DNA from: Candidatus Woesearchaeota archaeon
GTDB lineage: Archaea > Nanobdellota > Nanobdellia > Woesearchaeales > DSVV01
DNA: 64,000 bases
NCBI GenBank assembly: GCA_018661705.1
Contig: JABJHR010000009.1
Coordinates: 29,746 to 93,745 of the forward strand
Direction: 5' to 3'
Each line of letters starts with the position of its first letter. Within the stretch, counting starts at the first letter, position 1. A program made the position numbers and the translations under genes. This document shows, piece by piece, positions 1 to 64,000 of the stretch. The notes beneath the pieces are model-generated. The model saw nothing but the letters and a program-made list of their open reading frames with translations. It was not told where the DNA came from and did no database searches.

Positions 1-2
1 TT

Positions 3-512
3 GGTCTTGAAGAAATAGCTAGAGTAAGATTATGTATAGGAATTTATGACATAACTAAAAAGAAAATTTGGGATGAAGATGATTTAGAAAGAAAAGAAGA
101 CAACATTGGCACAATGAATTTAAAGAAAAGAAAAGAAAGATTAATTAATGAAGCACTTGCTATGACAAAATGTGGAATTTATACTGAGATTGCTACTCAT
201 GATGTTGATGTAATAAAAGAAATCCAAGAATTATTTAAAGAACACAAGATTTCAAAGGATCTTTATGAGTTCCAAGCATTGTATAATGTAAAACCAGAAG
301 GTTTAGACGAGATTCACAAAGAGTTAATGGCAGATGGTGTTAAAGTAAGAATATATTTACCATACGCTCCTACATTAGATGATACAATTGATTATGGAAT
401 AAGAAGAGCATCTAAAAACCCACAATTGCTGTGGACATTTATGAAAGAAGGTGCAAAGTTTTATTGGAATAAACTTTTTTCAAAGAATAAAGAGAGAAAA
501 AACACAAAATGA
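3..512 (+). CDS. proline dehydrogenase, C-terminal part (5' end outside window)
   Basis: Frame 3 is open from nt 3 (GLEEIARVRLCIGIY...) into track ORF 114..512. VRLCxGxY, ATHD, YEFQxLY, VRIYLPY and YGIRR..NP resemble the ProDH/PutA barrel C-terminus. The stop overlaps the ribD start (ATGA). Confidence 0.6.
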   Translation, partial: GLEEIARVRLCIGIYDITKKKIWDEDDLERKEDNIGTMNLKKRKERLINEALAMTKCGIYTEIATHDVDVIKEIQELFKEHKISKDLYEFQALYNVKPEGLDEIHKELMADGVKVRIYLPYAPTLDDTIDYGIRRASKNPQLLWTFMKEGAKFYWNKLFSKNKERKNTK

Positions 513-1666
513 CCAAACAACACAAAAAATACATGAAGATTGCCCTGGATTTAGCTGCTAAAGGAAATCCTTCCCCTAACCCTTATGTTGGTTGTGTAGT
601 TGTTAAAGACAAGAAAATTCTATGTAAAGGTTATCATACTAAATGCGGAAAGGCCCATGCAGAAGTTGAAGCAATTAATCATTTTATTTCTGGGGCTAAA
701 ATAGAAAAACTTCAAAATCAGAAAAAGAAAACATCAATTAAAAAAATAAAAATAAACAAAGCATTAAGAAAAGACCAATTAAGGGGTTCTACAATTTATA
801 TTACATTAGAACCTTGTACGCATTATGGAAGAACTCCTCCTTGCGTTGATAAGATTATTGATGTTAAACCTAAAGAAGTTGTTATTGCAATGCTTGATCC
901 CAATAAAAGAATATGTGGAAGGGGTGTGAAAAAATTAAGAGAGGCAGGAATAAATGTAATTATTGGAATTCTCGAAGAAGAAGCAAAAAAGTTAAACAAA
1001 ACATATGTTCAATATGTTACAACTGGAAAACCATTTGTGTTTATGAAATCTGCAATGACCATGAATTGGAAAATCACATGGGGTGATGGTAGAAATAAAC
1101 AGATCACCGGAGATAAAAGTAATGAATTTGTGCATGAGTTAAGAAACAAAGTAGATGCTATTCTTGTAGGAATAAATACAATCATGCGAGATAATCCACA
1201 ATTAACAACAAGATTAGAAGGAAAAGAAACAAAAAATCCTATTCGTGTTATTCTTGATTCAAAATTAAAGATTCCATTAAGTTCAAATGTATTAAGAGAT
1301 AATAATGTAATAATCATAACTGGAAAACAAAATAGAATTTCTTCTAAGAAAAAGAATTATCTTAGAAGTAAAGGAATTAAAGTTTTTGTTTTCAAAGAAG
1401 AACGCATTAGTATTAAAAAAGCAATTTGGGTATTAGGAAAACTAGGAATTAGTTCAGTATTAATTGAAGGTGGAGCAAGAATCAATACATCTGCACTTAA
1501 AGCAGAAATAGTTGATGAAATATTCTTCTTAGTTGCACCATTTATAGTTAATGATAAGAATAGTTTAGGTGTCTTTTCTAATAATGCAGGTAATTTACAC
1601 TTCAAAAAGATTTCTATTAACAAATTAGGCAAGGATTTCATTGTAAATGCAGTTCCTAGATATTGA
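509..1666 (+). CDS. ribD: bifunctional riboflavin biosynthesis protein RibD (pyrimidine deaminase / uracil reductase)
   Basis: Deaminase zinc motifs HAEVEAI and TLEPCTHYGRTPPC. C-terminal reductase domain (VDAILVG, LIEGGARIN). Confidence 0.9.
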   Translation: MTKQHKKYMKIALDLAAKGNPSPNPYVGCVVVKDKKILCKGYHTKCGKAHAEVEAINHFISGAKIEKLQNQKKKTSIKKIKINKALRKDQLRGSTIYITLEPCTHYGRTPPCVDKIIDVKPKEVVIAMLDPNKRICGRGVKKLREAGINVIIGILEEEAKKLNKTYVQYVTTGKPFVFMKSAMTMNWKITWGDGRNKQITGDKSNEFVHELRNKVDAILVGINTIMRDNPQLTTRLEGKETKNPIRVILDSKLKIPLSSNVLRDNNVIIITGKQNRISSKKKNYLRSKGIKVFVFKEERISIKKAIWVLGKLGISSVLIEGGARINTSALKAEIVDEIFFLVAPFIVNDKNSLGVFSNNAGNLHFKKISINKLGKDFIVNAVPRY

Positions 1667-1692
1667 ATATTCTTTTGATTAGTTATAAAAAT

Positions 1693-1819
1693 AAGTTTTG
1701 AGTAATGAGTTCTGAGTCATGAGTGGGTTATCAGTTAGTAGTTATGAGTATTGTTATATTTTCTCATTACTAATTTACTCAAAACCAACTCATTACCCAT
1801 AACTCAAATCCCATAACCC
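1693..1819. repeat. R-family AGT/ACT hairpin repeat, copy R1
   Basis: AGT-rich arm (gagtaatgagttctgagtcatgagtgggttatcagttagtagttatgagta), short loop, ACT-rich complementary arm. 47/51 nt identical to copy R4. Begins 27 nt after the ribD stop. Confidence 0.8.
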
Positions 1820-1845
1820 TTTGAATCACACCTAAACAACAGTAA

Positions 1846-1855
1846 CATTTAAAAG
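1846..1855 (+). promoter_or_regulatory. TATA-like box for the 1879 gene
   Basis: catttaaaag lies 24-33 nt upstream of ATG 1879. The same spacing recurs at other first genes in the window. Confidence 0.35.
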
Positions 1856-1878
1856 CTCAAAACCACTTCTTTCTATAT

Positions 1879-2709
1879 ATGGGGATTGAAGATAAAGTAG
1901 TGACTAGACATGGTAGAGTAAGGTCCTTTTTTAGAAATACAGGGTTAGCTTTAGCTTTAGCTGGAACTGTATTAAGTTCTAGTGGTTGTGGAATGTTTCC
2001 CCAAAAAGAAAAGTTATATGTTAAACAAGGTATTGATCGAATTCCAAGATGGCTGTCAAGAGAAGACGGAGAAGCAGAGTTAATGAGATTAGCATCTGAA
2101 GAATTAAATGAAGAAGGATGGATATTTCTTGAAATATTAACTCAAAGTAAAGGAAAAGTTGGGATGTGGCTTGATAATTCTAACTTTGCTGGATCTAATT
2201 CAGCTAAATTAAATTTATCTTATTCCTACAGCTTCTTAGATGGTATGAAAGAAGAAGGAGAAAAACTAAACTGGAAAGATATGGTTGTTTCTACTTATCA
2301 TATTCACACATACAAAGCAATGTCTCCTTCATTAAAAACATTACCAATGACAAAATTTAGAAGAAAAGCAGGAGATGCAAAATATCTTGAAGCAATTAGT
2401 ATCCCAAGTCCTGCTGACTGGATGTATTATATTAATTTTGATGAAGAAGCAAAATCAATAGGTGTTGAAGTTGGATATCACAAAGTTGCAACACCATGGG
2501 GTGTGTTTAAGTGTGCTCCAATGGATAAAGTCAAAAAAATATATAAAAGGTTAGGTGGAGGCATTAGAGGAGAATTATATGTAAGAAGAACATGGGGTAA
2601 AGCAAGGGGTATGATAGATCAATGTGGTTTAGAGTGTGGACTAAGAGAATTCCATAAACAAGGATTTCATATTTATTATAAACCAAATAGTAGAAGTAAA
2701 TATAGATAA
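1879..2709 (+). CDS. hypothetical secreted lipoprotein
   Basis: 276-aa ORF. N-terminal hydrophobic signal ends in a lipobox-like LSSSGC. No catalytic motif recognised. Confidence 0.5.
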   Translation: MGIEDKVVTRHGRVRSFFRNTGLALALAGTVLSSSGCGMFPQKEKLYVKQGIDRIPRWLSREDGEAELMRLASEELNEEGWIFLEILTQSKGKVGMWLDNSNFAGSNSAKLNLSYSYSFLDGMKEEGEKLNWKDMVVSTYHIHTYKAMSPSLKTLPMTKFRRKAGDAKYLEAISIPSPADWMYYINFDEEAKSIGVEVGYHKVATPWGVFKCAPMDKVKKIYKRLGGGIRGELYVRRTWGKARGMIDQCGLECGLREFHKQGFHIYYKPNSRSKYR

Positions 2710-2767
2710 AATAAATACAAATAGAATTCTAAACAAGCTTTTAAGAAATTAAATAAAACAAAACAAC

Positions 2768-3016
2768 TTATGCTCTATACACTTTATTATTCTCATGAAC
2801 TTGTTTATCTGATTTTAGTCCTATTTCTTGGCCAGCTTTTGCTTCATTTACATTTTTATGTTCAACTTGCATAGAAGTTACTTCTTGAATAAAAGGTTCT
2901 TGAACTGCAAATTCAATTTTATCACCAATCTTAATATCTTTTTCTAACTTAATAATACAAACACCAAGTTTATCAAAGTAATGAGTAACAACACCAATTA
3001 ATTCTTTTTCATCCAT
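2768..3016 (-). CDS. small beta-barrel protein resembling translation elongation factor domain 2
   Basis: IGVVTHYFDKLGVCIIKL..GDKIEF..SMQVEHKNVNEAKAGQEIGL pattern. Start moved from the track GTG (3025) to ATG 3016, which follows an SD-like AAGGTGAT. Confidence 0.5.
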   Translation of the reverse strand: MDEKELIGVVTHYFDKLGVCIIKLEKDIKIGDKIEFAVQEPFIQEVTSMQVEHKNVNEAKAGQEIGLKSDKQVHENNKVYRA

Positions 3017-3133
3017 AAACATCACCTTAAATACATTTATGGAAGTCTTAGTATTTATTATTTGTTATTATTTGTGAGAAAATGGGGATTGTTAAACAAA
3101 AAACAATGAAAAATTAAAATTAAGAAAATTCCA

Positions 3134-3219
3134 GTGAGAAAAAGAGCATCCGCAATTGTTTATGAGTATTACACTGCATGTCACTCTACAACACTAGGTC
3201 CGAAGGACATGTTTCTCAC
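3134..3219. ncRNA. X-family conserved element, copy X1 (candidate small structured RNA)
   Basis: Block 3146-3212 is about 84 percent identical to 9076-9141. It is closed by GTGAGAAA/TTTCTCAC (3134-3141/3212-3219). GC-richer than its surroundings. Strand not determined. Confidence 0.45.
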
Positions 3220-3238
3220 AAATTATTTAAATTTTAAG

Positions 3239-3261
3239 AGAAAAGAAAAGAAAAGAAAAAA
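3239..3261 (-). terminator. oligo-T tract downstream of the aminotransferase gene
   Basis: The minus strand reads TTTTTTCTTTTCTTTTCTTTTCT directly after the stop at 3262. Archaeal terminators are typically T-rich. Confidence 0.4.
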
Positions 3262-4467
3262 TTAACTATTATCTTCTACCCACTTCTTCAACCTAGCAAT
3301 TCCTTCTTTAATATGATCAGTAGAGGTTGCATAACTAAATCTAATGTGTTGGCCTTCTCCTTCATTTCTAGTTCCGAAATGATTATCACTTAAAACAGCA
3401 ACATGTGTTTCATTCAAGATTCTTTCTCTTAATTCTTCTGAATCTTTACATCCTAATTTTTCACATGCTTCTGTTACATTTGGCCAAGCATAAAATGCAC
3501 CGCCTGGTTTAAGACAACGAAATCCAGGAATTGAATTAAGACCATCAACAATAATATTTCGTCTTTCATCAAAAACTTTTTTCATTTTTCTAACTTCTGC
3601 CCATGATGACTCATGATTAAGAGCTTCAACAGCCGCATGTTGACATAAATGAGTTGCACAACTATCTGTGTTTGTAACCCATCTAGCTAAGTGAGGAGCT
3701 AATTTTTCATTTGCTGCATACCCAATTCTCCAGCCCGGCATTGCAAATGTTTTTGAACTAGAATCAACAATCACTGTTCGTTCTTGCATTCCAGGAACTG
3801 ATACAATACTATTAAATTCACCATCAAAAACTAATTCAGAATAAACTTCATCACTATAAACCCAACAATTAGGATATGGTTTAACAATTTCTGCAATTTC
3901 ATATAATTCATCTTTGCTTAAAACACCACCAGTTGGATTTTGCGGAGAATTTAGAATTAATAATCTTGTATTTGCATTCATCTTCTTTTTCAGATCATCC
4001 ATATCAAAATTATATTTTTTCTCTTCCAACAAAGGCAGAGGAACTGGTTTTGCACCTTGTGCAATTGTTTGCGAACTATAAATTGGATAACCAGGATTAG
4101 GAAAAATAACTTCATGACCTTGCCCTGGTTGAGTAACTGATCCAATAGTATACATTATGAATGGTTTCCCACCAGAACCAACAACAACACTTTCTGGAGT
4201 AACATGAACTTTCCTTGTTTTAGTAAAATAATCAGCAGCTGCTTTTTTTAATTCTGGGATTCCATCTGAAGCTGTATAAGTAGATTTCCCATCATTAATT
4301 GCTTTAATTGCTACTTGATTAATATTTTCTGGAGTTCTAAAATCTGGTTGCCCAATACAGAAACTAATAATTGGTTTACCTTCTGCAATTAATTTATTAA
4401 CTTTTGCAAGTACTACGAATGAATTTTCTGTTCCCATGTTTAATGTTCTTGGAGAGATATCTGTCAT
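3262..4467 (-). CDS. class I/II PLP-dependent aminotransferase (aspartate aminotransferase-like)
   Basis: 401 aa. NPQNPTG and SSSKTFAMPGWRIGY (PLP lysine) motifs. Confidence 0.85.
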   Translation of the reverse strand: MTDISPRTLNMGTENSFVVLAKVNKLIAEGKPIISFCIGQPDFRTPENINQVAIKAINDGKSTYTASDGIPELKKAAADYFTKTRKVHVTPESVVVGSGGKPFIMYTIGSVTQPGQGHEVIFPNPGYPIYSSQTIAQGAKPVPLPLLEEKKYNFDMDDLKKKMNANTRLLILNSPQNPTGGVLSKDELYEIAEIVKPYPNCWVYSDEVYSELVFDGEFNSIVSVPGMQERTVIVDSSSKTFAMPGWRIGYAANEKLAPHLARWVTNTDSCATHLCQHAAVEALNHESSWAEVRKMKKVFDERRNIIVDGLNSIPGFRCLKPGGAFYAWPNVTEACEKLGCKDSEELRERILNETHVAVLSDNHFGTRNEGEGQHIRFSYATSTDHIKEGIARLKKWVEDNS

Positions 4468-4483
4468 TTTTTCACCTTCTATT

Positions 4484-4624
4484 TAGTTTTAAGTAATAAA
4501 TTCTAAGTTTGAAGTGAGTAATAAGTGATTTAGTTATTAGTTATTGATATAATTGCTTTAGCCTATAACTCAAAACTATTTTACCACTAACCCACTTTTT
4601 ACTTACAACTTAAAACTACTTACT
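4484..4624. repeat. R-family hairpin repeat, copy R2
   Basis: Outer stem TAGTTTTAAGT (4484-4494) pairs with ACTTAAAACTA (4608-4618), with AGT-rich and ACT-rich arms between. Its right end overlaps the tkt stop codon. Confidence 0.7.
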
Positions 4625-6643
4625 TTTCTTAATATCATACAATTTCTTTGCAGTCATTGCAATATGTTCGCCACTAACTTCAAACTTCTTAACTAATTCC
4701 CATGATTCTCCTGATTCGCCGAATCTATCATCAACACCAACCATGTCCATAATACAATTATGACCATAATCTTTGATTGATTCAAGAATTACTGCTGCTA
4801 CTTTATTACCCATCCCACCTTTTTGATGTTCTTCTGCTGTTACTATAATTCCTGTTTCTTTTGCAGCGTTTTCAATTGCTTTATTATCTAAAGGTTTAAT
4901 GGTATGTAAGTTAAGGATTCTTGTTTCTATGTTAAATTCTTTTTTCAGAATCCATGCAGCTCTCATTGCTTCTGGCACCATAGGACCACAAGCTGCAATT
5001 GTAAGATCTTCTTTTTCATCTGTATAGTCTGATGCAAGTTTATGTTCAAAGGCTTTTGCGAAATCTGCATTTTCTCCTTTAAATCTAATAACATTTGCTT
5101 TTCCAAATACAAATGGTGTTTCTGCGTTTGTAACAATTGGTGTTGCTTCTCTTGCAAACCTAATATATTTTGGTCCAACAACCTCAAATAAGAATGCTTC
5201 TGTTGCTTTTTTTGTTTCTACACTATCACACGGAACACTTACATGCATATTTGGTAAACCACCAACCATATACAATTCTTCTAAACTTTGATGTGTTGCA
5301 CCGTCTGGTCCAACTGAAACACCACCATGTGCTCCTGCAACTAAAACATTAAGGTTACCATAACAAACAGTTGTTCTTAATTGATCTGCATTTCTTGCAC
5401 TTGCAAATACACCATAAGTTCCAATTACTGGAATCTTACCTTCTTTTGCCAAACCAGCAGCAACACATGTACCATCTTGTTCAGAAATACCAATGCTTAA
5501 AAATCGATTTTTTCTTTCCGGATGATTTTTGTAAAACATGTCTATTAAAATAGATCCTGAAATATCTAGACCAAGGCAAACAATTCTTTCATCGTCTCCT
5601 TTTTCATCTAATGCTTCACCAAAACCTTTTCTTGTTGGTTTCATCTCTGATTTCATTGTTTCCTGAGAATTCCACCAATAGTTTTGTGAAAATTTTGGTT
5701 GTGCTTGTTCTAGTTCATCTAAAACTTTCTTATGATAATCCTCTGCTGTTTTCTTCATTTCTTCAATTGGTAATTTATCAATTACTCCTAATTCAGTTAA
5801 TGCTTTTGTTAGCTCTTCTCCACAAGGAGCTTTGCCGTGCCAACCTGCTTGATTTTCCATGAATGAAACTCCTTTACCTTTTACAGTTTCAAAAATAATT
5901 ACTGTAGGTGCGGTAGTTCTTTCAGAATTTTCATTTGCTTCCTTAAATGCTCTAAGAACATCATCCATATCATGACCATCTGCTTTTATTACATTCCAAC
6001 CAAATGATTTGTAACGTTCAGCTAATGGAAAAACATTTTTGATATCTTCTACTTTCCCGTCTATTTGTAGATGGTTTTCATCAAGAATACCAATTAAATT
6101 ATTCAATTTATGATGTGAAGCAGTCATAACAGCTTCCCAAATCTGTCCTTCTTGTTGTTCACCATCTCCCATGATACAAAAAACTTTGTAATCTTTTTTA
6201 TCTAACCTTGCTCTTAATGCAGAGCCACATGCTAAGCTTAAACCTTGGCCTAAACTTCCAGTGCTAAATTCTACACCATTTAATTTGTGCCAATCAGGAT
6301 GTCCTTGATATGGTGATCCTAATTTTCTTAATCTTGCAACATCTTTCACATCAAAATAACCAGAATAACCTAAACTAACATATAATGCAGGTGCTTTATG
6401 TCCGGCACTCCATACAACCCTATCCCTATCATCCCATTTATAATTTTTAGGATCATGCTTTAGAATTTTCAAATACAATGCAGCACAAACATCCATCATA
6501 GACAATGTACCACCACTATGTCCACTTTTTGCAGCACATAACGAAATTAGATTATAACCCCGCATCATACTAGCTGCTTGTTTTAATTCATCTGTAGAAT
6601 ATTCCTTAACTGTTTCTCCTGTTTCTGAGTTTACTATTGGCAT
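4616..6643 (-). CDS. tkt: transketolase (fused N- and C-terminal halves)
   Basis: 675 aa. ThDP-binding GHSGGTLS and GDGEQQEGQIWEA motifs, plus pyrimidine-binding and C-terminal domains. Confidence 0.9.
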   Translation of the reverse strand: MPIVNSETGETVKEYSTDELKQAASMMRGYNLISLCAAKSGHSGGTLSMMDVCAALYLKILKHDPKNYKWDDRDRVVWSAGHKAPALYVSLGYSGYFDVKDVARLRKLGSPYQGHPDWHKLNGVEFSTGSLGQGLSLACGSALRARLDKKDYKVFCIMGDGEQQEGQIWEAVMTASHHKLNNLIGILDENHLQIDGKVEDIKNVFPLAERYKSFGWNVIKADGHDMDDVLRAFKEANENSERTTAPTVIIFETVKGKGVSFMENQAGWHGKAPCGEELTKALTELGVIDKLPIEEMKKTAEDYHKKVLDELEQAQPKFSQNYWWNSQETMKSEMKPTRKGFGEALDEKGDDERIVCLGLDISGSILIDMFYKNHPERKNRFLSIGISEQDGTCVAAGLAKEGKIPVIGTYGVFASARNADQLRTTVCYGNLNVLVAGAHGGVSVGPDGATHQSLEELYMVGGLPNMHVSVPCDSVETKKATEAFLFEVVGPKYIRFAREATPIVTNAETPFVFGKANVIRFKGENADFAKAFEHKLASDYTDEKEDLTIAACGPMVPEAMRAAWILKKEFNIETRILNLHTIKPLDNKAIENAAKETGIIVTAEEHQKGGMGNKVAAVILESIKDYGHNCIMDMVGVDDRFGESGESWELVKKFEVSGEHIAMTAKKLYDIKKSK

Positions 6644-6870
6644 TTTATCACCCTTTATTATTTTATTAAAGTATTATTTTTAATTATAATTACCCCTAGT
6701 TTTGCCAAGTTTATACTCCTATATATAATTTATCATACAATGTATTACCTTAACCCATAAAATCAAGAAAAAAGAGACCTATACTGCCAACAGGTAGTTA
6801 ATTACTAAGTAATAAAAAAATAAAAGAATAGAGTATAGTATTAGAAATATGATGAACGCATAAATCAAAC

Positions 6871-6993
6871 TAACTCTCCCATTACCAACTCAGAACACAA
6901 AACCCATTACTCAAAACTTCACTACTAACTACCTATTACCACCAACCCACTTCTAACTTAGAACTACAAACTTAAAACTACAATTCAGAACTA
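6871..6993. repeat. R-family repeat, copy R3 (mostly the ACT-rich arm only)
   Basis: About 120 nt of ACT-rich sequence (..cccattactcaaaacttcactactaactacc..cttaaaactac..). Only a short partner, GGTAGTTA at 6793-6800. Ends at the stop of the 6994 gene. Confidence 0.6.
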
Positions 6994-8235
6994 TTATTTA
7001 CTGATCCTTATCTTAGATATTCTTTGTCCAATCTTTTCTTCTATTTTAATTTTAAAACTATTGTGTGTTAGTTTATCTCCCACCATAGGAATTCTTCCTA
7101 GTTTGTGTAGAATAAAACCACTGATAGTATCATAGTATTCAGAGTCAGCAATTCGCATTTTAATTTTTTTGTTAATTTGTGGAATTTCTGCTTTTCCTTT
7201 TACAATCCAAGTATTTTTGACAGATGCTTTTTTAATATTCGGAATAGTTTGATCTGTCTCATCTAAAATTTCTCCAACAATTTCTTCAAGAACATCTTCT
7301 AGTGTTATTAAACCAGAAATTGCACCATGTTCGTCAACCATAACTGCCATATGTCCTTTTCTTTGTTGAAATTGATGCAGTAGTTGACTAACTTTAATTA
7401 CTTCTGGAACAAAGAATGGTTTTTTCATATATTTTTTTATTTGAGTTGCTTTTTCTTTTCCATGCATATGCATGATAACATCTTTGATGTGGATAATCCC
7501 AACTATGTGATCATTATCTTTTCTATACACTGGCATTCTTGAATGACCTTTATCTAACATTAATTTTACAACATCTTTAACTGGTGTTTTTTCTTCAATC
7601 ATCACCATGTCTGTTTTTGGGGTTCCAATTGTTACTGCATCTAACTCATCAAACTTAAATATATTTTTGATTAACTTTTTTTCAATTTGTTTAATAGAAC
7701 CTTGTTTTTCTGCAGTATCTACAATATTAATAATTTCATCTTCAGTAATTTGTTCTTTTTTTGCTTTTATTCCAACAAATTTAGTAAATGTTTTTGTAAA
7801 GCCTTCAATAACAAATAAGATAGGAGTAAGAATAATACTCATATACCAAATTGGTGGTGCAACAAGTTGTGAAAATTTTTCATTATTATTAACAGCAATT
7901 GATTTAGGGGTAATTTCTCCAAAGATTAAAACTAAAAGAGTCATAACTCCAGTTGCAATTGCTACTGCATAACTTTGAAACATACTTAGAGCAAGTGAAG
8001 TTGCAAAAGCAGATGCACCAATATTAACAACATTGTTTCCTATTAATATAGTAGAAAGCATTCTGTGTGGATTATCAGTTAATTTTTTAATAAAACCACT
8101 TGCTACTTTTCCATGTTTAACCATGTGTTTTACTTTAAATCCTGTAAGACTAATTAAAGCAACTTCTGCTCCAGAGAAAAACCCAGACAATACTAATAAT
8201 ACAACTAAAATAAATATATCAGTTCCCATAGCCAT
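6994..8235 (-). CDS. CNNM/CorC-family membrane protein (DUF21 - CBS pair - CorC_HlyC)
   Basis: 413 aa. N-terminal TM region with GEITPK, tandem CBS-like region, C-terminal transporter-associated domain. Confidence 0.8.
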   Translation of the reverse strand: MAMGTDIFILVVLLVLSGFFSGAEVALISLTGFKVKHMVKHGKVASGFIKKLTDNPHRMLSTILIGNNVVNIGASAFATSLALSMFQSYAVAIATGVMTLLVLIFGEITPKSIAVNNNEKFSQLVAPPIWYMSIILTPILFVIEGFTKTFTKFVGIKAKKEQITEDEIINIVDTAEKQGSIKQIEKKLIKNIFKFDELDAVTIGTPKTDMVMIEEKTPVKDVVKLMLDKGHSRMPVYRKDNDHIVGIIHIKDVIMHMHGKEKATQIKKYMKKPFFVPEVIKVSQLLHQFQQRKGHMAVMVDEHGAISGLITLEDVLEEIVGEILDETDQTIPNIKKASVKNTWIVKGKAEIPQINKKIKMRIADSEYYDTISGFILHKLGRIPMVGDKLTHNSFKIKIEEKIGQRISKIRISK

Positions 8236-8295
8236 TATTTATATATTAATAATTCTCTTATTTAAAAATATTGTCCAAAATAAAGATTAATACTA

Positions 8296-8397
8296 GTGAA
8301 AAACAATAACATGGCCAGACGAAGCGAAGCTAAGTAGGATTTTTTCGAGCATCGCGAGAAAAAGTCCGTCTGTGCCATGAATGTTGTTGTTTTTTAC
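8296..8397 (+). repeat. Y-family three-way-junction element, copy A
   Basis: Core GGCCAGACGA-[AGC GAA GCT]-AAGTA-[GGATTTTT..AAAAAGTCC]-GTCTGTGCC inside AT-rich inverted flanks. Lies between divergent genes, upstream of the ham1 TATA. Confidence 0.7.
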
Positions 8398-8464
8398 TTT
8401 TACAACATCAACAAAGACTAAAATTACCTAAAAATATTAAAAGACTCATACTTTTCAAACAAAG

Positions 8465-9037
8465 ATGAACATAAACTTCGTAACTGGAAACAGACATAAA
8501 GTAGATGAAGCAAAGATTGCTCTAAAAGGTAGTAATGTTCATATTCAAATTCTCGAAGCTGATAAAAGAGAACCAGATGAATGGAAATTAGAAGAAGTTG
8601 CAACAAAGAATGCAAAGAGAATTGCAGATGAGACTGGAAAAGTTGTAATGATAGAAGACACAGGTATTTATTTTGAAGCATTTGATGATTTCCCAGGAAG
8701 CAAACCAAAAAGATATTTTGATTCTTTAGGTTATGCAGGATTATTAGCTAAATTCAAGTTTGGTCAAGAAGATGAAGTTAAAAGTAAGAAAGCTCATTTT
8801 AAGACAGTAATTGGTTTATGTGAGCCAGGAGAAGAACCTATTTTATTCACTGGAGAGCTTCAAGGAACAATCACTAATGAAATCAAAGGCATGGATGCTG
8901 ATGTATTACCTTATGAACGAATATTTGTATGTGAAGATGGCAGATATTTATTTGAATACCCTCGTGAAGAAAAAAATCTAATTAGTCATAGAGGAAAAGC
9001 TTTTAGAAAGTTAAAAGAATTCTTGGATAGTAAGTAA
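8465..9037 (+). CDS. non-canonical purine NTP pyrophosphatase (Ham1/RdgB family)
   Basis: 190 aa. FVTGNRHKVDEA N-terminus and ISHRGKAF C-terminal motif typical of ITPases. Confidence 0.85.
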   Translation: MNINFVTGNRHKVDEAKIALKGSNVHIQILEADKREPDEWKLEEVATKNAKRIADETGKVVMIEDTGIYFEAFDDFPGSKPKRYFDSLGYAGLLAKFKFGQEDEVKSKKAHFKTVIGLCEPGEEPILFTGELQGTITNEIKGMDADVLPYERIFVCEDGRYLFEYPREEKNLISHRGKAFRKLKEFLDSK

Positions 9038-9075
9038 GTTAATTAGTTAAAAAAACAAATTCTAAACAAAAAGAA

Positions 9076-9141
9076 GCATCCGCCAGTGTTGAAGAGTATT
9101 ACACTGCGTATCACTCTACAAAACTAGGCCGAAGGCAATGT
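9076..9141. ncRNA. X-family conserved element, copy X2
   Basis: GCATCCGC..GAGTATTACACTGC..TCACTCTACAA.ACTAGG.CCGAAGG shared with X1. On the plus strand it is followed by a hairpin and T7. Confidence 0.45.
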
Positions 9142-9157
9142 CACCCGTGATTTTTTT
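9141..9157 (+). terminator. short hairpin plus T7 tract
   Basis: TCACCCGTGA followed by TTTTTTT (9151-9157), downstream of ham1 and X2. Confidence 0.35.
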
Positions 9158-9232
9158 ATTGTTTAATTATAAACCATCCATTATTTGTTAATTTCTGTTA
9201 AAAATACCCATAAACAGTACAAAACCAAAAGG

Positions 9233-9240
9233 TTTATATA
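9233..9240 (+). promoter_or_regulatory. TATA box for the Lrp/AsnC gene
   Basis: TTTATATA lies 26-33 nt upstream of ATG 9266. Confidence 0.4.
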
Positions 9241-9265
9241 GTTGTTGGAACATATGTTCTTATTA

Positions 9266-9742
9266 ATGACAAAATCTGGAACAGTTAAAAAGGCACCAAA
9301 GCTAGATGATAAAGATCTAAAGATACTAGATTTATTAAAGGAAAATTCTGCTTATACAACGCGACAAATTGCCAAAAAGACTTTGTTGCCTGTAACAACA
9401 ATTCATAACCGTGTACAACGGCTAAAGCGGGAAGGGGTTATTAAGCGCTACACAATAGAACTAGACGCCACCATGGTTGGCAAAACAGTAGTTGCTTATA
9501 TATTGGTGAGTGCTGATCTAAAATATTTAAAGGAAAAGCACAAGACCCAATATGATCTCGCAAAAGAGATGAAAAAAATCTATTGCGTTGATAAGGTAGA
9601 TATTGTTACAGGGGGCACTGACCTTGTTGTTTTCTTAAGAGTCAGTAGCATACAAGAATTAGATGACAATTTACTTGGTAAAATACAATTAGTTGATGGT
9701 GTTGCCAACACCAGAACATTAGTTGTATTAAATGAAGGATAA
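9266..9742 (+). CDS. Lrp/AsnC family transcriptional regulator
   Basis: HTH (TTRQIAKKTLLPVTTIHNRVQRLKREGVIKRY) plus C-terminal RAM-like domain. Start set to ATG 9266 on TATA spacing. The track ORF begins at TTG 9242. Confidence 0.8.
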   Translation: MTKSGTVKKAPKLDDKDLKILDLLKENSAYTTRQIAKKTLLPVTTIHNRVQRLKREGVIKRYTIELDATMVGKTVVAYILVSADLKYLKEKHKTQYDLAKEMKKIYCVDKVDIVTGGTDLVVFLRVSSIQELDDNLLGKIQLVDGVANTRTLVVLNEG

Positions 9743-9790
9743 AATTCTTAGAAATTTTTTAGAAAAAGAAAAAAAAAGAAAAAACAAATC
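9743..9790. terminator. shared T-rich/A-rich spacer between convergent genes
   Basis: aaattcttagaaatttttt on the plus strand. The minus strand reads GTTTTTTCTTTTTTTTTCTTTTTCT after the 9793 gene stop. Confidence 0.35.
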
Positions 9791-9792
9791 AA

Positions 9793-10416
9793 TTAATTTT
9801 TAGTACCGAAATAGAAAAACTTATCGATACTTACGTCGTTACTTTCATATCCGCCTGTTCTTGGGTTATTACCCTCTTCAGCAGATCTTACTTGGTGATG
9901 TGGTTTGTTTTCTGGCTCTCGAACTTCTTGCACCGGATTCAAAGTAGTCTGCGCCCGTTCAATAGGGTGGGAGGGGTGCATCTCTTGTACAACAGGCTGT
10001 TGCGCCTCAACATTCACTGCTGTTTTTGATTCCATTTGTGCAAGTTGTTCTTGTAAATATGAAAATTTAATTTCTAAGCCCTTAATTGTTGCATTAAGAT
10101 TACTTATTTCTTGACCAAACATGTCACAAAACTTTTGAAGAATTGCTTCTGTTTGAGTTCTTGATAAAACATCAGTAGAACTTGCCTTTTGTTTTGTTTC
10201 TAAGATCATTTTTTGGCCATTACTTGAATGAACAACTTCCCATTCTTGTTTTTCATTAATTTTTAGACCCTCTAAATAATCTGTTTCTTGTTTCCCATTA
10301 ATTTCTCTTGCAAGATTTGCCGCATCCATTCTATTAGCTGCTAATCCATGCTTGTTTAGAGTACTTGCTAAACTATTCACTTTCTTTAATTTTGCAATAT
10401 TAATTACGTCTCCCAT
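9793..10416 (-). CDS. hypothetical protein (coiled-coil centre)
   Basis: 207-aa ORF with an ATG start. No motif recognised. Confidence 0.45.
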   Translation of the reverse strand: MGDVINIAKLKKVNSLASTLNKHGLAANRMDAANLAREINGKQETDYLEGLKINEKQEWEVVHSSNGQKMILETKQKASSTDVLSRTQTEAILQKFCDMFGQEISNLNATIKGLEIKFSYLQEQLAQMESKTAVNVEAQQPVVQEMHPSHPIERAQTTLNPVQEVREPENKPHHQVRSAEEGNNPRTGGYESNDVSIDKFFYFGTKN

Positions 10417-10621
10417 GTTATCACCCGTTTTTTTGTCTTTGTGTTACAGCCCAAATAATCAGTAAAAGCTATTAGTATATCTTTTCGTATATTGGTGTTG
10501 ATTATTAGCTCTTAGGTTATATATAAATGTTTCGATTTTTGAGGCGTTATAGAGAAATATTGAGCATTTAAGGCCCAAATTGGTCAAAAAATAGAGAAAA
10601 TTAGAAAATAGAATAACAAAG

Positions 10622-10629
10622 TTTAAATA
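10622..10629 (+). promoter_or_regulatory. TATA-like box for the PHP-domain gene
   Basis: TTTAAATA lies 25-32 nt upstream of ATG 10654. Confidence 0.35.
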
Positions 10630-10653
10630 GATAAGTACTACTCCTTAGTGATT

Positions 10654-12045
10654 ATGGTCGAAATAATTACAAAACACAATATACATACACACACTAATTT
10701 ATCAGATGGATCATTATCACCAAACAACTTAGTAAAGAGTGCAAGTAGAGAAGGATTGTATTTAATAGGAATATGTGATCATGCATTTACATCAAAAATA
10801 AAACCAAGAGATCAAGTAACTGAAAGACTTGAAATTTATTTAGAAGAATTGAGAAGAATACAAACATCACACCCAGATATAATTATTAAAGCCGGACTAG
10901 AAATTGATTCATCAACAGGATATGGAACTGCTCCCGCAGACCTACCATTTGATACACTTAATCAATTTGATTATCTTCTTTTTGAATATGTTCATACCCA
11001 ATCTGAGAGTTGGGGCAATGTTGGATTTAGAGATATTTCTGAACTCGTTGCCATTAGAAATAAACTTCAAATACCAGTTGGCTTAGCACATAATGATTTA
11101 CAAAAAAATTTTAAAGGAAAAGAAGAAGAGCTTGCAAAAATATTAGCAGATAATAATATTTTTGTCGAAATATGTGACGGAGAAAGAGGAAGAAATAACA
11201 GAGACGGCATGTATTATTTTGAACATTTCTCAGCATTCTTGTTAGAACAATTAGCTAAATATGATGTAAGGGTTGCAATTGGAACAGATACGCACAAAAG
11301 TGGAAATAGTTTAGCAGAAACAGAAAAAGCAACAGAATTTATCAAAAAACACGGATTAAAATATCCTGAATTAATTGAAGAAGATAGAATATTAGAAGTA
11401 AATTTAGCAAGACTTTATGATTTTGAGAAAAATCCTGAAAATTTTAATGAAAAAGAAATGAGAGATTTAAAAGAATATTTTGAAATCGCAATAAGTGTTT
11501 TTAGAGAAAGAAAGGACACAAGTTCTGTGGAAAGCCATTACGATAATATAAAAGACGGATTAGATGCCACAATTACTGGTAAAAATGAGAGAATTGCAAA
11601 AGAATTAAAACCATTAAATGACTTAAAGGACAGAGTTGCTGAACTTGAAGCAGAATTAGCAGAAAAAGAAACAGCATATCAAACAGGAGTAGCAAAATAT
11701 GAAAAAAAATTAGGGGAAATTCAAGCACAGATTGCAGAATTCAAAACATACCTTGAAAGAGGAACTATTCCAGATCCAAGAAGAATTGCAATAAGAGCAA
11801 ATCTCCCAGGAAATAAAAACACATCTTTCAACAGAGTATTTTTAGAAACATATATGGGAGAAGATTTATCAGCTATTCCTGACGACCAATTACCAAAAGT
11901 CACTGAGTTAGGAACATTTAAGACATTAGATGGAAAACAAGTTATTGCTTATTCTATTTTTGATCAAGTTGTTCATGTAAAAAATGGAAAAGAGAAAAAA
12001 GGAAGAATGGATGTAGAGATATTATATTTACAAGAACAAAAATAG
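10654..12045 (+). CDS. PHP-domain metal-dependent phosphoesterase fused to a coiled coil and an uncharacterised C-terminal domain
   Basis: N-terminus HTHTNLSDGS...GICDH is PHP/histidinol-phosphatase-like. The C-terminal roughly 95 aa (PDPRRIAIR..FNRVFLETY.G.DLSAIPD..LPKVTEL) recur in the next gene. Confidence 0.7.
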   Translation: MVEIITKHNIHTHTNLSDGSLSPNNLVKSASREGLYLIGICDHAFTSKIKPRDQVTERLEIYLEELRRIQTSHPDIIIKAGLEIDSSTGYGTAPADLPFDTLNQFDYLLFEYVHTQSESWGNVGFRDISELVAIRNKLQIPVGLAHNDLQKNFKGKEEELAKILADNNIFVEICDGERGRNNRDGMYYFEHFSAFLLEQLAKYDVRVAIGTDTHKSGNSLAETEKATEFIKKHGLKYPELIEEDRILEVNLARLYDFEKNPENFNEKEMRDLKEYFEIAISVFRERKDTSSVESHYDNIKDGLDATITGKNERIAKELKPLNDLKDRVAELEAELAEKETAYQTGVAKYEKKLGEIQAQIAEFKTYLERGTIPDPRRIAIRANLPGNKNTSFNRVFLETYMGEDLSAIPDDQLPKVTELGTFKTLDGKQVIAYSIFDQVVHVKNGKEKKGRMDVEILYLQEQK

Positions 12046-12074
12046 ATTGATACTACTCTTTATTAAGGATTAAA

Positions 12075-12659
12075 ATGGACGATGAAATGATGTTAATTGT
12101 AATGTACCTTAGAGACATTCCTGAACTACCAGAAGATTATGATGTTATAAAAGAATTAGATACATCAATAGCAGAAGATGTTAACAGAGCAATGGAGCTC
12201 AATAATGAGTTAAAATCAGAAGACGATCCAGTACCAGAAGGATTAAGAGAAATGGTAGAACATATGAGCGAATATTCTGCAGGTTGTGGTAAAGAAAAAA
12301 TGTTATATAAAGCCGCAATCCTACAAAGAGATGAAGAAATTGAAAGATTAAAAGATGAACTATCTGCTTATAAAGAAGGGCCAGTTCCTGATCCAAGAAG
12401 AATTGCAATAAGAATAGAACCACCAAAAACACTTTTTGGGAGTTTAGAACCTGCTTTTAACAGAGTTTTTTTAGAAACATATTTTGGAGGAGATTTATCA
12501 GCAATCCCTGACCATGAATTACCAAAAGTTACTGAACTTGAAACTTTAAAAACCCCAGAGGGTGAAAAAGTTTCAGTATACGAAATTAGAGATAAAGTTG
12601 CTCAAGAAAGAGATGGAAAAGAAACTGGAATTCAGATATTATATTTAAAGAAATCATAA
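12075..12659 (+). CDS. hypothetical protein sharing the C-terminal domain of the PHP protein
   Basis: 194 aa. Acidic N-terminus, coiled coil, then PVPDPRRIAIR..FNRVFLETYFGGDLSAIPDHELPKVTEL. AAGGA 6 nt before the ATG suggests co-transcription. Confidence 0.6.
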   Translation: MDDEMMLIVMYLRDIPELPEDYDVIKELDTSIAEDVNRAMELNNELKSEDDPVPEGLREMVEHMSEYSAGCGKEKMLYKAAILQRDEEIERLKDELSAYKEGPVPDPRRIAIRIEPPKTLFGSLEPAFNRVFLETYFGGDLSAIPDHELPKVTELETLKTPEGEKVSVYEIRDKVAQERDGKETGIQILYLKKS

Positions 12660-12715
12660 ACTTTTTAATATAAAATTCTAAAATTATTTAAACCCTAAAT
12701 GTAATCATTGTTATT

Positions 12716-13321
12716 ATGAAACTAATATCACAAGGAGCAGAAGCTAAAATATATTTAACTAAAAATAAAATAGTTAAAGATAGAATTAGAAAAGATTACA
12801 GAATTAAAGAAATAGATGATAAACTAAGAGGATTTAGAACAAGAAGAGAAGCAAAGATATTAGATAAGTTACATAAGTTTGGTTTTGTTCCAAAAGTATT
12901 ACATAATGATAAAAAAGAAAAGCTAACTATTGAATATATTGAAGGTCCAAAAGTTAGAGATATTCTTGATAAGTTATTTATTAAAGATAAAAAGAAATGT
13001 TTTGCAATTTGTAAAGATCTTGGAAAGAAAATAAGATTAATGCATGATAATAATATTGTTCATGGTGATTTAACCACAAGTAATATGATGTTATTAGACA
13101 ACAAAGTTTATTTTATTGATTTTGGTCTTAGCCAAGTTTCAACAAAAAATGAAGATAAAGCAGTTGATTTACATTTATTAAAACAAGCATTAGAAAGCAA
13201 ACACTATAAAATATGGGAAGCATGCTTTAAAGTAATTGCAAAAGCATATGGCCATAAAGAAATTCTAAATAGATTAGAGAAAGTTGAATCTAGAGGAAAG
13301 TATAAAGGAAAAGGAAGTTAA
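12716..13321 (+). CDS. bud32: Kae1-associated serine/threonine kinase Bud32
   Basis: 201 aa. GAEAKIY glycine-loop equivalent, HGDLTTSNMM catalytic loop, IDFGLS. Confidence 0.85.
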   Translation: MKLISQGAEAKIYLTKNKIVKDRIRKDYRIKEIDDKLRGFRTRREAKILDKLHKFGFVPKVLHNDKKEKLTIEYIEGPKVRDILDKLFIKDKKKCFAICKDLGKKIRLMHDNNIVHGDLTTSNMMLLDNKVYFIDFGLSQVSTKNEDKAVDLHLLKQALESKHYKIWEACFKVIAKAYGHKEILNRLEKVESRGKYKGKGS

Positions 13322-13362
13322 ACAATTAGATTTAAATTTGTCAAATACTAAAAACAGAATAA

Positions 13363-14085
13363 CTAATTTTTAAAATCGTCGTGGTCTTCATCCCTTTCTT
13401 TAGGTGGTTCAACAAACCAATCTTTGTCAATTGGAGTTTTAAGTTCATTAATATTTTTTAGTAGATTAATTTCAACAAAATCTGATTTTGGTTTGTCTTC
13501 TATTAATTCAATTTTAACTACAGATACTGGTTCTGGAGCAGGTTCCTTCTTTGGCAAAGGTGGAGAATGTGGATCTACTTGAATATCTTGTAATCTTTTT
13601 AGAACTGCAAAATGTGAATAGTCTGTTAATCTATAAGTTCTATCACCCTTAGATGTAAACCCATTTCTTGGTGGATTGTATCCCGTTGAACCATCATAAT
13701 TTGGATGTTCATGAGAAATTGTTACTTTACCAACGCCTTCCCCAACCAAAAAACCAGCAATTTGTTCTTCTTCAGATTTATACAACAAAACAACATCACC
13801 AACATCTGCTTCAATTCTTTTATTATCTAATGGTTGAAGTTCTTCCCAACCCATAAGAGCGTAATACTCATACTTTTTTAAAGCATATTTACGATCGCCC
13901 TGAATAAATCTATCAATAAGTGTTGTTGTACGATTTTCTTTTTGATGAGAAATACGTATCTTATCAGGCATTCGTTTATCTACAAAGCCAGCAACAGATG
14001 GACTATATCCTTTTCTATAGCTTTCTTTGTATAAAGCTACAACATCATCAACATTTACTCCCTTCATAGTATCTTGTATACCCAT
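13363..14085 (-). CDS. hypothetical protein
   Basis: The track ORF starts at TTG 14097. The first ATG is 14085. No motif recognised. Confidence 0.45.
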   Translation of the reverse strand: MGIQDTMKGVNVDDVVALYKESYRKGYSPSVAGFVDKRMPDKIRISHQKENRTTTLIDRFIQGDRKYALKKYEYYALMGWEELQPLDNKRIEADVGDVVLLYKSEEEQIAGFLVGEGVGKVTISHEHPNYDGSTGYNPPRNGFTSKGDRTYRLTDYSHFAVLKRLQDIQVDPHSPPLPKKEPAPEPVSVVKIELIEDKPKSDFVEINLLKNINELKTPIDKDWFVEPPKERDEDHDDFKN

Positions 14086-14190
14086 AGTAATCCCCAATAC
14101 AGTAAAAGAACACAGGTTTATTTATAAGGTTTTTGCTCATTTACTACTTAAAAGAGGACACTTAATTAACCCATTTATGAGTACCATAAA

Positions 14191-14198
14191 CTATATAA
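14191..14198 (+). promoter_or_regulatory. TATA box for ribK
   Basis: CTATATAA lies 24-31 nt upstream of ATG 14222. Confidence 0.4.
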
Positions 14199-14221
14199 GT
14201 AACCATTTCTCACAGAAATAC

Positions 14222-14911
14222 ATGGAAAAAGAGAGTAAATTAGAAGGAAACATCCAACACATACCTTTATTGTTATATTTATCACAAAAGTTAGGATTAA
14301 GTAAAACAGATATTCTTAGTACAACTGATATTGCTAAAGATATGAATTTTTCCCAGCAGACCGCATCTAGAAAAATGCAGGAATTAGAAGAACTAGGATT
14401 TATTAAAAAACAATACTCACCAAATGGTTTAATGATTGGGTTAACTGATAAAGCAACTGAAGTGTTAAAAGCAAATTATTCACATCTAAAAAATATATTT
14501 GAAGAATCAAAATCAAAAAAACCAGTAAAAATTCAAGGTGCAATTCTTTCTGGGATTGGTGAAGGCAAGTTTTATGTGCAAATTAAGAATTATAATGAAG
14601 CATTTACAAAACTATTAGGAGAAAAACCATTTCCAGGAACATTAAATGTAATTTTTGACAAAGACGAATTTAGAGAATTAATTCTAAAAAAAGAATTAGT
14701 AAGAATTGAAGGGTTTAAAACAAAAGAAAGAACTTTTGGTTATATTAATTGCTATAAAATTACAATCCAAAAAAATAATAAAAAAGTTTTAGGATTTATC
14801 ACAATACCTGAAAGAACTTCTCATCCAGAACATATTGCAGAAATCATATCACCAACATATTTACGTAGAGAATTTAATCTAAAAGATAATGATAAGATCG
14901 AGATAGTTTAG
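14222..14911 (+). CDS. ribK: CTP-dependent riboflavin kinase with N-terminal winged-helix domain (RbkR-like architecture)
   Basis: wHTH (TDIAKDMNFSQQTASRKMQELEELGFIKK) plus archaeal RibK domain (GEGKFYV..PFPGTLN). The track ORF extends upstream to 14027. ATG 14222 fits the TATA spacing. Confidence 0.8.
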   Translation: MEKESKLEGNIQHIPLLLYLSQKLGLSKTDILSTTDIAKDMNFSQQTASRKMQELEELGFIKKQYSPNGLMIGLTDKATEVLKANYSHLKNIFEESKSKKPVKIQGAILSGIGEGKFYVQIKNYNEAFTKLLGEKPFPGTLNVIFDKDEFRELILKKELVRIEGFKTKERTFGYINCYKITIQKNNKKVLGFITIPERTSHPEHIAEIISPTYLRREFNLKDNDKIEIV

Positions 14912-14930
14912 ATTATTTTAATTAATAAAA

Positions 14931-15029
14931 GGAAATTCAACAACCTGGCCAGATGAGGCGAAGCTGAATAGGATTTTTTGAGCAGAGCGAAAAAAGTCCG
15001 TCTGTGCCATAGTTGTTGTTGAATTCTCC
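14931..15029 (+). repeat. Y-family element, copy B
   Basis: GGCCAGATGA-[GGC GAA GCT]-GAATA-[GGATTTTTT..AAAAAAGTCC]-GTCTGTGCC with flanks GGAAATTCAACAAC / GTTGTTGAATTCTCC. Lies in the ribK-ribC spacer. Confidence 0.75.
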
Positions 15030-15048
15030 GTCAAAAGATTTACAAAAA

Positions 15049-15531
15049 ATGACACACACAATAGGGATTGCAGATACTATGTTTAGTAGAATTGACATGC
15101 ATGAGATAGCTAAAAAAACAATTGAAGACTCTGAAGAATCAATTAAGATTGAAAGATATACAGTTCCAGGAGTTAAAGATCTGCCATTAGCTTGCAAAAA
15201 GTTATTAGAAGAACATAATTGTGATATTTGTTTAGCACTTGGAATGCCAGGTCCTGAAAAAATAGATAAAACTTGTGCACATGAAGCATCACAAGGATTA
15301 ATCTCAACGCAATTAATGACTAACAAACATATTTTAGAAGTTTTTATACATCTCGATGAAGGAAATAATAAAGAAGGAGTTATCGACAAAAAGAAACTTC
15401 AAGAAATAACTCAAAACCGAGTTTATGATCACACAATAAATGCAATTGCATTATTAAAAAGTAAAACAGCATTATCAAATAAAGCTGGCCAAGGAATCAG
15501 ACAAGGCCATGATAATGTAGGATCATTATAA
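15049..15531 (+). CDS. ribC: archaeal-type riboflavin synthase
   Basis: IGIADTMFSRIDM..TVPGVKDLPLACKKLLEE..ALGMPG..CAHEAS.GL...QLMTNKHI matches the Methanocaldococcus-type enzyme. Start at ATG 15049. Confidence 0.85.
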   Translation: MTHTIGIADTMFSRIDMHEIAKKTIEDSEESIKIERYTVPGVKDLPLACKKLLEEHNCDICLALGMPGPEKIDKTCAHEASQGLISTQLMTNKHILEVFIHLDEGNNKEGVIDKKKLQEITQNRVYDHTINAIALLKSKTALSNKAGQGIRQGHDNVGSL

Positions 15532-15533
15532 TT

Positions 15534-15624
15534 AAAAAAATAAAACAATATGGCCAGATGAGGCGAAGCCGAATAGGACTTTGGAACAAAGTCCGTCTGT
15601 GCCGTTATTGTTGTTTTATTTTTC
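15534..15624 (+). repeat. Y-family element, copy C
   Basis: GGCCAGATGA-[GGC GAA GCC]-GAATA-[GGACTTTG GAA CAAAGTCC]-GTCTGTGCC with flanks AAAAAAATAAAACAATA / TTATTGTTGTTTTATTTTT. Lies in the ribC-ribH spacer. Confidence 0.75.
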
Positions 15625-15648
15625 ATATACAAATCAAAAAAGTAACAA

Positions 15649-15653
15649 GGAGG
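15649..15653 (+). promoter_or_regulatory. Shine-Dalgarno-like site for ribH
   Basis: GGAGG lies 9 nt upstream of GTG 15663. Confidence 0.5.
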
Positions 15654-15662
15654 AAAATTAAA

Positions 15663-16079
15663 GTGACAAACGAAAAAATTGGAATTGTAGTATCAGACTT
15701 TAACGCTGAAATAACACATATAATGGAAAAGTTAGCAAATGAACATGTAAACTTTTTAGGTGGGCAAGTTGTAAAAACAATTCATGTCCCAGGTGCATTT
15801 GACATGCCATTAGCAGTGAAAAAACTAGTAGAAGATGCAAATGTAGATGGAGTTGTAACATTAGGAGTTGTTATTGAAGGAGACACTGATCATGATACTA
15901 TCGTTGCACAAAACGCAGCAAGAAAAATAACAGATCTTAGCGTTGGTTTTAATAAACCAGTTTCATTAGGAATTTCAGGTCCTAAAATGAGTCGGGCAGA
16001 TGCAGTTAAAAGACTAGATGGCTACGCAAAAAGATCAGTAGAAAGTTGTTTTAAAATGTTAAAAGCAATGAAAGCATAA
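15663..16079 (+). CDS. ribH: 6,7-dimethyl-8-ribityllumazine synthase
   Basis: KIGIVVSDFN..VPGAFDMP typical of RibH. GTG start after GGAGG. The upstream part of track ORF 15558.. merely translates the Y element. Confidence 0.85.
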   Translation: MTNEKIGIVVSDFNAEITHIMEKLANEHVNFLGGQVVKTIHVPGAFDMPLAVKKLVEDANVDGVVTLGVVIEGDTDHDTIVAQNAARKITDLSVGFNKPVSLGISGPKMSRADAVKRLDGYAKRSVESCFKMLKAMKA

Positions 16080-16103
16080 TTAGTTTATAAGTTTAATAAA
16101 AAA

Positions 16104-16724
16104 ATGCAACAAATAATCTCAGAACTAAAATCTGGCAATTTCGTTATTGTTACAGACCACAAAAACAGAGAAGATGAAGCAGACTTAATCATGGCTGCAG
16201 AGTTTATTACTCCAGATAAGATTGCATTCCTATTAGATCATTGTAGTGGAATTATTTGCGTTCCAATGAGCAAGAAGAGAATCCAAAAGATTGGAATTCC
16301 AATAATTGAAAATATTACTGAAATTATAAACAAGGGAGAGAAAACCTGTCCATTTACAGTTGCAGTTGATGCAAAAGAATGTCATACAGGTATTAGTGCA
16401 TATGATCGTTTTTTAACAATCAAAAAACTCTGCGATGATAATGCAACAATTAGTGATTTCTCACTTCCTGGCCATATGTTTCCTTTATCTGCACATCCAA
16501 ATGGTTTAGCAGAAAGAAAAGGACATACAGAAGCAGGTGTTGAATTAATGAAAATTGCAGGATTAAAAGAAGTTTCAGTTATTTGTGAATTAATGAACAG
16601 TTCTGCAAATACAAATGATAAAGAAAAATTAGGAACAGTAATGAAAGCACAAGATATAAAAGAATTCTCTGAAAAACACAACCTAAAAGTAATAAGTATA
16701 GAAGATATAACACAAAAAAATTAA
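16104..16724 (+). CDS. ribB: 3,4-dihydroxy-2-butanone 4-phosphate synthase
   Basis: REDEADLIMAAE, PGHMFPL and GHTEAG motifs. Confidence 0.9.
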   Translation: MQQIISELKSGNFVIVTDHKNREDEADLIMAAEFITPDKIAFLLDHCSGIICVPMSKKRIQKIGIPIIENITEIINKGEKTCPFTVAVDAKECHTGISAYDRFLTIKKLCDDNATISDFSLPGHMFPLSAHPNGLAERKGHTEAGVELMKIAGLKEVSVICELMNSSANTNDKEKLGTVMKAQDIKEFSEKHNLKVISIEDITQKN

Positions 16725-17614
16725 ATTAAATCAGCATTACCAACAAATTCCATTCTCTTTACTTCTATTGATATAGCAGGTTCATTTACACGGATATATC
16801 GAGGACATTCTGTGAATTCTAATTCATTAAGATCACAATATTTTTTTATCTCACTTTCTGCTTTTTTAGTTTTTGCTTCAACAACTACAACAATTCCTCT
16901 TTTATCAGAATGAAATACATTAAGGCCCATTTCAATTAATTCTTTTTTCATTTGATTACAAGTTTCTTCTAAAAATATTAATCTTTCATGAGCTAATTTA
17001 ATTTTTCCTAATAATTGTTCTTCATCTAAATCTTTAGGACTAACTTTTTCATTGATCTTGTCTGCAGATTCAATTATTTCAATAACTTTTTTATCTTTTG
17101 CAGAGATAAACCCACCTTGTTTATTATCCACGACTTTCCACTTCCCAAAACTACAAAGAATAATATCTGCTAATTTGCCGTTACAAAGTTTGTCATCTCC
17201 AAAAGCATTTGTATCTTCTATTAAAAGAATATTATGTTTCTTACAAACATCAGAAATCCCTTTAAGATCTTGTTCTGCATAATACCCCGCATAGCTTGTA
17301 ATTAATAATGCAGTTTTCTTCTTAACTTTTTTACAAACTTTTTCTAACTCATCTAAGATAACTAAACCCTTATCTGTCTTCAATTCAATAATCCCTAACT
17401 TCATTTTCTTAGGATATTGTTTGTAAGTAATCCAACCACCTTGATCAGGAATAATAATTTGTTCATAACCTTCTTGTTTAAGATAATACATGGCTGCGTA
17501 AATTGCTTTATTTCCAGAATCTGTTAATTTAATATATTTATGATTAGTTTGTTTCTTAATCTCAGACAAGATTTCTTTCTGAGTTGGATTTATTATTTGA
17601 TTTCCAGCAACCAT
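16721..17614 (-). CDS. PLP-dependent transferase-like protein (fold type I; DegT/MJ0158-like)
   Basis: T.SGNKAI.., IEDTNAFG, CSFGKWK (candidate PLP lysine). ATG 17614 preferred over the track TTG at 17656. Confidence 0.45.
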   Translation of the reverse strand: MVAGNQIINPTQKEILSEIKKQTNHKYIKLTDSGNKAIYAAMYYLKQEGYEQIIIPDQGGWITYKQYPKKMKLGIIELKTDKGLVILDELEKVCKKVKKKTALLITSYAGYYAEQDLKGISDVCKKHNILLIEDTNAFGDDKLCNGKLADIILCSFGKWKVVDNKQGGFISAKDKKVIEIIESADKINEKVSPKDLDEEQLLGKIKLAHERLIFLEETCNQMKKELIEMGLNVFHSDKRGIVVVVEAKTKKAESEIKKYCDLNELEFTECPRYIRVNEPAISIEVKRMEFVGNADLI

Positions 17615-17743
17615 AAAAACAAAAAAGACTAATTGGTATAAATACTTTTTGTGCAAAAATCACCACAACCAGGTAATACATCTGCACCAATTAGTTAATT
17701 CTTTTCCATTATATTTAAAAACCCATCTGCATTTCCCTGGCTA

Positions 17744-18205
17744 ATGGGGGACGAGACTAGTATACAAATAATAAAGAGAAAACCAGCTGCTTCTGGAGAA
17801 GTTATTAGGAATGGTGAAACTAATATAGGCATGGTTATTACTGATTTAGAAATACAATATGGAGAATTGAAAAAAGAAGCAGAAGATGAAAGACTTAAAA
17901 CAGTTGCTTATTGGTTTTCACTTGGTGAAAAAGAAAAAGAGGGAAGATATAACCAACTTAAGAAACATACAAGTGATGAAGAACTTGATCAAGCCGGTGT
18001 TTTACCACCATATAATTTTTTCTCAGAACAACTAGGACCTGCAATAAGAGAATTTGTTAAAGAAGATCCTGTTGAATTTAAAAGAATAGCAGAACTTGGT
18101 TTTGAAGTAATTAAAGAGATGTATAAAATTCCTGTTAGTCAAGGAGCAACAAAAAGATTTATGATTGGCAAGGTCTTTGATCAATATTTTAGATTCCTTA
18201 TATGA
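17744..18205 (+). CDS. hypothetical protein
   Basis: 153-aa ORF. A TATA-like attatatttaaaa lies about 25 nt upstream. Confidence 0.45.
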   Translation: MGDETSIQIIKRKPAASGEVIRNGETNIGMVITDLEIQYGELKKEAEDERLKTVAYWFSLGEKEKEGRYNQLKKHTSDEELDQAGVLPPYNFFSEQLGPAIREFVKEDPVEFKRIAELGFEVIKEMYKIPVSQGATKRFMIGKVFDQYFRFLI

Positions 18206-18650
18206 AGATGATCTAAATAGATATGACGCAGAAACAGAAACAATGAAAACAGCAGCAAAAGAAAGAGAAGCAGAAAGAGAGAGAAAAAGAGAAGAAGAAG
18301 ATAAAAAATATCAATTATTAATAGCAAAAGAAAAAGAGGGTTCATCAGAGGAACAACCAGAAACAGAATTATCAGAGGAAGAAGCGCTTGAAAATGATCG
18401 TGCAATGGAACGTGCATTTGAAGATGCAATGGATTTTGGAATGGATGATCATTATCAAGAAATGCAACAATTAAGAGCAATAGATGATAGAGTACGTAAC
18501 AGAAATCAATTTCGTAGTGCTAGAACTGCTCCAGTATTACAATCATTTGGAACTGTTGACTTTATGGAATCATTAGAAGGACATACCAGAGGCGGCCACA
18601 GTGGTTATGTTACTGGACTAAGGTTTGATGTAGAAAAGACAGAAAAATAA
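18165..18650 (+). CDS. hypothetical acidic protein (start uncertain: TTG 18165 or ATG 18243)
   Basis: 161-aa ORF overlapping the previous ORF by 41 nt in the +1 frame. Glu/Asp/Lys-rich. Confidence 0.4.
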   Translation: MARSLINILDSLYEDDLNRYDAETETMKTAAKEREAERERKREEEDKKYQLLIAKEKEGSSEEQPETELSEEEALENDRAMERAFEDAMDFGMDDHYQEMQQLRAIDDRVRNRNQFRSARTAPVLQSFGTVDFMESLEGHTRGGHSGYVTGLRFDVEKTEK

Positions 18651-18710
18651 ATAAGTTTAATTTTCTTTCTAATAATAACATTTATAATAAAAGAATGACT
18701 AAATAGTTTC

Positions 18711-19319
18711 ATGTTAAAAATAACACCCTATCTTGGAATAATTATACTAATTGTATCAATAGGGGGATTATGGTTTCCCAAATTAGGTTATTTCTTGTTA
18801 ATAGTATTTGCTACATTATTAGCAATTGCTCCTTTTAGAGGAAGATGGTTTTGCGGCAATCTTTGCCCAAGAGGAAGCTTTAATGATTTTTGGTTAGGTA
18901 AAATAACTTTCAAGAAAAATATCCCTAAATTCTTTAGAAGTTTATGGTTGAGAATTCCTGTGTTTATTGCAATGATGGGATTTATGTTCTTCAGATTAAT
19001 TACAGTAGAAAAACTAGTTGACAAAATAGGGATGGTTTTTGTAATAATGTGCATTGTCACAACATTAATTGCAATTTTGTTTGGAATTTCTATTGCTCCA
19101 AGAACCTGGTGTTCATTTTGTCCTATGGGAACTGTACAAAACTGGTTAGGTAAAGGAAAATACACAATTAAGTTTGATAAATCTAAATGTATTGATTGTG
19201 GCATATGCAATAAAGTCTGCCCTATGCAATTAACAGTAAATCAAATAACACATAATCCTGATTGTATCAAATGTGGAAGATGTATATCTGCCTGTCCAAA
19301 GAAAGCATTAAAATTCTAA
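18711..19319 (+). CDS. membrane-bound 4Fe-4S ferredoxin-domain protein
   Basis: Several TM helices. CIDCGICNKVCP and CIKCGRCISACP cluster motifs. Confidence 0.7.
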   Translation: MLKITPYLGIIILIVSIGGLWFPKLGYFLLIVFATLLAIAPFRGRWFCGNLCPRGSFNDFWLGKITFKKNIPKFFRSLWLRIPVFIAMMGFMFFRLITVEKLVDKIGMVFVIMCIVTTLIAILFGISIAPRTWCSFCPMGTVQNWLGKGKYTIKFDKSKCIDCGICNKVCPMQLTVNQITHNPDCIKCGRCISACPKKALKF

Positions 19320-19347
19320 TCAGTTAGTAGAAAAAATTAAAATAATT

Positions 19348-19821
19348 TTAACATACAAATTCTTTCACATCGTCACTACAATAAGGACATCTTGCTGGTG
19401 CTTGTTTAACTGTATTATAAACAAATTCATATTTACATTTAGGGCATTTATATTTTACTTTTTCATCATCTAATCTTACTGCTCTAACTGCTTTTTCTTT
19501 TTCCTTTTCTCGTTCTATTAACTTTTTCCTGTATTCTTTTTCAATATCTACATCTTCTTCATTGGTTGTAGGGCTATTAGTAACGCCAATCTCTCCTAAA
19601 GAAGCATCTGATCTAAGAACTTCAATATTTTCTTCATTATTTGCATCAGCAACAACTAATTGTTCTTCTGTTTGTTTTTCAACATTTTTCTTTTGTTTAG
19701 ATTTTCTATCTCTAATACACATAGGGCATGCCATCATCTTATAATGATGATCTAGAACAAACTGAGAAGCTTCTACTGAACTACCACAGATCTTACATGT
19801 TACTTTAACTTCTTCTACCAT
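19348..19821 (-). CDS. zinc-ribbon protein
   Basis: CKICG..CPMC and CPKC..CPYC pairs separated by a charged linker. Confidence 0.5.
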   Translation of the reverse strand: MVEEVKVTCKICGSSVEASQFVLDHHYKMMACPMCIRDRKSKQKKNVEKQTEEQLVVADANNEENIEVLRSDASLGEIGVTNSPTTNEEDVDIEKEYRKKLIEREKEKEKAVRAVRLDDEKVKYKCPKCKYEFVYNTVKQAPARCPYCSDDVKEFVC

Positions 19822-19927
19822 TAAAACCTATAAGAAATTCTTATATTTAAATATAATTGTGATGTAATGGATAAGTATTATACAAACCAGCATTAACTTT
19901 ATAAATAACAACCCCTCAAAACACCCT

Positions 19928-20482
19928 ATGATCATCACATTATCAGGAAATGTTGCATCTGGTAAATCCACTATTGGGGATGCATTAGCTGAAAAATTAG
20001 GATTTAAGAGATATAGTTCTGGAAATTTTATGCGAGCAATGGCTAAGAAAAAAGGTGTAACTTTACAAAAATTAGGCAAAGAAGCAGAAAAAACCATCAT
20101 GATAGATAAAGAAATAGATGATATGATCATTAAACTCAGCAAAAAAGAAGATAATTTTATTATTGATTCAAGATTAGCATGGTATTTTATTCCACATAGT
20201 TTTAAAATTTACTTACATGTTGGGAAAAAAGAACAAGTAAGAAGGATGAAATTAGATTTAAGTAATAAAAAAAGAGGGGAAGAAGAAATTAAGAATGACA
20301 AAGACATTCTTGAAAAGATTAAAGAAAGAGAAGAAAGTGAAAAAGAGAGATACATGAAATATTATGGTATTGATTATCATCAAAAGAAATTCTATGATTT
20401 ATGGCTAAAAACAGATGAATTAACTATTGATACTTGCGCAGAAGAAATAAAAAAAGTTCTTAAGAAACAAAAATTACTTTAA
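19928..20482 (+). CDS. cmk: archaeal cytidylate kinase
   Basis: P-loop SGNVASGKST. Overall similarity to archaeal CMP kinases. Confidence 0.7.
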   Translation: MIITLSGNVASGKSTIGDALAEKLGFKRYSSGNFMRAMAKKKGVTLQKLGKEAEKTIMIDKEIDDMIIKLSKKEDNFIIDSRLAWYFIPHSFKIYLHVGKKEQVRRMKLDLSNKKRGEEEIKNDKDILEKIKEREESEKERYMKYYGIDYHQKKFYDLWLKTDELTIDTCAEEIKKVLKKQKLL

Positions 20483-21457
20483 TACAACAAATATATTCTT
20501 AACTAACGCATCTTTATCTTTAGTAATCTTTATTTTTGAATATTTTTTCTTGAAATCTTTAGAAAAGTTATCTACTATTGCTTTCTCTACAATATCAGTT
20601 TTACTTAAATAAACTAAGACAGGTAATTCTGGCCTCATTTTCTGCATATTTTCAAATAATTTAAACTGATTTTCAAAACTAAAGCTTTCTGTAAGATCAA
20701 AAACATAAACAACAACATCACAACAATGTTTCAATGCTAAGTTTGCTTGTTGTTCAATAGGATTCATTTTAAAGAATCTGTCTAAAGTTCCTGGTGTATC
20801 AATAAATTGTATTTTTTCTCTATCTGTTTTCAAATAACCCATGTTTAGACTTTTAGTTGTAAATGCATAATTCTTAATTTCAGGTTTTGCTTCAGTAATT
20901 TTAGCTAATAATGTTGACTTTCCCACATTTGGAAACCCAAAAAGACAAACTGTCTTAAGAGAAGTTTTAATTGCAGGATAATTCTTCATAACTTGCCTTG
21001 CTTGCTCTAAAATTTCCAGTTCAACTTTAATTTGTCTCAATACAGAACTAACTCTGCCATAATATTCTCTTCTAAATACATTAATTTTCTTTAAATCACC
21101 TGTTCTTTTAATTTTTGCTTTGTAATGATTGTAAAAATATTCATTTTTTCTTAATGCCCATGCTACCCCACCAAGAGATTTCTTTAATTTTGCATAGTCT
21201 AGAGTAATCTTCAATAATTTCAAATAAAACTCAGGTAAATCTTCTAAATGTGGGAATGAATTAAGAATATTCTTCATGTGTGAATCTATTGTATTATTTA
21301 CAGTATTAATTCGTTCTAGTTCAATAATCTTAGATTTTCTTAGTTTATCTCTTTCCTTTGTATCTCTAAGTGAATCTGCTTGTTTCTTTGCAGAGTTAAA
21401 TGCAAAATCTAAGTATTGTTGGTATGTTTCAACCTTGAGTAATTTTTGGAAATTCAT
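20474..21457 (-). CDS. Nog1-like GTP-binding protein
   Basis: N-terminal NOG1-type helical region, G1 GFPNVGKST, FTT, DTPG, SKTD. Confidence 0.8.
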   Translation of the reverse strand: MNFQKLLKVETYQQYLDFAFNSAKKQADSLRDTKERDKLRKSKIIELERINTVNNTIDSHMKNILNSFPHLEDLPEFYLKLLKITLDYAKLKKSLGGVAWALRKNEYFYNHYKAKIKRTGDLKKINVFRREYYGRVSSVLRQIKVELEILEQARQVMKNYPAIKTSLKTVCLFGFPNVGKSTLLAKITEAKPEIKNYAFTTKSLNMGYLKTDREKIQFIDTPGTLDRFFKMNPIEQQANLALKHCCDVVVYVFDLTESFSFENQFKLFENMQKMRPELPVLVYLSKTDIVEKAIVDNFSKDFKKKYSKIKITKDKDALVKNIFVVLK

Positions 21458-21500
21458 ATGGTAGAAAAAGAGGTGGGTGTTTATAAAGGTTTAGATCCGA

Positions 21501-21629
21501 AGAGTTATGAGTAATGAGTTCTGAGTCTTGAGTTGGTTATCAGTAAGTAGTTATAAGTACAGCTGTATTTTCTCAAAACTAATATACCCAAAACCAGCCC
21601 ATTACTACTTACCCAAAACCCATCACTAC
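21501..21629. repeat. R-family hairpin repeat, copy R4
   Basis: 21509-21559 matches R1 1700-1750 at 47/51 nt. Ends 7 nt from the stop of the 21636 gene. Confidence 0.8.
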
Positions 21630-21635
21630 ATTATT

Positions 21636-22175
21636 TTATTCACTATTATACTTAACATTTGCATGATATTCGCCCATGATATCTTTCACCATACGTTTCA
21701 TGCTACTAGCTACTTGTTCAATCTTTTGCTCTTTTTCATTGATATCATCTACTACTTCATTAAATACATCATATAGGTAGCCAACTGTTTGTGCATCATC
21801 ACCAGTTATTGGATCATCCCTTGCAGCATATGTTTTAATTTTATTATATAAATCAACTGCGCTATCAAAAGGATTAGCATATTTAATATTTTCTTCGGCA
21901 GGAATATCTGGAATTTTTTCTTTAGCAATAGTATCTTCTAGCTTTGGTGTAGTAAATTGTCTAATATCTTCAGGTGGTTTTGCTTCTGCAAAGGCCTTTT
22001 TAGTCATCTCTTGCTCAGCTTGTTTCAAGAGTTTGTCTGCTTCTTCCCCTTCTTCTTCTCTTTTCTTTTCCAGATCTTTAATCTCTTTTTTCCTTTCCAA
22101 TTCTAACTCTTTCAACTTTTTAATTCTTTCAGCTGGACTTAGCTTCATTAACTCATCTTTATTAAAATCAGCCAT
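21636..22175 (-). CDS. hypothetical coiled-coil protein
   Basis: 179 aa, charged heptad-rich N-terminus. No motif recognised. Confidence 0.5.
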   Translation of the reverse strand: MADFNKDELMKLSPAERIKKLKELELERKKEIKDLEKKREEEGEEADKLLKQAEQEMTKKAFAEAKPPEDIRQFTTPKLEDTIAKEKIPDIPAEENIKYANPFDSAVDLYNKIKTYAARDDPITGDDAQTVGYLYDVFNEVVDDINEKEQKIEQVASSMKRMVKDIMGEYHANVKYNSE

Positions 22176-22233
22176 AATAGGGTAGAAAAGTTAATTATAT
22201 ATAAAAAAGTTGTGAGACTATTATTATAAAATG

Positions 22234-22358
22234 GGGGTTGAAGTTCTAAGTAATAAGTTAGAAGTGGGTAAATAGTTTATAAGTAAGTAGTAGCGTCATA
22301 AACTACATACTAATTAACTTATAACCCACTACAAACTCAAAACTACTTACTTAAAACC
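22234..22358. repeat. R-family hairpin repeat, copy R5
   Basis: AGT-rich arm (gttctaagtaataagttagaagtgggt..ataagtaagtagtag) and ACT-rich arm ending aaaactacttacttaaaacc. Lies 7 nt from the stop of the 22365 gene. Confidence 0.7.
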
Positions 22359-22364
22359 ACAGAA

Positions 22365-23813
22365 TTACCAATTCAAACATTTATTTCTTTTCTTAAAGTT
22401 TTTATAAAGCTGCCAGACCGTACCAATACCATCTCCTTTTGCAGCACTTTTTTCTCTTTTCTCTTCTAACATATTAAGTTTAATTTCAGGATTTTTTCTT
22501 TTTCCTTTAATTCCAAACAATTCAGGAATTCCACTACCTAAAGAGAAAAAGGGATCTAATATTGAACCTCTTCCTTTTTTCCCAGACTTTTTATCTTTAT
22601 CAAACTGAACATTTTCACCTGCTTGTTGAAGATAATCTTCTAATTCATCACCTAATGCCTCCATTGCAGCTTTAACAGAACCATCAATTGTTGTTAACAA
22701 ATCAAGATCTTCTTTTTCTTTCATTTTTACATAGGCATCAATTTGTTTTCTTGTCCAAACATAAGATTTATACTGAATATCACACATTCCTGCATGTATA
22801 GGACCTTTTTGATACTCTTGTTGAAAAGACATTGTTGGTTTTGTTCTAAAAAAGATATAAGCAATAACAACAGTATAATATTTTCTATTTTGATAAACTG
22901 GCTTATCAAAATCTCTGAATTGTGGAAGTCTATTTATTAAAAGTTCAATTTCAATAACAGATCCTTCAAAAGCACTAATTAAATCAGGAGAATTTTGTCT
23001 TTCTGCTAATTGTAGACGCTGAATATTTCTTAAATAAGGTTTAACCCAAACCATATACATTTTAATAATATCAAAATGTTGTCTTAGATATTTCAAAGTA
23101 AATCTTCTTCTATTTTTTAACTCATCATGTGTTCTAACTTTCCACTCCATGAATGTTCTTAATTTTCTTTTCAAAACTTCCTTAACTTTCCTGTTAAAGT
23201 CTAAATTATCAACTACTTCATCAACATTTTCAATTTGTTTAGGATGAAGAGAGAAAAACAAATCAGGCAAAGATGTAAACTGTAGCTCCCGAGCCATACC
23301 ATAAACAGATGCTGGATTTTTTGCACCTTGCTCTACTAAATCAATCCAAATTCCCTTTAATGTAATTTCTGCACTTTCTCTACTTCTACTATCAAGTTTA
23401 AAACTATCATCATAATAACCTAATCTTTCATCTAATACCCTTAGTTCTCTAACTAATTGAAACAATTCTTTAACCATCTTACCAATTGTAGCTAAAAATT
23501 GAGAGACCTTATCTTGTTGTAGTCCTAAACGCTGTTGTGCGTTTCCAAAAAAAGATGATTGTTCAGAAGCAGAAAAGATATCAGTTATCTTTATAATCTC
23601 AACAAAACCTTGGCCTTGCTTAATCTCCTCTAATAACCAAAAATATTTTTCTTCTAATGATTGGTTAAATTCTTGTAAAATTACTCTTCTTGCTTTTATT
23701 GGTTTTGGAAATCCTGTAGGACCAACAACCTTTTGTCCAGCCTGATTTCTACCTAATTCAGCAATTTCCTCTTCAAAACCTGCATCTTCTAGTAATTTTT
23801 TACTAACTGGCAT
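22365..23813 (-). CDS. hypothetical protein (482 aa)
   Basis: Long ORF with an ATG start. No domain recognised by eye. Confidence 0.55.
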   Translation of the reverse strand: MPVSKKLLEDAGFEEEIAELGRNQAGQKVVGPTGFPKPIKARRVILQEFNQSLEEKYFWLLEEIKQGQGFVEIIKITDIFSASEQSSFFGNAQQRLGLQQDKVSQFLATIGKMVKELFQLVRELRVLDERLGYYDDSFKLDSRSRESAEITLKGIWIDLVEQGAKNPASVYGMARELQFTSLPDLFFSLHPKQIENVDEVVDNLDFNRKVKEVLKRKLRTFMEWKVRTHDELKNRRRFTLKYLRQHFDIIKMYMVWVKPYLRNIQRLQLAERQNSPDLISAFEGSVIEIELLINRLPQFRDFDKPVYQNRKYYTVVIAYIFFRTKPTMSFQQEYQKGPIHAGMCDIQYKSYVWTRKQIDAYVKMKEKEDLDLLTTIDGSVKAAMEALGDELEDYLQQAGENVQFDKDKKSGKKGRGSILDPFFSLGSGIPELFGIKGKRKNPEIKLNMLEEKREKSAAKGDGIGTVWQLYKNFKKRNKCLNW

Positions 23814-23892
23814 TTTTCCCTCTTTTTTGTAATATATATACTTAATATCTTACCTATTTATTTATTTTTCTTATTTATTCATGATTATCCAG

Positions 23893-24147
23893 CTATTTCT
23901 TATACAAAGCAATAACTCCACCTTGAAACAATACTAATTCTGCCTCTGATTGTTTTACAATCTCTTTTGCCATTTCTTTTCTATTTTGGCTATCCAAGCA
24001 TGATTTCAACAATTTAATCTTAATAAGCTTATGAGATTTAAGTTGTTGAATAATTTCCTTTAAAACAGATTCATTTAGCCCTGCTTTCCCTATCCTAACA
24101 ATTGGATCAATTGCTTTTGCTTTTTGCTTTAGTTGTTTTTTATCCAT
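23893..24147 (-). CDS. YhbY/CRM-domain RNA-binding protein
   Basis: 84 aa. IVRIGKAGLNESVLKEI...LIKIKLL pattern. Confidence 0.7.
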   Translation of the reverse strand: MDKKQLKQKAKAIDPIVRIGKAGLNESVLKEIIQQLKSHKLIKIKLLKSCLDSQNRKEMAKEIVKQSEAELVLFQGGVIALYKK

Positions 24148-24162
24148 TTTTAATTATGCCTC

Positions 24163-25941
24163 TTAATAATGTGAATGATGAAGTTCATCACTAATATGTC
24201 TATCTTCTAGGAAGTGATCTTTATGTTTGTTTAACTCTTTTATATGTTCTCTTCTTTTCCTAGATAATTTACCGAGATTACCATTTCCTAATAAAAAGGA
24301 AATATAATCACCACCAAGGAAATTTGGCAAAATAACATAATCTGCACCTTGTTCATATAATAATAATGCTTCACTAATTTTATTTGCACAATCAATAATT
24401 AATATCTTTTTATTAAGACGCTTTGCTTCTTTAATTAATAATAAAGACGTTTCTACATTTCTAATAGTATTAATCAAAACTTTAACTTTCTTAAAATCAA
24501 GATGTTCTACAATCTCTTCATTAGTAATATCACCATACATAACTGGGACTCCTTGTTCTTTTAATTTACTAACTATTCGTGGATTATAATCAACAACTAA
24601 AGGATATGTTTTTTCCGCCATTAATTTAGTTAAAATACTTCTACCAATCCTATCACAACCACATAAAATAATATCACTATTCTGTTTTTTATAATGATGC
24701 TTTGTTTTATGCAAATGTTCAGATGCTTCAATGAAACCTAACATGTGACCTATTTTCCTATATAGACTAAGTTGTCTATCCATAACATAAGTTGTAATAA
24801 TGATGGTTACAATTGCAAGCATTACAACTAAAGAAAATGCTTCTCGTGAAACAAACCCAAGAACCATCCCTTGGGATATTAATATTAATGAAAATTCACT
24901 TACTTGCGCTAAAGATGTACCTACTTTAAATGAAGTATATTTTCTATAACCAAACGACCCCACAATCAACATAGTTAAAAATGGTTTTAAAAAAGTAATA
25001 ATTAATAATGATGCAATAAAAAAAGGCATAAATCCCATTAATCCTTCTAATTGAAGTTGCATTCCTAAGCTAACAAAGAATAATGTAGAGAAAAAGTCTC
25101 TCAAAGATCTAATTCTACCAATAATTTCATAATTATAAGGTAAATTTCCAATTATGATTCCTGCCATGAAAGATCCAATTACAATTGAAAAACCGATTCT
25201 ATGAAAAACAATACTAAATAAGAAACAAACACCAAGTGCTGTTAAAAATAATAAATCTTTAGAGTCTGCAACAAATTTAAAAACTCTCGGAAGTAAAAAA
25301 TCACTAAGCAAAACAAGAACCACAATTGTAATTGTAGCAATAAATAATGAAACAAACAATACTGAAAATGTGAAATCAGAGATTGTTGTTAATACAAACA
25401 ATGCTAATATCGCCACTAAATCTTCTACTAACAAAAATCCAATAATTATTTTCCCATGTAAACTTTCTAAATCTTTTTTGTCAGACAAGGATTTAATAAT
25501 AACCATCGTACTTCCAAAAACAAAGATAAATGAAAGGTAAATAGCTTCAACTCCTCTAAAGCCAAATGCTACTGACATGAAAAATCCAATTCCTATGAGT
25601 AACAATATATTAATCATAGCACCATAAGATGTAACTTTATCAACTTCTTTAAATCCTTTTAAATTTATTTCTAACCCTACAATAAATAATAATAATGCAA
25701 TTCCAACTTCTGATAATGTTGTAATTAATTCATGATTACTTATAACACTAAAACCCACAGGAATATGAAATAAGTTTGTAATAAATGGTAAGTTTGCAAA
25801 AAAAGTAACCCCCGGCCCAATAATTAGTCCTGCAACTATGTAAGCCGGGATCATTGGTTGCTTAAATCTTTTTGCGAGAAGTGCAACTAGCGTAGCTACA
25901 ATAATGATTACACCAATATCCAGGAATACGTTTTGTGCCAT
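24163..25941 (-). CDS. Kef-type monovalent cation:proton antiporter (CPA2) with C-terminal TrkA-N domain
   Basis: About 12 TM helices followed by a Rossmann-like ILCGCDRIGR segment. Confidence 0.85.
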   Translation of the reverse strand: MAQNVFLDIGVIIIVATLVALLAKRFKQPMIPAYIVAGLIIGPGVTFFANLPFITNLFHIPVGFSVISNHELITTLSEVGIALLLFIVGLEINLKGFKEVDKVTSYGAMINILLLIGIGFFMSVAFGFRGVEAIYLSFIFVFGSTMVIIKSLSDKKDLESLHGKIIIGFLLVEDLVAILALFVLTTISDFTFSVLFVSLFIATITIVVLVLLSDFLLPRVFKFVADSKDLLFLTALGVCFLFSIVFHRIGFSIVIGSFMAGIIIGNLPYNYEIIGRIRSLRDFFSTLFFVSLGMQLQLEGLMGFMPFFIASLLIITFLKPFLTMLIVGSFGYRKYTSFKVGTSLAQVSEFSLILISQGMVLGFVSREAFSLVVMLAIVTIIITTYVMDRQLSLYRKIGHMLGFIEASEHLHKTKHHYKKQNSDIILCGCDRIGRSILTKLMAEKTYPLVVDYNPRIVSKLKEQGVPVMYGDITNEEIVEHLDFKKVKVLINTIRNVETSLLLIKEAKRLNKKILIIDCANKISEALLLYEQGADYVILPNFLGGDYISFLLGNGNLGKLSRKRREHIKELNKHKDHFLEDRHISDELHHSHY

Positions 25942-26000
25942 TTTAATTATCGTTTGTTATTTGTTATTTGTTGTTTGTCGTAAATTTTGATTACTACCAA

Positions 26001-27467
26001 CTACATACAACTAACTTCCAACTTTTTTATTATTTTCCCTATTTCTTTCAATAAGTCACTAGCAATTAATCCATTACCAACAACTTTCTCCACTTTATCT
26101 CCTGCTAAACCATTTACAAAAGCAGCAGCGCATGCAGAGTTAAACAATCTTTCTTCATTACTCAAATTACTTAATGAAGATTGTGCATAGAAACCTGCAC
26201 ACAATCCAGCTAATACATCTCCTGTACCACCTACGGTCATTGCAGGATTACCAGTATAGTTTAACTTAATTTTATCTTTATATGCAATAATATCTGGGTT
26301 TCCTTTAAGTAAAATTACATTTTGTTTTGCATATTTTCTGATCAATGCAATTTTTCCATTCTTTCCTTCAAGTTTCGTAGGCAATTTACTACCAGTCAAC
26401 ATTTTAAATTCTTTTGCATGAGGAGTTAGTATACAATCTTTAACATCCTTAATTTTAATTGCTTTTAATGCATCTGCATCTAAAACAAAGGTTCTGGCTT
26501 TAGCTTTCTTCAAAAGTTTCCTAAGAAACTTATCTGAAGATCTACCAAAACCAGGACCTACTAATAACACCTTTTTCCCGACAAACATTTCCAATACATC
26601 TGCAACATGGCTTTCACCAAAGCATCTGCATGGAAACTTATTAATTATTAAATCTGGCAAATATTTGTGCATTACCCATCCAACATTTGAAGGAGCAGCA
26701 ATTTCTATAATGTCTGCACCTGTTCTTAATGCAGCTAATGAATTTGCAACTACACTTACAGCTGCTTTTGTCATTAATACAGATGCTCCAGGATATTCTT
26801 CTGAGCTAGCAACAACTAAAATCTTACCATAGTCATTTTTATGTGAATTTTGTTTTCTTTCTACAACAATTTCTTTTAGATTTCCAGGCCCAACTCCATA
26901 AATTGCTTTTTCAGGAATACCTATTGGAATAATTTTAGTTTTAAAGCCTGTTAAACAAGGTTTAGTATCATGTAATGTTAATACTAAATTTGATTTAACC
27001 GAGAACCCCTTCCCGCTTTGATTTAATCCACTAGGAATATCTATTGAAATTTTGTAAGTATTTAGTTTATTAACTTTTCTTATCACTGAAGCATAGGGTT
27101 CCTTTACTTTTCCTTTAACTCCTGTTCCTAATAAGCAATCAACAATAACATCAAAGTCTAGTTTGTTTGTAAATTGTGATTTCTTTAGTTTTTTATAATT
27201 AGTTAGAGCTTCTTTCTTCAGTTTCTTTTTTTCTCCAACAAAATAAACTTTACAGTTTAGATATCTTGCAATAACAAATCCATCCCCACCATTATTACCA
27301 TGTCCTGCAACTACTAAAACATCTTTGGTGTTAAGTTTTTTTGTTTTCATTATTTTTTTAATATAATTGGCACTATTTTTACCAGCATTTTCCATTAACT
27401 TTATTTTAGACACTCCAAAGTATTCAGAGTTGTCTTCAATTTGTTTCATTTGTGTTGTTGTTATCAT
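26001..27467 (-). CDS. nnr: bifunctional NAD(P)H-hydrate repair enzyme Nnr (epimerase/dehydratase)
   Basis: YjeF-N GHGNNGGDGFV. C-terminal carbohydrate-kinase motif GGTGDVLAG. Confidence 0.9.
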   Translation of the reverse strand: MITTTQMKQIEDNSEYFGVSKIKLMENAGKNSANYIKKIMKTKKLNTKDVLVVAGHGNNGGDGFVIARYLNCKVYFVGEKKKLKKEALTNYKKLKKSQFTNKLDFDVIVDCLLGTGVKGKVKEPYASVIRKVNKLNTYKISIDIPSGLNQSGKGFSVKSNLVLTLHDTKPCLTGFKTKIIPIGIPEKAIYGVGPGNLKEIVVERKQNSHKNDYGKILVVASSEEYPGASVLMTKAAVSVVANSLAALRTGADIIEIAAPSNVGWVMHKYLPDLIINKFPCRCFGESHVADVLEMFVGKKVLLVGPGFGRSSDKFLRKLLKKAKARTFVLDADALKAIKIKDVKDCILTPHAKEFKMLTGSKLPTKLEGKNGKIALIRKYAKQNVILLKGNPDIIAYKDKIKLNYTGNPAMTVGGTGDVLAGLCAGFYAQSSLSNLSNEERLFNSACAAAFVNGLAGDKVEKVVGNGLIASDLLKEIGKIIKKLEVSCM

Positions 27468-27573
27468 TTTGAGATGTTTTGAAAATAAAATGCTTGAAAG
27501 GCAGCTAATTGATGAGTTTTCGCCAAAAAACCAGTACTATTTCGCCGGACCACCCTCCAAGCATTGAGTGTGA

Positions 27574-27849
27574 TTATTTCTTAACCTCCATTTCTAGGAG
27601 TTGTTTAATTTTCTTCCACAATAATGAATTATTATTTAATTCAATAATCTTCAAATTCTTCTTCTTCCTCTCTGTAACTAATTTGTACTTTTTGAATAAT
27701 TGAACTGCACTGTGTACTTTTCCAGGAGAAATATGAAGAATATCAGCAATGTCTCGAATATGAACAGATTCTTTAGATAGAAACATCAATATCTCAATGT
27801 TTTTCTTAGTAAAAATTTCGTGAATCATATCAATTTTCATAATGTTCAT
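27574..27849 (-). CDS. small winged-helix transcriptional regulator
   Basis: 91 aa. ..VHIRDIADILHISPGKVHSAVQLF.. HTH-like segment. Confidence 0.5.
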   Translation of the reverse strand: MNIMKIDMIHEIFTKKNIEILMFLSKESVHIRDIADILHISPGKVHSAVQLFKKYKLVTERKKKNLKIIELNNNSLLWKKIKQLLEMEVKK

Positions 27850-27907
27850 TATTTATAAACCTTTCGTTTTCTAACTAAATACATTTTGATCTTTATATAA
27901 AAACATA

Positions 27908-27963
27908 TTGTTCTCTGCTAAAATACATAGTGTTCAGATAAAGTGAACAAGTGTAGAGAACAA
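27908..27963. promoter_or_regulatory. nested inverted repeats in the divergent regulator/ADH spacer
   Basis: TTGTTCTCT (27908-27916) pairs with AGAGAACAA (27955-27963). Inside them are TGTTCA (27931-27936) and TGAACA (27944-27949). Confidence 0.3.
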
Positions 27964-28018
27964 AATATAGATTATAGCAAAAAACAACAAAAGAATAATT
28001 ATTTAACACTATGTTAAT

Positions 28019-28069
28019 GGGTGGTGGGTGGGGGCTCCTAGAGGGATGGTTAATCTTTGATCACAAAAA
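28019..28069 (+). repeat. G-tract motif, copy 1
   Basis: GGGTGGTGGGTGGGGGCTCCTAGAGGGATGGTTAATCT is identical over 38 nt to 45418-45455, and 48/51 over the full length. Lies 75-125 nt upstream of the ADH ATG. Confidence 0.8.
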
Positions 28070-28143
28070 GGCAACAACAACGTAAAAATTCAGAAAAGAA
28101 ACACACAAACTTTATTAAAAAAGAAGAAATACCAACAATTACA

Positions 28144-29337
28144 ATGGAAAACTTCACATTTCAGAATGAAACTAAAATTATATTTGGAAAGGAAACAGAA
28201 CTTCTTGTAGGAAAGGAGACAACAGATTACTTAGATACTGAAAAACTTGGTAAAAACATTCTTCTACATTACGGAAGCGGCAGTATAAAGAAGTCTGGCT
28301 TATACGATAAAGTCATTAAATCATTAAAAGAAGCAAATCTTAATGTTATAGAATTAGGAGGAGTTGTTCCTAATCCAAGACTTAGCTTAGTAAAAGAAGG
28401 AATTAAACTTTGCCGAGAAAAAGAAATTGATTTTATTTTAGCTGTTGGTGGCGGAAGTGTAATTGATTCTGCAAAAGCTATTTCAGCAGGTGTTCATTTT
28501 GATGGAGATGTATGGCAATTATTTGAAACAATGGAACCTATTGAAAAAGGAGTCCCAATTGGAGTTATTTTAACAATACCTGCTGCTGGAAGTGAATCAA
28601 GCTGGACAAGCGTAGTTACAAATGAAGAGAAAAAAAGAAAATTACATTTTAGATCTCCGTGGATAAGACCAAAGTTTGCAATTATGAATCCTGAATTAAA
28701 CTTTACCCTACCAAATTATCAAACTTCATGCGGAGCATCTGATATGCTAGCTCATGTCATGGAAAGATATTTTACAAATACCAAAAATGTTGATTTTACT
28801 GATGAGCTTTGTGAAGCAACAATGAGAACAATTATTAGAAATACACCCCTGACATTAAAAAATCCAAAAGATTATAATCCAAGAGCAGAGTTAATGTGGG
28901 CTAGCACAATTGCTCACAATGGTTTGCTTAACACAGGAAGAGAAGGAGATTGGTCCAGCCACATGATTGAACATGAACTAAGTGCAATGTATGATATTGC
29001 TCATGGTGCAGGACTAGCAATAGTGTTTCCAGCATGGATGAAATATGTGTATAAACATGATATACAGAGGTTTGTGCAGTTTGCAGTGAAAGTAATGGGA
29101 GTAAATAAAAATATAGACCCAAATGAAATAAATTTAGAAGAAACAGCCTTAGCAGGTATCTCAGCCTTAGAACAATGGTTCAAAGACATTAAAATGCCTG
29201 TAAAACTAAGTGAAATAAATATTAATGAATCTAAATTTGAAGAAATGAGTGAATTATGTGCAAAAGATAGCACAGTTGGTTGTTTTGTAAAACTGAATAA
29301 AGATGACGTAACAGAGATATTTAAGTTAGCGCTTTAG
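28144..29337 (+). CDS. iron-containing alcohol dehydrogenase (butanol dehydrogenase/YqhD-like)
   Basis: MENFTFQNETKIIFGK start, GGGSVIDSAK, histidine-rich metal site. The track ORF begins upstream at TTG 28057. Confidence 0.85.
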   Translation: MENFTFQNETKIIFGKETELLVGKETTDYLDTEKLGKNILLHYGSGSIKKSGLYDKVIKSLKEANLNVIELGGVVPNPRLSLVKEGIKLCREKEIDFILAVGGGSVIDSAKAISAGVHFDGDVWQLFETMEPIEKGVPIGVILTIPAAGSESSWTSVVTNEEKKRKLHFRSPWIRPKFAIMNPELNFTLPNYQTSCGASDMLAHVMERYFTNTKNVDFTDELCEATMRTIIRNTPLTLKNPKDYNPRAELMWASTIAHNGLLNTGREGDWSSHMIEHELSAMYDIAHGAGLAIVFPAWMKYVYKHDIQRFVQFAVKVMGVNKNIDPNEINLEETALAGISALEQWFKDIKMPVKLSEININESKFEEMSELCAKDSTVGCFVKLNKDDVTEIFKLAL

Positions 29338-29400
29338 TTTAAACCCAAGTACCACACAGACACATGAATAACCCCTTAAGAGTAGTAATTTGAGATAACA

Positions 29401-29410
29401 TTTATAAATA
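29401..29410 (+). promoter_or_regulatory. TATA box for the 29431 gene
   Basis: TTTATAAATA lies 21-30 nt upstream of the ATG. Confidence 0.4.
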
Positions 29411-29430
29411 GATATATATTTCTTATATAG

Positions 29431-30204
29431 ATGCAAGCAGCAATATCTCAAGCACATAAAGATGAAATTACAGTTGAATGGCAAGGAAGAGTTCCATCAG
29501 ATTTAGATCCAAATAATAGTATGGATAGAACCAGAATTGAATTAAAGTCAATGCTAATCAAACAAAGAGTTTTAGTTTATCCAAATCAAAGTGGAGCAAT
29601 TCTAATTCACAAACCAGGTTTTGGGGAAAACAAAGAAGGATACAAATTCAAATATCAAACATTAGCAGAGCGTGTTCAACAAAATTTAGGGGCAGCAATT
29701 TTAATGGGAAATCAAGAAGTAGATTATCATAATTATCATGAAACTCATTTAGGTGATCTTAAAGCAGTTATTGATTATGCACTTTCCAATGCAAAAAAGA
29801 TTTGTGGTAGAAATAATCCAGCATTATATTTAATGGGTTTTTCAGCAGGTGCTAGTTCAGTAGCAGGAGTTGCACATTTATATCCACAAGTAGATAGAAT
29901 TCTTTTAATGGGTCCAACAGTTGCCTATGGATTAGATCATGAAACAAGAGCAGGAATTGAACAGTTTACTGGAAAAGTTTTTCTTGCAGCAGGAGAACAT
30001 GATAGATATAAAGGATTAGGAATTCAAGTTTATAGAGCATTAACTCAAGCTAAAGAAATAGAAAAAGTTATTGTTCCAGATTGTGACCATTATTTCAGAG
30101 GAGCAACCAATGACATGATTTATAGTAATGCACCATTCTGGGCATTTACTGAAAACACAAGAGTTCTATCTCCTGAAAATGGAATTAGATTAGTTAAAAA
30201 GTAA
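29431..30204 (+). CDS. alpha/beta hydrolase
   Basis: Nucleophile elbow GFSAGAS. Late PDCDHYF (Asp/His). Confidence 0.6.
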   Translation: MQAAISQAHKDEITVEWQGRVPSDLDPNNSMDRTRIELKSMLIKQRVLVYPNQSGAILIHKPGFGENKEGYKFKYQTLAERVQQNLGAAILMGNQEVDYHNYHETHLGDLKAVIDYALSNAKKICGRNNPALYLMGFSAGASSVAGVAHLYPQVDRILLMGPTVAYGLDHETRAGIEQFTGKVFLAAGEHDRYKGLGIQVYRALTQAKEIEKVIVPDCDHYFRGATNDMIYSNAPFWAFTENTRVLSPENGIRLVKK

Positions 30205-30277
30205 ATTCTAAAAATGATAAAAGAATAATCATTTGATGAAATGCTAGAAACTTAACAAGATATATTTTAAGTTGACA

Positions 30278-31759
30278 TTATTTTATTTCTTTATGTAATA
30301 AATCTTCTGCAAGTCTTTGAATTTGTAATGGATTAGTTCTTGCATCCATTGTTTCAATAACATCTTTTGGAGTTTTTAATGAACCAAGACCTTTTGAAGA
30401 TAATTTTGTAGGGTCTAAGAAATATACATCAACTGTTAAATCCGGATTTATATGCATAGCTTTAATGTAACAATGTTTATAGCTATCTATTGTATCACTT
30501 TCAAATCCAAATTCCCAATTTTCAAATTTTTCAGGATTTAATGGGATTAAATATTCTCTTAAATAATGTAATGCTAATCCTGTGTAATCAGTACATTTTC
30601 CAGATGTACCTTTTTCTGTTATTCCTGAAAATATATTTTTTATAGCACCATCAAGTGTTTCATATCTTTCTATAATGTTTCTTGAAAAATAACAGGCAAG
30701 CATAATACTTTCTCCAACTGTATACTCGTTAATAGGTTTCCCAATTGTGCTTGTTAATCGGCCATATTCTTTATCCCTTACAATAATTTCAGCTGTTCGT
30801 TGGGATGCTAGTTCAACAAATAATTCTTTAGATCGCATTTCAAGAAGCTTTTGTACTTCATGATATGTTGTTCCATTTGTATCATTAAGTAATGCTCTTT
30901 TTAATATTGTTTTTACTTCATCAGATTCTGTATCTTCTCCAATTTTTAATTTATCATATATTGTATCATATAATTGATCTTTATATAAATCAGGATCAAG
31001 TAAGTCTTGTGGATCTCTTATTCTTGTTGTTCCAATTATTTCCATGGCTGAAATATAAACTAATTTTATAGTCCTTAATGCAGATATTGCTCTTGAGATA
31101 GTTCCTTTACTAAGACCTTGCTCAACAATAACTCTTTCAAAACTAGCATAATTTAAAAAGAAATCTAATGGATCCAAAGTAAGATAATGGTTATCTTGAT
31201 CTCTGTTTAATTGAGAAAGATTCATTGCTTCTACGAACTGTTTATTTGCCACTAACATAAAATCATAGCCGATCATAAATTTATCAGAATTAATGCCTTC
31301 TCTAAATTTAACCTCACGCCAACCAAAATTACTTGCCAATAAATTATTAATAAGGCCCATATTTAACCCAATAGGAAATTCTAAAAATCCCTTTGCTAAT
31401 CTAGGATAATATAATTCAGGATTTTTTTCTAAATCAGCAATTGTAATTATTGGAGAATCTATTTGTTCAGAAACTAATGCAGGAGCTCTTCTAAACCCAT
31501 ACCTTTCAATAAGCATTGCACCACTTAATACATCTGTAACTCTTAATACTGATGTGTCACTTAATTCAATTCGTTGTGATTCTATGAATTCTTTTAGTCC
31601 ATCAGAAACTTCACCTTCTAAAGCAGCATCTTGAGCATGTTTTACTAAAGTATTTGCTTCTACTACTCTTAATTCTAAACCTGATTTTTCTCTTTCTACT
31701 AAATCTAGTCTTGCTTCTATCTCATCTAAACCTAATAATTTTCTAAGCCATTTCTTCAT
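30278..31759 (-). CDS. coiled-coil protein with C-terminal transglutaminase-like (papain-fold) Cys-His-Asp core
   Basis: GKCTDYTGLALHYL (Cys), YKHCYIKA (His) about 42 aa later, VYFLDPT (Asp) about 20 aa later. Spacing fits transglutaminase-like enzymes. Not search-verified. Confidence 0.45.
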   Translation of the reverse strand: MKKWLRKLLGLDEIEARLDLVEREKSGLELRVVEANTLVKHAQDAALEGEVSDGLKEFIESQRIELSDTSVLRVTDVLSGAMLIERYGFRRAPALVSEQIDSPIITIADLEKNPELYYPRLAKGFLEFPIGLNMGLINNLLASNFGWREVKFREGINSDKFMIGYDFMLVANKQFVEAMNLSQLNRDQDNHYLTLDPLDFFLNYASFERVIVEQGLSKGTISRAISALRTIKLVYISAMEIIGTTRIRDPQDLLDPDLYKDQLYDTIYDKLKIGEDTESDEVKTILKRALLNDTNGTTYHEVQKLLEMRSKELFVELASQRTAEIIVRDKEYGRLTSTIGKPINEYTVGESIMLACYFSRNIIERYETLDGAIKNIFSGITEKGTSGKCTDYTGLALHYLREYLIPLNPEKFENWEFGFESDTIDSYKHCYIKAMHINPDLTVDVYFLDPTKLSSKGLGSLKTPKDVIETMDARTNPLQIQRLAEDLLHKEIK

Positions 31760-31818
31760 AAATCCCCACCACTATATCAAATTTAATATAATAATAGAAG
31801 GAAATCAAGTTGGATTTA

Positions 31819-32688
31819 TTAAGATGATGGTAAGAATTCCTTATTACAAGCAAAGTATCTTTTATAAACATACTTCAAGAACTCCCATTCTGTTTTCTTA
31901 TCTGCTTGGTTCAAAGCATGATAATAAGACTGTCTTTTTTTATATTCAATAATTAAAATAGGATAATCATATTTATGTAAGATAAAATTCATAATTAATC
32001 TTGTTATTCTTCCATTGCCGTCTCCAAAAGGATGAATCTTAACAAATCTATAGTGTGCTTTTGCAGCTAACTCTACTGGATGCAATTTCTTTTTTTCTTT
32101 ATTATACCATTTAATGAAATCTTTCATTAGTTGAGGAATATCTTGCCAATCTGGACACAAATAATTTCCAACCTTAACTAAATAATCCCTATAAATTCCA
32201 GCTATGTCTGACTTTGACTCTTTGAAAATGTCTAAGTGCCATTTTTTAATTAAATTAATTGAAAGATCAGAAAATTTGTTGTTCATAATATCATTAAAAA
32301 CCGTTGTATGATTCATTGATTCCATAATATCTCCAAATGGTTTAGCAGGAGTAATTTTATCATGAATTAATCTCCTTGTTTCATCCAAAGTAATAGTAGA
32401 TCCTTCAATTGCATTTGTATTGTATGTAAAATCAACTGCTTTCTCTTCAATTAACTTTTTTTTGACAGACTCAGGAATCTTTTTCCAATTTTTCAAGTAG
32501 TTTTTCTTGATTAAATCAAATTTCTTAAAAATGGTCTGATTATTAATTTGACTTAGAAAATCATCTTTGATTTTTTCAATATTTTTAGGAATGGTTTTGC
32601 CAAGATAAAGGTCTTTTGTTTTTACTATATCGCTGTCTTTGTATGTGTGGTGTAAATAATAGTAATTATTTCTTGTTATTATTTCCAT
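31819..32688 (-). CDS. fic: Fic-domain protein (AMPylase/adenylyltransferase family)
   Basis: Canonical Fic motif HPFGDGNGRITRL. Confidence 0.85.
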   Translation of the reverse strand: MEIITRNNYYYLHHTYKDSDIVKTKDLYLGKTIPKNIEKIKDDFLSQINNQTIFKKFDLIKKNYLKNWKKIPESVKKKLIEEKAVDFTYNTNAIEGSTITLDETRRLIHDKITPAKPFGDIMESMNHTTVFNDIMNNKFSDLSINLIKKWHLDIFKESKSDIAGIYRDYLVKVGNYLCPDWQDIPQLMKDFIKWYNKEKKKLHPVELAAKAHYRFVKIHPFGDGNGRITRLIMNFILHKYDYPILIIEYKKRQSYYHALNQADKKTEWEFLKYVYKRYFACNKEFLPSS

Positions 32689-32760
32689 AACAATTAGTTG
32701 TCACTACTTTTATTTAAATATTTCGAAAAAAAGCTAAAAAGTAGTGATAAAGAATTAAAC

Positions 32761-33681
32761 CTATTCGTCTTCCTTCCTAAAAGCTCGACTTATCTTTTTA
32801 CTCCAGAAACTAGGTAAAGGATTATCAACAAATCCAGCAAATTCATCAGAATAAATATAAGTGATTCCTTTAACGCCTTTGTATTTTTTAAATCTATCTC
32901 CAACGTCTTCGTAAATCTCTTTGATCTTTTTTCGTTCAAAATCTTTTTGCAATAGAGATGATGTTTTTAACACTAAATAATCTGCCTGCCTAATTGCATT
33001 AATTTCTAAATTAGCAGAGTTTTGTGAGATAAAAATAATACTAATACTTTTATGCCTTGCAATAAGCATTAATTCACTTAATAATTTGTTTGGTTCTGCC
33101 ATTGATCTTCTTGAACTAAATAAAATACCCCCTTCATCTATCAAAACAAAAGAATTATTTTTTAATTCATTAATACTTTCAACAACATCTATCCAAATTG
33201 GCATATCTTCTTCCTTAAAACCTAATGCAAAACATTTCTTTTTTGTTTTTGCATAGATATTTTCTAATAGTTTAACAGCAATTGCTGTTTTTCCAGAACC
33301 TCTTGCCCCTAAAATAATTCCAATTGTAGAATCATTCTTACTTACTTTCTTTTCAAACTTATCAAAGCTTCCTGAATCGTGATGTATTAAATTAAATTTT
33401 TGATATTCTGCTGGAACTTCACTTCTTTGTTTTTCAATCTTCTTTTTTTCAACATATTTAGTTGTCTTATCAGTTGCTTTATAGAATAATCTAACAAACC
33501 AAATAGCTCCTAAAATAATTCCTTTAACAATCCAATAAACACTAAATCCTAAATAATAAAATAGATAGTAAATCCCAGCAAACAAGAAATAAACCCATCC
33601 TAATTTCTTCTTTAATTTAGTAAAGAATGATTTAGATGTTCCAGATTTCCTCTTTTTAGCTGATTTACTCTTTTTTGCCAT
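32761..33681 (-). CDS. membrane-anchored P-loop NTPase (Zot-like)
   Basis: Basic N-terminus and two TM helices. Walker A GARGSGKT, Walker B FVLIDEGG, and ARHKSISIIFISQ resembling the Zot/pI hRH..D...tQ motif. Confidence 0.65.
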   Translation of the reverse strand: MAKKSKSAKKRKSGTSKSFFTKLKKKLGWVYFLFAGIYYLFYYLGFSVYWIVKGIILGAIWFVRLFYKATDKTTKYVEKKKIEKQRSEVPAEYQKFNLIHHDSGSFDKFEKKVSKNDSTIGIILGARGSGKTAIAVKLLENIYAKTKKKCFALGFKEEDMPIWIDVVESINELKNNSFVLIDEGGILFSSRRSMAEPNKLLSELMLIARHKSISIIFISQNSANLEINAIRQADYLVLKTSSLLQKDFERKKIKEIYEDVGDRFKKYKGVKGITYIYSDEFAGFVDNPLPSFWSKKISRAFRKEDE

Positions 33682-33695
33682 ATAAATTCTGATGT

Positions 33696-33741
33696 TTATT
33701 ACCTATATAAAAGTTGCTATTTATATATAGATAGGTAATAA
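33696..33741. promoter_or_regulatory. inverted repeat (candidate operator) in a divergent promoter region
   Basis: TTATTACCTATATA (33696-33709) faces TATATAGATAGGTAATAA (33724-33741). A third ATTACCT half-site starts near 33762. The left arm overlaps the TATA of the ATPase operon. Confidence 0.4.
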
Positions 33742-33778
33742 GCTTTTTAAATCAAACTTCATTACCTTACTACAGAAA

Positions 33779-34435
33779 ATGGATGATTTTAGTAATAATG
33801 ACAATCCCAAAGGGATAGCAGAGATACTCATTGAAGAGTTTCAAAGACAGACTGGTACAGTTATTAGTAGTAGAAATCTAAAGACCTTAGAAGGAGAGAT
33901 TATAGTACCAAATATTGTTCCTAATATAGAACCAAGAGTAAAAGATTCACCTGAAAGTGTTTATGAAACAAACATTCATGGAACTGTTTCTTTTAGATTA
34001 TATGAAATATTAAGAAATCCGAGATCTAAGCGTGAAATTCCAGATTGGACACAAACTTATGGTGCTGTGATTAATTCTTTTCAATTAAAAGATATAAATG
34101 CTTATAATAAACTTCTAAAAACATCTGAACATAACATCAATAGATACGTTGCTTATGCAACATCAATGTCTTCTCAACCATATTCTTTAACAGGAGCAAT
34201 AACTCTTACTATTGAAGTAAATAAAAAAAGAAGAATCAGTGAAGTTTCTCCTGTATTAATTGTTCCAGGAGCATGGGATGATCCTGTTCATAGGGCTGTA
34301 CTAGAAGATTGGCGAGAAAGAAACACATTTTATATGGAACAAAAAAAAGGTGGTTGGTTTGGTGAATGGAGAGATAGAAAAGTAATCCTCAAATCAAGAT
34401 ATAATTATCTAAAACCTAAGAGAGAAAGAAAATGA
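33779..34435 (+). CDS. hypothetical protein, paralog 1
   Basis: 218 aa. Shares GI.EILIEE.QRQTG, WTQTYGA.IN.F and L.IVPG.W.DPV.RAVLEDWR with the next gene. Confidence 0.55.
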   Translation: MDDFSNNDNPKGIAEILIEEFQRQTGTVISSRNLKTLEGEIIVPNIVPNIEPRVKDSPESVYETNIHGTVSFRLYEILRNPRSKREIPDWTQTYGAVINSFQLKDINAYNKLLKTSEHNINRYVAYATSMSSQPYSLTGAITLTIEVNKKRRISEVSPVLIVPGAWDDPVHRAVLEDWRERNTFYMEQKKGGWFGEWRDRKVILKSRYNYLKPKRERK

Positions 34436-35085
34436 ATAATGATGAAGATTTTGATAACGCACCTGAAAGAGGAATAATAGAAATATTAATTGAAGAACTA
34501 CAAAGACAGACAGGAGTAGTTATCAGAGAGAAAAACTTGAATATTCTAAAAGAAAATATTTCTATGGGAAGCGGTCATTATCCAAAACCTACAGTTACTT
34601 GGAGCCCCACCCCAATAGGTGAACCAAATATACATGGAAAAGTATTATATGTATTATACGATGTAATTGAGAATAATAATCAAGGAAACGAAGTAGCAGA
34701 ATGGACACAAACTTATGGTGCTATTATAAATGCATTTAAGAGATTAAACAAAAACGTTAGTAATGAAATTAGAAAAAAATCAGAAAATGATATAAACAAA
34801 TATGTTGCTCATATAATGGGAAGATCAACCCAACAATATTCATTAATCGGTGCAAAAACATTAGAAGTAAAAGTAAGTGATAGTATAATAATCTATAAAA
34901 CAGAACCATTAGTTATTGTTCCAGGGGTATGGAGTGATCCTGTTTATAGAGCAGTATTAGAAGATTGGCGAAAACATAATTCATTTGCAGAAATGAAAAA
35001 ACAAAAAGTTTGGTCAGACGAGTGGAAAGATAAAAAAGTAATAGGTATGGATTATTTTGAAATGTTAATGCCAAAAGGAAAATAA
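34432..35085 (+). CDS. hypothetical protein, paralog 2
   Basis: 217 aa. Its start overlaps the upstream stop (ATGA), suggesting translational coupling. Confidence 0.55.
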   Translation: MNNDEDFDNAPERGIIEILIEELQRQTGVVIREKNLNILKENISMGSGHYPKPTVTWSPTPIGEPNIHGKVLYVLYDVIENNNQGNEVAEWTQTYGAIINAFKRLNKNVSNEIRKKSENDINKYVAHIMGRSTQQYSLIGAKTLEVKVSDSIIIYKTEPLVIVPGVWSDPVYRAVLEDWRKHNSFAEMKKQKVWSDEWKDKKVIGMDYFEMLMPKGK

Positions 35086-35095
35086 GAACATAAAA

Positions 35096-36094
35096 ATGCA
35101 GGCAAAACTTGGATTTAGAAATAATATGGATTCTAGCAGATTTAATTTTAGAGTCCCTTTTAGAAGAAAAGAATATGAAAAATATATTACTGCATTAAAA
35201 AATTCTGGAGCAATTGAAATTGAACATGTAGGCAAGAATTTACAGTTAGGAAAACAAAGACAAAGAGTGAAAGATTCTATTCAAGTTATACATGATTTAG
35301 AAATGAAAGCTATTTTGTACACGGGCATATTTGGTTCAATAGATGTGAGAAATAATGGTGAGCTCAAAAAAATGGTTCAAAGAGACTTATTTGAGAATGT
35401 TTTAAGTTATGGAAAACAAGGACAAGGGGCTGCAATGATGTGTCCATCTTCAGATTATATTGAGAAAGTAGTATTACCACAAATCAATAAAACACTAAAA
35501 TTTGCAGCTTATGATGGAATCTTTTTAGACATCCCATGGATCATGTACGGTGGCTGTTTTTGTGAAAATTGTCATGATGTAAGAGAAGAAAATAAAAGCG
35601 AAGGGAAAAACCAAGCAGAAATTAATGCTATTAATGTAAGACAAGGATTAGAAAGATTTGTAGGTGCAATAAAAAAAGATCATCCTTATTTAAAAATCTC
35701 AGTTAATGCAAGTGCTCCTACAATATACAGACATTCTTACCATGGTGCAGAAATTGAGAACTTAGCAGGATTATTTGATCAATATGTATCAGAATGGAAC
35801 CCATTAAGAATGAATCAACAAGTTTCAGTTGTAACAAAATGCATTGAAAGAACAATAGAAATTGTTGAAGAAACAGAAACTATTGAAGGAGTTCAAAAAG
35901 ATGCAGAGTTTTACCATGCAACAACTTGTACAGACCCAATTGGAAAGATTTATCCTGCTGAAAAACTATCAAAACTATTTTATGCCATCTTAAATGGTGG
36001 AGCTTTACCTAGATTAGGTGTTGCATTTGGTAATGAAGGATTAGGAGTAATAAAAAATGCTTGGAAAAATGCTGTTGAAAGATATCAAAAATAG
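35096..36094 (+). CDS. hypothetical protein (possible TIM-barrel glycoside-hydrolase-like fold)
   Basis: 332 aa. YDGIFLDIPW..GGCFCENC segment is reminiscent of GHL-type barrels. Weak. Confidence 0.4.
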   Translation: MQAKLGFRNNMDSSRFNFRVPFRRKEYEKYITALKNSGAIEIEHVGKNLQLGKQRQRVKDSIQVIHDLEMKAILYTGIFGSIDVRNNGELKKMVQRDLFENVLSYGKQGQGAAMMCPSSDYIEKVVLPQINKTLKFAAYDGIFLDIPWIMYGGCFCENCHDVREENKSEGKNQAEINAINVRQGLERFVGAIKKDHPYLKISVNASAPTIYRHSYHGAEIENLAGLFDQYVSEWNPLRMNQQVSVVTKCIERTIEIVEETETIEGVQKDAEFYHATTCTDPIGKIYPAEKLSKLFYAILNGGALPRLGVAFGNEGLGVIKNAWKNAVERYQK

Positions 36095-36105
36095 AAAAAA
36101 ATCAT

Positions 36106-36301
36106 AAAAATCCGTCATAAGTGTCACACCCCAACCTAAAGGTAGGGGTATGTCGTAACACTCACCTTTATTGACGAATTTTTAGGATGCAAATTGAGCA
36201 AAGCTCAATTGCACACAAAATCCATGATTTTGTTGTGCCAAAAATTTCACCATTAATGATGGAGTGTTAAACCCCATACCAAAATTCTTGATGAAATTTT
36301 T
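36106..36301. other. composite hairpin element Z between convergent genes
   Basis: AAAAATCCGTCATAA/TTATTGACGAATTTTT encloses CCCCAACC-TAAA-GGTAGGGG. Then TGCAAATTGAGC-AAA-GCTCAATTGCA, ACAAAATC/GATTTTGT, and AAAAATTTCA/TGAAATTTTT. Confidence 0.5.
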
Positions 36302-36313
36302 GTGCATAAAAAA

Positions 36314-37555
36314 TTATTTACTTGGATCTACAACCTTACCAATGAATAGTATATTCCCAGTCATTCTTTCTTGTATTAAAAACATGAAAGGGTGGTCTGC
36401 CCTAAAAGTTACTGGTTCTGATGGTGCAATTGACCCAACACCCACAAAAACACCTGATGCAGCAATTGCAGTTGTTCCTTTTTCATCAACATCAATTAAT
36501 GCATGGTGTAAAACCTCATTAATATAAAGATCAGTTGTTCCATCCATTTCAGAGAAATCAGCACCTGGCCATGTAAATGCTAATGGCATCCCCATGTCTG
36601 CTAAAATTTCTGCCATTGAATATTTAAGATCAAACTTAAATTTGGGAAAATACAAGTAAACAAGTTGATTCTGCATCTGTTCTTGTAATTCTTTTAATTT
36701 ATCAGCATTAAGCGATTCCTCAACTTCTACTAATCCATTTTCTTTGATCTCTTTTGGAAGAATCACAAACATTGATAACTCATAGCCCTTATATGGCAGT
36801 TCAATTATTTGTAAGTTATCAGTTTCACCATATCGAAAATGTTCATCTGTTAATTCCATCATTGGTGTTATAATTTTTTCTTCTGGTGATATCCAAAAAT
36901 CCTCATTGTCTGTGTCATCCTTATCAAATTTATCTTCCCAAGTGCCTTTAAAATAAATTGCATTTGTTAAGACTAATCTTGTTTGAGCATTTAATGCTGA
37001 AGGAGAAACTAAATCAGTTATTTTCCCATCTGTTTTGTCTTTAACCCAATCATTAATTCTATCAGCAGAACCAGTTGCATCATTAACAAAATCAAGATTT
37101 TCAGATAACGCACCATAATAATTATTTAATGTTTGAACGTAGCTTGGCAAAAAAGTATAATCTTGTTGAGCCCACATTGCATTTGCTGTGTGTAATTTAT
37201 ACTTTTTATCTTCTTTATTAAGATTATTATAAATCCCTGCAAATGAAGATCTAAATGCACCCTTATCTTCAGGAAAATAAAATACGTTTCTTATTTCCTC
37301 TGCAGTTTCTCCTTTTGCTCCTTCATAAGCCATTGCTAATGCGGCAGAAAGACTATAAGGAGAAAAAAATAGATTTTGATCAGTATTTAATTTTGCATAC
37401 ATATCAAATGCAAACTTATTATTTGATTCTGCTAAGCCAGCCATTCCTGTTGGAGTTGTACCACTGTCATCAATAGGAACAAACTCTTTGCCACACCCTA
37501 AAATAAAGATGGTAAACACAATTAACATCATTGAGATTATAATTTTTTTTGTCAT
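36314..37555 (-). CDS. serpin-family protease inhibitor (lipoprotein)
   Basis: Lipobox ILGCG. Serpin body (FSPYSLSAALAMAYEGA). Hinge EKGTTAIAASG. C-terminal FRADHPFMFLI. Confidence 0.85.
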   Translation of the reverse strand: MTKKIIISMMLIVFTIFILGCGKEFVPIDDSGTTPTGMAGLAESNNKFAFDMYAKLNTDQNLFFSPYSLSAALAMAYEGAKGETAEEIRNVFYFPEDKGAFRSSFAGIYNNLNKEDKKYKLHTANAMWAQQDYTFLPSYVQTLNNYYGALSENLDFVNDATGSADRINDWVKDKTDGKITDLVSPSALNAQTRLVLTNAIYFKGTWEDKFDKDDTDNEDFWISPEEKIITPMMELTDEHFRYGETDNLQIIELPYKGYELSMFVILPKEIKENGLVEVEESLNADKLKELQEQMQNQLVYLYFPKFKFDLKYSMAEILADMGMPLAFTWPGADFSEMDGTTDLYINEVLHHALIDVDEKGTTAIAASGVFVGVGSIAPSEPVTFRADHPFMFLIQERMTGNILFIGKVVDPSK

Positions 37556-37631
37556 AATTCTATATAGAACAAGCTATTATATAAAGATATTGATGACTTT
37601 GAATGGAATTGAAGTAAAAAAAGAAAAGAAA

Positions 37632-38924
37632 TTATTCTGCTAATGGATCATTCACTTTACCCATAAACAAAATACTTCCAGTTGATTTCTCCTGTATCAA
37701 AAAGATAAAAGGATGATTAGCTTTGAACTCAATTGGTTTTTCTGGTTCTTCATCCATTGGCATTGCCATCGTCTCTTTCATAACAACTGCTGTTGCTGCT
37801 GCTGCTTCTGTACCTTTTTCATCTACCGCTACAAAGGCTTGATGGATTACCTGATCAATATTCAATAATTTAGTTCCATCCATTCCTGAAAAATCCGCCA
37901 CAGGACTAAAAGCAGTTGGCATTCCCATTTGTTGTAAAGTTTTTGCTAACATAACTTTAGCTTCAAATTTGAATTTAGGTAGAGATAATCTAACACTTTT
38001 ACCTTCAAAGTTATTATTCCATTCTGCAATTTTTTCCCCAGTTAATTGTTGTTCAAGTAAATCCATCTCACCAAGTTTAGGAAGAACCACTAACATTGAT
38101 AATTCCTTACCTTTGTAAGGAATCTCTAATATTTGTACACCATCTTCTTTTACATAATTAAAGCCATAGACCATAAACATCATGTCCACATCAATTATTT
38201 CATCCTCTGAAACAAAAAAATCCCTTTCTTCTGTATTCTCTTTTTTAAACTTTTTATTCCAATCACCAAAAAAGTAGATTGCGTTTGTTAATACTAATCT
38301 TGTATCTTGGCGAATAACACCTTTTGGAATTAAATCTTTTATTTTATCTTCTGTCTTATCTTCTACCCACTTATTAATTATTTTTCTAGATTTTTCTGTT
38401 TCTTCTTTAAAGTCAAGATTAGTTGTTTTCCCACCATAATATTGTTCTACTAAACCCAAATATTCTGGCAGAAAACTATAAGTTTGCTCAGCCCATAATG
38501 CGTTAGCTGTACTTAGCTTATATTTTTTATCTGGTTTATTTAGTAAATTGTAAAGTTGTGCAAATGATGACCTTAATTCTACACCATCTTCAGGAAAATG
38601 CAATACATTTCTCATTTCTTCTGCAGTTTCTCCATTTGCACCTTCATAAGTCATAGCTAATGCAGATGAAATACTATAGGGAGAAAAGAAAACATTATCA
38701 CCATCATTTTTTAGTTTATTATACATATCAACTGCAAATTGATTATTTCCATCAACAACAGAATCAAAATCTTCTGGAATTACTTGATTATCGTTAGGAA
38801 GAATAGGAATATCTTCTGGAGGAGTAAGAACATTGTCAGGATAAGACCCATCATCAGGACTACATCCAAAAATAAAAATACTAAACACAATTATCAACAT
38901 AAACATCATAATTTTCTTGTTCAT
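37632..38924 (-). CDS. serpin-family protease inhibitor (lipoprotein), paralog
   Basis: Lipobox IFGCS. Inhibitory-type hinge EKGTEAAAATAVVM. FKANHPFIFLI. ATG 38924 preferred over the track TTG at 38936. Confidence 0.85.
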   Translation of the reverse strand: MNKKIMMFMLIIVFSIFIFGCSPDDGSYPDNVLTPPEDIPILPNDNQVIPEDFDSVVDGNNQFAVDMYNKLKNDGDNVFFSPYSISSALAMTYEGANGETAEEMRNVLHFPEDGVELRSSFAQLYNLLNKPDKKYKLSTANALWAEQTYSFLPEYLGLVEQYYGGKTTNLDFKEETEKSRKIINKWVEDKTEDKIKDLIPKGVIRQDTRLVLTNAIYFFGDWNKKFKKENTEERDFFVSEDEIIDVDMMFMVYGFNYVKEDGVQILEIPYKGKELSMLVVLPKLGEMDLLEQQLTGEKIAEWNNNFEGKSVRLSLPKFKFEAKVMLAKTLQQMGMPTAFSPVADFSGMDGTKLLNIDQVIHQAFVAVDEKGTEAAAATAVVMKETMAMPMDEEPEKPIEFKANHPFIFLIQEKSTGSILFMGKVNDPLAE

Positions 38925-39011
38925 AATAATCACCAAATAGCTAATAGAATAAGCTTTTATATAAAGATATTGATAACTTTGAATAAGGTTGAAGTAAAGA
39001 AGAGAAGAAAA

Positions 39012-39203
39012 TTACCTTCTCCTTCCAAAAAAGAACATTAACAAAAATCCAACACCTAAACCAATAAGAGTAAATGCAGGTATTTGACCCATAATAAAAC
39101 CAATTCCTATTCCAATTAACAAACACCCAGGAATAAATAATCCACTATCAATTTTTTTTTTCTTATCTTTCCCAACAATTTTACTTTTATTTCTTTTAGC
39201 CAC
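39012..39203 (-). CDS. small membrane protein
   Basis: 63 aa. Basic N-terminus and two hydrophobic helices. GTG start 5 nt after an SD-like AAAGGTGA. Confidence 0.45.
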   Translation of the reverse strand: MAKRNKSKIVGKDKKKKIDSGLFIPGCLLIGIGIGFIMGQIPAFTLIGLGVGFLLMFFFGRRR

Positions 39204-39220
39204 TTATATCACCTTTTTTA

Positions 39221-40066
39221 TTATCTTTTCTTTAATCTAAACCCGCCACTAGGCAAAGCTCTAATAATATCATCTAATTCTCCACCAAACTTTTTCCTAA
39301 CTGTTTTAGCAATATCACTTACTTTGTCTCTGCCTTGTTCTAATACAATAAAATCTTTTGTTTGTTTTGAAATTGCAGAAACAGGACCAGAAACAACTTG
39401 AATTACTTTTTTACCTTTTTCTTCAGTTTCTTTAATACCAACTGCAACTTGCATTTTTGTTGGTTTTAGATAAGTAGTTTTACCTCTGATCATAAATGCT
39501 CCTTTTGGTAAGAACTCTCCAGGATTAGCAGTTTTAGTAACTTGTTCAGGTGTAACATGAAATACTTCTAATGTTGACATTCCTAACTTCCAAGCCCTAC
39601 TAAATGATGCAGTTGCATCAGATACTTCTTGAAGAGTTATTTTAGTTGGTTTTTTTGTTGCTTTTACTTCTTTTCCTTCATCATTAATTTGAGTATTACT
39701 TTTAACTACAAAGAATGGTGAGCCACTCATGTCTGTATGAAATACAACATCTTCTTTATCTGTATGCTTCTTAATAACAATCTCATTACTTGTAGCATCT
39801 CTCCCACCAATAACTAAAAAACCTTCTGAAGAAACAAACCATCTAAACTTATTATACCATTGTTTTTTAACTTCTCTTTTCACAGGTTTAACTTTTTCTT
39901 TTTCTTGATCTTTTTCATACTTCTTTTTTTCCTTTTCTAGATTTTTTCTACTTCTTTCAATTGCTTCTAAAGCTCCATCTAACTTTTTCTTTGCCTTCTT
40001 AGCCTTTTCAAAGTAGATTGCAGCATTTTCCTGTACAGTCTTATTGAGTTTAAGGATTATTTTCAT
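39221..40066 (-). CDS. NFACT-R (DUF814) domain protein, Rqc2/FbpA C-terminal-type
   Basis: Coiled coil followed by FLVIGGRDATSNEIVIKKH..VFHTDMSGSPFFVV. No NFACT-N domain in this ORF. Confidence 0.7.
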   Translation of the reverse strand: MKIILKLNKTVQENAAIYFEKAKKAKKKLDGALEAIERSRKNLEKEKKKYEKDQEKEKVKPVKREVKKQWYNKFRWFVSSEGFLVIGGRDATSNEIVIKKHTDKEDVVFHTDMSGSPFFVVKSNTQINDEGKEVKATKKPTKITLQEVSDATASFSRAWKLGMSTLEVFHVTPEQVTKTANPGEFLPKGAFMIRGKTTYLKPTKMQVAVGIKETEEKGKKVIQVVSGPVSAISKQTKDFIVLEQGRDKVSDIAKTVRKKFGGELDDIIRALPSGGFRLKKR

Positions 40067-40142
40067 TATTTAGTTAGAATATAGAATGAGATTTATATAT
40101 TTAATGGAAAGTTTTATATAAGAAAAAAATAAAAATTAAACA

Positions 40143-40532
40143 ATGCCAAAGAAAACAATCAACTCAATTCCTAAATCATTACGTATTTGGTTCTTAATAC
40201 ATTTTATAGTTGATATTATATTTGCTATTCCATTAATATTCTTTCCAGAACGATTCTTAGCATTGTTTGGAATATTAGCAGTGGAAACAGTTACACCAAG
40301 ATTAGTTGGAGCAGCGTTAGTTGGAATTGGTGGAGCATCATTCTTTGTAAGAAATAAATCAAAAGAAAGCTATGACATAATGTTAACATTAAAGATATTA
40401 TGGTCAAGTGCAGCAATCATAGCATTATTAGTTTCAAGTTATGTTGGCGCCCCAAAAGCTATTTGGTATATTACAGGAACATTTGCAGTGTTCTCAGCAA
40501 TTTGGTGGTATTATAAGTTAAGAATTAGATAA
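40143..40532 (+). CDS. hypothetical membrane protein
   Basis: 129 aa with four predicted TM helices. Confidence 0.5.
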   Translation: MPKKTINSIPKSLRIWFLIHFIVDIIFAIPLIFFPERFLALFGILAVETVTPRLVGAALVGIGGASFFVRNKSKESYDIMLTLKILWSSAAIIALLVSSYVGAPKAIWYITGTFAVFSAIWWYYKLRIR

Positions 40533-40533
40533 T

Positions 40534-41058
40534 TTAGTTTTCTTTTATCATTCCTAAGAATAATTCATGCACTTTTGTTTCTTTAGTTAATTCCGGATGA
40601 AAAGTAGCAACCATTATATTATTTTGTTTAACTAGGACAGGATCTTCATTATGTTTCCCAAGAATTTCTATTTCATCATTCAAATTAATTATTTTAGGTG
40701 CACGAATAAAAACTCCTCTTACTTTATCACCATTTTCAAGCAGAACATCATCAACAAAAGAATAAAGTTGGCAACCATAAGCATTTCTTTCAATTTTAAC
40801 ATCAATCAATCCTAACTCCGCTAAAACAATGCAACCAGCACAAGTTCCAAATATTGCTTTATTAAACTCTTTCAAATTAAACTTATACTTTTCCAATAAT
40901 TGAAGAATAGTAGTAGATTCACCACCAGGAATTATTAAACCATCAATTTCATTTAATTGTTCAGGAAGTTTTATTTGAATTGTTTCAACATCTAACTTTT
41001 TCAATAAGCTAATATGTTCATGAAAACTTCCTTGTAATGCTAGAATTCCTAGTTTCAT
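40534..41058 (-). CDS. pdxT: pyridoxal 5'-phosphate synthase glutaminase subunit PdxT
   Basis: MKLGILALQG, GTCAGCI (catalytic Cys), FHPE. ATG 41058 preferred over the track TTG at 41070. Confidence 0.9.
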   Translation of the reverse strand: MKLGILALQGSFHEHISLLKKLDVETIQIKLPEQLNEIDGLIIPGGESTTILQLLEKYKFNLKEFNKAIFGTCAGCIVLAELGLIDVKIERNAYGCQLYSFVDDVLLENGDKVRGVFIRAPKIINLNDEIEILGKHNEDPVLVKQNNIMVATFHPELTKETKVHELFLGMIKEN

Positions 41059-41093
41059 TTTTCTTTTCAATTTTATTTTTCTAATTTTAATTT

Positions 41094-41190
41094 AACAGAA
41101 GAAATAACAACAAGGCCAGGCGAGGCGTTAGCCGAGTAGGACTTTGGAACAAAGTCCGTCTGTGCCATAGTTGTTGTTATTTCTTCTGTT
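41094..41190 (+). repeat. Y-family element, copy D
   Basis: Perfect 20-bp inverted repeat AACAGAAGAAATAACAACAA / TTGTTGTTATTTCTTCTGTT encloses GGCCAGGCGA-[GGC GTTA GCC]-GAGTA-[GGACTTTG GAA CAAAGTCC]-GTCTGTGCC. Antisense to pdxS-pdxT. Confidence 0.75.
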
Positions 41191-41256
41191 GCTATCATAA
41201 TTTATTAAAAAGCTGTTGTTGTTGTTATTTCTTCTGTTACTATCATAAAAAAATAA

Positions 41257-42132
41257 CTAATTTCCTCTTTCTGCCATTTTCACATCAAGAGTATCAATTT
41301 CTAACCCAGCCATTGCTTCTCCTAATCCTTCACTAACTTCTGCAACAATTTTAGGATTGTTAAAATGTGTAGTTGCTTGCACAATTGCTTTTGCTCTTCC
41401 AGCTGGATCTGAACTTTTGAAAATTCCTGAACCAACAAAAACACCATCACAACCTAATTGCATCATTAGTGCAGCATCTGCTGGAGTTGCAATTCCGCCA
41501 GCTGCAAAATTAACTACAGGAAGACGTTGTAATTCTTTTACTTGTTTAACTAATTCAACTGGAACTTGATATTCTTTAGCTTTCACATTTAATTCGTCTT
41601 CACTCATTGTTTTCAAAGCTACAATTTCAGAAGTCATTTGTTTCATATGTCTAACTGCTTCTACAACATTGCCTGTACCAGCTTCTCCTTTAGTTCGGAT
41701 CATTGCAGCACCCTCATTAATTCTTCTAAGAGCTTCTCCTAAATTTCTTGCTCCGCAAACAAATGGAATTTTATAATTATGTTTGTTAACATGTGCATTT
41801 TCATCTGCTGGCGTTAAAACTTCACTTTCATCAATATAATCAATTTCTAATGCTTCTAGAATTTGCGCTTCAACAAAATGTCCAATTCTTGTTTTAGCCA
41901 TTACTGGAATTGTTACTGAGCTTTTAATTTCTTTGATCATCTTTGGATCTGACATTCTCGCTACACCACCATCTTTTCTAATATCAGAAGGAACTCTTTC
42001 TAATGCCATTACTGCAACCGCTCCCGCAGTTTCTGCTATCCTTGCTTGATCAGCTGTAACAACATCCATAATCACACCGCCTTTTAGCATCTTAGCCAAT
42101 CCTGTCTTTAATTCATAAGTATTTTCTTCCAT
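41257..42132 (-). CDS. pdxS: pyridoxal 5'-phosphate synthase lyase subunit PdxS
   Basis: [36 protein letters not shown] 42132 preceded by AAGGTGG. Confidence 0.9.
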
Positions 42133-42230
42133 TTTAACAACCACCTTTAATCATTTTAACTTGTTTTTAGAAACTTAGCTGGTTATTTAAATCTTATTGT
42201 TTAAGAAATACATGATTTAAAAATCTAATT

Positions 42231-42758
42231 TTACTTCAAAGAATCAACAATTCCTCTTATTCTATCATAATTATCTAAATTACTCAAAAATCCACCATTC
42301 TCAAGATCAGTAAAAACTAATGTATCTATTTTTTCATGAACAAATACTCCTTCCCTAACCATAACATGCTTTGCTTTAAGAGCATAAAAAGGACTAGATT
42401 TATCTTCAATAAATTTAGAATAGATCATAACAGAGTCACCAACACGTAATTCCTGAACAAATCTTGCTTTATATTCCTTTAAAAATAATCCAACACTATC
42501 TTCTTCAAGATTTTCTGCTGTTAATCCAGTTATTTCTTGTAATACTAATCTCGCAGATCTATAAAATGGACTAAAAAACTCATTATCAATATGATCATAA
42601 ACCGGATTAGAACCATCTCCTTCTCCAACAGTAAATGAAATACAAGAATGATACTGTTCTTCTCTTGTACCCATTTTACGGGCTGCATTATCTTGCACTA
42701 CAATATCTATTTGAGTAATTGTTAATTCTAATGTTTCCCCAACAGTATCTACATCCAT
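42231..42758 (-). CDS. hypothetical protein (possible hotdog-fold, weak)
   Basis: 175-aa ORF. No firm motif. Confidence 0.4.
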   Translation of the reverse strand: MDVDTVGETLELTITQIDIVVQDNAARKMGTREEQYHSCISFTVGEGDGSNPVYDHIDNEFFSPFYRSARLVLQEITGLTAENLEEDSVGLFLKEYKARFVQELRVGDSVMIYSKFIEDKSSPFYALKAKHVMVREGVFVHEKIDTLVFTDLENGGFLSNLDNYDRIRGIVDSLK

Positions 42759-42803
42759 AAAGTAAAGAAACTAAAATGAGTTTTTAAAGGTTTGGTTAGG
42801 TTT

Positions 42804-43523
42804 TTAAGGTGATTCAAATACCAACTTTTTCTCTTTTTGTGTTAGAACTTGATAATCTCCTTCTTCAAGATCTCCTAAATTTAACTTTCCTATTCTAATT
42901 CTTTTAAGAAATCTTGCGTTTAAATCTAATTTTTTAAGAATTCTTCTTACTATTCTATTTTTTCCTTCATGAATCATTATTTCAATATGTTTTTCATCAA
43001 GCCTTTTAACTTTTGCAGGGCTTGTTTTACCGTCGTTTAATTCAACACCTTCTTCAATTTGTTTTATTTTTACATCATTAATTGGATTAAATAACCCTGC
43101 CAAGTATGTTTTTTTGATTTCATACCTTGGATGCATTATTTTGTTTGCAAAATCACCATCATTTGTCAATAAAAGAAGACCTGAGGTATTAAAATCTAAT
43201 CTTCCAATTGGAAAAACTCTTGTTTTAATTCTAATAAAATCCATGATTGTTCTATATTTATCATCTTTCAATGCAGTTACACAACCAACTGGTTTATGAA
43301 ACATAAAATAAACTTTCCTTTCTTTGTTTACTAATTTCCCATCAACATATATCTTGTCTGTTTCAGTTGCTTTATCACCAATAGTAATTGGTTTATTATT
43401 TACTTTAACTCTTCCTTCTTGAATAATTTCTTCAGCCTTTCTTCTAGAACAATAACCATAATTACTCATTAATTTCTGAACACGATGTAATTTACCGGAG
43501 GTGTTCTTTGTATTTTTTGGCAT
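42804..43523 (-). CDS. pseudouridine synthase, RsuA/RluB family, with N-terminal S4 domain
   Basis: S4 (YCSRRKAEEIIQEGRVKVN) and catalytic GRLDFNTSGLLLLTNDG. Confidence 0.85.
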   Translation of the reverse strand: MPKNTKNTSGKLHRVQKLMSNYGYCSRRKAEEIIQEGRVKVNNKPITIGDKATETDKIYVDGKLVNKERKVYFMFHKPVGCVTALKDDKYRTIMDFIRIKTRVFPIGRLDFNTSGLLLLTNDGDFANKIMHPRYEIKKTYLAGLFNPINDVKIKQIEEGVELNDGKTSPAKVKRLDEKHIEIMIHEGKNRIVRRILKKLDLNARFLKRIRIGKLNLGDLEEGDYQVLTQKEKKLVFESP

Positions 43524-43572
43524 AACCTAGAAATATTCACTGGAGAATATAAAGTTATTGATTACAAAAGCT

Positions 43573-43734
43573 TTGTTGAAAATGTCGCCATTTCATGGCA
43601 AGTGAGTGCCAAGATTAAAGGTTTGAAGGGCTAGGAGTTTGGAATGTTTGGAAGGTTATTATTGACGCCCTCCAAGCCTTCCCAACCTTCCAGACCTTCC
43701 CGGCCTCTCTATGCGAACAAGGCATTTTCAACAA
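43573..43734. other. element W: long hairpin with 9-nt periodic arms between divergent promoters
   Basis: Outer stem TTGTTGAAAATG..GCC / GGCATTTTCAACAA. Inner hairpin GCCAT-TTC-ATGGC. The right arm is four tandem 9-mers: CCTCCAAGC CTTCCCAAC CTTCCAGAC CTTCCCGGC (43669-43704). Confidence 0.6.
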
Positions 43735-43791
43735 AACAACTTATAATTACAAAGAAAAACATTTTTATATCATCTATATATCATAAAGAGC

Positions 43792-44754
43792 ATGGCTAAG
43801 AATTCTAAACTAAACATTGGTGGACAAGCAGTAATTGAGGGAGTCATGATGAAGTCTCCAAACTATGTTAGTGTTGCAGTTAGAAAGCCAAATAAAAAGA
43901 TAACTCTTGAGGAAATAAAGTATAAATCCATTACAGAAAAATTAAAATTTCTAAAGTGGCCATTTTTTAGAGGAGTTGTAATGTTATTTGAGATGTTAGT
44001 TTTAGGAATAAAGGCATTAACATTTAGTGCAAATGAAGCATTAGATGATGATGAAACAGAAGAAAAAGAAGAATTATCTAAATTCTCTATTTTTTTGACA
44101 ATTTCTCTTTCATTATTATTTGCAGTTGGATTATTTGTTGTGATCCCATATGTACTTACGGTATTTATTGGTTTTCACGAAGAAAAAAGTTCAATATTAT
44201 TTAACTTAATTGATGGTTTAATTAAATTAGGAATTTTTGTATTATATGTATGGGCAATTGGTTTAATGTCAGACATAAAAAGAGTTTTCCAATACCATGG
44301 TGCAGAGCACATGGCAGTAAATTGCTATGAAAAAGGTAAAAAATTAACAGTAAAGAATTGTCAAAAGTATTCCACATTAAATCCAAGGTGTGGTACAAGC
44401 TTTCTTTTATTTGTAATATTCTTAGGTATTATTGTGTTTAGTTTTGTACCAGTTATTATTACTGCAATTTGGCCAGGAGTTATGGATATTGGGACTGTTT
44501 GGAGAAAACTAATATTTTTGGCAACAAGATTAATCTTTTTATTGCCGTTAGCTGCGACGAGTTATGAATTCTTAAAACTAACAGCTAAGTTCTGTGGTAA
44601 CTGGCTTGTTAAGATCTTAATGCAACCAGGATTATGGGTGCAAAAAATCACAACAAGAGAACCAACAGATGATATGCTAGAAGTTGCAATCAAAGCAATT
44701 GAAGATGTATTAGAGAAAGAAAAGAAATCAGGAAAAGAAGTTACATTTACTTAA
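43792..44754 (+). CDS. DUF1385-family membrane protein
   Basis: GGQAVIEGVMMKSPN and YHGAEHM motifs. Multiple TM helices. Confidence 0.75.
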   Translation: MAKNSKLNIGGQAVIEGVMMKSPNYVSVAVRKPNKKITLEEIKYKSITEKLKFLKWPFFRGVVMLFEMLVLGIKALTFSANEALDDDETEEKEELSKFSIFLTISLSLLFAVGLFVVIPYVLTVFIGFHEEKSSILFNLIDGLIKLGIFVLYVWAIGLMSDIKRVFQYHGAEHMAVNCYEKGKKLTVKNCQKYSTLNPRCGTSFLLFVIFLGIIVFSFVPVIITAIWPGVMDIGTVWRKLIFLATRLIFLLPLAATSYEFLKLTAKFCGNWLVKILMQPGLWVQKITTREPTDDMLEVAIKAIEDVLEKEKKSGKEVTFT

Positions 44755-44826
44755 TTCTTCTATTAAAAATATAAATCTAAATTATGAATCAGAATTAATA
44801 ATAAGAATTATAAAAAATAAAAGAAT

Positions 44827-45207
44827 TTATTTAACTAAAACACCAGTTACATATCCTTCTTGGGCAGGCCTGTTTGTGATCTTTGCTTTGCCTTTCTCTG
44901 TTTCAACAACAGCCCCTTTAGTTAATACATTCATACGAATATATTGTTTATTTGCTGTGTTTTCAAGAACATTTGTCATTTTAACTTTAGATGTTTTTTT
45001 AGTAGCAGGATCTGTTACATTAATAAATTCATCAGACATAAGAATATTCTTAGATTTTCCACCTATTGTTCTAAGGGTTTTTATCTTCCTTGTAGCAACT
45101 CTTGGCTCTGCAGGCCTATTTCCTGCTTGATGCAGTTTTTTACTTGTACTAGACCCATATCTGCCGCCTGAAGCTTTTCTCTTTGATCTTTTCTGTGTTA
45201 TAACCAT
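44827..45207 (-). CDS. rps8e: 30S ribosomal protein S8e
   Basis: 126 aa, basic. KRKASGGRY N-terminus and ..NRPAQEGYVTGVL C-terminus typical of S8e. Confidence 0.85.
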   Translation of the reverse strand: MVITQKRSKRKASGGRYGSSTSKKLHQAGNRPAEPRVATRKIKTLRTIGGKSKNILMSDEFINVTDPATKKTSKVKMTNVLENTANKQYIRMNVLTKGAVVETEKGKAKITNRPAQEGYVTGVLVK

Positions 45208-45300
45208 TTTAGGTTGATGAATACACAGGTCCTTTAAATAGTTTTTTACTTTTTATGTTGAAGCCATATAACTACAAATTCCAATTTAAAGAAGTATAAG

Positions 45301-45396
45301 CAAAAAACAACAACAATCATGGCACAGACGGACTTTATGATAAAGTCCTATTCGCCTCACTACATTCGGCTCATCTGGCCATATTGTTATTTTTTG
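45301..45396 (-). repeat. Y-family element, copy E
   Basis: The reverse complement reads GGCCAGATGA-[GCC GAATGTAGTGA GGC]-GAATA-[GGACTTTA TCA TAAAGTCC]-GTCTGTGCC. Lies upstream of the S8e TATA box. Confidence 0.75.
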
Positions 45397-45417
45397 CCTA
45401 GAATAATTAAAAATAAA

Positions 45418-45468
45418 GGGTGGTGGGTGGGGGCTCCTAGAGGGATGGTTAATCTGTTCTCACAAAAA
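45418..45468 (+). repeat. G-tract motif, copy 2
   Basis: See 28019-28069. It lies in an 819-nt stretch without long ORFs. Confidence 0.8.
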
Positions 45469-45526
45469 TTAATTGTAACAAAATATTAACTATAAAAATT
45501 ACAAAGTCAAATAGAAAAGGGGTAAA

Positions 45527-45589
45527 ATGGCTCTCCGAAAGGAGTGAGTGGGGTGTTCTCCAGAATTAGTTAGTGTGGGGGAGAGCCAT
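45527..45589. ncRNA. 63-nt GC-rich hairpin (candidate small RNA)
   Basis: ATGGCTCTCC (45527-45536) pairs with GGAGAGCCAT (45580-45589). Internal alternatives are CTCC-GAAA-GGAG or GGAG..CTCC. Confidence 0.35.
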
Positions 45590-45847
45590 TATCATCATAA
45601 TCTAACTAATAGTAATATTAATAACTAAACTAATATATAAATGTTACGTTTTTGTATACTGGTTGTGCTTTATATGCCTGGTTCATTTATAAATAAACTA
45701 GAAAAGTAGGTGTAAATCTCAAAAAAAAGCGAAAATAGTGTGGAATTCATAAAAAATCCAGAATAATGAAATAATTCCAAAATAATACAAAAAATAGAAA
45801 ATATAGATAAACTCATTTAATTACAAATATGTCATAAAGATTAAGAA

Positions 45848-45994
45848 TTAACTTGCTTTTGATTCTGTATGTTTAAACCTTCTAACTTTTACTCCCCTTT
45901 TATTGAGACGCATACAGATCATTTGATAGTTCTGTACCATGTACATCTCTTTAAAATCACTTAACTCTTCCGGAACAAAATCTTCGTTAAACAT
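45848..45994 (-). CDS. possible small basic protein (48 aa)
   Basis: Hand translation gives MFNEDFVPEELSDFKEMYMVQNYQMICMRLNKRGVKVRRFKHTESKAS. It starts 33 nt downstream of the phosphatase gene and is below the track length cut-off. Confidence 0.2.
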   Translation of the reverse strand: MFNEDFVPEELSDFKEMYMVQNYQMICMRLNKRGVKVRRFKHTESKAS

Positions 45995-46026
45995 TATATT
46001 AAGAAAGCTTTGGTTGTTTATAAAGA

Positions 46027-46617
46027 TTACCTAACTGGAGAATCTAGATTTAATCCTTTAATTGAAAATTTTTCATTTTCTGTTATTTCAAATTGATGAA
46101 ATTTACCATTTCCTAAACGATGTTCTGGTCTGTAAACAACACCCTCTTCTTTTACTGCACAACAAAAGATAGATAATAAAATCCCATGAGACATCAAAAA
46201 CACATTTCTATCAGCACAAGTATCAATTAATCTTTTTTTAACTAATTCTGCCCTTTGATAAGCAATTTCCATTGGTTCTCCCATTTCCCCATTATTATTA
46301 TCGTAAAAAAAATTATAAGGATCATCCAAATGAGAATAACTTTTCCCTTCAAGAACACCAAAATAACGTTCAGCAATTAATCTCCAAGTAATAACCTCAA
46401 ATTTTTTTTCTTTTGCTAATGGTAGAATAGATTCTTGTGCTCTCTTCAATGGACTACATATAATAACATCCAAACTAACATCTTTAAAAATCTCCTTAAC
46501 TCGCATTGCATCTTGCCTACCTTTTGAATTTAAAGAAACATCTATTCCCGCACCCTGATACAACATTTTAAGATTATAATCTGTTTGTCCATGACGTGCT
46601 GTATATACCATCCCCAT
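46027..46617 (-). CDS. histidine phosphatase family protein (phosphoglycerate-mutase-like)
   Basis: RHGQTDYN catalytic motif and a later SHG. ATG 46617 fits a TTTATAA box about 27 nt upstream. The track start is TTG 46659. Confidence 0.75.
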   Translation of the reverse strand: MGMVYTARHGQTDYNLKMLYQGAGIDVSLNSKGRQDAMRVKEIFKDVSLDVIICSPLKRAQESILPLAKEKKFEVITWRLIAERYFGVLEGKSYSHLDDPYNFFYDNNNGEMGEPMEIAYQRAELVKKRLIDTCADRNVFLMSHGILLSIFCCAVKEEGVVYRPEHRLGNGKFHQFEITENEKFSIKGLNLDSPVR

Positions 46618-46705
46618 TCTCAAAACCCCACCATATAAAATTATAAACCTATAAAACAATATAAGAAGGAAACCAAATAGAATTTATATACGTTATGATT
46701 TAAGA

Positions 46706-46942
46706 TTAGCTACTCTGTCGCCATTCATAATCTAACTTACATTTATCTTCACATTCTTGTTGTGTTTCAATAACAGAAGGAGTGCCACATTGAGTTACAC
46801 ACTGTTTATATTCAAGGTCATATTTCTTAAATTCGTCATATGTTTCAGAATGTGTAACTTTGTAGCCAAGAAAAATAAAGAAACCAATTGTTAACACAAA
46901 TAACATTCCCAATCCAACATAAAACCTAGTCATTGTTTCCAT
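46706..46942 (-). CDS. small membrane-anchored Cys-rich protein
   Basis: 78 aa. One TM helix, four Cys in the C-terminal half. Confidence 0.4.
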   Translation of the reverse strand: METMTRFYVGLGMLFVLTIGFFIFLGYKVTHSETYDEFKKYDLEYKQCVTQCGTPSVIETQQECEDKCKLDYEWRQSS

Positions 46943-46995
46943 ATATCATTTCATTATTAAGAAGATTTAAATATTTTACCATATAACATGATGTT

Positions 46996-47382
46996 ATGCA
47001 ATTCAAATCTCAAGGCCATGTAAATCTGTTAGGCACACATTACAATACTTTTGAATTCACAAAAGACACAGAATTAACAAAAAAAGGAGATTGTATTATT
47101 GGTGTAAATTCAGACTTTGACGTAGAGGAATTAAAAAAATTAGAAGGAAAAATAACAATCATAATAGGAGTTGAAGACGAGAAAGATGAAATAACTGCAG
47201 AGATTAATCCTGAATTCAACCATAAAACAGAGATGGTAATTAGAAAATCTGATTTTCTGGATAATAGAACATTTGCAATTAATGCTTCAAAAGCAGCAAA
47301 GGATATAAATAGGGAATTAATTAAGAAAATGAAAGATCCAAAAGCGATTATAAACATAAAGATCGAAGACAAAAAAGAATAA
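46996..47382 (+). CDS. DUF371-family protein
   Basis: GHVNLLGTHYNTFEFTKD..LTKKGDCIIGV pattern of archaeal DUF371. Confidence 0.6.
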   Translation: MQFKSQGHVNLLGTHYNTFEFTKDTELTKKGDCIIGVNSDFDVEELKKLEGKITIIIGVEDEKDEITAEINPEFNHKTEMVIRKSDFLDNRTFAINASKAAKDINRELIKKMKDPKAIINIKIEDKKE

Positions 47383-47477
47383 CAATGATGCAGGCGTAAT
47401 GAGGGTTGCCCCCTTCGGGGTGTCACGCAGGACAATGTGAACAAAGTGAACATTGGCCGTCTGCAATCATTATTATT
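47378..47477 (+). repeat. Y-family element, divergent copy F
   Basis: Flanks AATAACAATGATGCAG / CTGCAATCATTATTATT. Inside are GCGT..[CCCC TTCG GGGG]..ACGC, then AGGACAATGT-GAACAAAGTGA-ACATTGGCC, then GTCTGC. Shares AGGAC, GAACAAAG and CCGTCTG with the family. Confidence 0.55.
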
Positions 47478-47513
47478 ATTATTTTTTACAACAACATAAA
47501 AAAACCAAGAAAA

Positions 47514-47987
47514 ATGAGAAAACAATTAAGTAAAAAAGAGATTAAAGAATTAATTTCTGAAATTGAAGAGAAATTTGGTATTACAGAATTATTATCAAAA
47601 AAAGACAATGTTGTTAGAGAAGATTCATTCCTTAAAGTTAATGAAAAAATTATTTTTTTTTATAATAATGAACAACTAATTCCAACATTAAAATTAATTA
47701 TAAGTTTAGGAGATAAACTAAGCAAAACTAACATTAAAAAGATTATTGTTGATATGGGTGCAATTAAATTTGTTATTAATGGGGCAGATATTATGAGACC
47801 CGGCATTACAGAGATAGAAGAAGGAATAAACAAAGACAATTTTGTAGTAATTTTAGATGAACAACATAAAAAACCATTGGCAATTGGTATTTCTTTAATG
47901 AATTCAGAAGAGTTAAAAGCAGCAAATAGTGGGAAAGTCATCAAAAACATTCATTTCGTAGGAGATGACACCTGGAAGTCTTCTTAA
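47514..47987 (+). CDS. PUA-domain RNA-binding protein
   Basis: ATG 47514. GAIKFVINGADIMRPGI..PLAIGISLM..GKVIKNIHFVGD. The upstream part of track ORF 47406.. translates the Y element. Confidence 0.8.
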   Translation: MRKQLSKKEIKELISEIEEKFGITELLSKKDNVVREDSFLKVNEKIIFFYNNEQLIPTLKLIISLGDKLSKTNIKKIIVDMGAIKFVINGADIMRPGITEIEEGINKDNFVVILDEQHKKPLAIGISLMNSEELKAANSGKVIKNIHFVGDDTWKSS

Positions 47988-48035
47988 AACACCCATTAAA
48001 TTGGTTGCCACTACCGAGTAGATATAACAGTAAAA

Positions 48036-48043
48036 TTTATAAA
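48036..48043 (+). promoter_or_regulatory. TATA box for the HD-domain gene
   Basis: TTTATAAA lies 27-34 nt upstream of ATG 48070. Confidence 0.35.
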
Positions 48044-48069
48044 GAGCATATAATTATCTATATATAACT

Positions 48070-49884
48070 ATGCATGCAGCAGTGTTAGATAATCCAATAG
48101 TAGAGAGCATTAGCAAGAAAACGGTTGATTTAATTACTGATGACAATGTAGCAGAAACAAAACGAAAATCTAATATTGAAGTTATTATTGATCAAATCTA
48201 CGAACATTCTAGCACAACATTAACAGAAGATGAAACTACAATTCTAAAATTTGCAATTGAAGATATTTTTCAGAGATATGCAACTAAAAAAAGAAAAACA
48301 GGAATTCCTTATGTTAACCATCCTATTTCTGTTGCAAGGTTCTTAGCTTCTGGCAATGAAGATATTCACGCAATCTTAGGTGGATTATATCATGATGCAA
48401 TTGAAGAACATGTTTCAGAAGAATTTAAAAAAACTTTAGATGAAGAAACAGATGCATTAATCAGAAGAAAAGCAATTGATATTTATGGAAGAAGTTTTAG
48501 TACATTAAGAAAAAATGAGAAGAAAAAAGTAACAAGAGCAACTAAATTTGAAAAAAGAGAATTAAGAACTAAAACAATTGAAGAGTTTAAAAAAAATGAA
48601 CCAGAAATGATTCAAGAGTATATGGATGAAATGATTTCTAACTTCAAAGAAAAAATTATAGGGAAAGGCATTAATGACGAACTAGCAACTATCACATCCG
48701 AAAATCTAAAACAAATTGTTACTTCAATGACAAGAAGTTATTTTGCAGATTACTACCAAGCAATCGACCACATTATATCCCCACAATTAGACATTAGTCC
48801 AGAAAATAAATTCAGAGCTGTTCGTGTTAAATTCGCAGACTGTTATACAAATACAGAAGTAATTACAGACAGTGTATACACAGTCGAAGATCTTGAAACC
48901 GCAATTGCAAGAAACGATATAGAAGAACTTAAATCATTTAAAAGACGTTCAAAAAAAGCAAGCAAACAACACAACATGACAAAAAAAACAAGAGTTCCTG
49001 GACACAAAAGAGTTTACAGAACTTATAAAAATTATTTCTTAATTAATTCTTCAAGAGTATACGACAGACATATGAGCATTTCTCAAACATTTGATGGAAT
49101 TAGACAAAACGATAAACTAAGAGAATTAATGGAAGATAAAGGATTCTTAGAACAAATCAAAAAACTAACAAGAAACTACAACACAAATAAAAGAATAAGC
49201 AGAGAAGCAGTTGCTGCCGCAGGTAAAGAATTAATTGGATATTTTAAAGGTTCAGGATCTGTTGCTGAAGAAGGTCAAGAAATTATTAGTTTTGTAAGAG
49301 GCTGTGTTAAATCAAACTTTTTTAGATACATCAAAACATTTGACGAATTTGAACAAATTGTTGACAACCACATGAGAGAAGATGAGGCATATACAAAAGC
49401 AAGAGATAGGATAAAAGAATATGAGAATGCATTAGTAAAACGAAATCAAGGCAGCGCTAATCAAATTTTAGATCACCTTGTAAGTTATCATGCATTAGGA
49501 CCCCATTTAACACATGAAAAAGCAATTGCAATGATTAGAAAAAATAAAGAATATGCAATGGCTGGTGGTTATAAATTTATAACAAAACCAACGGGAGCAG
49601 TTGTAAAATTACTTGATGACAAAAAAGGAAGTGGCACAGGAATTTTATTACAAAATGGAACCAGAAAAACATTAGAAACACCTGACGGAATTATTTTAGT
49701 ATTTATCGATGCAAAAGTTAGAGGAGATAACACAAGATTATCACAATTATATTCAAATAAAGCAAACATGTTTTGGGCAGCACTAGCATCAAAAACATTA
49801 GGAGACAATTATCAAAATTCAGATTATATTCTTATAGGTCTTGACACAAAAGGTGTCCATCCAAGCAGAGAAACAAGGATATAG
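48070..49884 (+). CDS. SpoT/RelA-type HD-domain protein with a long uncharacterised C-terminal extension
   Basis: HPISVARFLA..ILGGLYHDAIEE matches the (p)ppGpp-hydrolase-type HD motif. No synthetase motifs seen. About 450 further residues are unassigned. Confidence 0.65.
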   Translation: MHAAVLDNPIVESISKKTVDLITDDNVAETKRKSNIEVIIDQIYEHSSTTLTEDETTILKFAIEDIFQRYATKKRKTGIPYVNHPISVARFLASGNEDIHAILGGLYHDAIEEHVSEEFKKTLDEETDALIRRKAIDIYGRSFSTLRKNEKKKVTRATKFEKRELRTKTIEEFKKNEPEMIQEYMDEMISNFKEKIIGKGINDELATITSENLKQIVTSMTRSYFADYYQAIDHIISPQLDISPENKFRAVRVKFADCYTNTEVITDSVYTVEDLETAIARNDIEELKSFKRRSKKASKQHNMTKKTRVPGHKRVYRTYKNYFLINSSRVYDRHMSISQTFDGIRQNDKLRELMEDKGFLEQIKKLTRNYNTNKRISREAVAAAGKELIGYFKGSGSVAEEGQEIISFVRGCVKSNFFRYIKTFDEFEQIVDNHMREDEAYTKARDRIKEYENALVKRNQGSANQILDHLVSYHALGPHLTHEKAIAMIRKNKEYAMAGGYKFITKPTGAVVKLLDDKKGSGTGILLQNGTRKTLETPDGIILVFIDAKVRGDNTRLSQLYSNKANMFWAALASKTLGDNYQNSDYILIGLDTKGVHPSRETRI

Positions 49885-49885
49885 T

Positions 49886-50043
49886 AAGGAATTCTAAGTT
49901 GGAAGTAATAAGATAAGGATTATGAGTTTTGAGTTCTGGGTAATGGGTTGGTTCTGAGTTAATCAGTTTTGAGAAAACACAGCAAGACCCACGACTACTT
50001 ACTGATAACCAACTCATAACTCAAGACTACTTACTTAAAACTA
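49886..50043. repeat. R-family hairpin repeat, copy R6 (inverted relative to R1/R4)
   Basis: The minus strand carries TGAGTTGGTTATCAGTAAGTAGT and CTGTGTTTTCTCAAAACT, as in R4. It fills the spacer between two convergent stop codons. Confidence 0.8.
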
Positions 50044-50045
50044 AT

Positions 50046-50513
50046 TTAGTCTTCACTCTTTATTCTTCTTGACTTAGGAACATGATTTAATATTTTTCCT
50101 TCCTTAAGTCTTCCACACCCATAGAAATCTTCTTTGTTCTTAACAATTACAAAAGCATTTTCCTTATCTTTGTATTCATTAACTTCAATGTCATAACCTC
50201 TGACCCATAATTTAGTTAGTCCATCACTAATCTCAATAACATTTTTTGTTGCAATTTTTCCAATAATCTGAGATCCTTCAATACTTAATCTAAGCTCATT
50301 ATTCTTTTGTTCAGCAAAATAACTCCCCATAGAATCAATTCTTAAGGCATCAAAATTAACCTCAGTAATATCTTGACTAATAACAAAAATTTTATTCTTG
50401 TCATTTATTAGGAAAACATAATCAAAATCTTTTTCTTTTAATCCCCATTGTTTATCAAGAGTACTAATAATTTCTTTAATTTGTTTTTTATTAAGAAACT
50501 TTGCTCTTGCCAT
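50046..50513 (-). CDS. Nip7-like pre-PUA/PUA RNA-binding protein
   Basis: About 155 aa. C-terminal FVIVKNKEDFYGCGRLKEGKILNHVPKSRRI resembles archaeal Nip7. ATG 50513 lies 8 nt after the infB stop. The track start is TTG 50534. Confidence 0.5.
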   Translation of the reverse strand: MARAKFLNKKQIKEIISTLDKQWGLKEKDFDYVFLINDKNKIFVISQDITEVNFDALRIDSMGSYFAEQKNNELRLSIEGSQIIGKIATKNVIEISDGLTKLWVRGYDIEVNEYKDKENAFVIVKNKEDFYGCGRLKEGKILNHVPKSRRIKSED

Positions 50514-50521
50514 TTTTACAC

Positions 50522-52303
50522 TCAAACTCCCCAAACAGGATTATTCTTTCTCATGATCTCTGCAATTTCTTTTAAAACTATTTTTTCACCTTTAGACAAA
50601 TAATCTTTAAATTCTTTAAGTTTTCTGAAATGTTCTTCAGAGATCGCAACATATAGAACATCTCGTTCATGAATTTGCCTGCCCACAGTAACTCCATCTA
50701 ATGCAACTGCTAATTGATCTCCTGCTTTTGCTTCACTCACATTATCTTCTCCAGATTTCATAGATTTAAGTCTTGTAATAACTACACCATCTGCTTTCAT
50801 AAGTTGTGATCCTGACTTCAAAAAACCAGCAGAAACATCAACACCAACAATTGCAGGCCCAGATTGTCTAAAAGTATGATTTGGTAAAATTTGGAATTTT
50901 GCACCTCGATCTAATTTATCAAGACCTTCTAGTTCTATTCTTTTTCTTTCTTCTTCTCTCCATTTTTCATAATCATCTATAATTTTATAAATAATTTGAC
51001 TAGTGATTACTTTAATCTTAGATTCTTCTTGATAAGGTTGTGCATCTTGCATTACTTCAACATTAAAACCTAAAATAACTCTAGAGAAAGGATCTTTTTC
51101 ATTTGATTCTGCATCAATAAGATCTTTTTTAGAAATATTTCCAACTTTTGCTTTTCTTATTGGTATTTTTTTATCTTTTAATAAACTAATCATTGCTTCT
51201 AAGCTACCAATAGCATCTGCTTTTATGATAATTCCTTCTTTTTCTGTTTCAATAATTACTTCTTGAATAATTTCTTGAATTTGTTTTTTTAACTCTTCAA
51301 GATTATCATCCTTTCCAACAACCCAAATTGGCATGCCTGCAATTACATTATCCATTTCAGGAGCAGCAATCTTAACTCCATTAGCAGCACAAATTTGTTT
51401 AACCCCTTTAAACTTACTTTTCTTATCCATCATTTCTGATAAAGGTGTAGGTTCAAGTAAAGCTCTTACTCGTGTTACAATTGGTTCATTTAAATCACCA
51501 ATCACAATTGTATCATTAACTTTAATATAACCATCATAAATAATAACATCAGCTGTTTTTCCTAATCCTGGTTCTTCTTTAACTTCAAGAACACTTCCTC
51601 TAGCTCCTTTAGCAACATCACATTTTAGTTTATCAACCATATATCTTTGAGTTAATCCAGATAAGACCATTAATAATTCTTGTAATCCTTCGCTTGTTTT
51701 TGCAGAGATAGGAACAATTGCAATTTGTTTTGTATAATTTTCTATTCTATCAAACCTTTCTGATTCATAACCCATTTCATGTAATTTCCCAACAATTTCA
51801 TACAATCTAGTTTCAATTACTTTAACTAATTCAGGATTTTGTTTGTTAATGCTTTCAAGAATTGATTCACTTTGTTTTTTCCAGCCAGGCAGTAAATCAA
51901 CTTTATTTGCTGCCAAGATAAATGGTGTTTTTGAACTTTTCAATATTTCAATTGCTTCCAATGTTTGCGGTTTAAAGCCTTCCTTAATATCAACAACAAC
52001 AATTGCAATATCAGCTAAACTTCCACCACGTTTTCTTAATGTAGAAAATGCAGCGTGCCCAGGTGTATCAATAAACAATAGCCCAGGTATTGTAAGATCT
52101 AATCCTAGTTTCTTTAATAATTTACCACAGATTCTATTAATTGTTTGTAACGGCACAATAGAAGCTCCAATTGCTTGTGTAATCTTACCTGCTTCCCTCT
52201 CTGTTACAGTTGTATGCCTAATTGTATCTAATAAACTTGTTTTTCCATGGTCTACGTGACCCATTATTGTGACAATTGGCTGTCTAAGTGTTTCTTGTGC
52301 CAT
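50522..52303 (-). CDS. infB: translation initiation factor aIF5B (IF-2 family)
   Basis: GHVDHGKTSLLD, DTPGH, NKVD, and four-domain length (593 aa). Confidence 0.9.
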   Translation of the reverse strand: MAQETLRQPIVTIMGHVDHGKTSLLDTIRHTTVTEREAGKITQAIGASIVPLQTINRICGKLLKKLGLDLTIPGLLFIDTPGHAAFSTLRKRGGSLADIAIVVVDIKEGFKPQTLEAIEILKSSKTPFILAANKVDLLPGWKKQSESILESINKQNPELVKVIETRLYEIVGKLHEMGYESERFDRIENYTKQIAIVPISAKTSEGLQELLMVLSGLTQRYMVDKLKCDVAKGARGSVLEVKEEPGLGKTADVIIYDGYIKVNDTIVIGDLNEPIVTRVRALLEPTPLSEMMDKKSKFKGVKQICAANGVKIAAPEMDNVIAGMPIWVVGKDDNLEELKKQIQEIIQEVIIETEKEGIIIKADAIGSLEAMISLLKDKKIPIRKAKVGNISKKDLIDAESNEKDPFSRVILGFNVEVMQDAQPYQEESKIKVITSQIIYKIIDDYEKWREEERKRIELEGLDKLDRGAKFQILPNHTFRQSGPAIVGVDVSAGFLKSGSQLMKADGVVITRLKSMKSGEDNVSEAKAGDQLAVALDGVTVGRQIHERDVLYVAISEEHFRKLKEFKDYLSKGEKIVLKEIAEIMRKNNPVWGV

Positions 52304-52398
52304 AATTGTTAAGAGAGACGCTGGGTTTTTAAAGTTTGTTGTGAAATCGTGATTTTAGATTAAGTAATTATATAAAAACAGAGACATTCCCATAATCT

Positions 52399-52956
52399 AT
52401 GTCATTAATAGAACTAAAAGTAGGATTCATGCCCTTGTATACTATTTATTCAAGGTCCATAGATGATATTTTTGAATGGCAAACAGAGTTTCTTAATTCT
52501 GGTGATTTATTAGGAGGTGAAAGTCCAACAAATAAAGAAATTTTAGACCATGTTGACTTAAAAGAGGTTAATGTTGTAGAACATGGAACATTTAGATTAA
52601 GTTTTCCAGGGAGTGGATATATATACAATGAAGAGAATCCATGGCCTGAAGCATTTGTCACACCTGATTTTAAGTTAGGAATTGATCACAAAATTGTTCC
52701 ATTCTTTGAATTATATCAAGAATTATTAGGTAATGCTTTTAAGGTAGGAAAATTATACCAATTAGAAAGATGTTTGGGTGTTCTTCCATTTGTTACTTAC
52801 ATTCCTGAAGATATTTATGATGCAATAAGAACATTTGATATCACAGAATTAAGAGAAGCAACAAAAGAAGCAAGGCAAAGATGTGAAAATAAATCTTTAA
52901 GACATAGATTAACCCATGGGTATGAATCAAGAATAATATCTGGTAATAGCAATTAA
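52399..52956 (+). CDS. hypothetical protein
   Basis: 185-aa ORF. A TATA-like attatataaaa lies about 25 nt upstream. Confidence 0.45.
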   Translation: MSLIELKVGFMPLYTIYSRSIDDIFEWQTEFLNSGDLLGGESPTNKEILDHVDLKEVNVVEHGTFRLSFPGSGYIYNEENPWPEAFVTPDFKLGIDHKIVPFFELYQELLGNAFKVGKLYQLERCLGVLPFVTYIPEDIYDAIRTFDITELREATKEARQRCENKSLRHRLTHGYESRIISGNSN

Positions 52957-53015
52957 ATTATAATAAAGTTAAAATTTAGTAAAATATATAAAATCCCTTC
53001 TTAAGTAAGTATAAA

Positions 53016-53957
53016 ATGAAATATTTAAAAAGAGGTTTTACTTTAATTTTAATCTTATTAGTTCTATTCTCTATCATTGGATGTTCTATAAAAAGTAATC
53101 ATGTAGATGGAATTAGTCCAAAAGAAATGGCAAGATCAATATTTCCTAAAAGTGAAACATCTGGATCAATTGATAAATTTGTTGAAATATATCAAGATAT
53201 TATAATCAAAAAAAAAGAAACTCTCAATCTTAGAGAAAAAAGTGAAGATTTCTTATTATATAACAAAGAAAATCCATCAACAAAAGGTGTTTTATTAATT
53301 CATGGATTAGGAGCATCTCCAAATGAAGTATTGCCTTTAGGAGAATATCTTTATGAAAAAGGATTTACAGTTATTGGAGTTAGGTTGTCAGGACATGGCG
53401 AAGGTTTAGATGCACTAGAAGATTCAACATGGGAAGACTGGTATAATGATGTTGAATTTGGCCTTGAAGTCTTGAAATATCTAACAGAAGAAACACATGT
53501 TGTAGGAGTTTCAACAGGAGGATCATTAGCATTAATGTTAGCTGAAAACACAGAGTTTCATGAATTAGTAGTTGTTGCACCAGCAGTTGTTATGAAAGAT
53601 TGGAAAGTAAATTATATGTGGCTTTTCAAGCACTTCAAAAAATACTCTGCAAGAACATTAACAGAAGAAGAAAAAATAACTTATGATGAAGCTGTACCAA
53701 CACAATCAGTTCACGAACTTAAAAAACTAATCAATGCAGAGAAAAAAACATTAGATAAAATCACTGAACCAGTACTAATAATTCAAGCAACACAAGATCC
53801 AAGAGTAAAAAATGAAAGTGCAGAATATGTTTACGAACATATTAGTACAAAGAATGAAAGTAAAAGAATCAAATGGATTGAAAGCGATAAACATGTAATT
53901 CTTGCAGGTGATACGCAAGAGGAAGTATTTAGTAATATTTTAGGGTTTCTTTCTTAG
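53016..53957 (+). CDS. alpha/beta hydrolase lipoprotein (esterase/lipase-like)
   Basis: Lipobox SIIGCS. HGLG oxyanion region. Nucleophile elbow GVSTGGS. Confidence 0.7.
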   Translation: MKYLKRGFTLILILLVLFSIIGCSIKSNHVDGISPKEMARSIFPKSETSGSIDKFVEIYQDIIIKKKETLNLREKSEDFLLYNKENPSTKGVLLIHGLGASPNEVLPLGEYLYEKGFTVIGVRLSGHGEGLDALEDSTWEDWYNDVEFGLEVLKYLTEETHVVGVSTGGSLALMLAENTEFHELVVVAPAVVMKDWKVNYMWLFKHFKKYSARTLTEEEKITYDEAVPTQSVHELKKLINAEKKTLDKITEPVLIIQATQDPRVKNESAEYVYEHISTKNESKRIKWIESDKHVILAGDTQEEVFSNILGFLS

Positions 53958-54011
53958 AATTTAGAAGATAGTATTAAAGTTTATAAATCCAACTATGTTC
54001 CTTTGCTTAAA

Positions 54012-54659
54012 ATGACTGAACATGATCCTAGCAAAAGGCAATTCTTAAGAGACATAGTTGAAATAGGAAAAGGTGTTTTAGGTGTTACCGCATTAGCTCC
54101 ATTAATTGGATGTGGCCCAAATGCATTTCAAAGTAAAGAACCAATTGAAAAACTAAGAATGGGAAGTGTTTATCTCTTTTTAATTAATACAAATCCTGAT
54201 ATTAAAGAAATCTCAAGAATTGCAGGATTACCAGGAGAATATGGCCATATAGAATTAGTTTATAGAGGTCTTGCTTATGGTTCTGAAGATGGAAATTGTA
54301 GAAAAATATCTATCTCAGATTTAGAAAGAAAGTTTGAAGGTCTTGATTATGAAGTAAGAGAAGTAGAATTAGCTAATCCCTATAAAGCAATACAACATTT
54401 TTCTCAAGTATTAACCAAAAAACCATATAATAATCCTGCAGAGATGATTATGGATATGTATATTGGCTCTGGAAAACCTTTACATGGTGTTTATCCAGTT
54501 AGTATTGAAACAGTTGATAGAACAAATGATAAATTAAGAGAAATTTTAGAATCAAAAGGAATTCCTACAAATAGAACTGGACAAGTTTATCTTCCTGATC
54601 AATTCAAACATGTTGGATGGCATTTAGGAGAAGGCGTGTTTAGAGCAGATAAAAGATAA
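54012..54659 (+). CDS. hypothetical lipoprotein with Tat-like (KR) signal
   Basis: SKRQFLRD..LAPLIGCG. ATG 54012 preferred over the track TTG at 54003. Confidence 0.5.
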   Translation: MTEHDPSKRQFLRDIVEIGKGVLGVTALAPLIGCGPNAFQSKEPIEKLRMGSVYLFLINTNPDIKEISRIAGLPGEYGHIELVYRGLAYGSEDGNCRKISISDLERKFEGLDYEVREVELANPYKAIQHFSQVLTKKPYNNPAEMIMDMYIGSGKPLHGVYPVSIETVDRTNDKLREILESKGIPTNRTGQVYLPDQFKHVGWHLGEGVFRADKR

Positions 54660-54711
54660 ATTCTAGATCTAATAAAAAAACATATAAACAACTTCTTCCA
54701 GAAATAGTAAT

Positions 54712-54960
54712 ATGGCAACTCCAATAGGTGATTTAGGCATATTAGAACCAACATTAGAATCAATTAAACAAATGTTTGGTACATTAAGTTATTTTGTTGG
54801 AGGAGTTTTTGGTATTTATGTTCTATTATTAATCTGGAGAATAATTGACACAAGATTAACAAACAAAATGTTAACAAAAATGCTAAAAGAGCAAAAGCAA
54901 ACAAATCATTTGTTAAGAAGGCTTGAGCATGCAATTGATATGAAAGCAAGAAATAGATAA
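54712..54960 (+). CDS. small membrane protein
   Basis: 82 aa with one TM helix. Confidence 0.4.
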   Translation: MATPIGDLGILEPTLESIKQMFGTLSYFVGGVFGIYVLLLIWRIIDTRLTNKMLTKMLKEQKQTNHLLRRLEHAIDMKARNR

Positions 54961-54973
54961 TTCTTAGTAAACT

Positions 54974-54981
54974 TTTTATAT
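54974..54981 (+). promoter_or_regulatory. TATA box for the first M64-like gene
   Basis: TTTTATAT lies 24-31 nt upstream of ATG 55005. Confidence 0.35.
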
Positions 54982-55004
54982 TGATACACACATAAAAGAT
55001 TTTA

Positions 55005-57281
55005 ATGAAAAAAAAAGTTATATTTTGCATTATTATTATATCATTATTATTTCTAGCTGCCTGCACCATTACTGAAGATTTAGCTGGAGAAGCAAGAAAA
55101 ACAATAACAAAGACTGAAAAAGGTACATGGTTAGTTGTAGTATTAAAAAATAATAATGCACAATACGAAATTATAAAAACATACACACAAGAATACAACA
55201 AAGAAAAATTTGATGTGTTTGAACGTCTTCTTCCTAATCCTAAACAAATGAACCATGATTCTACAATCTATGTTAAACAATTGGTTAATAGGCAAGAGAT
55301 TATTATAACAGAAACATTTGAAAGTAAAACAGCTCTTATCTCTGAAAAGTTTAATAAGGATAATACAATTGACCTTATAGATTATAATATTCAAGATCAT
55401 AAGATTTTAGAATTAAAAATACCTATTGACAACAAGATTAATCCTTCTAAACCAATTGAAATAAAGATTAAAACACCAAGAAAAGAACAATACTTAATAA
55501 AAAAAGAAGATTTTCTGAGATGGAAAAAATTATTCCAGCAAGAAATAAAGAAAAAACTTTCTCAAAACAGACCTAACAAAAGAAATAATTTAATCACAGG
55601 AAGAACAATCACAGAAGAGAATATCTGTTCACACCTTAAACAATTCCAAAGTAAACCTTCTCTACATACTAATAAACCTTATGACCCAGATAGAATTAAT
55701 TTAGTATTTATTGGATTTAATCACCAATCCATAGATCAAGTTACTGATGCTATCCCATACCTGTTAGATCTAGAAGGAGAAGGAATTGAATCATATTATA
55801 TTGATGCTGAAACCGGGGGGAAAAAGGAAGTAGGTAAAGCAAGAGGAATATTTTATTTCTCACCATTAAAATCAAACAAAAATAAATTTAATTTTTGGTA
55901 TATTGATGAAATCCAAGAGGCATATAAATTATACAATGAATTCTCAAATCCATGTAAATGCAGAGACCCAAATGTCAATTATGCAGAGATGTTAAACAAA
56001 TGCGGACTCAACAATGTAAAAGTTTCAGTCTTATGTAATGACATCTGTGTTTCTAAAGCATCTTATAATGGTGGACATTTAGAATTATCAACAAAACATA
56101 GTACACAAAAGGAATTTTTTACACAAAATGATGAAAAACTCCCCCTTTATCCTGGGGAAATGCAAGTAATTAGTCATGAATTTGGGCATCTATTCGGTGG
56201 TTTAGCAGATGAATATACAATTTCTACTAATGTTGACACGCCAAGATTTCCAAATTGCCTGCCTGATAAAGAAGTTGCAAAAGAATTATTATTAGATATA
56301 TTTCCTAATTTAGAATATCATTATGGATGTTCTTATTCTAAAGACAATGTTAGATTTTCTGAATCATCATTAATGAGCTGGGCTTTTACCGGGGATTCAT
56401 TTAACGATGTCAGTAAATTTTACATATGTTATCAAATATTCAGCAAATTTGGAGATGTTGATGGAGAATTTTGCGATTCAATATTTTTTAAAGAATTTGA
56501 AAAACCATTAGAGATCTGTGGGGATGGAATTGATAATAATGGCAATGGAAAAACAGATTGTCAAGAATATGTGTGTAGAGTAAAAGATTGTAATGAATTT
56601 ATTAATGAATACCAAATCCAAGAATGGGTATACAACCAAGTTGTATCAACATCTGAAGACTTTGAAAAATATTGTAATGATGGCATAGATAATGATTTCA
56701 ACAAGAAAATAGATTGTGAAGATAATGTTTGTTTCAGTGAAACATGTTATGAAGTTTGCAATGATGGTCAAGATAATAATTTAAATGGATTATTTGACTG
56801 CGACGATCCGAGTTGTAAAGGCACATTAATATGTGATGAAATTTGTGGAGATGGAATTGATAATAACAATAACCAAATTATAGATTTTGATAGTATAGAA
56901 TATAAAAAATGCGCATCTAAAAAAGTAGAATTCATGAATAATTGCTCCTTAGTTCAACTATTTGATAAAGAATGTACTGATAAAGCAGGAATGGGAGAAG
57001 CATGCACAACAAACCAAGATTGTTTTTGGCAGAGTTCATTCATTGAAGGAGATTCGTGTATTGACGGTTTATGTAAAGCACATTCTGATATATATGCAAT
57101 CTCACCTCCACCAAAAATGTGTAAAACCAATTCAGAATGCAATGAAGGAGAAAAATGCAAAGAAGTTGCATATGCAGGAGCATTCAAGAGCCCAAATTGT
57201 ATGAAAAATGTTATTAACTCTTTCAATAAATGTGTTGAATGTTTAGATCCTGATTGTAAGTATACTGATGTATGCAGTTAA
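55005..57281 (+). CDS. secreted lipoprotein zinc metalloprotease (M64/IgA-peptidase-like) with C-terminal Cys-rich repeats
   Basis: Lipobox LLFLAAC. HEFGHLFGGLADEY (HExxH...DEY). At least four C.DG.DN...G..DC repeats. Confidence 0.7.
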   Translation: MKKKVIFCIIIISLLFLAACTITEDLAGEARKTITKTEKGTWLVVVLKNNNAQYEIIKTYTQEYNKEKFDVFERLLPNPKQMNHDSTIYVKQLVNRQEIIITETFESKTALISEKFNKDNTIDLIDYNIQDHKILELKIPIDNKINPSKPIEIKIKTPRKEQYLIKKEDFLRWKKLFQQEIKKKLSQNRPNKRNNLITGRTITEENICSHLKQFQSKPSLHTNKPYDPDRINLVFIGFNHQSIDQVTDAIPYLLDLEGEGIESYYIDAETGGKKEVGKARGIFYFSPLKSNKNKFNFWYIDEIQEAYKLYNEFSNPCKCRDPNVNYAEMLNKCGLNNVKVSVLCNDICVSKASYNGGHLELSTKHSTQKEFFTQNDEKLPLYPGEMQVISHEFGHLFGGLADEYTISTNVDTPRFPNCLPDKEVAKELLLDIFPNLEYHYGCSYSKDNVRFSESSLMSWAFTGDSFNDVSKFYICYQIFSKFGDVDGEFCDSIFFKEFEKPLEICGDGIDNNGNGKTDCQEYVCRVKDCNEFINEYQIQEWVYNQVVSTSEDFEKYCNDGIDNDFNKKIDCEDNVCFSETCYEVCNDGQDNNLNGLFDCDDPSCKGTLICDEICGDGIDNNNNQIIDFDSIEYKKCASKKVEFMNNCSLVQLFDKECTDKAGMGEACTTNQDCFWQSSFIEGDSCIDGLCKAHSDIYAISPPPKMCKTNSECNEGEKCKEVAYAGAFKSPNCMKNVINSFNKCVECLDPDCKYTDVCS

Positions 57282-57301
57282 TAATGATTTTCAGCATTAA
57301 A

Positions 57302-57309
57302 TATATAAA
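57302..57309 (+). promoter_or_regulatory. TATA box for the second M64-like gene
   Basis: TATATAAA lies 26-33 nt upstream of ATG 57335, within a 17-mer also found at 59730. Confidence 0.4.
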
Positions 57310-57334
57310 TATCTAAATAAATTAAATAATTCTA

Positions 57335-59665
57335 ATGAAAAAAAGAGCTATATTCGCAATTATAATCATATCTTTACTATTTCTAGCTGCCTGCACAATA
57401 ACTGAAGATTTAGCTGGAGAAGCAAGAAAAGTTTTTCAGAAAAATAAATTAGGTACAAAGCTAGTTATTGAGATACATAAATCCACAGATGGCACACGTG
57501 AAATTGTGAGTGCTTATTCAATCAAATATGATAAAGAACAAGAAAAAATATTTGAAAAAATCAAAGAAGATAATGAAATGGAATTGAGCATTAAACAGAA
57601 TGAAAAAACAATTAAGAGATCTTACTCTGAGAAAACATTGTGGATATCTGAATCATTAAAGGATGATGGAACCTATGAACTTGGTGAAGCTAAAATAGTT
57701 GATAAAGGAATGATTAGAGTTTATATCCCTATTAAAAACATAAATCTTAGAAAACCTTTAGAAATTAGTTCAAGAGATTTGAAGAGTGGGAAAATAACTA
57801 AGTTAATCAAAAAAGAGGACCATAAAAAGTGGAATAATATATTAAAATATGGTAAATTTCCAAAGCCAAAAATAAGCAAAGAATTATTAGTTCCAGACAA
57901 AAAAATTGATTCAATAAAAAAGTCATCAGGAAGGAGAAATCTTGCTGGAAAAGCAACAGAAGTAAAAAGTGAGTTGATTGTAGAATGCAATGGCAAGAGT
58001 TTAAAAGAAATATATCCTGGCCATAACAATCCAGGTGACAAATCCAGAACAGATGTTATCATTGTTGGATATGGTTATCCAGAAAAAAAGATATTTGAAG
58101 ACAGTCTCAAGTACTATATAAGTCGTGATGGAGAGGAGTTTATTCAAGAGATAGATGGAGATTGCGAAGGAATGGTATGTAAAAAAGGAACCAAAGGACT
58201 AATTATAACAGAAAGAGTATACAATGGAATCTTTGCATATACCCCATTTGCAGGCAACGCACACAAATTTAATTTTTGGTATGATACAAACATATATGAT
58301 TTAGGAATTAAGACTAATAATCCAGAGGAAAGCTGTGTATGTGCTAATTCACCAGAAACAACGTTAGGAAAAACAATTAAAAAGGCAAGTGAAATAATGT
58401 ACGAAACAGTGACAGGTGTAGATCTTGAAACATTACCCTACACATGCCAAATGACAGATACAAAAGTAATTGCATTATGTTATGATTATTGCAGAGGAAA
58501 TGCTGCCTTAGATGGTTTCATAACACAGTTAGATACAAAGCCAAAAGTTCAAGATAATCAAAACTTAGAATCGTATGATTTTGAGCCAAGTTCAATACAG
58601 ATGACTGTTCATGAATGGGGACACCTTTATGGAGGTTTAATAGATGAATATACTGAAGAAGGGAAAGATGACAAAATTTCAAAACCAAATTGTGCAAACT
58701 CAGAGTCTCAATTAATGAGTTGGTGGCAAGATATTTTCCCAGGAATTAGTTTTTACATGGGATGTGCATATTCTGAAGATAATTTTCGACCCCATTATTT
58801 AACCATCATGCGTGAATTTAGTGACACATTTGGATTAGTAAATGAATATTTCATGTGCAAAAAAATAGCTCAGAAAACTGGGGGTGCAGGTCCTGGTTGT
58901 TATAAGGTTTTGAGTCCGATAGAAGATGATTGTGGTGATGAAGAAGATAATGATCTTGATGGCAAGACTGACTGCGAAGAGATTGAATGCAATGGAAAAA
59001 AGACTAAAAATAACAAAGTTTGCTGCACTAATGATGAAATCTGTGGGGGAAAATCATCATGCAATGATGATTTAATCTGCATAGAGACTGATTGTTATGA
59101 TGACAATGGAAAGATTGACTGTGCAGATCCAGAATGTGTAGGACAGGGGAATAATGAAGGTTATTGCTGCCAAAACTTTGATGATTGCGTAGATAATTTT
59201 GAAATAAAAAAAGTGTTTGGTAACCTATATCCGTGGGGCCTTAACTGTATCAATAATATTTGCAGAGAAACCTACTGTTATGATAAATTATCTGGATCCT
59301 CTGTTGACAATGATGGAGATGGTAAAGCTAATTGTGCAGATCCAGACTGTGTAGGACAGGAAAATAATGACGGTTATTGCTGCCAAAACTTTAATGATTG
59401 CGTACATAATTCTGAAATAAAAAAGGTTTTTGGTAATCTAGACCCGTGGGGCCTTAACTGTATCAATAATATTTGCAGAGAAACCTCCTGTTCTGATAAA
59501 TCTGGAAGAAAATCTGTTGACAATGATGGTGATGGTTATGCTGATTGTGATGATTCTGATTGTTTTAATTCAGAAGAATGTGATGTTAAAACCCCTCACG
59601 ATATTAAGACCACTCAAGAAATTCTAAAGACAGATATAAAAAAAGTTCCAGGAAGAGTTCAATAA
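57335..59665 (+). CDS. secreted lipoprotein zinc metalloprotease (M64-like), paralog
   Basis: Same signal/lipobox and TITEDLAGEARK as the first copy. HEWGHLYGGLIDEY. Cys-rich C-terminus with an internal 71-aa duplication. Confidence 0.7.
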   Translation: MKKRAIFAIIIISLLFLAACTITEDLAGEARKVFQKNKLGTKLVIEIHKSTDGTREIVSAYSIKYDKEQEKIFEKIKEDNEMELSIKQNEKTIKRSYSEKTLWISESLKDDGTYELGEAKIVDKGMIRVYIPIKNINLRKPLEISSRDLKSGKITKLIKKEDHKKWNNILKYGKFPKPKISKELLVPDKKIDSIKKSSGRRNLAGKATEVKSELIVECNGKSLKEIYPGHNNPGDKSRTDVIIVGYGYPEKKIFEDSLKYYISRDGEEFIQEIDGDCEGMVCKKGTKGLIITERVYNGIFAYTPFAGNAHKFNFWYDTNIYDLGIKTNNPEESCVCANSPETTLGKTIKKASEIMYETVTGVDLETLPYTCQMTDTKVIALCYDYCRGNAALDGFITQLDTKPKVQDNQNLESYDFEPSSIQMTVHEWGHLYGGLIDEYTEEGKDDKISKPNCANSESQLMSWWQDIFPGISFYMGCAYSEDNFRPHYLTIMREFSDTFGLVNEYFMCKKIAQKTGGAGPGCYKVLSPIEDDCGDEEDNDLDGKTDCEEIECNGKKTKNNKVCCTNDEICGGKSSCNDDLICIETDCYDDNGKIDCADPECVGQGNNEGYCCQNFDDCVDNFEIKKVFGNLYPWGLNCINNICRETYCYDKLSGSSVDNDGDGKANCADPDCVGQENNDGYCCQNFNDCVHNSEIKKVFGNLDPWGLNCINNICRETSCSDKSGRKSVDNDGDGYADCDDSDCFNSEECDVKTPHDIKTTQEILKTDIKKVPGRVQ
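59120..59545 (+). repeat. in-frame tandem duplication (2 x 213 nt) inside the second M64-like gene
   Basis: Units 59120-59332 and 59333-59545 both begin TGTGCAGATCCAGA and are about 90 percent identical by eye. Confidence 0.85.
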
Positions 59666-59736
59666 TCAAGTAAAATTTCTATATGGTATTATTTATATCC
59701 CATGGTATTAATTATATTAATACTTTTAACATTAAA

Positions 59737-59744
59737 TATATAAA
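59737..59744 (+). promoter_or_regulatory. TATA box for argS
   Basis: TATATAAA lies 24-31 nt upstream of ATG 59768. Confidence 0.4.
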
Positions 59745-59767
59745 TAAATACTCCCATTCGATCTAAT

Positions 59768-61513
59768 ATGGACAAATTCCAGAAAGAAATCATTAAACAG
59801 CTAAAGAAAGCCGGAGTTAAGAAAGAATTAGCAGAAGGGGCTTTAGATAAACCAAAGAAAGCTGAATTAGGAGATTATGCATTTCCTTGTTTTCCGTTAG
59901 CAAAAGACTGGAAGAAAAAACCACATGAAATTGCTCAAGACTTAGCTAGGAAAATACCATTATCAAAAGAAATTGTTAAAATTCAGGTTATTGGTCCATT
60001 TCTTAATTTCTTCATTAACAAAGAGGAGCATTCTAAAGATATTTTAACTGCCATTTACAAAGAAAAAAGTAAATTTGGAAAAGGCAAAGAAAAAAAGAAA
60101 ATCATGGTTGAATTTTGTTCTCCAAATACAAATAAACCTCTTCATTTAGGTCATGTTAGAAATTGTGTTATTGGTGATTCAGTATCTAAAATATTAGATT
60201 TCAATGGTAATAAAGTTACTAAATCATGTTTAGTTAATGATCGAGGAGTTCATATTTGTAAATCAATGTTAGCTTATCAAAAATGGGGAGCTAAGAAACT
60301 ACCAGACATTAAATCAGATTTTTATGTAGGAAAATTTTATGTGATGTTTGCTAAAGAAGCTGCAAAGTCTGAGAAAAAAAGTGAAGAATTAGAAAAAGAA
60401 GCTCAACTAATGTTGCAAAAGTGGGAAAAGGGTGATAAAGCAACAATTACATTATGGAAGAAGATGAATTCCTGGGTATACAAGGGCTTTGGAGAAACAT
60501 ATAAGAATTTAGGTGTTAGTTTTGATAAATTTTATTATGAAAGTGAAATGTATAAAGAAGGCAAAGACATTATTATGGGTGGTTTGAAGAAAAAGATTTT
60601 TGAAAAAGATGAAACAGGGGCAGTAATTGTAGACCTAGAAAAATATAAGCTTCCAAAAAAGGTATTATTAAGATCAGATGGAACTTCATTATATATTGTA
60701 CAGGACCTTTTCCTAGGAAAAAAGAAAATAGAGGATTTCAAATTAGACCAATCCATCCATGTTGTTGGTTCAGAACAAAAAATGCATTTTGATGTTTTAT
60801 TCAAGATCTTTGAATTGCTTGGCCATAAATGGGCAAAGAATTTGTATCATTTAAGTTATGGAATGGTTTACCTTCCTGATGGAAAAATGAAGAGTAGAGA
60901 AGGAAAAATTGTTGATGCTGATGATTTAGTTAGAGAAATGAAAGAATTAGCAAGATTCAGCATAAAAGAGCGACACAAAGATCTTCAAGAAAAAGAAGTA
61001 GATAAAAGAGCAGAGATGATTGGATTAGGAGCAATAAAATTCTTTTTGTTAAGAACAGACTTTGTAAAAGATATTCATTATGATCCAAAAGAAAGCATTA
61101 GTTTTGAGGGTGAAACAGGACCGTATGTTCAATATACTCATGCAAGAATATGCAGTATTATGCGAAAATTAGCAGAAGAAAATAAAAAATCTAAAAACAG
61201 TGAAAAGTTTGATGCAAAGTTTGTTAAGAAAGTAAAGTATGAAGTTTATGATGAAAGAGAACAAGAAATAATTAAAATGTTAGGAGAGTTTCCAATAGTT
61301 GTTAATGCTTCATCAAAACATTTGAAGCCATCAATCATTACAAGATACTTATTAGATCTTTCTCAAAAGGCAAATGAGTTTTACCATGCTTCACCTATTT
61401 TAAAAGCACCTGATGATTTATTAAGAGCTAGAATTCTTTTAATTCATTCTGTAAAACAAGTAATTGAAACAGGTTTAGGATTATTGGGAATAGATGCACC
61501 ACAAGAAATGTGA
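59768..61513 (+). CDS. argS: arginine--tRNA ligase
   Basis: SPNTNKPLHLGHVRN (HIGH region), MKSREG (KMSKS-like), C-terminal DALR anticodon-binding region. Confidence 0.9.
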   Translation: MDKFQKEIIKQLKKAGVKKELAEGALDKPKKAELGDYAFPCFPLAKDWKKKPHEIAQDLARKIPLSKEIVKIQVIGPFLNFFINKEEHSKDILTAIYKEKSKFGKGKEKKKIMVEFCSPNTNKPLHLGHVRNCVIGDSVSKILDFNGNKVTKSCLVNDRGVHICKSMLAYQKWGAKKLPDIKSDFYVGKFYVMFAKEAAKSEKKSEELEKEAQLMLQKWEKGDKATITLWKKMNSWVYKGFGETYKNLGVSFDKFYYESEMYKEGKDIIMGGLKKKIFEKDETGAVIVDLEKYKLPKKVLLRSDGTSLYIVQDLFLGKKKIEDFKLDQSIHVVGSEQKMHFDVLFKIFELLGHKWAKNLYHLSYGMVYLPDGKMKSREGKIVDADDLVREMKELARFSIKERHKDLQEKEVDKRAEMIGLGAIKFFLLRTDFVKDIHYDPKESISFEGETGPYVQYTHARICSIMRKLAEENKKSKNSEKFDAKFVKKVKYEVYDEREQEIIKMLGEFPIVVNASSKHLKPSIITRYLLDLSQKANEFYHASPILKAPDDLLRARILLIHSVKQVIETGLGLLGIDAPQEM

Positions 61514-61530
61514 TTAGATATATGTTATGA

Positions 61531-62037
61531 TCATACTTCCTTCTGTTTCATAAATCTTCCGTGATACTTTGCTTTGCCCTTAGTTTTCTGAAAAATAAAT
61601 TGACAAAGTTTTGTACCTGCGTTTAATTTTAAAGGCCTATGTCCAAGATTTACAATTTCTAATACTTGCTGATTATCAATTCCTGGCTGCATAAAACTTG
61701 CACTAATATGCACTAACAGCCCTAACCTTGCAAACCTACTCCTACCTTCTAGCCACCCACAGATATCATTACCGAGAGTAATTCTTTCTTTAGTAATTCC
61801 TAAAATAACTTCACCAGGTTTAATTATAATTGATTTTTTCTTAATAAGTTTAGTTACGTCTTTATAGTTTGCTTCAGCAGTAACATTATAAGTTTTCCCT
61901 TTAGTAAAAATTCTAAATTGATCATCTAATGTAAGGTCAACAGAACCAGGACCAACAGCTTTTTTATCAAACGGTGTGATTTTAATGTTTTTCTTTTTTA
62001 TTTCTTTTAAAATTTCATTTTTTGTTAGTGTTGTCAT
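61531..62037 (-). CDS. dcd: dCTP deaminase
   Basis: 168 aa. GPGSVDLTL, GWLEGRSRFARLGL, QPGIDNQQVLEIVN. Confidence 0.8.
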   Translation of the reverse strand: MTTLTKNEILKEIKKKNIKITPFDKKAVGPGSVDLTLDDQFRIFTKGKTYNVTAEANYKDVTKLIKKKSIIIKPGEVILGITKERITLGNDICGWLEGRSRFARLGLLVHISASFMQPGIDNQQVLEIVNLGHRPLKLNAGTKLCQFIFQKTKGKAKYHGRFMKQKEV

Positions 62038-62130
62038 AATTAAAAATAAGTTGGAAGGATTATTTAAATTTATCTATTTTACTTGAGATTTCCACTAATT
62101 ATTTAAACAACTAAAAAACCCTTAATTTAG

Positions 62131-62793
62131 ATGAAACTAACTAAATATAAAAAACAAATCCCTGCAAAACTTTACAAATTATTAGAAAGTAGAGGTTTTG
62201 AAGAGCTAAGACCTTCTCAGATTAAATCAATTAAAGCAGGATTATTTGAAGATAAAAATTTATTAGTTTGCACACCAACTGGTTCAGGTAAAACATTAGT
62301 TGGGGAGTTAGCAATTTTAGATGCTATTTACAAAAATGTTGGAAAAGCTGTTTATATTGTTCCATTGAAAGCTTTAGCTAATGAAAAATACAGAGAATTT
62401 AAAGCCAGATATCCTGATTTAAAAATTGCAATTTCAATTGGTGATATTGATAGTCCTGAGTTTCATTTAGCAAAATACGATGTAATCATTTGTACTTCTG
62501 AAAAATTAGATTCTCTGCTAAGACATCAAGCACCTTGGTTAAAGGATCTAAAAGTAGTTATAGTAGATGAAATTCATTTAATAACAGACCCAAATCGAGG
62601 TCCAACATTAGAAATTCTTTTAACAATTCTAAGAACTCTTCTAAAAGACATTCAGATTATTGGATTAAGTGCAACAATTGGCAATCCAAAAGAATTAGCA
62701 GAGTGGTTAGATGCAGAATTAGTACTAGATAAATGGCGACCAGTTAAGTTAGAACAAGGTGTTCATTTAGATGGTCAAATAGAATTTGTTTGA
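62131..62793 (+). pseudogene. Ski2/Hel308-type helicase fragment (first RecA domain only)
   Basis: Motifs Q (RPSQ), I (CTPTGSGKT), II (DEIH) and III (SAT) are present. The ORF stops at 220 aa, and the following DNA encodes other genes rather than RecA2, WH or ratchet domains. Confidence 0.6.
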
Positions 62794-63064
62794 TTTCTTT
62801 TTGATAATTTTCTATTAAATTAAAAAAACAAAAAAATCTTAGTGAAAAAATGATTCCAAAAAATCCAAAGAATAAAAATCCCCTTACAAAAATTGAAGCT
62901 ATTACACTTACAATAATTGCCACAATTCCCAATACCAATCCTTGCTTTGCATGGTACATTGCAAGTTTACTATCTTTTTTTGCCAAAAGCACTATAATAA
63001 AACCAATTATTGGTATGAATGCTCCTAGAAACGCAAATACTTTATCATCATCTTTTTTTGACAT
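62744..63064 (-). CDS. small membrane protein (DUF4870-like)
   Basis: AFLGAFIPIIGFIIVLLAKKDSKLAMYHAKQGLVLGIV pattern. Its 3' end overlaps the helicase fragment by 50 nt. Confidence 0.5.
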   Translation of the reverse strand: MSKKDDDKVFAFLGAFIPIIGFIIVLLAKKDSKLAMYHAKQGLVLGIVAIIVSVIASIFVRGFLFFGFFGIIFSLRFFCFFNLIENYQKEIKQILFDHLNEHLVLT

Positions 63065-63160
63065 ATTTTAACACCCCCATGTTATTAACTCATTTCTTGA
63101 TTTACTGGTTTATATATTTTTTGGGACAGTATTTAATGCATTTATGTTTAATTCCAATAA

Positions 63161-63170
63161 AATATATAAA
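63161..63170 (+). promoter_or_regulatory. TATA box for gatE
   Basis: AATATATAAA lies 23-32 nt upstream of ATG 63193. Confidence 0.4.
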
Positions 63171-63192
63171 TAGATTAACATACAACAAGAAT

Positions 63193-64000
63193 ATGGCAAA
63201 ATTAGACTACAAAAAGCTGGGATTAAGAATCGGTATTGAAATTCACCAGCAGACAGAAGGTAAGAAGCTATTTTGTAGTTGTCCAACAGATATAATTGAT
63301 GAGAAACAACAATCTCCTGACCAAAAAGTAATTAGATACTTAAGAGCAGCTGCGGGTGAGACAGGAGAAATAGATGCTGCTGCTAAACACGAACAATCAA
63401 AGAAAAAACATTATGAATATTATTTCTATGAAAAATCTTGTTGTTTAGTTGAAATTGATGAAGAACCACCACACAAACTAAACAAAGATGCACTTGAAAC
63501 ATCTTTAGTTATATCTAAGATGTTAAACTCGCAAACTGTTGATGAAATTCGATTCATGAGAAAAACAGTTGTTGATGGTTCTAATGTGAGTGGTTTTCAA
63601 AGAACAGGGTTAATTGCAATGGGTGGTTTTTTAGAAATAAAAGATATTAACAAGAAAACAAAAAAAATAGGAATACAAACAATTTGTATAGAAGAGGATG
63701 CTGCAAAGATTGTAGAAAAAACACCAACACATGACACTTACAATTTAACAAGACTAGGAATTCCATTATTAGAAATTGCAACTGATCCAGACATGAATAC
63801 TCCTGAAGAAGCAAAAGAATGTGCTGAAAAATTAGGAATGTTTCTTAGATCAACTGGTAAAGTAAAAAGAGGCCTAGGCACAATAAGACAAGACGTAAAT
63901 GTTTCAATTAAAGAAGGAAAAAGAGTAGAAGTAAAAGGTGCACAAGATCTGAAAATGATTCCAACCTTAGTAGAATATGAAGTTATGCGGCAACAAGCAC
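63193..64000 (+). CDS. gatE: Glu-tRNA(Gln) amidotransferase subunit E (3' end outside window)
   Basis: Hand translation gives MAKLDYKKLGLRIGIEIHQQTEGKKLFCSCPT..VVDGSNVSGFQRTG..RLGIPLLEIATDPD, typical of GatE. The frame stays open to the window end. Confidence 0.85.
   Translation, partial: MAKLDYKKLGLRIGIEIHQQTEGKKLFCSCPTDIIDEKQQSPDQKVIRYLRAAAGETGEIDAAAKHEQSKKKHYEYYFYEKSCCLVEIDEEPPHKLNKDALETSLVISKMLNSQTVDEIRFMRKTVVDGSNVSGFQRTGLIAMGGFLEIKDINKKTKKIGIQTICIEEDAAKIVEKTPTHDTYNLTRLGIPLLEIATDPDMNTPEEAKECAEKLGMFLRSTGKVKRGLGTIRQDVNVSIKEGKRVEVKGAQDLKMIPTLVEYEVMRQQA

Follow-up and report, generated by a model that had tools for sequence, protein, structure and literature searches.

The window, a stretch of 64,000 nucleotides of archaeal DNA with a GC content of about 30%, codes for ribosomal protein S8e, a CTP-dependent riboflavin kinase, an archaeal-type riboflavin synthase and PdxS/PdxT; no tRNAs were found in it. 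Searched over its whole length with the covariance model R1, which was built from 50 members of the family and run without filters, it holds exactly six copies of a foldback repeat, named A to F, at a density of roughly one copy per 10 kb. Copy A (8291-8398, + strand) is found between a divergent CNNM/CorC gene (-) and a Ham1 gene (+). Copies B (14925-15030, +) and C (15530-15625, +), the latter being the focal copy, lie within the rfk-ribC-ribH operon, in the riboflavin kinase-ribC and ribC-ribH spacers respectively, and copy D (41092-41188, +) also occupies an operon spacer, the one that separates pdxS from pdxT, in antisense orientation to the two genes. Copy E (45299-45402, -) has a longer P2 loop and is located 92 nt upstream of the S8e gene (-). 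Copy F (47367-47487, +) belongs to a divergent subfamily, subfamily 3, in which a long GC-rich stem (GGGUUGCCCCCUUCGGGGUG) without tandem G.A pairs takes the place of P2; the same subtype is present at two loci outside the window (L071:7883-7999 and L067:6130-6251). The six copies are mutually well alignable. R1 scores were 95.5 bits for D, 92.0 for C (E 2.9e-21), 85.3 for A, 83.5 for E and 83.3 for B, followed by 26.1 bits for F (E 4.5e-4) and 13 bits for the next-best match in the window. Two sequence blocks were enriched in the window, namely GGCCAGNNGANNNG (7 matches against 1.9 expected, with 0 of 100 shuffles reaching 7) and AGTCCGTCTGTGCC (6 matches against 0.66 expected, with 0 of 100 shuffles reaching 6). 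A first-pass annotation of this DNA had listed six copies, and the model recovered exactly those six with boundaries that agree.

The architecture of the repeat is readily seen in copy C, all of whose parts are given here on the + strand. Its minimum free energy (MFE) fold consists of a long stem, P1, and a three-way junction (z -6.4). The A-rich 5' arm of P1, AAAAATAAAACAATAT (15536-15551), has its MFE partner in the T-rich 3' arm (15604-15623), which is defined by the fold and by the alignment. The inner P1 5' strand, GGC-CAGA (15552-15558), pairs with GCC (15601-15603) and UCUG (15596-15599). An extended P2, U(Y)-GA-[GGC GAA GCC]-GA-A(R), spans 15559-15573, its outer pair being recognized by Y:R covariation, and is joined to P3 by the junction strand J2/3 'UA' (15574-15575), which is invariant in an alignment of 50 copies and reads CA in copy F. 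The P3 hairpin, GGACUUUG-GAA-CAAAGUCC (15576-15594), has a conserved GGA/UCC base and covarying distal pairs. The segment 15595-15603 comprises the single 'G' of J3/1 and the inner P1 3' strand, made of UCUG, a conserved bulged U and GCC; the AGTCCGTCTGTGCC block is found at 15590-15603. Across the family, the repeat measures about 90-120 nt overall. P1 is an AT-rich stem of 12-20 bp whose arms mostly read ...AAAAUAACAAC / GUUGUUAUUUU..., and its inner part, GGC-CAGR / UCUG-U-GCC with the bulged U, runs into the junction. The junction strands have 0 nt between P1 and P2, 'UA' between P2 and P3 and a single 'G' between P3 and P1. P2 follows the scheme Y-GA-[stem-loop]-GA-R, in which a small 3-bp hairpin is lengthened by a tandem of two G.A pairs and then by the Y:R pair, which is of Watson-Crick type, and P3 follows the scheme GGAY...RUCC. 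Most loops are triloops of the G-N-A type with a C:G closing pair, as in GCGAAGC, and some P3 loops are G(CUUG)C. The first-pass annotation had quoted a correct consensus, including P2 variants AGC/GCU in copy A, GGC/GCU in B, GGC/GCC in C and D and GCC/GGC in E, and had described the variable P3 loops as we found them. Its three-way junction inside AT-rich inverted repeats was also recovered, as the sense strands fold into a long stem with a three-way junction (z between -4.6 and -9.4, and -2.7 for copy F).

To find relatives, we scanned one genome per prokaryotic species with the pattern GGCCAGNNGA...AGGA...CCGTCTGTGCC, which returned 74 loci. Of these, 44 were AT-rich and archaeal with a flanking inverted repeat, and roughly 30 were matches in high-GC bacteria that had neither arms nor hairpins and are read as chance. 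About 40 of the copies found by the pattern came from a single metagenome-assembled genome (MAG), 'Candidatus Woesearchaeota archaeon SI047_bin3'. The other carriers were Woesearchaeota Bin_274 and FT1_346, Nanoarchaeota Modern_marine.mb.116 and two MAGs labelled Methanosarcinales. R1 found 63 copies in the archaeal loci, and about 60 copies lie in the roughly 300 kb of SI047_bin3 sequence that were examined. The window and SI047_bin3 represent distinct genomes with syntenic stretches that are 70-85% identical (locus L013 corresponds to window positions 40170-43488, L019 to 14706-20415 and L027 to 10045-14699). No matches to the repeat were found in viral contigs. While the centre of the repeat is conserved among carriers, the arms are not: the outermost 5-8 bp vary by subfamily (GAAAAU.., AAAAAA.., AAAUCC.., AUUUUA..), the shared arm portion is limited to the inner AACAAC/GUUGUU, and the arms of other MAGs are wholly different (GUGAUGAU, GACGACAAC, AUUCCUCC).

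Comparison of these copies demonstrates that the fold is maintained through compensatory change, and on one strand only. In the 50-copy alignment (A3), 96.9% of the cells pair and double changes occur at 21 of 32 pairs; shuffled alignments paired in 81% of cells, with 0 of 500 reaching the observed value, and slid partners paired in 43-52%. Among the 63 copies found with the covariance model (A4), 97.6% of the cells pair and 27 of 32 pairs have double changes, counts that overstate the number of independent events because most copies are paralogues of two related genomes, grouped in subfamilies, and share part of their double changes by inheritance. Sixteen of the 63 copies lay outside the search pattern and thus provide a test of the parts that the pattern had fixed. 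The inner P1 strands CAGR/UCUG are replaced by CGGR/UCCG, with an A-U pair turned into G-C, in nine of the model-found copies and by CUGG/UCCG in one. All 12 pairs of outer P1 show double changes across the family, and the P2 stem, which occurs as GGC/GCC, GCC/GGC, GUC/GAC, GAC/GUC, ACC/GGU and AGC/GCU, has between 7 and 33 double changes at each of its pairs. In P3, the GGA/UCC base is kept and the distal pairs covary. A further junction pair, absent from the first-pass annotation, emerged between the Y of CAG-R-Y-GA and the R of GA-R-UA, being CG in 39 and UA in 11 copies of A3 with no exception, and CG in 44, UA in 17, GC in 1 and UG in 1 copies of A4. This pair corrects the thermodynamic fold, in which Y had been assigned to the G of GUCUG, and its covariation indicates that P2 is extended by the tandem G.A pairs. 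Two further subfamilies differ more deeply, with other inner stems (GCGCU/AGCGC, GGGCU/AGCCC, GCACAU/AUGUGC) in one and a large GC-rich P2 in the other (copy F and two others). The compensatory changes reported for both hairpins in the first-pass annotation are supported, and with about 70 copies the covariation is very strong. It should be added that several helices keep their sequence and not their pairing alone (GGC/GCC, CAG/CUG, GGA/UCC).

No known RNA family matched the repeat. The whole window yielded 0 matches to Rfam 15 at gathering score, and permissive Rfam scans of 14800-15800 and of loci L026 and L067 returned nothing overlapping any copy. The closest look-alike is the hammerhead, with which the repeat shares a three-way junction and a small hairpin flanked by GA...GA, and one may envisage a new self-cleaving ribozyme with a hammerhead-like junction carried on a repeat, as in retrozymes and satellite repeats. 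The junction nucleotides are invariant, the stacking of the tandem G.A pairs on P2 resembles that in hammerhead domain 2, and a minority subfamily, subfamily 2, reads ...CUGAUGA-[P2]-GAA..-[P3]-GUGA.... However, the main family reads CAGRYGA-[P2]-GARUA-[P3]-G-UCUG, as opposed to the hammerhead core CUGANGA - stem II - GAA - A15.1:U16.1-closed stem III - H17. Where the hammerhead has U4 and A6, most copies of the main family carry A and G, respectively, and the junction strands are 0, UA and G rather than CUGANGA, GAA and H. The equivalents of N7 and A14 pair with each other as the Y:R pair, there is neither an A15.1-U16.1 pair nor a C17-type cleavage site, and the hammerhead, twister-sister, hatchet, pistol, hairpin and other ribozyme models were unmatched even at E<=5-10. 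We thus set the hammerhead aside and consider self-cleavage of any kind very improbable.

Three other known structures were tried and rejected. Kink-turns consist of a three-nucleotide bulge followed by tandem G.A/A.G pairs, set between a canonical and a non-canonical helix. Reading the 'AUGA...GA' of the repeat as a kink-turn (L7Ae-type) or as a C/D box fails because the 5' strand has no 3-nt bulge; the tandem G.A pairs are bounded by Watson-Crick pairs on both sides, Y:R on one and P2 on the other. This verdict does not extend to the 'CUGAUGA...GUGA' of subfamily 2. Integron attC sites were dismissed on inspection, as the neighbours are syntenic housekeeping genes and not cassettes, and the arms are unlike GTTRRRY. 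Finally, a hidden two-fold symmetry of the core, as expected of a REP doublet, was not found: once the 3' half is reverse-complemented, it resembles the 5' half only to the extent that P1 pairing dictates.

We then considered the surrounding genomic context. By crude ORF calling, 67 of 69 non-redundant copies are intergenic. Among the 57 copies with two called neighbours, both neighbours are on the strand of the repeat in 16 cases and on the opposite strand in 15, while 14 arrangements are of divergent type and 12 of convergent type. The strand of the downstream gene is shared by 30 of the 57 copies and opposite in 27. Repeat orientation is therefore random with respect to neighbouring genes. 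The observation in the first-pass annotation that five of six copies share the strand of the downstream gene holds within the window and does not extend to the family, whose even split marks it as a small-sample effect. Base profiles of the 80 nt upstream of the repeat showed equal AT-richness on the sense and antisense sides and no positioned TATA/BRE that could point to a promoter of its own. The TATA boxes that the first-pass annotation saw downstream of copies A and E are candidates only: TATA-like AT-rich strings do lie between these copies and the ATG of the neighbouring gene, but a sequence of 30% GC is full of them. Repeat strands also alternate along three contigs of 54-104 kb, which is weak counter-evidence to an IS200/IS605-like replication-strand bias given that the origins on these contigs are unplaced.

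One explanation to which this context speaks directly is a cis element of benefit to the host, that is, a bidirectional terminator, insulator or mRNA-stabilising hairpin that has spread by recombination. Both strands of the repeat read as an A-rich arm, a GC core and a T-rich arm that often ends in T5-7, so that either transcript would present a strong hairpin followed by a U-tract; the nearly strict intergenic location fits as well, and the same role has been proposed for REPs and ERICs (PMC3733652). On the other hand, copies are found inside operons, and between divergent genes about as often as between convergent ones (14 versus 12), which are places where a terminator would be needless or harmful. 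Nor does a terminator require a conserved three-way junction, tandem G.A pairs or strand-specific G.U pairs. A host-beneficial cis element is thus an improbable account of the family.

Orthologous sites provide a view of how copies come and go. We recovered the rib operon of relatives with a protein-guided metagenome scan using RibC. Both rib-operon spacers are occupied in the window and in two SI047-like contigs (84% RibC identity). In relatives at 71% and 70% RibC identity the spacers are empty, measuring only 17 nt between the kinase gene and ribC (L078) and 5 nt between ribC and ribH (L077), and with filters off no family member was found within 14-20 kb in relatives of this type. The empty orthologous sites imply that the copies are insertions, those in operon spacers included. 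Once in place, the repeat is kept at orthologous sites over a nucleotide divergence of about 20%, with sites B, C and D kept in orthologous positions since the two species split. Site C has an ortholog with the same unusual arms (AAAAUAAAACAA) in L019, L075 and L076, in two of which (L019 and L076) P3 is exchanged for another family type. Site B in the same three loci has similar arms (AAAUUCAACAAC) around a core that belongs to a different subtype and lies on the other strand. At site D, the core is identical over 53 of 53 nt between the window and L013, and the flanking coding DNA is 76.8% identical. These comparisons show that cores have been homogenised, swapped and flipped from one copy to another, and such exchange could by itself explain the very high conservation of the core.

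Signs of rearrangement and debris were also found. The 3' arm of copy D, together with about 10 nt of flank, is tandemly duplicated (41170-41248, +; units at about 41170-41200 and 41215-41248) and single in the ortholog L013. Similarly, the B copy of L019 has a duplicated 3' arm and flank, L007 carries three tandem repeats of a unit made of the P3 end, the 3' strand, the 3' arm and 22 nt of flank, and L067 contains a solo 3' half. In front of copies of the GAAAAUAACAAC subfamily, reading by eye regularly showed a 5' fragment from a different copy, ending right after the J1/2 'GA', at the P2 position, which suggests nesting. 'Empty' AACAAC...GTTGTT hairpins occur at chance level only; the arms therefore travel with the element, and insertion of the core into pre-existing host hairpins was ruled out. 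Signs of recent transposition, whether identical non-orthologous copies in one population or excision products, were not obtained.

A multi-copy family of independently expressed small RNAs, for example a DPANN-specific RNP part or a protein-sponge RNA in which the junction serves as a protein platform, has to be weighed against this history. Covariation that is strand-specific and includes G.U pairs, and the invariance of junction nucleotides and helix sequences, are what such an RNA would show, and extreme conservation of the core and of helix sequence is also expected of a functional RNA or of a protein-binding site. The fully conserved core of copy D within coding surroundings of 77% identity, the retention of positions B, C and D since the species split and the AT-rich TATA-like strings upstream of many copies point the same way. 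Yet no position-specific promoter signal sets the sense upstream side apart from the antisense one, orthologous site B has its core inverted, and copies that are truncated, tandem or nested coexist with empty sites in relatives. Variation is confined to helices and small loops, leaving no single-stranded variable 'guide', and a small DPANN genome would not normally be expected to carry dozens of near-identical genes. The fold predicted with DNA parameters, which is the same, does not favor RNA either. Taken together, we find it unlikely that the copies are small RNA genes. The more specific suggestion of a structured RNA linked to the downstream gene is not supported, given the random strand, the missing oriented promoter signal and the flipped core at an orthologous site.

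The functional strand itself is better defined than the nucleic acid. Of 63 copies, 45 have G.U as the P1 pair next to the junction, and U.G forms the fourth pair of P3 in 33 of 61; on the complementary strand both would be A.C mismatches, which argues for a single functional strand. Consistently, the reverse strands of the window copies fold more weakly, and their antisense strands score about 10-12 bits with R1, compared with 83-96 bits in sense for copies A-E. GCGAAGC is a notably stable DNA mini-hairpin, and G(CUUG)C is a typical RNA tetraloop. Structure and loops fit RNA and single-stranded DNA (ssDNA) alike, and the two are indistinguishable here.

We also looked for an enzyme that could mobilise the repeat. 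Pfam searches of the 39 ORFs of the window turned up neither transposases nor HUH/Y1 enzymes, reverse transcriptases or integrases, and none of the same classes in 19 ORFs beside copies or clusters at other loci, a set that covers a fraction of any genome. Translations of the ORFs between copies in L035 and L059, inspected by eye, revealed no such enzyme. No target-site duplication was visible by eye at window copies A-E, and the relatives with empty sites (about 70% protein identity) are too diverged to fix exact insertion borders. Core half-sites enclosing an ORF were not found, the orphan 5' and 3' halves being short debris. These results bear on the idea of an ordinary cut-and-paste MITE derived from an IS with a DDE transposase, which the first-pass annotation had offered as the other alternative. 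The repeat is indeed short, non-coding, intergenic, multi-copy, bounded by inverted repeats and insertion-polymorphic, as classical MITEs are. In contrast to them, its termini are not conserved, with arm ends that vary by subfamily and whole arms that vary by MAG around a conserved centre, and it has no visible duplication, no half-sites around an ORF and no related IS or transposase in the sequence examined. Strand-specific G.U pairs, moreover, would be irrelevant to a transposase acting on double-stranded DNA. An ordinary MITE, structured or not, is accordingly hard to credit. What the data describe is a dispersed, insertion-polymorphic repeat with a constrained structure, which lies between the RNA and MITE alternatives of the first-pass annotation.

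Repeats of comparable character are known from bacteria. ERIC/IRU, BOX, RUP and Correia (NEMIS) elements are imperfect intergenic palindromes of 100-150 nt that occur in either orientation and are co-transcribed with their neighbours. Their stem changes are often compensatory, so that selection on a single-stranded fold has been suspected, and their mobilising enzyme is mostly unknown; their termini are conserved, and Correia elements also have TA duplications. Unlike the archaeal repeat, none of them is known to combine a conserved three-way junction with tandem G.A pairs, and there is no sequence similarity. ERIC and NEMIS have been named alongside REPs (PMC3116915), and a further parallel is offered by REPs and REPINs with their RAYT (Y1 HUH) transposases. 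Both are extragenic hairpin repeats of about 100 nt, present in tens to hundreds per genome and placed randomly, with compensated hairpins, common G-T(U) pairs and coexisting subfamilies (PMC3116915; PMC3733652). For REP/REPIN sequences, the literature describes stems with compensatory changes and G-T pairs as well as tandem reiterations that include flanking DNA (PMC3733652), along with insertion in or beside copies already present and a random extragenic distribution (PMC3116915). The clusters that we observed, formed through insertion in or beside copies and through reiteration with flanks, and the long persistence at orthologous sites are alike in this respect.

The resemblance may reach down to single motifs, since P3 is immediately preceded by GUAG and immediately followed by CGUC, which recall the GTAG/CGTC tags of REPs (tag definition in PMC3733652). 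However, the G of this 'GUAG' is replaced by A in 11 of 50 copies, and the position pairs with the distant Y, so that it is not unpaired. In REPINs two conserved inverted REPs flank a variable spacer, as opposed to the conserved asymmetric centre and variable arms of the repeat, and no RAYT for the repeat was found in the ORFs searched. REPINs have been stated as not detected in archaea (bioRxiv 10.1101/2021.07.10.451892), and the only Y1 transposases known from archaea are of the IS200 type (PMC6006769). What we describe is a resemblance to the REPIN class and not membership in it.

With these comparisons in hand, the reading that we favor, and to which we would give about an even chance, is that of a non-autonomous, REPIN/ERIC-like structured replicator whose junction would be a recognition module for a trans-acting factor on a single-stranded intermediate. 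It is favored because dispersal regardless of gene direction, insertion polymorphism combined with persistence, compensated subfamilies, reiteration and nested insertion match the REP/REPIN/ERIC signature. The conserved centre with variable arm ends counts against a replicator of this kind, being the reverse of REPIN and MITE architecture. So do the negative results on a mobilising enzyme in the ORFs searched, on target-site duplications at the window copies and on recent transposition, as well as the extreme conservation of the core and the inheritance of many double changes within subfamilies. The family has multiplied in the intergenic DNA of a Woesearchaeota (DPANN) lineage; under the replicator reading, the element would spread, or have spread, selfishly through a single-stranded intermediate of either ssDNA or RNA. 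The conserved junction would be recognised by a putative trans-acting enzyme encoded elsewhere in the genome, and the long hairpin may keep the element compact and hence tolerated in spacers, operon spacers included. Since both strands read as A-rich arm, core and T-rich arm, the element may secondarily act on transcripts as a hairpin with a U-tract in either direction. A bolder version, possible in our view but doubtful, would see here the first archaeal population of a REPIN-like 'Darwinian replicator', built on a hitherto undescribed single-strand motif, with the 0/UA/G junction, the G.A-extended hairpin and the bulged-U stem serving as a specific handle or catalytic core for a DPANN mobilisation or RNA-processing enzyme.

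Structured interspersed repeats such as REP/REPIN, ERIC and BOX have been a long-standing puzzle in bacteria; no 'selfish hairpins' of REPIN/ERIC type are on record for archaea, and a comparable population is now found in very small DPANN genomes. With 27 of 32 pairs covarying, its fold is unusually well defined, which makes the repeat a clean system for asking what recognises such an element, whether its intermediate is RNA or ssDNA, and how far streamlined symbiont genomes tolerate or exploit it. In practical terms, the R1 model can be used for annotation, as these repeats otherwise enlarge what is counted as 'intergenic' space, interrupt operons and may cause breaks in MAG assemblies. If the Darwinian-replicator reading is true, finding the partner of the repeat would define a new element-enzyme system.

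Main-family copies, the Y-shaped foldback repeats with a three-way junction, were also found paired back to back, with members of different subfamilies in opposite orientation and separated by a gap of only 1-6 nt. Such pairs are present at two loci of SI047_bin3, L026 (790-894(-)/901-1003(+)) and L067 (6013-6128(-)/6130-6251(+)), and recall the head-to-head dimers described for REPs. Copies belonging to the GAAAAUAACAAC subfamily are frequently followed, directly downstream, by a 61-nt unit, which occurs as four tandem repeats at L021 6190-6420, contains a small GC hairpin (GAGCCUGCCGGCCUG) together with A/T tracts, and looks terminator-like on the minus strand. Further loci carrying this unit are L027 (~2800-2920), L022 and L038.

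A second foldback repeat family, unrelated to the Y-shaped one, is common to the window and the related genome SI047_bin3. In its unit of ~130 nt the 5' half is rich in GAGU and the 3' half in ACUC/ACCC, and, as in the main family, G.U is tolerated on one strand. Window copies lie at 1689-1818(+), 21503-21626(+) and 49940-50048(-), and another was found outside it at L045 3720-3844. SI047_bin3 also harbors tRNA genes with introns, seen as 22-23-nt insertions (L026 4153-4246, Rfam tRNA 55.5 bits; L067 1619-1726, 44.1 bits).

The ORF-free segment adjoining copy E (45405-45640) holds an unusually GC-rich patch, with an inverted repeat GGCUCUCC...GGAGAGCC and C-rich tracts, that may be a small RNA; Rfam gave no match for this segment at E<=1. 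Three distinct strong hairpins (36097-36192, ~36190-36232 and 36236-36309) occupy the spacer 36095-36313 between convergent genes 35096-36094(+) and 36314-37555(-), their A-rich/T-rich arms enclosing cores unrelated to the main family.

The latter gene and its neighbor at 37632-38936(-) form a tandem pair of serpin genes, both full-length (Pfam E 1e-122 and 1e-126, respectively), an unusual cargo given the small DPANN genome. Close by, a Fic-domain protein is encoded at 31819-32688 and a P-loop protein with weak resemblance to Zot at 32761-33681. Riboflavin pathway genes encoding RibD-like, CTP-dependent riboflavin kinase, RibC, RibH and RibB proteins are located at 509-1666 and 14027-16724, the kinase being fused to an HTH domain; copies B and C of the main family are invaders of the kinase-ribC-ribH spacers.
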